From NCBI GenBank assembly GCA_963718915.1, contig CAVRAI010000014.1, forward strand, positions 1 to 32,000: 32,000 bases of DNA, in the 5' to 3' direction. Both the position numbers and the translations under genes were made by a program. The DNA is from an uncultured Chloroflexia bacterium. GTDB taxonomy: Bacteria > Chloroflexota > Ktedonobacteria > Ktedonobacterales > JADMIN01. Every line of letters starts with the position of its first letter. Positions within the stretch are counted from its first letter, which is position 1. Of this stretch, positions 1 through 32,000 are shown piece by piece. The notes beneath the pieces were generated by a model. The model saw nothing but the letters and a program-made list of their open reading frames with translations. It was not told the origin of the DNA and made no database searches.

Positions 1-336
1 TCGTCGCAGCGCATCTTCCCCTGATTGGCCACTTTACCTCATTCCGCAGACATGCACGTGGACGTACGATACCGACGTGGCAGATGAGGTCAAGCAGGCC
101 CTTGTATTTGGTCTCTTCCATGAACATAGCGAGTCTTCCCCGCCGGTTGATCTGCATAATCTAAGCCAAAGTGAAAATCTGCCTAGATTATGCAAATCGC
201 TGTGCTGACGGTCAACCTGAGGCGAGCGCATCGTTCGCGTATCTGCGCTCCTCAGTACTTGCACCAGCATTCGGCCATGATATCAAACGCCCTCGCGGAA
301 CGCGGTGCAATTGCCCTTCCGTGATTCCCATGAATT

Positions 337-1539
337 CTACATCTCTCGCGGCTGGCGTGGTTCGTGACGCCACATTCGTGGGGCATCCTCATCTCGACGA
401 CCCCGTCCTCGCAGTGGTCTTCCCGATCTCCCGGAGCGGCTGTCGGTTGCGAAGCCAAGGCGATCGACCGGGCTGGAGGCGCGCTGCAGCTCCCCGATCC
501 GCCCCGGAGTCATATTCAAGTACCCCTGGGTCGTGCGAATGTCGGCGTGGCCCAGTTTAAGCTGGACCGTCCGCAAGTCGGCGCCGGCGTCGAGGGTTTC
601 GAGTGCCGAGGTGTGGCGCAACAGGTGCAGGTGGAGATGCGGCACGCCCGCGGCACGCTCCAGGCGGTGCAGCCAGCTGCGCAGCCCATAATAGGTAAAG
701 CCTGTGCCATGGATCGTCTGGAAGAACGGCGCCAGCGCCGAAACATCGCTGTTATCCAGCCCCTCACGGAGGAGCGCGTAACGGCGCAGGGCGCGCATCG
801 TCTCACCGCCCACGGCGATCAGGCGCGGCTTACGCCCCTTACTGCGTCGCACGACAAGGATGCCTTCTTTGAGCGAGACATCGCCGATAGTCAGGGCGGC
901 AATTTCCCTTGCTCTCAGACCGCCGTCGATGAGGGTCAGCAGGAGCGCGCGCGAGCGCGCGCCGAAGACACTATCTCTGTCGTGCTCCGCCGCCCGCACC
1001 AACTTCCGTAAATCCCCAATCTTGACTGGCACCTTCGCCGTCTCTTCGCCCCGCGGCATTTTGAAGTAGCGCAGTGGCGACTCCTCGCAGTAGCGGTGCG
1101 GTGGCTTGGGCAGCCAATTAGCGAAGACCCGCAGGGTTCGCAGATAGGTGCGTAGCGAGGCGAGGGCAATCGGCGGGTTGCCTTCGGCGACGATGCCGCC
1201 CAGCGCCTTCGGCTGCGCACGCAGACACGCTGTCCAGGCACGAACGGTCTCGGTCGTGAAGTCGTTGAGATCCGGTGCGCGGTCAAGCGCCTCGCGCAGA
1301 TACGTGAGGTAGAGCGTGATCGGGCCGCGATAGGCGCGCTCAGTGGCGGCCGCCAGTGTCTGGGCCACCTCGTCAAGGAAATCCTCGATGAGTGGCTCGA
1401 GTGGGACGCGCGGGACTCGTGATCGCGGCGTTCGTGGAATGCGTGGAGCGCGATGAGGGCGCGCCGTTGCCTGTCCTACTGAACTGGGCAAGTCGGCCTC
1501 GCCTGTTGAGTTGGTGATAGAGAGCGATGCGTTGGCCAT
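337..1539 (-). CDS. tyrosine-type site-specific recombinase (phage-type integrase)
   Basis: 400-aa ORF. The C-terminal catalytic region has GLRAREIAAL (box I Arg), HLLRHTSA (H-x-x-R) and LGHADIRTTQGYLN (catalytic Tyr), as in the XerC/XerD/phage integrase family. The N-terminal part looks like a core-binding domain (ERAYRGPITLYLTYL). It lies about 400 bp from the 3' end of tRNA-Lys. Confidence 0.85.
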   Translation of the reverse strand: MANASLSITNSTGEADLPSSVGQATARPHRAPRIPRTPRSRVPRVPLEPLIEDFLDEVAQTLAAATERAYRGPITLYLTYLREALDRAPDLNDFTTETVRAWTACLRAQPKALGGIVAEGNPPIALASLRTYLRTLRVFANWLPKPPHRYCEESPLRYFKMPRGEETAKVPVKIGDLRKLVRAAEHDRDSVFGARSRALLLTLIDGGLRAREIAALTIGDVSLKEGILVVRRSKGRKPRLIAVGGETMRALRRYALLREGLDNSDVSALAPFFQTIHGTGFTYYGLRSWLHRLERAAGVPHLHLHLLRHTSALETLDAGADLRTVQLKLGHADIRTTQGYLNMTPGRIGELQRASSPVDRLGFATDSRSGRSGRPLRGRGRRDEDAPRMWRHEPRQPREM

Positions 1540-1942
1540 ATAGGAGTCCTCCCTTGTGGGCGCCGGGGTGGGCGCCAGCTAGATGCGCCGCCCGCAGTCC
1601 TGGTAGTTGGTATCTGGTATGCCGAGTATCTGCCACCCGCATGGCGCCCGCAACTTTGTGCGTCCTCGCTGCGCATATGCTGCGTAAGGGGCGCGAAGCG
1701 GATGCGAACGACTTGCAGAGCGAATGCTGACTCGGTGCGGACCACGTGTGACGCGACTGCGACGGGCGAGGGGACTGAATGCAGCCCATATGCACGGGAG
1801 GTGCGAATGCTGAGAGCAGCTGATGCGAATAAGATGTGTCCCGAAAGTAGGCAGCTAACTCCGCGTTTTTTCGAGAGGAGGAGAGCCAGGGCCAGACACA
1901 ACATGTGGGAGCAGGATCATCTCCTGCTCCCACTGGTAGTAG

Positions 1943-2018
<76 letters not shown>

Positions 2019-2122
2019 ATGCGTCGCGATTGCTCGCGGCACGGTCAATAGTACCATATCGCCGCTGGCTCCGCAAGGGCGCGAGACGGAATCAGCGGCG
2101 AATTCTCTCCATTCCACGCATC

Positions 2123-3283
2123 TCAGGCAACTTCGAAGTTCCGGCTGCTGATCGGCGCCGTGACCGTCACACGCTCGAAGTACTCGCTCCCCAGCAGGTC
2201 GCGCACGAGCGCCAATGGGAACATCGCCGGATCGATGGAGAACTGTGTGCGGTGGGCCGCCAGGGCCGCGATCTTGCGATCGATATGGGCCGAGATATCC
2301 ACGCCAATGAGCTGGTCAACGTCCTGCTCGGCGTCCCCAGCTTCGTCAACGGCGACGCCACCCAGCCGCGCCTCACCACCCCGCCCCGCGAACGCGGTCG
2401 GAGTCTGCGATGAGAGCACCAGACACGTCACAGTATCCGTTGCGACCATCGAGGCATCCTGCGACGCATGTCGCGCGAGCGCCCGCTCGCCAAAGAATTC
2501 TCCTGGCCCTAGCCGCCGGAGCACTCGTCGCGTTCCGTCGTCATCCTCGCGAGTAGCCTCGACGCTGCCTGTCACAATCAGATAGAGGCTCGACGCTGAC
2601 TCGCCCTGCTCCACGATGGAGAAGCCTTCCGGGAACCACTGCGTCTCGACGGCATCGTCGGCATAGCGCAGCAGGGTCGCCTCTTCGGCCAGCAGCGTAA
2701 ACCCACGGATGAAGGCCGACGTCCCGCGGAAGCGCGCGGCGCGGTTCGTGAGCCAGTCCGCCAGGCTGTGGCAGATGAGTTGATGCTGGTGTGGGAAGGC
2801 GCTGTAGTAGAGGTGCGGCGCGCGACCATCTCTCCGTGCGATCAGTTGGCATGCCAGCGTGGTGGCGGCGCTGATGGCGATATGGTCGGGATGCTCATAC
2901 CCGCCATCCAGGCCAAAGGTGACGACGACATCTGGCCTGAACTCGTCGATGCGTGCGGCCACATCATGCGCAAGCATCATGACGCCCACGTCCCGCAGCG
3001 TGCCATCCAGATAGTCCAGACACTCTACCCGCTGGACGCCGAGTTGCGCGCATGCCAGGCGCAGCTCGCCCTCGCGGACGGCTCCCAGCGTGCGACGTGT
3101 GGCTGCGCTCGCATCCTGAATCTGCCCCGCCTCACCATGGGTGGCCGAGAGAACCATCGCCTCACCACCTGAGGCTACCCAGCGCGCCACCGTTCCACCC
3201 ACGCAGAAGACCTCGTCATCTGGATGAGCGAAAACACATAGGAGTCGCGAAGGTCGATCGGTGGTCATCGGGTAGAGGCTCAT
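2123..3283 (-). CDS. PIG-L/LmbE-family N-acetylglucosaminyl deacetylase with an inserted cyclic-nucleotide-binding-like domain
   Basis: Family motifs VFAHPDDEVF and YEHPDHIA are present, plus the C-terminal KIAALAAHRTQF. Between them sits a beta-barrel-type segment (FPEGFSIVEQGESASSLYLIVTGSVE...LGPGEFFGERALA) typical of cNMP-binding domains. The start is set at ATG 3283 (MSLYPMTTD), preceded by GAGGAG. The longer ORF to 3484 has no homology-like N-terminus. Confidence 0.8.
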   Translation of the reverse strand: MSLYPMTTDRPSRLLCVFAHPDDEVFCVGGTVARWVASGGEAMVLSATHGEAGQIQDASAATRRTLGAVREGELRLACAQLGVQRVECLDYLDGTLRDVGVMMLAHDVAARIDEFRPDVVVTFGLDGGYEHPDHIAISAATTLACQLIARRDGRAPHLYYSAFPHQHQLICHSLADWLTNRAARFRGTSAFIRGFTLLAEEATLLRYADDAVETQWFPEGFSIVEQGESASSLYLIVTGSVEATREDDDGTRRVLRRLGPGEFFGERALARHASQDASMVATDTVTCLVLSSQTPTAFAGRGGEARLGGVAVDEAGDAEQDVDQLIGVDISAHIDRKIAALAAHRTQFSIDPAMFPLALVRDLLGSEYFERVTVTAPISSRNFEVA

Positions 3284-3538
3284 AGCGCCTGCTCCTCTCG
3301 TTGTCAGTGACGTCCTTTGATGGTGTTGTTCGCCATTTCTCTGTGCTATGTCATTCTCCACGCGACCACGAGAAACGGAGACCGCGCTGACATATTTGAG
3401 ATACGGAGGATCACCTTTACGCGGCCAGAACGAGGCTATTTTGGAGGGGGGAGGGAGTGATACAAATGAGGAAAACAGAAGCACAGGGACATCAGCAATG
3501 ATATCCCTGTGGTGTGTTATTTTCGCAGCAGAACGAAT

Positions 3539-5512
3539 CTAGCGCGTGGCGCTATGTGACGCCACATCGTCCGCGGTGGCCGATGCGCCGCCGCCCGCGT
3601 AGCCACTGGCTGTGCCTGGACGCACCAGTTCGCGCACCACGTCTTTGATGTGGCCGGATGAGAGGCCGATCAACTCGCGCAGAATCGCCGGCGCGCCATG
3701 CTCGATGAACTTATCAGGAACGCCAATGATCTTGAGGCGCACGTCATGCAGCCCATGCGCGTGTAGCAACTCCGCTACCGCGCTGCCGAACCCGCCCGCC
3801 ACGGCGCCATCCTCGATGGTGACCAGCGTGTGGGTTGCTCGCGCTAGCCGCAGAATCAGCTCTTCGTCCAGCGGCTTGACCCAGCGCGCATTCACCGCCA
3901 CCGCGCGGATGTTATCCTCGGTCGCCAGCTCGCTCACCGCCTGCTCTACCGCGGGCACGAGATGGCCATAGCCCAGCACCGCGCACTCGGCCTGATCGAT
4001 CTCCGCCTCCGGCGAAAGCAACTCAGCCTTGCCGACGGGCAGTTCGTGGAAGTCGTCGTCCATTGGCACGCCGACGCCTTTGCCACGTGGATAGCGCAGC
4101 GCCACCGGCCCATCCATCTGCAGCGCGGTATAGAGCATGTGGCGTAGCTCGTTCTCGTCCTTCGGCGCCATCACCCGCATGTTGGGGATCATCCGCAGGA
4201 AGGCGATATCGAAGACGCCCTGCTGCGTGTGGCCATCCTCGCCGACCAGCCCGGCGCGATCGATCGGGAAGACGACGTGCAGGTTCTGCACGCAGACATC
4301 GTGGATTATCTGATCGAAGGCGCGCTGCAGAAAGGTGGAATAGATCGCCGCCACCGGCTTCATGCCGCCGCACGCCAGCCCAGCGGCGAAGGTGACCGCA
4401 TGCTGCTCGGCGATGCCTACGTCGAAGAAGCGGTCGGGATACTTCTGCTGGAACTCGGTCAGCGCCGTCCCCTCAGACATCGCCGCGGTGATCGCCACAA
4501 CCCTGGGATCGCGCTTCGCCAGCTCGATCATTGCCTTGCCAAAGATGGCGGAGAACGTTGGTGGCCCATCGGACTTTTTCAGTTCGCCGGTCTGTGGATC
4601 ATAGGCGCCGGGGCCGTGAAATTTGGTCGGCTCTGCCTCGGCGAAGTCGCATCCCTGGCCCTTCTTGGTGATGACCTGGATGAAGACCGGGCCTTCCATC
4701 TGGCGCGCCTTGCGGAAGACCTCCACCATCTCCTGGGTGTTATGGCCATCGAAGGGGCCGAGGAAGGTGAAGCCCAGCTCCTCGAAGATCACACCAGTCT
4801 TGCTTGGCAGCACGAACTCTTTGGCGCTGCGGGCCGTCCGCCCGGCAACCTCTTTCGCCAGATTGCCGCCCGGCACGTGCTTCAGCGACTGGCTGGCGGC
4901 GTTGCGTATGCGGCGGAAGTTCGGGTCCGTTCGGAGTTTGCCCAGGTGGGCGTTGAGCGCGCCGACGTTGTCGGAGATGCTCTTGTCGTTGTCGTTGAGG
5001 ATGACGATCAGGTTCTTGCGCAGCGCGCCCGCGTTGTTGAGCGCCTCCAGCGCCATCCCGCCAGTTAGCGCGCCATCTCCGATCACCGCGACGACCGAGA
5101 ATTTCTCGCCAAGCAGGTCGCGCGCCGCCGCCATGCCCAGTGCCGCTGAGATGGAGGTGCTGGCGTGGCTCGCGCCAAAGGCGTCATATTCGCTCTCGTC
5201 GCGGCGCAGATAGCCCGAGAGACCACCGAACTGCTTGATGGTGCGGAATTTGTCACGTCGCCCCGTGACGAGTTTGTGGGGGTATGCCTGGTGGCCGATG
5301 TCCCAGACGAGGAGGTCGTTCGGCGTATCGAAGGCGATGTGGAGCGCGAGGGTCAGTTCAATGGTACCCAGATTTGGGGCAAGATGTCCGCCGCGTAGCG
5401 CCACCGTTTCGATGATCTCCTGGCGCATCTCCTGCGCCAGCAGGGCAAGCTCCCTGGAGGAAAGCGCCTTGAGCTGCGCGGGCTGGTCAATGGTATCGAG
5501 TATTCGTGTCAC
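3539..5512 (-). CDS. dxs: 1-deoxy-D-xylulose-5-phosphate synthase
   Basis: 657 aa. The N-terminus (ILDTIDQPAQLKALSSRELALLAQEMRQEII...GGHLAPNLGTIELTLALH), the ThDP motif GDGALTGGMALEALNNAG and the transketolase-like C-terminus fit DXS. GTG start, preceded by GGAGGAGTGAGGA. Confidence 0.95.
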   Translation of the reverse strand: MTRILDTIDQPAQLKALSSRELALLAQEMRQEIIETVALRGGHLAPNLGTIELTLALHIAFDTPNDLLVWDIGHQAYPHKLVTGRRDKFRTIKQFGGLSGYLRRDESEYDAFGASHASTSISAALGMAAARDLLGEKFSVVAVIGDGALTGGMALEALNNAGALRKNLIVILNDNDKSISDNVGALNAHLGKLRTDPNFRRIRNAASQSLKHVPGGNLAKEVAGRTARSAKEFVLPSKTGVIFEELGFTFLGPFDGHNTQEMVEVFRKARQMEGPVFIQVITKKGQGCDFAEAEPTKFHGPGAYDPQTGELKKSDGPPTFSAIFGKAMIELAKRDPRVVAITAAMSEGTALTEFQQKYPDRFFDVGIAEQHAVTFAAGLACGGMKPVAAIYSTFLQRAFDQIIHDVCVQNLHVVFPIDRAGLVGEDGHTQQGVFDIAFLRMIPNMRVMAPKDENELRHMLYTALQMDGPVALRYPRGKGVGVPMDDDFHELPVGKAELLSPEAEIDQAECAVLGYGHLVPAVEQAVSELATEDNIRAVAVNARWVKPLDEELILRLARATHTLVTIEDGAVAGGFGSAVAELLHAHGLHDVRLKIIGVPDKFIEHGAPAILRELIGLSSGHIKDVVRELVRPGTASGYAGGGASATADDVASHSATR

Positions 5513-5781
5513 GAGTCCTCACTCCTCCAGGGGCGGCAGGGCCGATATGCGCTATGCCCAAACGTCTCCCCAGACGCTCTGTTTACTGAATGAATGATGC
5601 GTTGCATTGTCGCACGTTTTGCACGTTATAAAAAGGCATCGGGCGTGGCCCGCACTGCCGCCGACTATCCAGTGATCTCCATCGTTACATCGTCATTGAT
5701 GTGGTTTTCCGAGGTGTGCTTAACATCGTATCGTGCGAACGGGTTTCTTGTCTACGTGATTATATGGCGCGCATCTCGTCA

Positions 5782-6609
5782 TCACAACCGCGCGCTCCCG
5801 TCGCTATGCGCACTCGTGTGCATCATCCACATGCACTCATGTGCCATTAGCAGCCACTCGCCGAATCGCGCGTCACCAGAAAACGGGTATCGGCAGGTGA
5901 ATCCCAATGAGCGAGAGCAGTGCGCCCAGACCGAGCCACACGGCCAGGAAGCTAAGAATCCAGCAGGTATGAGTACGCCAAAGATCAGTAGACGACTTCG
6001 CCCACTCCCAGCGGCCAGCGCGTTGAGTGTGGCAATGAGTGTGTAGAGGCCAACCGCCAGATTGAGAACTATTACCACAAACCCTACCAGCGAATCCTGG
6101 CCAATGCCTGTCAACCCCAGTGCGAACGCTGGCTCGCCAATAACAATATTGATGACAGTGATCACTATCTGTGCTAACAGGTATGGCCGCGCCACCTGGA
6201 ATGCTCGCTCGTTCAGGCTGCCCCGCTCGGCTGACATCAGTGCGGCGACCACGTAGACAGTAACCGCAAGACTCAGCAACCCCAGCACTGGATTGACTAC
6301 CAGCGAATTGATCACCCAGCTCAGCGGCGAGGGCGCGCCGAAAAGATACTGTGGCGAGGTAGAACCAGGTGTCGTCAGCAGTGTTCGTATGCCCAGGCTG
6401 ATAATGCTATCAAGCAGGCCAAGACAGACTGCGGTGATAACCAGCGGCAGAACCCACCCCGGCTCGACGACGCGCATCCAGCGGGCGTACGCGGCGCGGC
6501 TGGGACGCTTCGCGACGGCGAGCAGCGCCGTGCCAAGTCGCTGCAGCGCTGAACCCGTCAGCGTCTCAATTGGGCCTTCGGGCGGCACGAGTTGTGGGGA
6601 GTTCTCCAT
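5782..6609 (-). CDS. hypothetical multi-pass membrane protein
   Basis: 275-aa ORF with at least 5 hydrophobic helices (e.g. WVLPLVITAVCLGLLDSIISLGI, VLGLLSLAVTVYVVAALM, LVGFVVIVLNLAVGLYTLIATL). It starts 7 nt after the stop of the upstream ORF, suggesting an operon. The Cys/His-rich C-terminal tail may be read-through. No family recognised. Confidence 0.5.
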   Translation of the reverse strand: MENSPQLVPPEGPIETLTGSALQRLGTALLAVAKRPSRAAYARWMRVVEPGWVLPLVITAVCLGLLDSIISLGIRTLLTTPGSTSPQYLFGAPSPLSWVINSLVVNPVLGLLSLAVTVYVVAALMSAERGSLNERAFQVARPYLLAQIVITVINIVIGEPAFALGLTGIGQDSLVGFVVIVLNLAVGLYTLIATLNALAAGSGRSRLLIFGVLIPAGFLASWPCGSVWAHCSRSLGFTCRYPFSGDARFGEWLLMAHECMWMMHTSAHSDGSARL

Positions 6610-6616
6610 GCGCGCG

Positions 6617-7030
6617 TTAGAGCATCCACGAGGGCGCCGCCACCGCCTGCGGCTGCGCCTGATCCATCCGCTCCAGGTCCTGTTGCGCGTGGGAGACGAT
6701 GAAGTCGGTCAACCGGGCGATACTACGCCAGCGCGCCGTCTCTTTGTCGGGATCATATTTATAGGCTGCGATGAGCGCGCGTAGATCGGCGACAGGCAGC
6801 GTGTTCAGCCGCGCGCGCAGGGTATCCTCGCCGCCAGCGTCCAGCAGATCGATCACATCAATGGCTGGGCCTTCGCCGAAGACGCCGAGCAGCCCGCTCT
6901 CCGCCAGCGCGTCGCGAAGCTGACGCGCCATCACTTCGTCGTGTGCGGCGCGCGCGGCCAGATGGCGAAACGTCTCCGTAATCTGTCGCAGTTCGTATGC
7001 GTCCACGTCGCCGCTCCCTTCGCGATGCAC
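6617..7030 (-). CDS. hypothetical protein
   Basis: 137-aa ORF with high third-position GC in this frame, apparently co-transcribed with the membrane protein downstream. No motif recognised. Confidence 0.45.
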   Translation of the reverse strand: MHREGSGDVDAYELRQITETFRHLAARAAHDEVMARQLRDALAESGLLGVFGEGPAIDVIDLLDAGGEDTLRARLNTLPVADLRALIAAYKYDPDKETARWRSIARLTDFIVSHAQQDLERMDQAQPQAVAAPSWML

Positions 7031-7382
7031 TGCGTATGCTATCGAATACCAGATCGAATACCAGTTGGGTTGGATGTGATTTCCCCGTGATGATCACTGC
7101 GATTGTAGCTGGCGGCGCGCCAACAGACAAGCAAATGGGGAAGCGGTAGCCAGAGTGGCTGCTATGCCCAGAAATCGCTCCGCATATGCTGGATGCTCTC
7201 CGCACAGGTGATGCGATAGATCACCGGGCTTCGTTGGGGATGTTGATGGCGTCGAGGGCGTTTCGTTGCCGCGAGGAGTACGTGACCTGACGATGCCTGA
7301 CGATGGTGGAAGGGAGCCTGACTGGCAGTACTCCCTCCCACGGTGAAAACCGACATGTGCGCGATGCGAACCGCGCTCGCGA

Positions 7383-8651
7383 TCACACGCGATGTTTCAA
7401 GAATGGAACGAATGTCACCGTTCCCTGGACTGTCGAGCAGCCCGTCGCGCCGGGACCACCTGGGCAGCCCCAGTAGTTCTGTGTGGCGTCAACCGCGCCG
7501 CCCCCGGCGTTCTGGACGCCGATAGAGCCTTTGCCGAGCAGATTATTGTTGTGCAGTGACAGATTCATCGCGGTCGAGCCAATCCAGACATCGATAGCCT
7601 CATTCGTGACCGTGTTGAACTTGATCGTCATACCCGTGATGGGAGCCGCGTTGCCATTCGCGTCGCTGAAGATGATGATGCCGGTCGGGCCACTCGTCCC
7701 CGCATCGCCATCGGCGGCATTCCCACTCACAAAGTTTCCGATGATCCGATTCCCGTTCAGATCCTGCCCAAACGCATGGCTGTGGAGCGCGACGCCGGGC
7801 AGTCCGTTATTGGTCAACACATTGCCGAGGACAAGGTTATCGAAGGACTTCGTGCCTGGTGTCGGCGCGAAAATACCGACGCCCGCGCCACCGTTACCCG
7901 TCGACAGGTTGTAGGAGACCGTGTTGTTGTAGACGCCGTTGCCTGGCAGTGGCACACCATTGGCGTCGAAGCCAGAGGGGTGCGAAGGCAACGTGATGCC
8001 GCAGTCTATCTTGTTATCGCGGACAATGTTGCCAGTAATCAGGTTGTCATGCGTCGGACCGGTCTCGTCGGTGAGCAGGATACCGCCCACATTGTTCGCA
8101 ACCACATTGTGCGAGATCGTCGACCAGGCAACGCCAAGGAGATGAAGCGCTTCGCCGCAATCATCCTGATCGAAGGGCAGCGCGCCGGGACACGTGGCGT
8201 CTGGCTGCAGCCCGCGGTCATTTTGGCTCACCACATTCCAGCTCACCACCACCTGCTTCGTATTGCGAATCAGGATGCCCTCCAGCGTGGCATTCTTCAC
8301 CGTGAATCCGGTAATCACTGTCCCGCGCGCGCCAGAGCCATCCACAAGGAAGCCATGACTCTGCCCGGTCGCATCGACGACCGCTTTGCTGCCCGCGCCC
8401 TGAAGGGTCAGCGACTTCGTGATCGTCACCTGCTCGCTATAGGTTCCGGCCGCGACGTTGATGCGCGCCCCCGGCGGCGCGTTATCGACTGCCTCCTGAA
8501 TGGAGTGATAGCAGCCGTTGCCATGAGGATTGACGCACAACACCGTCTGACCATGAGCTGACGCGACGCCACCCCCCAGGGATGCGGCGCTGAGGATAGC
8601 CGCTAGGACACCGGCGAATGTCAGAGACCAGCGCGACAGGGATCTACGCAT
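7383..8651 (-). CDS. secreted right-handed parallel beta-helix repeat protein (NosD/pectate-lyase-like fold)
   Basis: Signal peptide MRRSLSRWSLTFAGVLAAILSAASLGGGVASA. It is followed by many repeats of about 22 aa of the type N-x-V-x-x-N/G (ISHNVVANNVGGILL, ITGNIVRDNKIDCGI, VLGNVLTNNGLPGVAL, IIGNFVSGNAADG). ATG 8651 is preceded by AAGGAG. The annotated ORF start at 8675 would contain that RBS. Confidence 0.8.
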   Translation of the reverse strand: MRRSLSRWSLTFAGVLAAILSAASLGGGVASAHGQTVLCVNPHGNGCYHSIQEAVDNAPPGARINVAAGTYSEQVTITKSLTLQGAGSKAVVDATGQSHGFLVDGSGARGTVITGFTVKNATLEGILIRNTKQVVVSWNVVSQNDRGLQPDATCPGALPFDQDDCGEALHLLGVAWSTISHNVVANNVGGILLTDETGPTHDNLITGNIVRDNKIDCGITLPSHPSGFDANGVPLPGNGVYNNTVSYNLSTGNGGAGVGIFAPTPGTKSFDNLVLGNVLTNNGLPGVALHSHAFGQDLNGNRIIGNFVSGNAADGDAGTSGPTGIIIFSDANGNAAPITGMTIKFNTVTNEAIDVWIGSTAMNLSLHNNNLLGKGSIGVQNAGGGAVDATQNYWGCPGGPGATGCSTVQGTVTFVPFLKHRV

Positions 8652-8923
8652 CTCCGCGTTCTCCTTTCGGAGCACAGGCCCTTTCCTGGCTCCTGTCTGG
8701 ATTCAACAGCGTGGCCGATGCCAATGCATCGTCCGGTCATATCGCCGCATACATCGTCGTCCGCAGGTGTAGGTGTTGCGTTGCGGTGAGGTGCAGATCT
8801 GGTGTAGACAGTGTCGAGGGAAGTGAACGCAGACGTTTGTTTCGCGTCCGTCGGTTGCGGGGTATACTGCGCTGAGAGTCCGCAGTGGTGACGGCGACCA
8901 CCAGACGATGGGAGAGCGATGAT

Positions 8924-9355
8924 ATGACCGGGACGTTCCATCCTGCGGCAGCGGAACGCGCGGAGTTGCTGGCGGCGGCCCGCGAGGCTGCCACGCATGC
9001 CTGGGCGCCATATTCACACTTCCGCGTGGGCGCGGCGGTTGCGGTCAACACGGCGGAGGGGCGGCGCATTGTTTCCGGCGCCAATGTCGAAAACGCCTCG
9101 TACGGGCTGACGCTTTGCGCCGAACGGGCAGCGCTGGCGGCGGCCTGCCAGCTTGGCGCGGCGGGTGAGCCTCCGCAGATCATGGCGGTCGCGGTTGTCG
9201 GGCTGGATGCGCAGCCGGGTGAATGCATGCCGTGTGGCGCGTGTCGTCAGTGGCTTGCCGAGCTTGCGCCCGACGCCGACTATTATGTGGAAGGGGTCGA
9301 GGAAACGCTCCACCTGGATGACCTGCTGCCTCGCCGGTTCACACTCAACCGCTAG
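8924..9355 (+). CDS. cdd: cytidine deaminase
   Basis: Zinc motifs CAERAAL and PCGACRQWLAE are present, plus VGAAV...G...GANVENASYGLTLC. The size (about 143 aa) fits the homotetrameric class. ATG 8924 follows GGGAGAG. A GTG at 8885 is an alternative start. Confidence 0.9.
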   Translation: MTGTFHPAAAERAELLAAAREAATHAWAPYSHFRVGAAVAVNTAEGRRIVSGANVENASYGLTLCAERAALAAACQLGAAGEPPQIMAVAVVGLDAQPGECMPCGACRQWLAELAPDADYYVEGVEETLHLDDLLPRRFTLNR

Positions 9356-9981
9356 CTACGCAGCAGCGCCTCGATATCCGCAATCGCCTGAGGTGTGCTG
9401 GTGAAGAGGACGGCCTGTATGCCGCAGTCGCGGGCGGCGTCAACATTCTCCGGGAGGTCGTCGAGGAAGACAATTTCAGCGGGAGGGACGTCAAGGCGCT
9501 CGCTGGCGATGGCGTAGATGCGCGGATCGGGCTTGCGAACCCCTTCCTCATGCGAGTAGATGGCCAGCTCTACCATCGAGGTGAAGCCGTAGCGTTTTTC
9601 TTCCTGTTCGCGCGCGCCGAGGAAGCTGTTTGTCAGGATCGCGGTGCGGTAGCGCGGGCGCAGAGCGCGGAAGTAGGCGATCAATTCCTCGTTCGGGTTG
9701 CCCATGTAGATATCCCAGAACGCGACCATGTACGCATCGAAATCGGCCTGGCTCATACCCGTGCATGCCTGGAACCGCTCGCACCATTCGTCGTAGGTGC
9801 AGCGCCCGAATGCGCCGTCCGCAGCGACCGCCTCGAAGCTCCGCGTCAGGTGACCGGGCGGCAGGCCCAGGCGAGTCTCCCACTCCTCATCGAGGGCTGG
9901 GAACCGCGTAGCTGGGTCTCCCCCCTCGGGTATCACCTCAAGGATGCCGCCGATATCAAACATCACCACGCTAATTGCCAT
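9352..9981 (-). CDS. HAD-superfamily hydrolase (subfamily IA-like)
   Basis: Motif I-like VMFDIGGIL, motif III K (VRKPDPRIY) and motif IV FLDDLPENVDAA. ATG 9981 is preceded by GAGGAGAGG. Confidence 0.75.
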   Translation of the reverse strand: MAISVVMFDIGGILEVIPEGGDPATRFPALDEEWETRLGLPPGHLTRSFEAVAADGAFGRCTYDEWCERFQACTGMSQADFDAYMVAFWDIYMGNPNEELIAYFRALRPRYRTAILTNSFLGAREQEEKRYGFTSMVELAIYSHEEGVRKPDPRIYAIASERLDVPPAEIVFLDDLPENVDAARDCGIQAVLFTSTPQAIADIEALLRS

Positions 9982-10065
9982 GAAACCTCTCCTCTGCCAG
10001 CCTGTCTCCTCAATTAAACATTTCACAACCTTGCGAAGAACCAACCTGGCCTGCCATTGAGGGTA

Positions 10066-10395
10066 TCACACACTGGAGGTGAGGCGCTGCCGGAAAGTTT
10101 CGGCGCTAATGCCCTCGATGGCGACAAGCTTCACGCGCGAGGACTCGCCCCGCAGCAGCGTCACCGCGCGTTTGGGTAGCCCCAGCCGCTCAGCCAGCAA
10201 CGCCAGCAGGGCAGCGTTGGCCGCGCCCTCCACGGGAGGAGCCGTCAGCCAGGCGCGCAGGGTATCGCCTTCGAGCGCGAGGGTGTTGCGACGGGCGCGC
10301 GGTGTGACCCGTACGGACACGATCAGCCGCGACTCATCCTCGCGGATGCCCTCAGAAGATGCGCTCGCGGTGCGGATACGCTGCCTACCAGCCAC
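10066..10395 (-). CDS. yggU: DUF167 (YggU) family protein
   Basis: VRVTPRARRNTL...L.AWLTAPPVEGAANAALLALLAERLGLPKRAVTLLRGESSRVKLV is the characteristic YggU core. GTG start overlapping the yggT stop by 11 nt. Confidence 0.8.
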   Translation of the reverse strand: MAGRQRIRTASASSEGIREDESRLIVSVRVTPRARRNTLALEGDTLRAWLTAPPVEGAANAALLALLAERLGLPKRAVTLLRGESSRVKLVAIEGISAETFRQRLTSSV

Positions 10396-10708
10396 GGGGC
10401 AGCGCCTGCAGAATCAATGCCGCTAATATCCCAATCGACCACCATGCGAAGATAAACGCGACCGTGTAGCCGATGTTGAGCATGCCCATCGAGGTTGAGG
10501 GGATGCGCTTCCGTATCGGGTCGATGAGGGGCGCGACCAGCGAATCGACAAAGCGCACCAACGGATTGCCCTGCGAGTTCGGCATCATCATCTGGAACCA
10601 CGAGAGCAGCATCCAGACGAACATGCCCAGAATGAGGATGTCGAACACAATCGCGACGACCAGATGAACTGGTCCCGCAAGGATTTGAACTAGTCCCAGG
10701 CCGAACAT
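10385..10708 (-). CDS. yggT: YggT/Ycf19 family membrane protein
   Basis: 107 aa with two TM helices and the family signature LLSWF...NPLVRFVDSLVAPLIDPIRKRIP....G.L..GY. Confidence 0.85.
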   Translation of the reverse strand: MFGLGLVQILAGPVHLVVAIVFDILILGMFVWMLLSWFQMMMPNSQGNPLVRFVDSLVAPLIDPIRKRIPSTSMGMLNIGYTVAFIFAWWSIGILAALILQALPRGW

Positions 10709-10756
10709 ATGCGCGCTCTCCTTCGGCGACTCCGACAGCGCCAGCCTTCAGCCAGC

Positions 10757-11281
10757 TTAGTCAGCGTTTAATGCTGTCTCTGTCTGCACCTCGATCACCC
10801 ATCGGCCAAAGAATCGGCGGCGACGCACCGACCGGATGCGGATATCATGCACATCCGGCAGCGTCGTGACGTAGCGCTGCATCAGCGTACCCACTGGCCG
10901 CGCCACCGCAAAGCCCGCCACCGAGCCAGCCGCCACCGTGGCGAAGCGCGTGCGCGGGCGGAGCGCTGTCAGCGCGAAGAGCGAGCCAACCATGACCACT
11001 GAAAGCCCGACGGCCAGATTCGTGCCACAGTTGGGATGGATCGCCAGTTCTGATTCCCCCCCCTGGAGTCGCCTCAGCGCCTCATCGCTGGCGCGGCGCA
11101 CCTCGCCCGGAGGGACATCGGCAAAGATGATGAACCCGCGCGCATTCGAGCGCGCGCTGGCATTGAGTTCGGGCAGCGCCTGCGAGAGCAGCGTGACTGT
11201 CGCGTGTTCCAGCGCATGATTCTGGCGGGTGCGCCGCCCAAACAGCATGTCTCCGGTATCCACCTGATGTCTCGCTTTCAT
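10757..11281 (-). CDS. hypothetical protein with HALEHAT / HPNCGTN motifs and hydrophobic segments (resembles what I recall as DUF6391)
   Basis: The ORF extends to 11392 but that part overlaps yggS. ATG 11281 lies 1 nt after the yggS TGA, suggesting translational coupling. Putative metal-ligand motifs are NHALEHATV and [11 protein letters not shown]. Hydrophobic stretches are [17 protein letters not shown] and [12 protein letters not shown]. Confidence 0.6.
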
Positions 11282-11282
11282 C

Positions 11283-12098
11283 TCAGCCTGTCCGCTCGTC
11301 CCGCGCTGTTGCGGGTGGCGCGCCGATAGGTGGGCGCGAGCCAAAGATCGCGCGCCCGATCCGTACCAGTGTCGCGCCCTCTTCGATGGCAACCTCGAAA
11401 TCGTCGGTCATGCCCATCGAGAGTTCCGACCAGCCGCCATCTGGTTCCATCGGAACCGCTGCCCGGAGCGTCTCGCGAAGCGCGCGCATCTGGCGAAAGA
11501 CTGGCCGCACCGCCTCCGGATCATCCACCAGCGGCGCGACGGTCATCAGTCCCTCCAAAGACAGGTTTGGCAGCGCGGCGATGGCTCGCGCCACGCCGAC
11601 GAGATCGTTTGGCGCGATGCCAGCTTTACTCGCCTCGCCCGCGATGTTGACCTCCAGCAGAATCGGCAGCGCACGCCCGGTCTGGTGAGCGCGTAGCGAC
11701 AGCGCCTCGGCCAATCGCACGCTATCCACACTCTGCACCCGTGCAAACAATTCTACCGCACGCGCGGCCTTGTTCGTCTGCAAATGGCCGATCAACTCCC
11801 AGCGGATGGTGGTTAGCCCGGCGGCGGCAACGGCGGCAATCTTCTCGCGCGCCTCCTGCACGCGATTCTCGCCGAAGAGGCTCAGGCCATGCGCGGCGGC
11901 GGCTATCACCGCCTGCGCTGGCAGCGTCTTTGAGACCGCGACGATGCTGACACTTTCAGGCGCGCGACCAGCACGCCCGGCGGCGGTGGCAACCCGCGCG
12001 CGAATGGCGGCGATGCGCTGCGCCAGCTGGTTATCATCCCGCGATGAAAGCGTCTGCTCGTCCCGTTGCTCCGATGAAACCACTCCAGTCGCCTCCAT
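11283..12098 (-). CDS. yggS: YggS-family pyridoxal-phosphate homeostasis protein
   Basis: VAVSKT (PLP Lys), [44 protein letters not shown]. 271 aa, with an N-terminal extension of about 35 aa. Confidence 0.9.
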
Positions 12099-12110
12099 CA
12101 GTGACGCGGT

Positions 12111-12965
12111 TCAGTGAGTAGCAGGGCGCAGGCCGATGGCGACCATAAAGCGCCCGCTGGGCCACGGCTCGCGGCGATGCGAGTAAAACAGGTCGGTACG
12201 ACAGCCCGTGCAGATATCCGAATCTTCGAGATGCTCCGGGCGGACTCCGGCGGCCAGCGCCTGATTATAGGTTGAGCGGCGCACGTCGAGAAAGCGGCGC
12301 GGCTGCGTCTCGCCCTCGGACACGCGCTCATCCAGAACAACCGTCTCGCGCACTAGCGGGTTGGCCTGAAACGCCGCGACGACATTCTCCTGCACCTCAT
12401 AGCAACACGCGCCGATGGCTGGCCCGATGCCCACAATCAACTCCGCTGGCTGCGCTCCGAAACGCGCGCCCATCGCGGCAATCGTGCGCGGGAGGATGCC
12501 GCCAGCCGCGCCGCGCCAGCCCGAGTGAACGAGCGCGACCACCTCATGCTGCGGATCGTAGAGCAGCACGGGCGCGCAGTCGCCAAACGACCAGCAGAGC
12601 GCCAGGCCAGGCACGTCTGTCACCATCGCGTCGGCGTCGATCACACGCAATCGTTCATGCAGCCATTTCGTGCTCGCGGCGCCGTCTGGCGCGCCCGCGG
12701 CGAACGCGCGATCCACGAAGACCACATCGGTTCCATGGACTGGCTTTGCCCAGATGAGCGGCAGCCCGATGGCATCCGCGACGGCATGACGATTACGTAA
12801 GACGGCCTCCACATCATCGCCAGTAGTAACGCTGCCATTCAGTCCCGCGTAGGGGCTGGCGCTGAAGCCACGCCGCCTGGTAAAGACCCCATGAGCGACC
12901 TGTGGATAGCCGCTCAATGCCTCGAATGTGAAAAACTCGGTATGATCTGTTGTCTGCTCGAACAC
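12111..12965 (-). CDS. pgeF: peptidoglycan editing factor PgeF (YfiH/DUF152, laccase-domain protein)
   Basis: HGTDVV.VD, DAMVTD.PGLAL...GDCAPVLLYDP, HSGWRG, GP.IG.CCYEV and C....LFYSHRRE motifs. GTG start after AAGGA. 12-nt gap to yggS. Confidence 0.9.
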   Translation of the reverse strand: MFEQTTDHTEFFTFEALSGYPQVAHGVFTRRRGFSASPYAGLNGSVTTGDDVEAVLRNRHAVADAIGLPLIWAKPVHGTDVVFVDRAFAAGAPDGAASTKWLHERLRVIDADAMVTDVPGLALCWSFGDCAPVLLYDPQHEVVALVHSGWRGAAGGILPRTIAAMGARFGAQPAELIVGIGPAIGACCYEVQENVVAAFQANPLVRETVVLDERVSEGETQPRRFLDVRRSTYNQALAAGVRPEHLEDSDICTGCRTDLFYSHRREPWPSGRFMVAIGLRPATH

Positions 12966-13191
12966 ACGCTATCCTTCGTTGTCCAGATTCAGGTGCAGCC
13001 ACAGCATAGCACGCTACCCGTGACCGCGCCACCGTCTCGCCATCGTAGCAACGTCGCGCCCATGGCGTCATGGGACAAAATGCGTGCAGTGTGCGTAATC
13101 TGAGATAGCGGGGCGTCACGATGACGGCTATGCGGTCGCCGGAGACCGGGCAGCATATCCGCTGAGCTGAGCACAGCAAAGGAGCGGGCGC

Positions 13192-14235
13192 ATGGCAGGC
13201 GTGACAATTCTCGGCACGGGCGCGTGGGGTACAACACTGGCCCGCCTGCTCGCCGATGAGCGACTACGATGGGCCGAGGACGACGCCTCCGCCGCGGAAA
13301 CCGTGCTGCTCTGGGAGCATCACCCCGAGCGCGCCGACATTATGGAGCGCGAGCGTGTGAATCAGGATTACCTGCCGGAGATGCCGTTCCCGTCAAACCT
13401 GCACGTCACCGCTGACCTGGCTGAGGCCGTACGCGAGCGGGAGCTTGTGCTTATCGTCACCCCCTCGCAGCGCGTACGCGAGCAGGCAAAGATGGTGGCG
13501 CCGCATCTCGCTCCAGGCGCTATCGTCGCCTGCGCCAGCAAAGGATTGGAGCTTGGCTCGCGGCTGCGTATGTCACAGGTCTTGAAGGAAGAATTGCCTG
13601 ATGAGATTGCCATCGTTGCACTGAGTGGGCCGAATCTGGCCATGGAGATTGCGCGCGGACTGCCCGCTGCGGCGGTGGTGGCCTCGAACTCCCCGGCGGC
13701 GGCGGAAAGGGCGCGCAGACTGCTCACGGCGGGGATGTTTCGCGTCTACACCAGCGACGATCTGCCTGGCGTCGAGCTGGGGGGCGCGCTCAAGAACATC
13801 ATCGCGCTCGGCGTCGGCGTCAGCGATGGCCTGGGCTATGGCGAGAACGCCAAAGCGGCCTTCATGACGCGGGCGCTGGCCGAAATCTCGCGGTTGGCGC
13901 TGGCGGCGGGCGCGAACCCACTGACACTGGCGGGGCTGGCGGGGCTGGGTGACCTGATCGCCACCTGTTCCAGCCCATTGAGCCGCAATCGCACACTAGG
14001 CCTGGAATTGGCCAAAGGGCGTCCGCTGGACGAGGTGCTGGCTGAGCGCAAAACCGTGGCAGAGGGCGTCACGACGACTCGCGCCGCGCTCGAGCTTGCC
14101 GAGGCGCTTCGCGTCGAGCTGCCGATTACCGAGCAGATCGCGCGCGTGCTCTTCGAGCAGAAGGACGTCAAAGAGGCCGTGCGCTCGCTCATGCTGCGTG
14201 ACCCCAAGCATGAGTTGCACGGCCTCAACGAATAA
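13192..14235 (+). CDS. gpsA: NAD(P)H-dependent glycerol-3-phosphate dehydrogenase
   Basis: N-terminal Rossmann motif ILGTGAWGTTLA. Also SKGLE, LSGPNLAMEIA and GALKNIIALGVGVSDGLGYGENAKAAFMTRALAE. AAGGAG lies 8 nt upstream of the ATG. Confidence 0.92.
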   Translation: MAGVTILGTGAWGTTLARLLADERLRWAEDDASAAETVLLWEHHPERADIMERERVNQDYLPEMPFPSNLHVTADLAEAVRERELVLIVTPSQRVREQAKMVAPHLAPGAIVACASKGLELGSRLRMSQVLKEELPDEIAIVALSGPNLAMEIARGLPAAAVVASNSPAAAERARRLLTAGMFRVYTSDDLPGVELGGALKNIIALGVGVSDGLGYGENAKAAFMTRALAEISRLALAAGANPLTLAGLAGLGDLIATCSSPLSRNRTLGLELAKGRPLDEVLAERKTVAEGVTTTRAALELAEALRVELPITEQIARVLFEQKDVKEAVRSLMLRDPKHELHGLNE

Positions 14236-14238
14236 CAG

Positions 14239-14258
14239 GTCTCAGGCAGCGCTGAGAC
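14239..14258. terminator. hairpin between convergent gpsA and usp-like genes (possible bidirectional terminator)
   Basis: GTCTCAG gcagcg CTGAGAC, a perfect 7-bp stem located 4 nt after the gpsA stop. There is no U-tract, so the call is weak. Confidence 0.3.
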
Positions 14259-14264
14259 GCCAGA

Positions 14265-14909
14265 CTACATGGTGCGCTCAGAGCGCTCCTGCGGCGGCTC
14301 GCCACGCACCATCCAGACACGGTGCGGCGCGTTCCTCAACACAAATTGGGCGGTGTCATCCAGACACACCTGCCCGGTGCGCCCGAAGCGGTACGGCAAG
14401 CCCAGGATGATGAGCGAGCACTCGTGGACATCGCTCTCATCCACAAAACTCTGACCTAACGACCGCGACTGGATAATCTCCGGCTCGACGGGGAAGTTCA
14501 GTTGTCCCGCCACCGCCACCGCAGCGTCCAGCGCGGAGTTCCCCTGGTCGCTTTCTTTGGGCATCTCGGCGTCTACTGGCAGGGTGCGTGGCACCTCGAT
14601 GCCAAAGACCGCGAAGACATGACTCTTCTTCATTTTCGCAATGGTGCAGGCCAGCGTGATTAACTCGCGGTCCTGCACTGAGCCAGTCACAACCACCAGC
14701 ACATTTTTCGGACATTGCGGATCCTGCTCATTGGGCAGGGGCATCATATCTGGCTTAGGCGTGCTCTCATTCGCGCCTGGATGATTCTCCATAAGGTGAA
14801 GCCCCTCAATAACCTTGGCAGCTTTTCTCTGGGGAACCAGCCGCTCTAAAAGCCCCACAGCCATATCCTCCTTGGGAATACCATACACAGTGGCATTCTG
14901 CAACAGCAT
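14265..14909 (-). CDS. universal stress protein (UspA) family protein with N-terminal extension
   Basis: The C-terminal 150 aa show the USP fold pattern (VLVVVTGS...ELI.LA, SLIILGL..R......CLDDTAQFVLRNAPHRVWMV). The start is uncertain: ATG 14909 follows GGTGGGAG, and TTG 14933 and internal ATGs are alternatives. Confidence 0.7.
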   Translation of the reverse strand: MLLQNATVYGIPKEDMAVGLLERLVPQRKAAKVIEGLHLMENHPGANESTPKPDMMPLPNEQDPQCPKNVLVVVTGSVQDRELITLACTIAKMKKSHVFAVFGIEVPRTLPVDAEMPKESDQGNSALDAAVAVAGQLNFPVEPEIIQSRSLGQSFVDESDVHECSLIILGLPYRFGRTGQVCLDDTAQFVLRNAPHRVWMVRGEPPQERSERTM

Positions 14910-15250
14910 TATTGCTCCCACCATCGGGCGCAATCATCATGCGATAACATGCGATACGTGCGATAGACGCACAAAGGGTACCAGGACGCACGCCATCAGC
15001 CATCAGTCTCGATCACCGCCACATGAACGTGGACATGGACGAACTCGACAGATTTCTCGCGCCTTTCAGACGCCTGCGTGATCCAGATACCCTCTTGGAC
15101 GAACCGGACAGTGCCAACTCGCCCGATAACCATTATTGTGCCGTAGTGACTTCGCTATTCATACGCCTCTTTTTGGGCGTTGTCAATAACCCATTCACCC
15201 CACTACACAGTATATACCAGCTTTATATTTTACCACAATGTTATGTTATC

Positions 15251-15280
15251 TTTCAAGGGCGACGTCGCTACGGGTATAAT
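15251..15280 (+). promoter_or_regulatory. candidate sigma-70-type promoter
   Basis: TTTCAA, an 18-nt spacer, then TATAAT, within an AT-rich 500-bp divergent intergenic region upstream of the 15430 ORF. Confidence 0.35.
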
Positions 15281-15429
15281 CCCTGATAGTGTGGGCGCGC
15301 CACGCTCGCGCCATCCGCATAACATGTTGCATCTAGAATACGCACAGGACATCATAAAAGTTATGGAACAAATCAACGCCGACCCGATGAATTCAGCCAT
15401 TGCGCCCTCTCAGGACCCGATAGCGGAGC

Positions 15430-15900
15430 ATGCACGAGTGGGCCAGTCCCGGTGTGAGCGTGCGCAAGCGCTGGCTGACGGGCATCGGCGTTCTCCTCGC
15501 CAGCGCGCTCTTCTTCTTCATCGCACTGAGCGAAGGCGTTACGATGCTGGTGAGCACGCTGATTGGCATCGTCTTCATCGGCGGCTTTATCGGCTATCTG
15601 CGGGTCGTCGCGCCCGCGCCGTTCACGATACGGCTGGATGACGAGGGTATCAGTCGCAGCGACCGCGGCGGTGAGCCGGTGACGATTCTCTGGGCTAATG
15701 TCGCCAAGATCAGGGAAGAGGTTTTCCCCAGCGGCAAACCCGTCAGTATCGCCGTCTTCAAGCGGGTTGGCGAGCGCGGACTCCACCGCTCCTGGGTCGT
15801 CTATGGCGACGACATCCCCCACTTCGCCGAATTCATCGCCGCGCTCCACGCTGGCTTGCCAGAAAGTACCCCCTGGCTACGCGAGACCGTCCACGAGTAA
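15430..15900 (+). CDS. hypothetical membrane-anchored protein (2 TM helices plus a soluble C-terminal domain)
   Basis: High third-position GC in this frame. TM helices are WLTGIGVLLASALFFFIAL and LVSTLIGIVFIGGFIGYL. No family recognised and the start is uncertain. Confidence 0.5.
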   Translation: MHEWASPGVSVRKRWLTGIGVLLASALFFFIALSEGVTMLVSTLIGIVFIGGFIGYLRVVAPAPFTIRLDDEGISRSDRGGEPVTILWANVAKIREEVFPSGKPVSIAVFKRVGERGLHRSWVVYGDDIPHFAEFIAALHAGLPESTPWLRETVHE

Positions 15901-16212
15901 GACAATGCAGGCAGTTCGCGCCGACTGGAAGCTTTTGTGGAGGCGTCCAGATGCGGCGCTCCGCTGATATAGGAGGAAGCGCCATGGGAGTACGCGATCT
16001 GCCAGTCTGGGGAAAACTCGCCACGATGCTGGCCAACGACGGATTGGACGCGCTGGGCGCGAAGAAATGCGCGCAAAAAGGGCACAAATGGCATGATGTC
16101 GGCGCGGTGGTGTTGCACGATGATGGCGCGCACGAGTGAACTGCCGCGCGGGGCGATGCAGCGCTGCCGCCGCTGCGGCCTGACTCGCAATCCCAACGAG
16201 AGCTAGCGCGCT

Positions 16213-17552
16213 ATGTCGCCGCCAGACCGCACCCCGAACGACATCCATGTCGTCGAGCTGATCCGCCGCAAGCGCGAGGGCGAGGCGCTCTCCGCCAGCG
16301 AGCTAGCCAACCTCATCGCGGCGTATACTCGCGGCGATGTGCCGGACTACCAGATGGCGGCGTGGCTGATGGCGGTCGTCTGGCGCGGTATGACGGCGGA
16401 CGAGGCGACCGCGCTGACGCTGGCGATGGCAGATTCCGGCGAGCGGCTGGCCGTGCGCGACTATGTCAGCCCCGTGGCCGATAAGCACAGCACTGGCGGT
16501 GTTGGCGATAAGCTGACGCTGGTGGTCGCGCCGCTGGTGGCCGCCTGCGGGCTGCCGGTCGCCAAGATGTCTGGTCGGGGGCTTGGGCATACCGGTGGCA
16601 CCATCGATAAGCTGGAAGCCATCCCTGGGTTGCGCACCGACCTCTCGCGCCAGGATGTTTTGGAAGGGCTGCGCGCGCATGGGCTGGCGCTGGCGGCGCA
16701 ATCGGCTGCGCTGGCTCCGGCGGATGGCAAGCTCTACGCGCTACGCGACGTGACGGCGACGGTGGAGAGCATTCCGTTGATCGCCGCGAGCATTATGGCC
16801 AAGAAGCTAGCAGTTGGCCCCTCGCATCTCCTGCTGGACGTAAAGGTGGGCGCGGGCGCGTTCATGAAGACCGTCGAGGACTCGCGGAAGCTGGCGCGTC
16901 TGATGGTGGATATCGGCGTGGCGGCGGGCATTCGCACGGTCGCGCTGCTCACGGCGATGGACGAGCCGTTGGGGAACGCCGTCGGCAACGCGCTCGAATT
17001 GGCCGAGGCCATCGAGACGCTCCAGGGCAATGGGCCAGCGGATGTCACCGAGCTGGCGCTGCATGAGGCGGCAACGCTGCTGGCGATGGCGGGAATCGTC
17101 ACGAATGAAGCTGAAGGCCGCCAGTCCGCGCAACAGGCAATCGCGGATGGTCGGGCGTTGGCGAAGCTGGCGGAGGTGGTCGCGGCGCAGGGCGGCGATG
17201 CCACGGCCATTATTCGACGCCCGTGAAGTTGCCACAGGCGGCCTGGGTCGAGCGAGTCGCTTCGCCGCAAAGCGGCTACCTCACAGCGATACATGCCGAA
17301 CAGGTCGGCAGGGTTGTTGGGTTGCTCGGCGCGGGGCGTCGGCGCAAAGGCGACACGATAGACCCAGTTGTGGGGCTGCTGCTACGTACAAAGGTGGGCG
17401 ATCACGTTACGCAGGGCGATCCGCTCGTCGAAATTCACGCGCGCTCGCGGGCAGAGGCGGATGCCGTGCGTGATGCATTGCTCGCCGCTTATCGCTGGGA
17501 TGACCAGCCGCCCGCGCCCCATCCGCTGCTGATCGAGTGGATCGACGGGTGA
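16213..17552 (+). pseudogene. pdp: pyrimidine-nucleoside (thymidine) phosphorylase, split by a frameshift at about 17211-17225
   Basis: ORF 16213-17226 (337 aa) has the glycosyltransferase-family-3 core (DKHSTGGVGDK, MSGRGLGHTGGTIDKLE, SIMAKKLA). ORF 17223-17552 (109 aa, frame +3) is the PYNP C-terminal domain (G.L..I.AE.VG.....LGAGR..KGD.IDP.VG). Together they give about 446 aa, which is one normal-length enzyme. Confidence 0.8.
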
Positions 17553-17617
17553 ATGCGCGCCTACGCAATGGCAGGAGCGCGGGCGGTGTATGCAGTTTTA
17601 CAAAATACGACGGACAC

Positions 17618-17657
17618 GCCACGGCGGCTGGCGGCTTCAGCCGCCAGCCGCCGTGGC
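17618..17657. repeat. perfect 18-bp-stem GC-rich palindrome (REP-like; possible bidirectional terminator)
   Basis: GCCACGGCGGCTGGCGGC ttca GCCGCCAGCCGCCGTGGC, between convergent pdp and the rhomboid gene. Its core shares 18 of 19 nt with 27745-27763. Confidence 0.7.
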
Positions 17658-17696
17658 GGCATTAACTGCCCGCCCATGGCTTCCGACCGCCAGTCC

Positions 17697-18869
17697 TCAA
17701 TACCCCGCACGGACACGTCGCCTGCCATCCATCGTGGCCATGATTGCGCCAATGATGAAGCCAGACACCAGGCCGCCCAGGTGTGCCCAGCCAGCAATAT
17801 TGGGACTGCTGATCGAGATGAAGATGTTGAGGGCCAGCCAGAAGAGCCACTGTCCAATAAGCGCGTTGGCGGCGGGGCCGAGCGCCCGGCGGCGCAGCAG
17901 TATCAGTGCGCCGAACGCGCCGAAGATACCAGCAATCGCGCCCGATGCGCCAAGGAACGGCGTCGCGGGCAGGATAATCATCTGCGTCAGCCCGGCGATG
18001 ATGCCCGACGCGAAATAGATGATCGTGAAACGCCCGCTCCCGAACAAGCGCTCGACAAGGACGCCGACAAAGAACAGTGAGAGCATGTTGGTCGCGATAT
18101 GTACCAGGTCGGCATGGAGGAACATCGACGTCAGCAGGCGATAGGCCTGAGTCGGGTCCTGCTCGATCAGGGCGCCTTGAGCGATCCCGACGTTGTATAG
18201 GGCGCCGCCCAACAAAAAGACGCCAATGTTGAGCGCCATCAGCGTGTAGGTGACAACCGGCACACCACGGAAGGCGAAGCGGGCGCGCACCATCTGGCGC
18301 TCGCGCGGTGACCGCTGATCCCACGTGCGCGGGCCAGGCGTGGTTGGAATCTTCGGCGCGAACTCCTCGCCCGCGGCGACGGTTGGCAGAGCGGCGGCGG
18401 GTTTGGGAACCTGCGCGAACAGGTGATCCAGGTCGCGCGTGCCCCAGGTGCGTCCGGCGCGGGCCTCCGCCAGCGCGCCTTCATAACGCTGCCCCAGCCG
18501 TCGCAGCACATACGCGCGCAACGCATGGGCGTAGCCGCGGGTGGGGTCCAGCTCAATCGACTGCTCGACATCCTGCAGCGCGACATCGAACTGTTGGTTC
18601 AGCGTCGCCAATAACGCGCGCGCCAACGCCGCCTCGGCGCTCTCCGGCGCGAGCTGCTGCACCTGTGCGCAGGCCTGCTGCATCGTCGCGAAATCGCCCA
18701 ACGACAGACTGGCCTCGGCCAGCCCCAGGTGGCCAGCGGGATTATTCGGCTCCGCGCGCGCGACCCCGGCGAATACCTCCGCCGCCTCGCGCACATCGCC
18801 CTGTTTCAGCAGCGTATCGCCGCGCTCAATCTGCGACTGGGCGCTCGTCTGTTGCTGTTGCTCCATCAT
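17697..18869 (-). CDS. rhomboid-family intramembrane serine protease with N-terminal TPR domain
   Basis: TPR-like N-terminal 140 aa (GDVREAAEVFAGVARAEPNNPAGHLGLAEASLSLGDF...). The rhomboid core has FLHADLVHIATNM, the catalytic GASGAIAGIFGA and the WAHLGGLVSG histidine. Confidence 0.85.
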   Translation of the reverse strand: MMEQQQQTSAQSQIERGDTLLKQGDVREAAEVFAGVARAEPNNPAGHLGLAEASLSLGDFATMQQACAQVQQLAPESAEAALARALLATLNQQFDVALQDVEQSIELDPTRGYAHALRAYVLRRLGQRYEGALAEARAGRTWGTRDLDHLFAQVPKPAAALPTVAAGEEFAPKIPTTPGPRTWDQRSPRERQMVRARFAFRGVPVVTYTLMALNIGVFLLGGALYNVGIAQGALIEQDPTQAYRLLTSMFLHADLVHIATNMLSLFFVGVLVERLFGSGRFTIIYFASGIIAGLTQMIILPATPFLGASGAIAGIFGAFGALILLRRRALGPAANALIGQWLFWLALNIFISISSPNIAGWAHLGGLVSGFIIGAIMATMDGRRRVRAGY

Positions 18870-19058
18870 CTGCTCCGTATCTGTGCGCCGCCGTGGTTCC
18901 AGGGAATGTACGGCGCGGTATCTTCCGCGTTATGGTGGTGGTCTTGTCTCGCATTGTGCCATGTTATGCCTTGCGCCTCGCCAGACACTCCTGCCACTGT
19001 AGCATATACGCACGAGAGGCGCGCGATGTCTTAGTTTCCTGGCAAGCGCGTGCGGGTA

Positions 19059-19973
19059 TTAGCCGACCACCACCGCCAGCAGCGAAAACACGAACACCGA
19101 GACGGCGATATAGCCGTTCATATTAAAGAAGGCGACGTCGAGCTGCGAGAAGTCGTCCGGCTTCACCAAACGATGCTCCCAAATGAGCAGCCACGCCGCC
19201 AGCCCCACCGCAATCCAGACGGGCCACGCCAGATGCAGGATGCCGCCGACCGCCGCCACCAGCCCGACCGACGCGCCGTGCGCCATTTCCGAGATTTGCA
19301 AGGCCCGCGCCGGACCAAAACGCGCGGGAATCGAGTAGAATCCGTGCGCACGGTCGAATTCGATATCCTGGCAGGCATAGATCAGATCGAAGCCACCCAC
19401 CCAGAATGTCACGGCGAGTCCCAGCAGGGCGGGCGGCAGCAGATTCGCCACGCTGATGGTCGGGTTGACCGCCAGCCAGCCACCCACCGGCGCGATGCCG
19501 TCGGTAAGGCCGAGGGCGAGATGACAGAGCCAGGTGAAGCGTTTGGTATAGGAATAGCCAACGACGAAAAGCAAAGCGACCGGCGAGAGTGCGAAGCAGA
19601 GCGGGTTGAGCTGCCACGCCGAGAACGCCAGCACGGCGGCGGCGATAATCGAGACGACCACCATCTCACTGGGCCGCAGCAGCTTCTTCGGCAAAGCGCG
19701 GTTGGCTGTGCGCGGGTTGAGCGCGTCCATCCGGGCGTCGATCAGGCGGTTGAGCGTCATGGCGAGGGTCCGCGCGCCTGCCATCGCCAGGGTAATCCAG
19801 ATGAGCTTATCGAGGCCGGGCCAGCCATGGTTCGCACGCGACGCCAGCACCATGCCCAGATAGGCGAACGGCAACGCGAAGATCGTGTGCTCGAATTTGA
19901 TGGCATCCAGGAAAATGCGCGCCTTGCGCATCGTTCCCGACGCGGCGCCGTCTCTCTGCGCCTCAGCCTGCAT
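19059..19973 (-). CDS. UbiA-family aromatic prenyltransferase (4-hydroxybenzoate polyprenyltransferase-like)
   Basis: About 9 TM helices. First Asp-rich motif NRLIDARMDALNPRTANRALP and second motif DIEFDRAHG. ATG 19973 is preceded by GGAGAGAG; the longer start at 20024 lacks an RBS. Confidence 0.85.
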   Translation of the reverse strand: MQAEAQRDGAASGTMRKARIFLDAIKFEHTIFALPFAYLGMVLASRANHGWPGLDKLIWITLAMAGARTLAMTLNRLIDARMDALNPRTANRALPKKLLRPSEMVVVSIIAAAVLAFSAWQLNPLCFALSPVALLFVVGYSYTKRFTWLCHLALGLTDGIAPVGGWLAVNPTISVANLLPPALLGLAVTFWVGGFDLIYACQDIEFDRAHGFYSIPARFGPARALQISEMAHGASVGLVAAVGGILHLAWPVWIAVGLAAWLLIWEHRLVKPDDFSQLDVAFFNMNGYIAVSVFVFSLLAVVVG

Positions 19974-20226
19974 CGGCTCTCTCCGCTCACTCCGCCACAA
20001 CAATTCCCATGTTAAGTACGCCATTCCCCAGCAAATTATACGGCCTGGCGGCGACGCGCTACCAACGGAGACTTCGCATTCTCAGTAGTTGTCTCCTGAA
20101 ACCGCAACTGCGCGGAGGATACCCATGCAACCGCCGAGCAGTTAGCGGTTAGCGTGTAAGCGCATATGGCGTATGGTAGAATGCGATGCGCCCAGGCATA
20201 CAAGCGCCACGGGAGGGAGAGACGCC

Positions 20227-21594
20227 GTGGAGCATTCTTCAATGCCACCCAGTGTTCCAGCATCTGACGAAGACGAGCCTGTGCTCGCGCGCGAGCCGCT
20301 CTTCCCTGGCAGGCAGCGGCGCAAGCTCGGCCCCAATCCGCGGATCAACGCGCTCACGCTGTTTCTCGTGGCTATCCTGGCGCTGGGAGCGATCCTGGCA
20401 GGCGCTCAGTGGCTGCGTCAAAGAACGCCTGTAAGCGTACTTGCTGCTACTCCCACACCCACATCCACAACTCCGCTGATGCCCGCGCCGACGATTCCGC
20501 CCGGCCAGGGGTGGTCTCCCGCCGGGCCGTCATGGGCGCAGCAGATCAACTTCGCTCCGAGTGAGCCGCAAACCGCGTACGTCTGTGGGACGCCGGGCAA
20601 CCGCGACGCAAGCGGCCAGGCGCCAATAGCCCTCGGCGTCTCCAGTGACTCCGGCCATAGCTGGCAGACCATCACGACGCATCTCACTGCCAACACCTGC
20701 CAGATGACCATGAATCCGCTCGACGCGCGCGACCTGTTGATGGCGATAGGACATTGCCTCACCTGTTCGTCCCCCGCTCCCATGCAGCTCTATCGTACAC
20801 GTGATGGCGGGCAGAACTGGAGTCTCGTCCTGTTTCCCCTACAGGACGGATCCATCTCACCAGAGTTCATTGCGTACCAGTGGGCCTGGCAGGGTTCAGC
20901 CGTCTTCGTCATGCCTTTCCCCCTCGAAACACAGTTGAGAGATAGCCTGGCGATCAGTGTGGCTGGCAGTTCCTTCACCTGGGTAAACAAGGCTGCATTG
21001 CTGGCGCAGGTACCAGAGAGCATGCAGATCAACAACATCTATGCGACGACGAGCGCGGTCTATGTTGATTTTGCTTCGTTCGGGCCAAACGATTGCACCG
21101 ATGACTGCATGCTGACCAAAGAGAGCGCAGACCTGGGGGCCACGTGGACGGTCTTCCGGCCACATTATCATGGCCAGCCAGTGTACCTGCTCGACCAGTC
21201 TATCAGTATCGCCGACGGGCATACCCTGATAGGGCAAGTCTATCCCGGCCCGAATGAAGATACGCGCATGTATCTCCGCTCGTACGATGGTGGCGCGACA
21301 TGGGCGCCGCTGCCATCACCGCCACGAGGTCTAGTGATTACCTCGTTGGCATCCACGCCTGGCGGAATCATCTACGTTGAAACGTGGGATTTTGGCGCTA
21401 CCGCCACCGCTCCGCCCGCCGTCTATCGCCTCACGCCGGGCACAAAAGCATGGGCTTTCGTCGGCGCGCTGCCGGATTCAGGCATTCCAGTGGTCGTCTC
21501 CTGGGATGCGCAAGGCAATCCGCTGGCCCTCTGGAGCGGCGCGGGCAACCCACCACTGTCACCGTTTGCCGGACTGGCCGCTCATCTGCCCTGA
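20227..21594 (+). CDS. membrane-anchored BNR/Asp-box repeat (beta-propeller) protein
   Basis: Four Asp-box motifs are present: SSDSGHSWQ, TRDGGQNWS, SADLGATWT and SYDGGATWA. There is one N-terminal TM anchor (LTLFLVAILALGAILAGAQWL) followed by a Pro/Thr linker. GTG 20227 follows GGGAGGGAGAG. ATG 20242 and 20173 are alternatives. Confidence 0.75.
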   Translation: MEHSSMPPSVPASDEDEPVLAREPLFPGRQRRKLGPNPRINALTLFLVAILALGAILAGAQWLRQRTPVSVLAATPTPTSTTPLMPAPTIPPGQGWSPAGPSWAQQINFAPSEPQTAYVCGTPGNRDASGQAPIALGVSSDSGHSWQTITTHLTANTCQMTMNPLDARDLLMAIGHCLTCSSPAPMQLYRTRDGGQNWSLVLFPLQDGSISPEFIAYQWAWQGSAVFVMPFPLETQLRDSLAISVAGSSFTWVNKAALLAQVPESMQINNIYATTSAVYVDFASFGPNDCTDDCMLTKESADLGATWTVFRPHYHGQPVYLLDQSISIADGHTLIGQVYPGPNEDTRMYLRSYDGGATWAPLPSPPRGLVITSLASTPGGIIYVETWDFGATATAPPAVYRLTPGTKAWAFVGALPDSGIPVVVSWDAQGNPLALWSGAGNPPLSPFAGLAAHLP

Positions 21595-21804
21595 CACTCC
21601 TATCAGTGTCGCGTGACACGGAACCCCGGCGTATAATGCGCCAACACGACGCCGTGATATCTATGAAACATCCATCAAACGAATGTGCTCCAACGGAAAC
21701 AGAGATGCTATCCTAACGCGGAAATCAGGCGCGATATCACCACTCAGGTCTATTGAGATCTATAGTGACCAAATGCCATGCGAAACAGACTACGGAGGCC
21801 CTCA

Positions 21805-22662
21805 GTGACAGAGACACCAGTGCTCGCCAGCAGCTACACCTTTGACCCCTTTGCCCGCCACAAGTTTTACCATGATGTCAATCAGTCGCTCGTCCATCGG
21901 GCGATTTCGCGGCTCGACGCCGCGCATCCCGCGGGGAGGCCAGTGCGCGTCGTCGAGTTGGCATCGGGAACGGGCGCGGTCACCGAGCTGATCCTGGATG
22001 AACTGGAGCGCCTGGGCCGTCCGGGTACGGTCATTGGCGTCGAGCCTTCACCGGAGGCCATCGAGATTGCCACCGACCGCCTCGCCTCACGCGGCGCGAC
22101 ATTTGTGCAGGGCGACGCCGATAATCTGGTGACGGTCGCGCCCAACGCCGACGCAATTTTCTTCTGCAATGCCATTCACCTGGTACCAGATAAGCGTGAG
22201 GTGGCGGAGAAGGTCGCCAGCGCGCTCGCGCCCAATGGCTTCTTTGCCTGCAATAGCTCATTTTACCAGGGCGCCTATGCCCCCGGTAGCGAACGCTTCT
22301 ATCATCTCTGGACTCGCCGCGCGCTCGGCTGGCTGCGCAAGAATCATCCCGGCGTCCGCACCGCGCGCACCGAGAAGGCGACGGCTATGCAGTGGCTTAC
22401 CCCCGACGATTATGCCCAGGCGTTTGAGGCCAATGGGCTGCACGTGGTGGATCGCGCCGAAGAGACGGCGCTGATGCCGCTGCGCGCGTGGCAGGATATT
22501 GGCCGCTACTGGCTCTTCATCGAGGGCGCGCTCCCCGGTGTGCCGATCCCCATCGGCGCCGACGCGCTCGAATACGCCGCTGCCGAGGCGATGACCGAGC
22601 TGAATCTCACCGAGGTGCCACGCATCTGGCTACAGCTCGTCGCCCAGCATAACGCGCACTGA
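21805..22662 (+). CDS. class I SAM-dependent methyltransferase
   Basis: Motif I VVELASGTGAVT, motif II GDADNL, and post-I and motif III regions (DAIFFCNAIHLV). GTG 21805 lies 6 nt after GGAGG. ATG 21778 is an alternative start without an RBS. Confidence 0.8.
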   Translation: MTETPVLASSYTFDPFARHKFYHDVNQSLVHRAISRLDAAHPAGRPVRVVELASGTGAVTELILDELERLGRPGTVIGVEPSPEAIEIATDRLASRGATFVQGDADNLVTVAPNADAIFFCNAIHLVPDKREVAEKVASALAPNGFFACNSSFYQGAYAPGSERFYHLWTRRALGWLRKNHPGVRTARTEKATAMQWLTPDDYAQAFEANGLHVVDRAEETALMPLRAWQDIGRYWLFIEGALPGVPIPIGADALEYAAAEAMTELNLTEVPRIWLQLVAQHNAH

Positions 22663-22686
22663 TACCGCAGTGATACCGCGCCGCTA

Positions 22687-22715
22687 TTGACGGGCGTTGT
22701 GCCGCAGAGTACAAT
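22687..22715 (+). promoter_or_regulatory. sigma-70-type promoter for the Fe-S carrier gene
   Basis: TTGACG, a 17-nt spacer, then TACAAT, in an AT-rich intergenic region about 150 nt upstream of ATG 22867. Confidence 0.55.
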
Positions 22716-22866
22716 ACCGAACAGCAATACTGTAGAGAATGAAGTATTGTATACTGTGAAGTGTCCAATACCGAGACTGGTGTAGGATACGTCACGGTGA
22801 AATCACACTCGAACGGACGCGCGAGACGCCACGCGGTCGGCGCGCGGCGAAAAGGAGCGAGCTTCG

Positions 22867-23259
22867 ATGGCTGATATGTCTGAAACCACAACCGCCCTGG
22901 TAACGCTGACGCCTGACGCAGCGGTGAAGGTGCGTGAGCTGCTTGAGGCCGAGGGCAACCTCGACCTGGGACTCCGCCTGTTCGTCGCGGGCGGCGGCTG
23001 TTCGGGTATGCAATATGGCATGACGCTGGATGAGTTCCAGGAAGGCGACGAGGTGCTCGAGGTTGAGGGCGTGAAGATGCTGCTCGACGAGATGAGCGCC
23101 GCCTACGTCTCTGGCAGCGTCGTCGATTACGTCGATAGCTTGATGGGCGCTGGCTTCACGGTCAACAACCCGAACGCCGTCTCCACCTGCGGCTGCGGTC
23201 ACAGCTTCCGCACGGCGGGCGATACAGGCGACGCGCGCTCTTGCGGCTGCGGCCACTAA
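22867..23259 (+). CDS. A-type iron-sulfur cluster carrier (IscA/ErpA/SufA/HesB family)
   Basis: LRL.V.GGGCSGMQYGM..D and the C-terminal NPNAVSTCGCGHSF three-Cys signature. There is an extra Cys-containing tail, SCGCGH. AAAGGAG RBS. Confidence 0.9.
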   Translation: MADMSETTTALVTLTPDAAVKVRELLEAEGNLDLGLRLFVAGGGCSGMQYGMTLDEFQEGDEVLEVEGVKMLLDEMSAAYVSGSVVDYVDSLMGAGFTVNNPNAVSTCGCGHSFRTAGDTGDARSCGCGH

Positions 23260-23294
23260 AGCGCCGGGCCTCGCGCTAATTTTTGGAGGCGGCG

Positions 23295-23615
23295 ATGGAG
23301 CAAGACTTTCTGAACCTGCCCGCCGATCTCTTGCCTGATGACCCGGCTGATCGCAGCGTCTATCGCGAGGCGTATCAGGCGGGCTACACGCGGACGCTCC
23401 GCGAGCTTGAATGGGCGCGTGAGCAGGGGTGGCATCCCACGGAGCGCCAGATCGTGCGCGCGCTGATGCAGGCGATGCGTGTCTTTAGCGCCGTGCGGAG
23501 TGGCAAGCCCATCGGTGGGCGGCACCCTGCCTGGCTGCGCGGGCGCGCCGATGCGTTGCGCTCGTTGCTGCATAGCGGTGTCGGCTTCGATCCCTCCGAC
23601 ACTTCGGATGCCTGA
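23295..23615 (+). CDS. hypothetical protein
   Basis: 106-aa ORF with strong third-position GC bias. GGAGG lies 5 nt upstream of ATG 23295, 36 nt after the Fe-S carrier stop, and a hairpin terminator follows. No family recognised. Confidence 0.5.
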   Translation: MEQDFLNLPADLLPDDPADRSVYREAYQAGYTRTLRELEWAREQGWHPTERQIVRALMQAMRVFSAVRSGKPIGGRHPAWLRGRADALRSLLHSGVGFDPSDTSDA

Positions 23616-23630
23616 GGGCCAACACATCAG

Positions 23631-23670
23631 CGCCGGATACTTTCTCCAACAGAGTGAGTATCCGGCGTTT
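23631..23670 (+). terminator. rho-independent-type terminator
   Basis: CGCCGGATAC, a 17-nt loop (with internal CTC/GAG pairing), then GTATCCGGCG followed by TTTGGCGTTTG, located 16 nt after the stop at 23615. Confidence 0.5.
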
Positions 23671-23954
23671 GGCGTTTGTGGTGGGACAATCCCGGCATTG
23701 GTGTGATGTGCAGTCCCAACCTTGACGTAGCTGTAGCAATTGCGACGGACACGGGCATTGCAGTGGGGTGAGCAAGCCGTAGCGTGAACGCTCCGGCGAA
23801 TGGGAGGCGGGAAATTCGCCGTAGCATTTATGCTACGGTCTGCCTCGCCCGCCACAACGCGCGGTGTCCGTCGCACATGCGAAAACCACATTAGTCGCCA
23901 GCCGCCGTAGCCGCATCAAGGCGAGTAGTTCATAGAACAGGGGTATGCTGATAT

Positions 23955-25112
23955 ATGGCGCGAAGCAGCACGAAAACCAGCGGACGACCCGCCGCGAAGA
24001 AGCCCGCGCGGCTGGAGGCGCGACTGACGGAGACGCTTATCGCGCTGGCGGGCATCCCCAGCGTCTCGGGCCAGGAGGACGCTGTCCGCGCATGGATTGC
24101 CGGGGGGCTGGAGGCGCATGGCCTGACGCCCATCACCGACGGCGCGGGCAACCTGATCGCGCGTGTCCCCGCGCAGCCGCCCACGCGCGACGCCGAGCCG
24201 CCGATTCTGCTCAACGCCCACATAGATCGCGTGCCACCGGGACTGGCGCACCGACCCATCCTGGCTGACGGCATCCTGCGTAGCGATGGAACGACCAACC
24301 TTGGCGCGGACGATAGCGCGGGCATCGCCATCATCCTGCACACGCTCGACGAATTGCATGCGCGCCGCCTGGAGCATCCGCCGCTGCTGCTGCTCTTCAC
24401 CGTCGGCGAGGAGGTGGGCCTGATCGGCGCGAAGGCGTTTGATCCGGCGCCCTGGGGCGCGCGGGACGGCATCGTCTTCGACAACGCGGGCGAGGCGGGC
24501 GTCGTCGTCAGCCATGCCGCCACCTATATCGCGTTCGACGTTGTGCTGCGCGGTAGCGGCGGGCATCCGGGCAAGCGCCTGGAAGGGACGGCCAGCGCCA
24601 TCGAAATCTTCCATCGGGCGGCGTATCCTGTCGGCGTGCTGGATGGCGACACCAGCCGCGTCTCCATTGGCCGCATCGAGGGCGGCAGCGCCCGCAACGC
24701 CGTCCCACGCGAGCTACGGGCGCTCGGCGAGGCGCGCACCCTACTCGAAGGCGAGGCCCGCGCGCGGCTGCTGGCGGAGATCGAGGCGGCGTTTACCGAA
24801 GCGGCGCGATCGCTCGGCGGCGAGGCGACCATCAGCTTCGATCCACACTGCGACGGCTACACCGTGGACGAGAGCGAGCCGCTGCTGAGCGCCTGGTTGC
24901 GGACGCAGACGGCGCTCGGCATCGCCCCCCGCACAATGACCACCTTCATCGGCAGCGACGCCAGCGCTTTGCGGGCGCATACCCGCGTCTTCACCGTCTC
25001 GACTGGCGCGATGGATGAGCATACGACCGAGGAGTGGATTGCGGTGGCGCCGCTGGCCACGCTGGTCGAGACGGCGGTGGCGCTGTTGAGTGGCTATTCA
25101 TCTGAGGAGTGA
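23955..25112 (+). CDS. M20-family metallopeptidase (PepT/tripeptidase-like)
   Basis: L..IPSVSGQE, NAHIDRVP, GADDSAGIAIIL and FTVGEEVGLIGAKAF metal-ligand motifs. 385 aa. Confidence 0.85.
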   Translation: MARSSTKTSGRPAAKKPARLEARLTETLIALAGIPSVSGQEDAVRAWIAGGLEAHGLTPITDGAGNLIARVPAQPPTRDAEPPILLNAHIDRVPPGLAHRPILADGILRSDGTTNLGADDSAGIAIILHTLDELHARRLEHPPLLLLFTVGEEVGLIGAKAFDPAPWGARDGIVFDNAGEAGVVVSHAATYIAFDVVLRGSGGHPGKRLEGTASAIEIFHRAAYPVGVLDGDTSRVSIGRIEGGSARNAVPRELRALGEARTLLEGEARARLLAEIEAAFTEAARSLGGEATISFDPHCDGYTVDESEPLLSAWLRTQTALGIAPRTMTTFIGSDASALRAHTRVFTVSTGAMDEHTTEEWIAVAPLATLVETAVALLSGYSSEE

Positions 25113-25128
25113 AGGCAGAATAGCAAGA

Positions 25129-25154
25129 GACCCTCTCCGGGGATGGAGAGGGTC
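25129..25154. terminator. hairpin between convergent genes (possible bidirectional terminator)
   Basis: GACCCTCTCC ggggat GGAGAGGGTC, a perfect 10-bp stem 17 nt after the peptidase stop. No clear U-tract. Confidence 0.4.
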
Positions 25155-25226
25155 GGCCTCAATCGTTCGTAGTCGTGGCGGGTCTTGTATCTCTAGCCGC
25201 AACCACGGCCACTCAACAAACAGCGA

Positions 25227-25499
25227 TCAGGAGGGGTTAGGATTGTCATCGCCACCGCCGAACATGCCCCCGAGCGCCTGGCCAGCCTGGCCAGTGACTC
25301 CTCCCGCGCCACTCTGCCCGCCCATCAAACCATCGAGCTGTGAGGCAACCGGTCCCGGGAGTTTGTTCTTCAGGTAACCAATTACGGTCTGAACCGCCTG
25401 GTTGGCCTGATCCTGGCTGATACCAGTCTTCTGCACCACCTGATTCACCAGTTCATCCACGTCGCTCACTCCTTCCCGCGGATTAGCGATCATCCGCAT
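25227..25499 (-). CDS. small hypothetical protein with Gly-rich C-terminal tail
   Basis: The core DELVNQVVQKTGISQDQANQAVQTVIGYLKNKLPGPVASQLDGLMGG is followed by a G/Q-rich tail. The start is uncertain (ATG 25499 or 25493; TTG 25547 in the ORF track). Confidence 0.45.
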   Translation of the reverse strand: MRMIANPREGVSDVDELVNQVVQKTGISQDQANQAVQTVIGYLKNKLPGPVASQLDGLMGGQSGAGGVTGQAGQALGGMFGGGDDNPNPS

Positions 25500-25814
25500 C
25501 TGAGGCAAGAGTGCGCTGTTTTGCGCACCATCCGTCATACACCACAATTCCCAGTGCGGCGCAAGAGTGTAAGCACAATTGACGGCGTCATACCCTGCCG
25601 CGGTGGAGATTGGCCCCTACCTCCAGGCATAGGAAGCCATGTTCGACCGCGCGTGGCGCCTTGTGTTTTTCGCGCAGATATCTCACTTGCAATTCAATTT
25701 TCGCTCGATTACCATATGCTGGTGTCCCGTAAAGAACCTGTTTCGTATTGGGTCAAACTAGAGAAAACAGGTGAGACTGAGACGCCAGCGTTACCACTTC
25801 CAGGAGGGGAATCT

Positions 25815-27596
25815 GTGGCCAGCCGAGAGTTTACCGTCGCCGACGAGTATGTCTACAATCGCGCCGGGGCGGTGCGCTGGGTCATCTCCCACGTGCTGCG
25901 CTACAAGCGATTTCTGCTCGGAGCGGTCGGCGCGATGATTGTCGCGAATATCCTGCTCTCGGCAATTCCACGGCTGACGGGCGCCGCCTTCAATGTGGTC
26001 TTGCAGGAGCGGCCCGATCAGTCGCAACTGGCGCTGGTGGCGCTGGCGATCCTCGCGTGCGTGCTGGTGGGGGGCGTCTTCGACATGACGGCGCGCTTCA
26101 GCACCGAGATTCTGGCGCAGCGGCTGGAGCGGGACTCGCGCGACGAGTTGTATCTGAGCCTGCTGGGCAAGAGCCAGACCTTCCACAATCGCCAGCAGGT
26201 CGGCGACATCATGGCGCGGGCCACCAACGATGTGCGCCAGCTCAACCCGATGATGAACCCCGGCTTCGATCTGCTCTTCGACTCGCTGCTCAACCTCGTC
26301 GTCCCGATGGTCTTCATCGCGTTTCTCTCGCCGCAGTTGCTACTGGCGCCGCTGCTCTTCACCATCGGCTTCTTCTTCGCCATCCGCGACTACACCCGGC
26401 GGCTCAATCCCGTCTCGAATGCGATGCGCCAGCAATTTGGCGCGATGAACGCCGGGCTGGAGGAGACGATCACCGGCATCGAGGTGGTCAAGTCCACCGC
26501 GCAGGAGCCGCAGGAGCGCGCGAAGTTTGGCCGGAGCGCGCGCGGCTACCGCGACTATTTCATCCGCAACGGACAGATCCAGGCGTGGTACCTGCCGCCG
26601 CTGATCCTGGTGTTCGCGCTGGTGCTTGCCTTCCTCCATGGCGTCTTCCTGCTGACGCACGGCCAGTTGACGCTCGGCGGGCTGGTCGCCTACATGGGGC
26701 TGATGGGCATGCTGCGCGGGCCAGCCTACCTCTCGATCTTCACCTTCTCGCTCGTCCAGCTGGGCATCGCGGGCGCGAACCGCATTCTGGCGCTGATGCG
26801 TGAGGAGACCGAACTGGACGAGAACGAGGCGGGCCATCGCGGCGAGGTACGTGGCGAGATTGTCTTCGACCACGTCAGCTTCAGCTATGGCGAGACGCCG
26901 ATCCTGCGCGATATCTCGTTCCGCGCGGCGCCTGGCGAGACCATCGCCATCGTCGGCCAGACCGGCTCTGGCAAGAGCACGCTGACGCGGCTGGTCAACC
27001 GGACGTATGACGTGACGAGCGGGCGCATTTTGATCGACGGGGTAGACGTGCGCGACTGGAATCTGGATTCCTTGCGCTTGCAGATATCGTCTATCGAGCA
27101 GGATGTCTTTCTCTTCTCGCGCAGTATCGCCGAGAATATCGGTTTCAGCATGGGCCAGCGGGCCGAGCGCGCCGAGGTCGAGCGCGCCGCGCGGGATGCC
27201 CAGGCCGACGGCTTCGTGCGCGCCTTGCCTGAAGGCTACGAGACGGTCATCGGCGAGCGTGGTGTGACGCTTTCTGGTGGCCAGCGCCAGCGGCTGGCGA
27301 TTGCCCGCGCCCTCCTGACTGATCCGCGCATCCTGATGCTCGACGACTCGACCAGCGCGATTGATAGCGCGACCGAGGATGAGATTCAGAAGGCGATCCG
27401 GCGGCTGCTCGAAGGGCGCACGACACTGCTGATTACCCATCGGCTCTCGCAGATTCGCTGGGCCGACCGGATTCTGGTGCTGCGCAAGGGCGAGTTGGTG
27501 GATAGCGGCACACATGAGGAGCTGCTGGGTCGCTGCGACCTCTACCGCCGCATCTTCGCCCGCTACGATAGTGCGCTTCCGGTGGCGACGACGTGA
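25815..27596 (+). CDS. ABC exporter, fused permease/ATPase, subunit with degenerate Walker B
   Basis: A six-TM exporter domain followed by an NBD: Walker A GQTGSGKST, signature LSGGQRQR, Walker B ILMLDD followed by S (Asp in place of the catalytic Glu), H-loop ITHRLS. GVG 25815 is a GTG that follows AGGAGGGG by 5 nt, giving about 593 aa. The ORF-track start at 25521 adds an implausible leader. Confidence 0.9.
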   Translation: MASREFTVADEYVYNRAGAVRWVISHVLRYKRFLLGAVGAMIVANILLSAIPRLTGAAFNVVLQERPDQSQLALVALAILACVLVGGVFDMTARFSTEILAQRLERDSRDELYLSLLGKSQTFHNRQQVGDIMARATNDVRQLNPMMNPGFDLLFDSLLNLVVPMVFIAFLSPQLLLAPLLFTIGFFFAIRDYTRRLNPVSNAMRQQFGAMNAGLEETITGIEVVKSTAQEPQERAKFGRSARGYRDYFIRNGQIQAWYLPPLILVFALVLAFLHGVFLLTHGQLTLGGLVAYMGLMGMLRGPAYLSIFTFSLVQLGIAGANRILALMREETELDENEAGHRGEVRGEIVFDHVSFSYGETPILRDISFRAAPGETIAIVGQTGSGKSTLTRLVNRTYDVTSGRILIDGVDVRDWNLDSLRLQISSIEQDVFLFSRSIAENIGFSMGQRAERAEVERAARDAQADGFVRALPEGYETVIGERGVTLSGGQRQRLAIARALLTDPRILMLDDSTSAIDSATEDEIQKAIRRLLEGRTTLLITHRLSQIRWADRILVLRKGELVDSGTHEELLGRCDLYRRIFARYDSALPVATT

Positions 27597-27618
27597 ATGA
27601 ACCCTGGCGCGGAGGGCG

Positions 27619-27761
27619 CTGGCGGCTAAAGCCGCGCCTAAGGGCGTTCCGCCACGAAGGCCGCCTACGCGGCCTACAGAGCGCGCGTTGCTCATTGGAG
27701 CCTGCGCAGGCAGGCTTTGTCGCCTTCAGAGAAGGCGCTTAGGCGCGGCTTTAGCCGCCAG
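27619..27761. repeat. 143-bp composite palindromic element (24-bp perfect terminal inverted repeats)
   Basis: CTGGCGGCTAAAGCCGCGCCTAAG (27619-27642) is the exact reverse complement of 27738-27761. Each arm also self-folds (GGCGGC taaa GCCGC). The interior contains the 12-nt palindrome GCCTGCGCAGGC (27700-27711). It occupies most of the 203-bp spacer between the two ABC genes. Confidence 0.85.
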
Positions 27762-27799
27762 CCAGGTTTATACATAAACACCACACGGAGAATCACCAC

Positions 27800-29620
27800 A
27801 TGGGCTTCATCATGGACGGATTGGACGCCGACGCCTACGACCGCACGTATTCAGATCGCAAGCTGATCGCGCGCATCGTGCGCTACTTCGGGCCACGCGC
27901 GCGGATGATGCTGCTGGTGACGGCGATGATCGTGCTGGGATCGCTGGCCGATACCGTCCTGCCGCTGTTGCTGGCGCATGGCGTGGACGTCGTGACGACC
28001 TCGCACACCGCGGCGACGATTGCCGGACTGGTGGCGGCGATCCTGATCGCGGGCATCCTCTCGTGGTGCTTCAGCTTCGTGCGCCAGTGGTATACCGCGA
28101 AAGCCGTCGGCGAGGTCGTGCTGCAACTGCGGCTGGACGCCTTCTCCGCCGTCCTGGCGCGCGACATGTCGTTCTACGACGAGAACCCATCGGGCAAGAT
28201 TGTCAGCCGCGTCACCTCCGATACCGAGGACTTCTCGACCGTGGTGACGCTGGTGCTGAACCTCCTGAGCCAGGCGTTGCTGGTCATCCTGATCGCTATC
28301 GTGCTCTTCATCATCAACCCCGTGCTGGCGCTACTGGCGCTGGGCATCGCGCCGTTCATCATCGCGGTGGCGCTCGCCTTCCGCCGCATCGCGCGCACCA
28401 CCGTCCGCAACTCGCAGCGGGCGCGGGCGCGAGTCAACAACACCATCCAGGAGACGATCAGCGGCATCGCCATCGCCAAGAACTTCCGCCAGGAGCAGAC
28501 GGTCTATAACGAGTTTGGCGCGGTCAACCGGCAGGCGTATCAGGTGAACTGGCGGACGGGCTTCGTCTTCAACGGCGTCTTCCCCATCCTCAACACCGTC
28601 GCGGGCCTGGGCACCGTCGTCATCATCTGGTTCGGCGGGCTGAACGTGCTGCATGGCGCTGTCTCGGCGGGCACCTGGTATCTCTTCGTGCAGAGCATCG
28701 CCATTTTCTGGTTCCCGCTGACCAGCATCGCCTCGTTCTGGAGCCAGTTCCAGCAGGGATTATCCGCTAGCGAGCGGGTCTTCGCGCTGATCGACGCCGA
28801 GCCGCGTGTGGAGCAGACCGACGCGCAGCCAGTGGCGTCGCTCGAAGGGCGGATCGAGTTCCGCGACTTCTACTTCGGCTACAACGCCGAGCATACTGTC
28901 CTGCCGGGGCTGAACCTGACGATCCCCGCCGGGCAGACGGTCGCGGTGGTGGGGCATACCGGCGCGGGCAAATCGAGCCTGGCGCGGCTGGTGGCGCGGT
29001 TCTACGAGTTCCAGGGCGGCGAGCTGCTGATCGACGGGCGCGACATCCGCACGTTCGATCTGCGCGACTACCGGCGCCACCTGGGCATTGTGCCGCAGAC
29101 GCCCTTCCTCTTCGACGGCACGGTGGCCGAGAATATCCGCTATGCCCGCCCAGATGCCACGGAGGACGAGGTGGCGGCGGTGGCGCGGCAGATTGGCGGC
29201 GGCGACTGGCTCGACGGCCTCTCTCATGGGCTAGAGACGCCGGTGGGCGAGATGGGGCGTGGCCTCTCGATGGGCCAGCGGCAACTGGTGGCTTTGGCGC
29301 GGGTGCTGCTGCAGAATCCCGCCATCCTGGTGCTGGACGAGGCGACGGCGAGCGTCGATCCGCTGACCGAGGCGCAGATTCAAGAGGGGCTGGAGACGGT
29401 GCTGGAGCATCGGACGGCGATGGTGATCGCGCACCGGCTCTCGACGATCCGCGACGCCGACCGCATCCTGGTGCTGGATCGCGGGCGCATCGTGGAGGAG
29501 GGCACGCACGACGAGCTACTGCTGCGCGGAGGCTCCTATGCGACGCTCTACAACACCTATTTCCGCCATCAAAGCGCCGACTATGTGCCCGGCAGCGGCT
29601 ACGTGGCGGTGGCGGATTGA
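27800..29620 (+). CDS. ABC exporter, fused permease/ATPase, subunit with canonical catalytic site and degenerate signature
   Basis: Walker A GHTGAGKSS, signature LSMGQRQL (degenerate LSGGQ), Walker B ILVLDEATSAVD (catalytic Glu present), H-loop IAHRLS. 606 aa. Confidence 0.92.
   Translation: MGFIMDGLDADAYDRTYSDRKLIARIVRYFGPRARMMLLVTAMIVLGSLADTVLPLLLAHGVDVVTTSHTAATIAGLVAAILIAGILSWCFSFVRQWYTAKAVGEVVLQLRLDAFSAVLARDMSFYDENPSGKIVSRVTSDTEDFSTVVTLVLNLLSQALLVILIAIVLFIINPVLALLALGIAPFIIAVALAFRRIARTTVRNSQRARARVNNTIQETISGIAIAKNFRQEQTVYNEFGAVNRQAYQVNWRTGFVFNGVFPILNTVAGLGTVVIIWFGGLNVLHGAVSAGTWYLFVQSIAIFWFPLTSIASFWSQFQQGLSASERVFALIDAEPRVEQTDAQPVASLEGRIEFRDFYFGYNAEHTVLPGLNLTIPAGQTVAVVGHTGAGKSSLARLVARFYEFQGGELLIDGRDIRTFDLRDYRRHLGIVPQTPFLFDGTVAENIRYARPDATEDEVAAVARQIGGGDWLDGLSHGLETPVGEMGRGLSMGQRQLVALARVLLQNPAILVLDEATASVDPLTEAQIQEGLETVLEHRTAMVIAHRLSTIRDADRILVLDRGRIVEEGTHDELLLRGGSYATLYNTYFRHQSADYVPGSGYVAVAD
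29577..29620 (+). repeat. direct repeat copy A (native 3' end of the ABC gene)
   Basis: 29577-29613 matches 31221-31257 at 34 of 37 positions (ccgactatgtGcCcggcagcggctaCgtggcggtggc). It encodes ...DYVPGSGYVAVAD*. Confidence 0.8.
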
Positions 29621-29665
29621 GGGAGACTGTTGAATCGCATGGCGGTGGTGATCCTGAGTGAGCAG

Positions 29666-29688
29666 GCCGCAGGCTGAAGCCCTGCGGC
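29666..29688. repeat. GC-rich hairpin (REP-like) downstream of the ABC gene
   Basis: GCCGCAGG ctgaagc CCTGCGGC, a perfect 8-bp stem. The GGCTGAAGCC core resembles the GGCTTCAGCC and GGCTAAAGCC cores at 17633 and 27625. Confidence 0.5.
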
Positions 29689-29715
29689 TAATCCCATCAG
29701 TTCAGTATCCTCTCG

Positions 29716-29753
29716 CCCGGCGGTGGGTATGTGGCAGTGGCCGAGGGCGAGCG
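29716..29753 (+). repeat. direct repeat copy C (left border of the low-GC islet)
   Basis: 29716-29753 matches 31232-31269 at 33 of 38 positions. The core tatgtggcRgtggccgagggcgagcg matches at 25 of 26. Read in frame it would encode PGGGYVAVAEGERAG*. Confidence 0.8.
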
Positions 29754-31220
29754 CGCGGGGTGATTTGTAGGATTCGCCTTTGTGGCTGAGTGAGAATGAT
29801 TATCGGGTACGGTCTTAATGACTGGTTTGGGTATTTATTGCATCGAACAGGTCTGCCAAAGGCTTTTCATATTCGCTGTGTTCAAACACAATGCGATGGA
29901 GCGCGCTCAAAATTATTGGAACCTTACAAGGTCGCAACAAAATCGGGATGATTGGTATGTGCTGGTCATGAGCATACCAAGTCTCCATGTCGACCCATTC
30001 TGATTCCACCGCATCTGGCGAAAGAATGGTAATGACCGCATCACTCTCATCAATTGCGCTTTGTATGTTCCGTATCCACCTATCTCCTCCTTTCAACTTG
30101 CTTTTGTCAATCCAAGGTACTAATCCACGCGTGCTAAGAGACTGCTCAAGACGATGCGCAAATACCGCGTCCTTATGAGAGTGGCTGATGAAGACCTTCT
30201 TCGATGCTGAATCTACCTCAGCGACGACGTCACGCACTGACATGCCGCCTTTGCTTGGTTGTTTCCAGCCTTGCCTCCATTGAATTATACCCTGGAATAC
30301 TGAGCCGACAATTATGAACAGCAGACTAATCAGAGCAAGAAGTAATATTGAAGGGACGCTCACCAACAGAACCGCTATCCCTTCCGCCCCGATGACAAAA
30401 CCTTTCCATCCTAAAAAGACACCAATAAACACGAGTGATGATATGCTAAAGAGTGCACTTGCTGTGACAACTGCGGGTTGCATGCTAAAGAACTGTTGAA
30501 ATAATCCGCCCAAAGTGAGAAAAATCACAGCAACGACATCGCTGAGAAACATGAAAATCGCAAGGTAGAGTCTGATACGACGTTCTAGAGGTGAAAGATC
30601 GGGTTCAATTCGAACTACATCAGGGAGTCCAGGCACATGTTCTTCAATTAGCATGCCTGATAGAGTCGCGATCGTGACAAAGAAGACACCAGTAATAACC
30701 GGGAGATACGGATAGAGAACTCTAAGCCATGATGGTGGTGCTCCGCCACCAAAGAGAATCGGCGCCCGTGTTGAGACTAAGATGTAATTGGAGCCAACAC
30801 TTACTAATAGCAGAAACAGATATATAAAGCGTCTGACCCACGCGCTGGTGATTTCGCTTACTGTTGGTCTTTGTACTGTCTTCCTAATCTCATCAAAGTC
30901 TGGTAGGCTTCCAGTCTCTTTTTGCCTTTGCGCTTCAGCAATGACCTTTAGATAAATTCTCCTTGCTTGTCTTTCTTCCTCGCCATCACGAGACCAAAAA
31001 CTGTTTATAGCGTGCTGGAGGCGAGTTGCGCCACGAATGACAATATAGCCTGTGGACACAAAAAAGTTCGCACGTGGAGAAACGTTTTCTACCATTCTTT
31101 GATTAGAACCCCCACGCATGCTAAGCAATCGTCAAGCGATCGTCAGCAGTATAGCACAGGCTTGCAGCCATCTCTCTTTGCATTCAAATTGGGCGGCCTC
31201 TATCTCCTCCGCCTAAGACA
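29754..31220. mobile_element. compositionally foreign single-gene islet (no recombinase on board)
   Basis: Hand counts on four 60-nt lines inside it (29881, 30301, 30361, 30781) give 43, 42, 50 and 38% G+C, against 68% for line 29341 in the adjacent ABC gene. It is bounded by direct repeat copies C and B. Confidence 0.55.
29815..31119 (-). CDS. multi-pass membrane protein with C-terminal TIR domain
   Basis: The C-terminal 128 aa (29818-30201) read KKVFISHSHKDAVFAHRLEQSLSTRGLVPWIDKSKLKGGDRWIRNIQSAIDESDAVITILSPDAVESEWVDME. This matches the bacterial TIR pattern F-I-S-[HY]-x-x-x-D, G..W.D, AI..S...I.ILS and S.WV..E. It is preceded by about 5 strongly hydrophobic helices (e.g. FIYLFLLLVSVGSNYILV, LPVITGVFFVTIATLSGMLI, LYLAIFMFLSDVVAVIFLTLGGL, GIAVLLVSVPSILLLALISLLFIIVGSVF) and an N-terminal region of about 90 aa of unknown type. 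Start is ATG 31119 (alternatives TTG 31128 and ATG 31095). A possible extended -10, TGCTATACT, lies at 31148-31156 on the minus strand. Confidence 0.8.
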   Translation of the reverse strand: MRGGSNQRMVENVSPRANFFVSTGYIVIRGATRLQHAINSFWSRDGEEERQARRIYLKVIAEAQRQKETGSLPDFDEIRKTVQRPTVSEITSAWVRRFIYLFLLLVSVGSNYILVSTRAPILFGGGAPPSWLRVLYPYLPVITGVFFVTIATLSGMLIEEHVPGLPDVVRIEPDLSPLERRIRLYLAIFMFLSDVVAVIFLTLGGLFQQFFSMQPAVVTASALFSISSLVFIGVFLGWKGFVIGAEGIAVLLVSVPSILLLALISLLFIIVGSVFQGIIQWRQGWKQPSKGGMSVRDVVAEVDSASKKVFISHSHKDAVFAHRLEQSLSTRGLVPWIDKSKLKGGDRWIRNIQSAIDESDAVITILSPDAVESEWVDMETWYAHDQHIPIIPILLRPCKVPIILSALHRIVFEHSEYEKPLADLFDAINTQTSH

Positions 31221-31269
31221 CCGACTATGTCCTCGGCAGCGGCTATGTGGCGGTGGCCGAGGGCGAGCG
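31221..31269 (+). repeat. direct repeat copy B (right border of the islet; hybrid of A and C)
   Basis: ccgactatgtcctcggcagcggctatgtggcggtggccgagggcgagcg. The left part matches copy A and the right part matches copy C. In the ABC reading frame it would encode DYVLGSGYVAVAEGERAA... Confidence 0.8.
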
Positions 31270-31310
31270 AGCCGCAGCAATAGACTCGCTCTTGTGCTTG
31301 TCTTCTCCGT

Positions 31311-32000
31311 TTATCCTGCGCGCTCCGCCAGTGCGGTAACTTCCTCCTGCTCCTCAGGCGCAGGCGCGGGCGCAACCGCCTCTTTCGCTGCCCTCGCGGC
31401 CCGGCGTAGCAGCAGGGTCGGCGGCACACGATAGACCTCGCGCGCCAGGCGCAGGCGCTCCAGCGTCCAGATGAGGTAGCCGGAGAGGTCGAACTGCCAC
31501 CAGCGCAGGCCATGGAACGCCGAACGCGGGAAGGCGTGGTGATTGTTGTGCCAGCCCTCGCCGAACGCCAGCAGGCCGACGATCCACTCGTTGCGGCTGC
31601 GGTCCGTCGTCTCGAATGCGCGCTTGCCGAAGGTGTGGCAGACGGAGTTCACGCTCCAGGTGACGTGATGCGTCAGGAACATGCGCACCAGCCCACCCCA
31701 GAGCAGCCCGCTCAACGCCAGCGGCCACCCGCCAAGGAGCCAGCCGACGGCGAACGGGATCGCCAGCGACAGGACCGCCCAGAGCAGGAACGTCTTGCTG
31801 ACGAAGGTCACAATGCGGTCGCTCACCAGATGGCGGGTGTACACCATAGGGTCGGCGTCGCCATCGCGGAAGATCCAGCCGAGGTGCGCGTGGAAGAAGC
31901 CCTCGACGGGGCTGTGCGGGTCGCCCTCACGGTCGGCGCGCGCGTGGTGTTTGGTGTGTGTCGCGGCCCAATCGAGGGCTGGACCCTCAAAGGCCATCGA
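31311..32000 (-). CDS. acyl-CoA (delta-9-type) fatty acid desaturase, N-terminus beyond the window edge
   Basis: Histidine boxes THTKHHARAD and WHNNHHAFP are present, along with TM helices. The reading frame stays open to the window end, so the ATG at 31997 is probably internal. Confidence 0.85.
   Translation of the reverse strand, partial: SMAFEGPALDWAATHTKHHARADREGDPHSPVEGFFHAHLGWIFRDGDADPMVYTRHLVSDRIVTFVSKTFLLWAVLSLAIPFAVGWLLGGWPLALSGLLWGGLVRMFLTHHVTWSVNSVCHTFGKRAFETTDRSRNEWIVGLLAFGEGWHNNHHAFPRSAFHGLRWWQFDLSGYLIWTLERLRLAREVYRVPPTLLLRRAARAAKEAVAPAPAPEEQEEVTALAERAG

Follow-up and report, generated by a model that had tools for sequence, protein, structure and literature searches.

An ABC exporter gene in the 32,000-nt stretch analysed here (the window), which derives from an uncultured Chloroflexia bacterium, has received an insert of about 1.6 kb in its last codons. 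The insert carries a low-GC islet with a gene for a TIR-domain protein, and direct repeats containing the 3′ end of the target gene, named copies C and B, lie at both ends of the islet (Table 1). The target gene (27800-29620, plus strand, 606 aa) codes for a fused permease and ATPase (Pfam ABC_membrane 3.7e-43, ABC_tran 1.4e-30) and is the second subunit gene of a heterodimeric exporter pair; its true 3′ end is a third copy, A.

A repeat search detected a single three-copy family, in register, at 29577-29616, 29705-29744 and 31221-31260, and together with blastn it bore out the sequence-only reading, which had placed three homologous segments of about 40 nt at this locus. By blastn the earlier counts were reproduced both for B against A (91.9% identity) and for the core shared by B and C (25/26), while for the whole match of C with B the earlier 33/38 becomes 34/39 in a gapped alignment. 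The 26-mer TATGTGGCRGTGGCCGAGGGCGAGCG occupies 29728-29753 and 31244-31269. Not one of 100 dinucleotide-preserving shuffles contained even a single match to it at three or fewer mismatches, and none is expected by chance.

Table 1. Features around the ABC exporter gene end, in window coordinates
Feature	Coordinates	Strand	Remarks
Copy A	29577-29613	+	left copy, contiguous with gene body; 34/37 to B
Spacer	29621-29715	+	about 100 nt; putative remnant of first, gene-proximal insert
Copy C	29716-29763	+	middle copy, within inserted DNA, detached from gene body
Left arm of TIR cassette	29764-29814		GC drops across arm
TIR cargo gene	29815-31128	-	437 aa; Pfam TIR_2 2.4e-24; PADLOC TIR models
Right arm of TIR cassette	31129-31220		upstream of TIR gene
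Copy B	31221-31269	+	displaced native gene end (…DYVLGSGYVAVAEGER)
Native ABC-desaturase intergenic remainder	31270-31310		alignment to L173
Acyl-CoA (delta-9-type) desaturase gene	31311-32000	-	Pfam FA_desaturase 8.1e-18; continues beyond window end

The site without its insert is found in a related Ktedonobacterales contig, L173 (GCA_035279945.1, DATEGU010000310.1), where a single ABC gene end is followed by a 62-nt spacer and by a convergent desaturase gene, whose product (P0128) is 84% identical to that of the window. This is the empty site predicted earlier, with the ABC end running directly towards the desaturase and one repeat copy, and it establishes ABC gene, 62-nt spacer and convergent desaturase as the ancestral order. 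The refuting case named earlier, three repeats in relatives with no DNA inserted, was not seen. Copy A aligns with the empty site as far as 29610, and on the other side the block 31262-31334 is identical at 60/73 positions to the intergenic region and desaturase 3′ end of L173. Because copy B and the right flank are collinear with the empty site, they represent the displaced native end of the gene. Relative to the empty site copy B lacks 27 nt at 31269/31270, a loss located between two GGCGAGCG repeats that took the native stop codon with it. Copy B may start at about 31200, as a blastn match of 29557-29616 with 31200-31260 (82% over 61 nt) suggests, so that the last 20 nt of the right arm (31200-31220), weak on their own, may be a decayed part of it.

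Copy C extends past the end first assigned to it, as far as 29763, and reads PGGGYVAVAEGERAG followed by an in-frame TGA (29761-29763). It is identical to the empty site at 43/46 positions, and its last 27 nt are those of the gene end of the L083 orthologue (27/27). The ABC orthologues with 90-95% identity terminate in …AVAEGERAG and the stop codon, or in variants of it; copy C is therefore a complete canonical replacement end (AEGERAG plus stop) of the ABC lineage, located inside the insert. This canonical tail in C, and the collinearity of B and its flank with the empty site, uphold the earlier proposal of a replacement 3′ end. The gene itself now ends …GYVAVAD, 5-12 residues shorter than its close orthologues, at a new stop codon (29618-29620) provided by the GGATTGA that directly follows copy A.

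The three copies carry different alleles. Copy A reads GCGGAT, like the AVAD tail native to P0248; copies B and C read GCCGAG, and of the three only C contains GGCGGTGGG. Copies A and B differ at 3/37 positions and, just beyond the block, in GGAT versus CGAG, a divergence too great for a fresh target duplication around the TIR gene, which is found in no other genome. The allele differences fit blocks derived from different hosts. In P0251, P0252 and P0256 the tail has been swapped at the YNTYFR/SQ boundary, which shows that foreign replacement ends do become installed on the ABC gene.

A decayed remnant had been suspected in the spacer between copies A and C, and homology now backs this suspicion: 29633-29720 matches 9109-9196 of locus L082 (78% over 90 nt, E 2e-11), just 3′ of a gene for a 384-aa protein that relatives carry behind the ABC gene at this site. 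Beyond the spacer-like DNA, L082 holds a decayed relic of the gene end (3/3000 shuffles and 1/285 control segments scoring as well). The spacer also holds a perfect 8-bp hairpin (29666-29673/29681-29688) and a 12-codon mini-ORF; the fold of 29614-29770 is of ordinary stability (z -0.63), and no Rfam family matched the spacer.

The foreign composition proposed for the islet was recovered in 200-nt windows, in which GC falls from 0.61-0.70 to 0.42-0.50 between about 29800 and 31200. The TIR gene, the only real ORF of the islet, is marked as foreign by its low GC and GC3 (0.458 and 0.429), the corresponding values being 0.66 and 0.895 for the ABC gene and 0.68 and 0.86 for the desaturase gene. 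Its product consists of an N-terminal region, about five transmembrane helices predicted from hydropathy (residues ~100-275) and a C-terminal TIR domain (310-430, Pfam); with 86.6 bits for TIR_2 against a gathering cut-off of 28, it counts as a bacterial TIR-domain protein. Among 5.8 billion proteins searched, the membrane module yielded only one further relative, with 44% identity and a different C-terminus. As the sequence-only reading had stated, the islet contains neither a recombinase or transposase ORF nor terminal inverted repeats, the best inverted pairs being internal and weak. The left arm (52 nt, 29764-29815) may weakly resemble, at the same offset, the 120 nt that come next to the L081 stop codon, its local alignment score being equalled by 36/3000 shuffles. 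The right arm has no significant similarity to the corresponding arms of L081 and L008, and no conserved cassette arms were detected in the comparisons with these two loci. A search of phage, plasmid and viral contigs for the block or the islet found no carrier.

The same gene end is duplicated around cargoes of 0.76-4 kb in five more Chloroflexota loci (L081, L008, L122, L060 and L132). These cargoes comprise a restriction-modification system, an SpbK-like TIR gene with a PIN gene, PD-T4-4, a PIN toxin-antitoxin pair and one stretch without a clear gene; neither they nor the TIR islet encode a recombinase. As relatives have acquired other small defence genes there, insertion at the ABC gene end recurs, which makes it a hotspot of a familiar kind. 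A downstream direct copy was found at 5/109 ABC gene ends versus 2/497 control gene ends (p 0.003), and AAA_21 ATPases recur downstream of the gene (9/312 ORFs). In L122 the native terminator of the lineage comes after the distal copy, which is the Campbell topology again; the blocks of L122 and L008 are clean, in register and without filler DNA. In L060 and L132 the terminator is part of the duplicated unit, as are about 175-240 nt of coding sequence that has diverged; the unit resembles a complete gene-end allele of foreign origin. The strict left edges of copy B and of the L008 block coincide within 1 nt (GCCGACTA), those of the L081 block and the L082 relic lie ~14 nt or less from that edge, and several blocks stop at the stop codon. 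The coding stretch PGSGYVAVA is common to all Ktedonobacterales-type blocks, and block lengths vary by event (27, 37-76, ~60, 92, 105, ~110 and ~290 nt), extending on both sides of any putative core. In L071 the gene end is tandemly duplicated with no cargo (80 nt, period 122 nt), and tandem repeats lie just downstream of the ABC gene in several other loci.

No cognate recombinase was found at the ABC locus in ~125 orthologous loci, which were surveyed with flanks of 6-8 kb, so that longer elements would hide their distal repeat. In these loci a Pfam scan of the 3.5 kb that follow the ABC gene (312 ORFs, minimum length 190 aa), from which single occurrences could escape, revealed no recurrent integrase or resolvase family, IstB_IS21 alone appearing twice. 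The integrase of the window (337-1539) and tRNA-Lys (1943-2018) are 400 nt apart, as is usual for islands that target a tRNA gene, in agreement with the earlier view that the integrase is not linked to the islet; compared by phmmer with all ORFs of 172 loci it had one match, in L114, 7 kb from the ABC gene. Site-specific and homology-driven single-crossover insertion are inseparable here, because no cognate recombinase was found and block length varies.

Leaving the enzyme aside, Campbell-type insertion of a cassette that carries a copy of the gene end is the probable origin of the arrangement, with a dedicated recombinase as a possible agent and RecA as a somewhat unlikely one. We tentatively propose two successive single-crossover insertions of recombinase-less, CIME-like cassettes by a site-specific recombinase acting in trans. 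In the model, each circular donor would bring its own copy of the ABC gene 3′ end, and a crossover inside that copy would place the cassette between two gene-end copies, both insertions falling within the last 50-75 nt of the gene. The TIR cassette would have arrived with copy C as its replacement end, C and B then bracketing it. The other cassette, kin to the 384-aa-gene insert of relatives, would have entered the gene-proximal copy, in either order of events, and its almost complete deletion would have left the 100-nt spacer and the shortened tail (copy A). Copy B would later have lost 27 nt by slippage between the GGCGAGCG repeats. A recombinase in trans, as for CIMEs, ccr-less SCC-like elements and module-less ssrA islands, would be the most likely enzyme, and this is the weakest step of the model.

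RecA could dispense with a dedicated recombinase by a single crossover in the conserved coding stretch, the circles being popped from a donor through its flanking repeats and spread by homology. Such a route, which we consider rather less than likely, would accommodate the block lengths and the two edges that differ between events (27 to ~290 nt), the ~125 orthologous loci lacking a recombinase, the mosaic alleles of the copies, tail swaps that resolve at YNTYFR, the most conserved DNA stretch, and an L060/L132 unit like a whole foreign gene-end allele, terminator included. However, it requires a primary event joining the low-GC foreign gene to a gene-end copy and the cell-to-cell transfer of non-replicating circles; moreover, an efficient crossover would need a longer and better conserved block than A/C (27 nt, 81% identical), and clustered block edges are not predicted. 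Variable long duplications, with neither recombinase nor inverted repeats, would also be produced if, close to where the convergent genes end, a stalled fork or staggered break had captured a linear fragment in one duplicative, illegitimate step. End-joining or microhomology repair would then have operated, overhang fill-in duplicating 37-70 nt (A and B) and the donor contributing C and the spacer. The spacer/C junction, with its possible microhomology (GCC.GG), and the L071 duplication, which indicates a duplication-prone region, agree with this improbable route, but the divergence of A from B within and past the block is at odds with a TIR gene that is intact and found in no other genome. 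It also leaves unexplained why the same few codons were struck independently in several lineages and why copy C is a perfect canonical end with a stop codon, and the clean, in-register, filler-free blocks of L122 and L008 speak against it.

The duplication in L071 and the tandem repeats past the gene elsewhere could likewise suggest that local duplication or triplication came first, foreign DNA landing between the copies by chance later. This we regard as very improbable, given that the empty site has one copy only, no relative has three copies without an insert and the copies bear different alleles; six independent cargoes would each have had to land exactly between earlier copies. An assembly artefact, in which a low-GC contig of another organism was mis-joined to a Ktedonobacterales contig at short repeats, is hardly credible. 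The source is probably a metagenome-derived assembly and the compositional change is sharp, but the repeats are imperfect and each unique in sequence, both flanks are collinear with the independent assembly L173, five other independent assemblies show the same architecture, and the ABC-type copy C lies inside the supposedly foreign piece.

The locus offers a cleanly resolved case, empty site included, of a single foreign defence gene entering a Ktedonobacterales chromosome, and one conserved ABC exporter gene end has been used repeatedly for insertions across the phylum Chloroflexota, whose mobile elements have received little attention. As a marker, the site could help to mine new defence genes, its cargoes including a membrane-TIR fusion almost without relatives. 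It is conceivable, if on balance unlikely, that small defence cassettes are captured throughout the phylum at the ABC exporter 3′ end, which would act as a platform independent of any element-encoded recombinase. Bearing a gene-end copy, the cassettes would then pass from relative to relative by homology alone or by a host housekeeping recombinase, stack in tandem and swap the C-terminal tail time after time, and the platform would be a homology-addressed analogue of the integron. If the recombinase-free reading is true, defence genes could spread simply among relatives without mobile-element machinery.

Among known systems, an integron cassette was rejected, as the repeats are ABC coding sequence and not imperfect palindromes, the fold is ordinary and the sole integrase of the window adjoins tRNA-Lys. 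A transposon or IS was discarded as well: there is no transposase ORF, the inverted pairs are internal and weak, and the duplication spans at least 37 nt. As for the cargo, the C-terminal TIR_2 domain and the defence-type islet appear to liken it to ThsB-like and SpbK-like TIR effectors and to those of CBASS and Pycsar, but it has no ThsA, cyclase or other partner and joins its TIR domain to a membrane module of five helices. Thoeris was not retained, since ThsB models match the TIR domain at 1e-6 to 2e-8 but the islet lacks a second gene (no ThsA). Defence-island hotspots lie between conserved core genes in E. coli and Pseudomonas pan-genomes; here too the anti-phage systems at one conserved locus are small and differ between genomes (TIR, restriction-modification, PD-T4-4, PIN toxin-antitoxin). 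Exchange at such hotspots through flanking homology leaves the flanking gene unduplicated, whereas at the ABC locus a duplicated gene end brackets each cargo.

Tandem islands 3′ of a single-copy gene, bounded by direct repeats of its 3′ end, are common to the ABC locus, to SCC and to the ssrA islands. Staphylococcal arrays of SCC and ccr-less pseudo-SCC at rlmH/orfX have repeats of 15-18 nt, and the serine recombinase CcrAB is encoded in siblings. The tandem ssrA islands of Dehalococcoides, of which 15/31 lack an integration module and were proposed to be CIMEs, have fixed 20-nt repeats with a mapped crossover and the serine recombinase DsiB in sibling islands (PMC3146451). They are a precedent in the same phylum, although the ABC locus showed neither a recombinase nor a fixed core. 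CIMEs and tandem accretion at a gene 3′ end are described for the ICESt1/ICESt3-related elements at fda of Streptococcus thermophilus (PMC5704250). The present case differs in its target, an ABC exporter gene in Chloroflexota, in its longer repeat blocks of variable extent, in its tiny cargoes (0.1-4 kb), and in that no related integrase-bearing element was found at the site and mobilisation is putative. It resembles CIMEs in the islet without integration or transfer genes between direct repeats of the 3′ end of the target gene, in the row of three repeats, which would correspond to two tandem elements, one of them decayed, and in the functional end that the target gene keeps.

The sequence-only reading had described three homologous segments, copies of the 3' end of the ABC exporter gene, and the repeat search recovered them at those positions as one three-copy family (29577-29616, 29705-29744 and 31221-31260), hereafter copies A, C and B. 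Copy B matches A at 34 of 37 positions and C at 25 of 26; the 26-mer core occurs twice in the window and not at all in 100 shuffles. The gene-end block reads CCGACTAYGT…GGCCGAGGGCGAGCG, with the allele GCGGAT in A, GCCGAG in B and C, and GGCGGTGGG in C alone; GCGGAT is also found in the native AVAD tail of the database protein P0248. Since the allele pattern differs among the copies, the blocks would be of different origin. Between C and B lies the islet, in which the GC content drops from 0.61-0.70 to 0.42-0.50 over about 29800-31200; GC3 is 0.895 in the ABC gene and 0.86 in the desaturase gene, against 0.43 in the TIR gene of the islet. ORF and repeat searches detected neither a recombinase or transposase gene nor terminal inverted repeats in the islet, and an Rfam search of 29400-31500 gave nothing above chance. 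A second GC dip (0.53-0.56 against about 0.64) is located at 14500-15500, around a universal-stress-protein gene (14265-14933) and the DNA that follows.

Features of the window and of five related loci with a duplicated ABC gene end
Feature	Position	Strand	Description
Tyrosine integrase	337-1539	minus	Phage_integrase 1.2e-23; sole integrase in the window
tRNA-Lys(CTT)	1943-2018		3' end 400 nt from the integrase
ABC exporter gene	27800-29620		606 aa; Pfam ABC_membrane, ABC_tran; A is its true end
Copy A	29577-29613		partial copy of the ABC gene 3' end
Copy C	29716-29763		partial copy of the ABC gene 3' end
TIR gene	29815-31128	minus	437 aa; TIR_2 2.4e-24; only real ORF between C and B
Copy B	31221-31269		partial copy of the ABC gene 3' end
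Locus L081			block about 60 nt; 2.3 kb type II restriction-modification cargo (PADLOC REase_II 2e-54, MTase_II 2e-112)
Locus L008			block 92 nt, 99% identical; 1.0 kb cargo, no clear gene
Locus L122			block 105 nt, 96% identical; 0.76 kb cargo: PIN_3 gene, 111-aa ORF before it
Locus L060			three copies; SpbK-like TIR gene, then PIN gene
Locus L132			block about 82 nt; PD-T4-4_A (2.7e-52) and 165-aa partner

The source organism belongs to the Ktedonobacterales (Chloroflexota). Among GTDB species-representative genomes no ABC protein exceeded 72% identity; orthologues with 90-95% identity are present in the protein database, and close relatives were found solely there and through the metagenome scan. 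The tails of these orthologues end in …GYVAVAEGERAG or near variants followed by the stop codon, and therefore C encodes the canonical gene end including its stop; its final 27 nt are identical to the orthologue end in the related locus L083. The sequence-only reading had proposed comparing related genomes in search of an empty site, and such a site exists in L173, a Ktedonobacterales MAG contig that carries the nearest desaturase orthologue (P0128, 84% identity). Here a single ABC gene end (…VSVAEGERAG, then stop) is separated by 62 nt from the convergent desaturase gene, reading in the window orientation …GTGGCCGAGGGCGAGCGCGCGGGGTAAGGGCAGGCAGGCGAGCGAGCCGCAGCAATGGACTCGCTC… and then the desaturase stop codon. 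Copy B and all DNA to its right are collinear with L173 (60 of 73 positions identical in the alignment block 31262-31334), with the single exception of 27 nt that sit between two GGCGAGCG octamers and are absent from the window. Because B and its right flank align with the empty site, the stretch between about 29614 and about 31220 is an insertion, with A as the junction copy that now terminates the ABC gene (…AVAD, then stop), C within the inserted DNA, and B as the displaced native end whose stop codon was probably lost later by a small slippage deletion.

Three other readings of the copies and tails were rejected. The right edge shared by window B and its counterpart B' in L081 (…GAGGGCGAGCG) was considered as a recombination breakpoint and is, per the empty site, in the window the edge of the 27-nt deletion. 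The idea that C continues into native intergenic DNA was dropped, as 564 of 2000 shuffles score equally. The AVAEGE tails of P0012 and P0013, taken as candidate junctions, are native tails with a point-mutation stop. Upstream, the gap between the two ABC genes is occupied by a 32-nt inverted repeat (27618-27649 / 27731-27762, arms 94% complementary and 81 nt apart), both arms of which have counterparts in L084-L089, L172, L004 and L008. Such a structure may regulate the second ABC subunit, for instance by attenuation.

The order at the locus is gene, block, cargo, block and native remainder, the arrangement expected when one reciprocal crossover joins a circular DNA bearing a gene-end copy to the chromosome. 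Three copies would then call for two crossover events, that is, accretion. Either the TIR cassette would have entered before a second cassette integrated into the proximal copy, or the second cassette would have preceded it. The tail of P0259 (AVAE, then stop), equal in length to the window ABC protein, hints that the proximal event may be common to both genomes.

The spacer between A and C has its own history. Its stretch 29633-29720 aligns over 90 nt with 9109-9196 of L082 (78% identity, E 2e-11), directly 3' of a 384-aa membrane-protein gene that is itself next after the ABC gene. Genes for 331-393 aa hold the same position in L083, L084-L089 and L091, those of L083 and L084 sharing their first residues with the gene in L082; Pfam gave no family match for the genes scanned (L082, L083, L091). 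Past the spacer homologue, the end of the L082 ABC gene recurs as a decayed relic (9252-9304, about 70% identity, with indels) that overlaps the 3' end of the PMSR gene (3 of 3000 shuffles and 1 of 285 control segments score as well). With the relic lying behind both the spacer homologue and the 384-aa gene, that gene, which relatives commonly have at this site, itself looks like an old insert. We read the spacer as the probable remainder of a gene-proximal insert like that of L082, most of it deleted. A perfect 8-bp hairpin (29666-29688) belongs to the spacer unit; the folding energy of the region is not unusual and Rfam gave no match. Two 12-codon ORFs (window 29636-29674, product MAVVILSEQAAG; L082 9108-9146, product MAKVIAAERAAG) share their stop, a TGA within the loop of the hairpin, an observation on two sequences only. 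The similarity of 29627-29653 to ABC coding DNA at 29402-29428 (27 nt, 78%) was taken as chance.

The islet protein combines about five predicted membrane helices with a TIR_2 domain at its C-terminus, and this domain is matched by bacterial TIR models, ThsB-like ones among them; it is not Thoeris, since the islet contains no partner gene. Among 5.8 billion proteins no other genome carries the gene, and its N-terminal and membrane module (residues 18-270) has one relative, P0002 (706 aa, 44% identity), whose C-terminal half is unrelated and unannotated. The effector domain thus appears to have been swapped, as is typical of defence proteins.

Use of this gene end is recurrent. In about 170 loci, the final 300 nt of the ABC gene together with 150 nt downstream served as query for further copies within the locus, and five further loci show the gene end duplicated around cargo. 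In L122, whose PIN_3 gene and 111-aa ORF are read here as a toxin-antitoxin pair, the native terminator of the lineage follows the distal copy, again the Campbell topology. At one uniform threshold, and leaving out L108 and L126, a downstream direct copy follows 5 of 109 ABC gene ends, compared with 2 of 497 control ends from other genes of the same loci (Fisher p 0.003), or 6 of 109 when L081 is also counted (p 6e-4). The L108 match was false, a heptamer-repeat terminator, as was the duplicated end of L126, where the whole two-gene ABC operon stands twice in tandem (78-7854, 70-79% nucleotide identity). L060, an Anaerolineae MAG, is a second three-copy case (7630-7886, 10793-10860, 11697-11987), in the order gene end, SpbK-like TIR gene, partial copy, PIN gene and 290-nt copy, the last being a diverged gene-end allele with its terminator; this diverged relic is also present in L132. 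In L071 the gene end is in tandem without cargo (7756-7835 / 7878-7957; 80 nt, 81% identical, 122-nt period).

Apart from the six cases with a duplicated end, defence-type genes abound on the 3' side of the ABC gene in many more loci. In a set of 312 ORFs located up to 3.5 kb downstream (about 125 loci), AAA_21 ATPases are the most recurrent family (9 ORFs), and TIR_2, Mrr_cat, Uma2, Eco57I and AAA_15 also occur; downstream TIR_2 genes are found in L151 and L083, with a weaker TIR-like match in L115. The ABC orthologues P0251, P0252 and P0256 (cluster of P0009) have a body more than 90% identical, but a long VRFTD-type C-terminal tail, beginning at YNTYFR|SQ, from a clade only 73% identical. 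They are recombinant gene ends, and this switch of tails implies that foreign replacement ends get installed on the ABC gene.

What drives the insertion is a matter of graded likelihood. A dedicated recombinase supplied in trans is the leading, if tentative, candidate. In its favour, the strict left edges of window B and L008 are at most 1 nt apart, at GCCGACTA, with those of L081 and the L082 relic within about 14 nt; several blocks terminate at the stop codon; the PGSGYVAVA codons are common to all Ktedonobacterales-type blocks; and there is precedent in the phylum. Against it count the six cargoes, all free of a recombinase gene, the block extents, varying from 27 to about 290 nt, and the cassette arms, for no similarity links the window's right arm to that of L081 or L008, and the left arms of the window and L081 are suggestive only (36/3000 shuffles score as well). 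No integrase or resolvase family recurs in the 312 downstream ORFs, and the window integrase, used as phmmer query on 172 loci, gave a single match, 7 kb from the ABC gene. That integrase adjoins tRNA-Lys and the pair resembles one end of a tRNA-integrated island running leftward out of the window, a different island, in agreement with the lack of a tie to the islet noted from sequence. Viral contigs scanned for the coding block, and plasmid and phage searches with the islet, returned nothing.

Homology-driven integration, with RecA inserting circles that bear a piece of the gene end, would account for the variable blocks and the absent recombinase; it is somewhat less likely. It requires a primary joining event, and the A/C block, 27 nt at 81% identity, is too short and too diverged for RecA. 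A one-step duplicative illegitimate insertion is improbable: simple target duplication fits poorly with the 3 of 37 mismatches between A and B and their further difference just past the block, while the TIR gene, found in no other genome, is intact. We give very little weight to a tandem duplication preceding the insertion, and next to none to an assembly artefact.

The insertion proposed by the sequence-only reading is supported. Gene-end repeats, the L173 empty site and the absence of mobility genes are the structural marks of a cis-mobilizable element (CIME); a cognate recombinase-bearing element was not found in the loci examined. By analogy, the feature is comparable in its working to a CIME-type islet, with tandem accretion at a conserved gene 3' end. 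New here are the ABC gene end as target and a phylum little studied for mobile elements, and the repeated use of this end for defence cargo is the part deserving follow-up. CIME accretion is a process already described (PMC5704250), and the ssrA islands of Dehalococcoides, tandem arrays in which 15 of 31 islands have no integration module (PMC3146451), provide a precedent within the same phylum.

Follow-up and report, generated by a model that had tools for sequence, protein, structure and literature searches.

The analysed stretch of DNA (hereafter the window; 32 kb) comes from a Ktedonobacteria-like lineage and is a housekeeping region, not a defence island. Its only composition outlier is a low-GC (46%) islet of approximately 1.43 kb (positions 29790–31215), with a GC content of 0.46 as opposed to 0.63 in the rest of the window. 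The only ORF of at least 64 aa within this islet is located on the minus strand (29815–31128). It encodes a putative membrane-anchored TIR protein of 437 aa when translated from the TTG codon at 31128, or of 434 aa when translated from the ATG codon at 31119, the latter being the form of the only identical protein present in the databases (P0001). The first-pass annotation had reported a sole gene of about 435 aa in a low-GC patch, which is thus confirmed. An in-frame stop codon lies three codons upstream of the TTG, and no helix remnant was found upstream of the TTG. The probability of 437 codons being free of stops at the base composition of the islet is 3e-11, and the ORF is a real gene. 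An extended -10-like element (TGCTATACT; 31148–31156, minus strand), which is a consensus match only, is placed 29 nt upstream of the ATG; no Shine-Dalgarno-like sequence directly precedes this codon, and neither a terminator nor a stable hairpin was found 3' of the gene.

The adjoining genes encode an ABC exporter pair and a fatty-acid desaturase, and no genes for ThsA, SAVED, cyclase, Argonaute or reverse transcriptase proteins are present in or beside the islet, which upholds the earlier view of the TIR gene as an orphan with no known partner gene nearby. The foreign composition of the islet, also claimed previously, is borne out by the GC contrast and by the GC3 value of the TIR gene (0.43, versus 0.83–0.90 in the three neighbouring genes). 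The gene is of foreign origin and was acquired horizontally. Its two halves, encoding the membrane module and the TIR domain, are equal in GC content (0.457 and 0.461, respectively), which implies that their fusion is older than the transfer.

The islet is flanked by direct repeats of the 3' end of one of the ABC exporter genes (ABC2). Three copies, all on the plus strand, were distinguished: (i) copy A (29577–29616), the terminal 40 nt of the coding sequence of the live ABC2 gene, whose product ends with DYVPGSGYVAVAD; (ii) copy B (29705–29788), which abuts the islet on the left and encodes an orthologue-type ABC2 tail ending with PGGGYVAVAEGERAG; and (iii) copy C (31221–31300), which abuts the islet on the right and encodes a tail beginning with DYVLGSGYVAVAEGERAAAIDS and running to a stop codon. 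Copy C matches copy A at 36/40 nt and copy B at 25/26 nt of the core, and the repeat motif is absent elsewhere in the window (0 occurrences expected by chance). Copies B and C, which bracket the islet, both keep the orthologue-type VAVAEG tail, and the live ABC2 gene carries a substituted tail, the orthologue-type tails being shifted downstream. No clean empty site was found among the relatives compared, and the ABC2 tails were compared with the C-termini of orthologues in its place; the exporter pair is conserved in both Chloroflexota and Actinomycetota, but the desaturase gene is not syntenic. The location of the TIR gene between duplicated ABC2 3' ends marks it as an inserted cassette, and the islet is a cassette-like insertion at the 3' end of an ABC exporter gene. 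With its flanking 3'-end direct repeats, it resembles integrative elements that restore the 3' end of the targeted gene (att duplication), but it differs from them in the lack of an integrase or transposase, in the presence of three repeat copies instead of two, and in the identity of these copies, which is only 90–96%. The insert of 1.5–1.6 kb contains no integrase, recombinase or transposase gene; the one integrase gene of the window (337–1539) is 28 kb away. Rfam models matched a tRNA-Lys gene only, and none matched at the repeats. Footprints of cassette acquisition with no resident recombinase are seldom as clear as this triple 3'-end duplication flanking a 1.5-kb single-gene insert.

The C-terminal part of the protein is a TIR_2 domain (residues 312–425; 29854–30195, minus strand), recognized by the Pfam profile PF13676 (E = 2.4e-24; 86.6 bits versus a cut-off of 28; profile positions 1–119 of 122). 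The Pfam models ThsB_TIR (32.6 bits versus 21.2) and TIR likewise scored above their cut-offs. The domain contains the motifs FISHSHKD (at residue 313), PWID (at residue 338) and ILSPDAVESEWVDME, the last of which ends at E382 (the E of WVDME; E379 when counted from the ATG; codon at 29983–29985, minus strand). In sequence alignment, E382 falls in one column with the catalytic E642 of SARM1, the E in DWTNYE of AbTIR and their counterparts in TLR1 and Cat1; it belongs to a W-x3-E motif, which in catalytic TIR NADases lies where helix C begins. The BB-loop Gly, on which TIR–TIR assembly depends, is also kept (LKGGD, aligned with LKVGD of AbTIR and LEAGK of SARM1). The TIR domain with a catalytic-type Glu, proposed in the first-pass annotation, is therefore real, and judging from the aligned residues it is apparently catalytically intact. 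TLR1, which is among the best PDB sequence matches of this domain, is a scaffold without NADase activity in which the aligned Glu is likewise present; the residue alone is thus no proof of catalysis. A single-sequence AlphaFold model of the whole protein had a pLDDT of 45 and was unusable for superposition or for topology. Oligomerisation is required for the NADase activity of TIR domains, as in SARM1, AbTir, plant TIRs and Cat1 filaments.

The remainder of the protein is composed of a charged, helical N-terminal linker (residues 1–97; 30838–31128, minus strand), which is predicted to be cytoplasmic and carries a WSRDGEEERQ motif conserved in the family described below, and of a polytopic membrane module (residues 98–287; 30268–30837, minus strand), also conserved in that family. 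As the earlier description of a polytopic membrane part had it, the module contains five strongly hydrophobic segments (residues ~99–120, 138–162, 184–211, 217–241 and 243–284). The last of these is over-long (42 aa), and the module most likely forms six spans, the last two a hairpin. Family motifs include W-x-x-R at the start of TM1, RAPILFGGG, ITGxxFVxIAxLSGMLIxE and VKxEP, and conserved positions within the membrane include an invariant Arg where TM1 begins, an acidic residue where TM2 ends and an Asp in TM3. Most relatives possess an additional helix (TM0) at the N-terminus, which the window protein lacks.

A TLR-like layout of sensor, membrane and cytoplasmic TIR, suggested in the first-pass annotation, did not hold. 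The N-terminal region is rich in K/R (15 residues within ~95 aa in the window protein; 12.4 per sequence across the family), and in relatives it follows either an N-out helix or a TIR domain: in most of them the linker is preceded by the extra helix, with no positive charge ahead of it, and in one protein (P0031) it lies directly behind an N-terminal TIR. The C-terminal tail is positively charged as well. The location of the P0031 TIR at the opposite end of the module, together with the distribution of charges, points to a cytoplasmic position of both termini and makes an outside-sensor topology unlikely; by charge rules and this one comparison, the N-terminal linker is most likely cytoplasmic, like the C-terminal tail. 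External loops are predicted to be short, at ~29, 13 and a few residues, and no trigger or sensor domain was identified in the window protein. The outside sensor was therefore rejected on the basis of the K/R-rich linker, the P0031 arrangement and the small loops. What the window protein has in common with TLRs and SARM1 is its membrane association, a TIR domain predicted to be cytoplasmic and the counterpart of SARM1 E642. A TLR crosses the membrane once and carries a large LRR sensor on the outside, whereas the window protein has a polytopic module with small external loops and a probably cytoplasmic N-terminal region. The resemblance is one of layout only, with no homology outside the TIR domain.

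The linker and membrane module have no Pfam match and were found in 24 clusters among 1.84 billion representatives, and no PADLOC or NCBIfam model covers the membrane module either. In the module profile search, the window protein was retrieved with E-values of ~1e-161 to 7.6e-161, and it shares 44% identity with P0002 over 270 aa of the linker and module. In the other full-length members of the family (P0002, P0029, P0007, P0008, P0030, P0012-14, P0020-22, P0025 and P0032), the module is fused to a C-terminal domain of ~380 aa with a tubulin/FtsZ fold. This domain was identified by fold comparison only, in which the best 50 PDB matches were all tubulin or FtsZ and the best BFVD matches were phage tubulins; its profile gave no match to PDB sequences. 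In these members, the module would serve to tether a self-assembling type of domain to the membrane. The GGGTGTG signature is lacking in the tubulin-like proteins of the family. The membrane module of the window protein is thus shared with an unnamed tubulin-like family, and it is an undescribed and very rare module that normally carries a tubulin-like domain. The window protein retains the homologous linker and module of this family, with W-x-x-R, LFGGG, LSGMLIxE and VKxEP, but has a TIR in place of the tubulin-fold domain and lacks TM0 and the operon partners.

In the relatives, the module gene belongs to a conserved operon encoding one or two ~300-aa proteins, a tubulin-like paralogue, a ~500-aa protein and a STAND NTPase. 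No homologues of these operon partners are present in the window, and the proteins of the canonical operon gave no PADLOC match. STAND NTPase genes adjoin the module relatives at loci L002, L085 and L003, the last of which also carries genes for a TIR-STAND protein and a caspase; these neighbours lend a defence role of the window protein indirect support. P0031 is the only other protein joining the module to a TIR, which makes two separate fusions of this kind in a collection of 15 billion proteins; its N-terminal TIR has a catalytic-type Glu and is 32% identical to the L003 TIR-STAND protein. No relatives were retrieved when species-representative genomes were scanned with the N-terminal module, or when JGI metagenome and IMG/VR viral contigs were scanned with the module alignment. 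A word-indexed protein search with a 19-sequence alignment, which was swamped by hydrophobic words, returned 2 matches.

Beyond the TIR domain, no named defence system could be recognized, in agreement with the first reading of the locus: the PADLOC and NCBIfam matches are TIR-only and far under the equivalog cut-offs. Thoeris genes are normally adjacent to one another. The window TIR matches the ThsB_TIR and PADLOC ThsB models at the domain level, but there is no ThsA-type effector beside the window gene and the NCBIfam model of Thoeris type III (ThcB4) scored 40.9 bits versus a cut-off of 220; to our knowledge, ThsB proteins are not polytopic membrane proteins. Membership in Thoeris was rejected because of the lack of an adjacent ThsA-type effector. 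Both TIR NADase effectors and membrane effectors are found in CBASS and Pycsar, and the window TIR region is matched by the PADLOC SAVED_TIR and PycTIR models, in likeness to CBASS Cap12 (TIR-SAVED) and PycTIR; the CAP12-PCTIR_TIR model gave 24.6 bits versus a cut-off of 24.7, over half of the profile only. Unlike these proteins, the window protein has no SAVED or cNMP-binding domain and there is no cyclase gene nearby, and CBASS and Pycsar were rejected owing to the absence of the accessory domain and the cyclase. The Retron_TIR model scored 33.3 bits versus a cut-off of 600, and the Aga_TIR matches were confined to profile positions 4–132 of 430; retron-TIR and SPARTA (TIR-APAZ with a short Argonaute) were rejected because no reverse transcriptase, APAZ or Argonaute partner is present. 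In E. coli, phage defence is provided by single-protein TIR systems and by TIR systems with TM domains, which act by abortive infection and require the TIR active-site residues (PMC11350192). The window gene resembles the single-protein systems in being a single gene of the TIR_2 type, with the Glu of W-x3-E, the BB-loop Gly and no adjacent effector. The TIR proteins of those systems are short and soluble, or combined with other sensor parts, whereas the window TIR is located behind a polytopic module.

From these data we infer the topology, the activation by clustering, the NADase activity and the defence role of the window protein. In our judgement there is about an even chance that the gene is a horizontally acquired cassette encoding a self-contained, membrane-tethered TIR NADase with a role in defence or conflict, activated by clustering. 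Such a protein would reside in the inner membrane with loop 2, like both termini, in the cytoplasm, in the order charged linker, polytopic module and C-terminal TIR, and in the resting state it would be dispersed in the membrane and inactive. Infection, or a perturbation of the envelope or membrane, would trigger lateral clustering through the module and linker, and clustering would allow head-to-tail TIR assemblies to form a composite active site. The enzyme would then consume NAD+ or make an ADPR-derived product, leading to arrest or death of the cell, so that a single protein would perform an abortive-infection or conflict function. The window protein is probably an immune or suicide enzyme. 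Against this reading, the window is a housekeeping region, and TIR fusions to the module are extremely rare (two), so selection for the architecture is undemonstrated. An active protein would represent a TIR NADase encoded by one gene and tethered to the membrane, with a sensor or anchor module unrelated to described defence proteins, and it would widen the range of known control modes of TIR enzymes.

A broader reading is that the module serves as an immune or conflict platform of Ktedonobacteria-like bacteria with exchangeable self-assembling domains, carrying in the full operon, together with the STAND NTPase, a pair of divergent tubulin-fold domains, and in a single gene a TIR NADase; the window gene would be a minimal, mobile member of a new class of filament-based membrane immune effectors. 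We regard this as a tentative and rather unlikely extension. The exchange between a tubulin fold and a TIR on one rare module, with the TIR at either end, links two kinds of self-assembling domain. It also draws attention to an uncharacterised operon, with a membrane-anchored tubulin-like pair and a STAND NTPase, which may represent a conflict or cytoskeletal system of a new kind.

It is improbable, in our view, that the gene is a non-functional passenger, i.e., a truncated, partnerless remnant of the family, unexpressed or useless and awaiting decay. The missing TM0 and operon partners mean that the window protein could be a crippled derivative, and the lack of a Shine-Dalgarno-like sequence at the ATG, of a terminator and of an integrase in the islet, together with the single identical database copy, are also compatible with this. 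Against it, the frame of 437 codons is intact in AT-rich DNA (with the probability of 3e-11 given above), all family and TIR motifs are intact, an extended -10-like element lies upstream, and TM0 is dispensable, as P0031 shows.

Rather improbable, too, is a ThsB-like role, in which the tethered TIR would sense infection and make a cADPR-isomer or ADPR-derived signal for an effector encoded elsewhere. The ThsB_TIR score above the cut-off and the matches of several PADLOC ThsB models to the TIR agree with such a role, but the cassette and the 28 kb upstream of it contain no effector gene, and a foreign cassette of one gene would have come without its partner, given the usual adjacency of Thoeris genes; a partner left behind and the low Thoeris type III score both speak against a signal generator. 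Also in favour of this role, many new Thoeris types have been described, whose effectors are diverse and often membrane proteins (bioRxiv 10.64898/2025.12.03.692087).

Similarly doubtful is a non-immune function, in which the protein would belong to a membrane-linked cytoskeletal or remodelling apparatus of filamentous Ktedonobacteria, with the TIR as a scaffold or an NAD-linked regulator (e.g., of developmental cell death). The usual partner of the module is a tubulin/FtsZ fold, with a tubulin-like paralogue next in the conserved operon, the operon proteins are without a PADLOC match, the host is Ktedonobacteria-like, and other divergent FtsZ-like families are tied to membrane remodelling (PMC2875224). 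The window gene, however, came as a foreign cassette without the operon partners, and neighbouring STAND NTPase, TIR-STAND and caspase genes, as in the relatives, and swapped end domains typify conflict systems.

Finally, the membrane module might itself kill the cell, as a pore or by disrupting the membrane, with the TIR as a regulatory or ligand-producing head in cis, as the conserved Asp of TM3, the acidic end of TM2, the invariant Arg of TM1 and, by analogy, the TM effectors common in signalling defence systems (CBASS, Pycsar and Thoeris) would allow, but this seems very improbable, since similarity to SLATT, DUF2270 or other known TM effectors was not found and the module is constitutively joined to a tubulin-fold domain within a conserved operon, an arrangement more in keeping with an anchor than with a toxin.

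The ORF at 29815..31128 (minus strand), proposed in the first-pass annotation as an orphan TIR gene, is real: it comprises 437 codons from a TTG start, or 434 aa from the ATG at 31119, and in DNA with the islet's base composition 437 stop-free codons have a probability of 3e-11. A protein of identical sequence (434 aa, read from this ATG) is present in NCBI/ENA on a 243-kb contig and is the sole member of its own cluster. An in-frame stop lies three codons 5' of the TTG, and no helix remnant was found in frame upstream of it. The proposed foreign composition of the islet was confirmed, with 46% GC over approximately 29790-31215 versus 63% in the remaining window, and the GC3 of the TIR gene is 0.43, with 0.83-0.90 for the three flanking genes. 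No further 1-kb block below 57% GC occurs elsewhere in the window, and the islet contains no other ORF of more than 63 aa. An extended -10-like element (TGCTATACT; 31148-31156, minus strand) is placed 29 nt 5' of the ATG; neither a clear Shine-Dalgarno sequence ahead of the ATG nor a terminator 3' of the stop codon was found.

The C-terminal part of the protein (residues 312-425) is a TIR domain, matching Pfam TIR_2 with E = 2.4e-24 (86.6 bits versus a cut-off of 28). The ThsB_TIR and TIR models of Pfam also exceed their cut-offs, and CAP12-PCTIR_TIR falls slightly under. PADLOC/NCBIfam matches (SAVED_TIR, Aga_TIR, ThsB, PDC-S66, PDC-S35, retron-TIR and Thoeris type III ThcB4) are confined to the TIR part and lie far under every equivalog cut-off, e.g., 33 bits versus 600 for retron-TIR and 41 bits versus 220 for ThcB4. 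In phmmer searches of PDB sequences the domain aligned with Cat1, TLR1, AbTIR and other bacterial TIRs; the string ESEWVDME aligns with KKDWTNYE of AbTIR column for column, and LKGGD of the BB loop aligns with AbTIR LKVGD. A joint MAFFT alignment, whose SARM1 TIR reference showed 100% identity to PDB chains over residues 560-700, placed E382 (E379 from the ATG) in the same column as SARM1 E642 and the Glu of AbTIR, Cat1, TLR1, proteins P0003-P0005 and P0031 (a second TIR fusion). Sequence comparison thus supports the suggestion that the Glu of WVDME is the catalytic-type residue. A single-sequence structure model of the whole protein reached a pLDDT of only 45, too low for superposition.

Ahead of the TIR domain, between residues 99 and 284, hydropathy analysis distinguished five strongly hydrophobic segments, which with a charged linker form a membrane module belonging to a rare, undescribed family. 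Only the identical protein and P0002 came back from a word-indexed search across 5.8 billion clusters; P0002 has 706 aa, 44% identity over residues 18-270 and an unrelated C-terminal half. When all 1.84 billion representatives were scanned by HMMER with a profile of the shared part, 24 clusters were recovered, of which 20 had E <= 1e-10. No consistent Pfam match was obtained among 19 diverse module sequences, and scans of viral contigs and JGI metagenome contigs gave no relatives. In the family alignment (A4), the linker is helical and charged and bears WSxxGExxRQ; TM1 opens with an Arg that is invariant and a Trp that is nearly so; loop 1 has RAPILFGGG, TM2 has ITGxxFVxIAxLSGMLIxE and loop 2 has VKxEP; TM3 often contains an Asp; and the last hydrophobic stretch, which is over-long, comes after a W-P/K-G turn. 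An extra N-terminal helix (TM0) is present in most members and absent from the window protein. One member, P0025 (960 aa), apparently carries two tandem copies of the module (residues ~115-330 and ~357-585) ahead of its tubulin-fold domain.

In long family members a conserved domain of ~380 aa follows the module. It has no sequence match in Pfam or PDB. Six family sequences were used to build an AlphaFold model (pTM 0.69, pLDDT 58), whose best 50 Foldseek matches in PDB were all tubulins or FtsZ (E 8.6e-6 to 5e-4, probability 1.00); the best BFVD matches were a phage tubulin and a phage cell-division protein. The domain retains a T1-like GxGxxGS motif, and the GGGTGTG signature is missing. The domain thus has a tubulin/FtsZ fold, with GTPase activity at most a possibility. 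The corresponding genes occupy a canonical operon whose order is one or two ~300-aa genes, the membrane-anchored tubulin/FtsZ-fold gene, a soluble paralogue, a ~500-aa protein and a NACHT-like STAND NTPase. This arrangement is kept across L002:25-9704, L003:6315-13333, L085/86 (L085:240-8610), L088:813-6516 and L089:1302-4273. Apart from weak NACHT hits, the operon proteins have no Pfam or PADLOC matches; the operon is wholly unannotated. Upstream of the L003 operon, on the opposite strand (L003:1708-6182), lie genes for a TIR-STAND NTPase (792 aa; N-terminal TIR_2 domain) and a caspase-like Peptidase_C14, a neighbourhood resembling that of conflict systems.

The second TIR fusion, P0031 (512 aa; L001:617-2155, Logan run SRR29757247), carries an N-terminal TIR_2 domain where most relatives have TM0; the linker and membrane module come next, and nothing follows the last hydrophobic segment. 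Its TIR shares 32% identity with that of the L003 TIR-STAND protein. The TIR domain is thus joined to the same module in two arrangements, at opposite termini. The linker contains 15 K/R residues in the window protein (family mean 12.4), and the K/R counts of loops 1, 2 and 3 are 1.6, 3.8 and 0.26. A positively charged tail follows the last hydrophobic segment (RQGWKQPSKGGMSVR in the window protein, HREGKAK in P0002), and relatives have zero positive charge ahead of TM0 and many behind it. This charge distribution, together with TIRs at either end that both need cytoplasmic NAD+, argues that both termini of the window protein are cytoplasmic; the chain would then cross the membrane an even number of times, with the 42-aa last hydrophobic segment forming a hairpin. 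The TLR-like layout previously envisaged (outside sensor, membrane span, inside TIR) is therefore unlikely, and the external loops are short.

The best match of ABC2, the ABC exporter gene adjoining the islet, is from a Ktedonobacterales MAG (72% identity), and the host is Ktedonobacteria-like. The window genes are of housekeeping type (Dxs, GpsA, a YggS-like protein, a laccase-like protein, TrpD, a rhomboid, a methyltransferase, an ABC exporter pair and a desaturase), and no homologues of the canonical operon partners occur in the window. Three copies of the ABC2 3' end, all encoding its C-terminal peptide, were distinguished: copy A (29577-29616), the last 40 nt of the gene, encoding DYVPGSGYVAVAD up to the stop; copy B (29705-29788; PGGGYVAVAEGERAG up to a stop); and copy C (31221-31300; DYVLGSGYVAVAEGERAAAIDS and further residues up to a stop), the latter two directly flanking the low-GC DNA on either side. 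Copies A and C (31221-31260) are identical at 36/40 nt, and B and C share a 26-nt core (25/26 identical) with weaker similarity over ~65 nt, at a period of 1516 nt with the low-GC DNA in between. The core motif is absent elsewhere in the window (chance expectation 0 matches). ABC2 orthologues end in ...FVAVAEGPLAL... (L008) and ...FVAVAEGRALD... (L012), so that B and C have kept the orthologue-type VAVAEG end and the live ABC2 gene carries a substituted one. The repeats are the footprint of insertion at the ABC2 3' end with target duplication, probably in two events. The insert contains no recombinase; the three copies suggest repeated insertion at this site without a resident one. The 128-nt interval between A and B contains a hairpin (CCGCAGG-N7-CCTGCGG; 29668-29690). 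The sole integrase gene of the window, of the tyrosine type (337-1539, minus strand), lies 28 kb from the islet and adjoins tRNA-Lys(CTT) (1943-2018, minus strand); such a pair (337-2018) typically marks the edge of an integrated element, here one that would run past the left window end. The membrane and TIR halves of the TIR gene have equal GC (0.457 and 0.461), so their fusion is older than the transfer. A lower-GC relative is a plausible donor; family loci range from 50 to 68% GC, with Ktedonobacteraceae loci as low as 48%.

The best-supported interpretation is that the window protein is a mobile, self-contained, membrane-tethered putative TIR enzyme. SARM1, AbTir, plant TIRs and Cat1 need oligomerisation. 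In other proteins the module keeps a tubulin-fold domain, a self-assembling type, at the membrane; in the window protein it would supply tethering and lateral association, and the composite TIR active site would form on clustering, leading to NAD+ consumption or signal production. Four points favour a putative defence or conflict role: domains are swapped on the module; relatives have STAND, TIR-STAND and caspase genes as neighbours; the gene shows cassette-type mobility; and there are precedents, in that single-protein TIR defence and TM-containing TIR systems have been demonstrated experimentally in E. coli (PMC11350192) and Thoeris systems have many membrane effectors (bioRxiv 10.64898/2025.12.03.692087). 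The housekeeping context speaks against such a role, as do the extreme rarity of the fusion and the missing TM0 and operon partners. Rival explanations are that the protein generates a signal for an effector encoded at a distance, that its role is cytoskeletal or developmental and not immune, that the gene is a non-functional remnant, or that the membrane module itself is the toxin. Neither the TIR domain nor the concept of TIR defence by a single gene is new; the profile libraries and literature searched contain no description of the membrane module, the tubulin-fold/TIR exchange or the cassette footprint. The finding would carry more weight if the wider family proved to be a new filament-based membrane immune system.

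Elsewhere in the window, GC dips to 0.53-0.59 at 25200-25900, which takes in the beginning of the first ABC exporter gene and the sequence just 5' of it, with no Rfam match in this interval. The mechanical ORF start of that gene (25521) lies upstream of the annotation start used (25716), so it has either a long 5' leader or a mis-called start.
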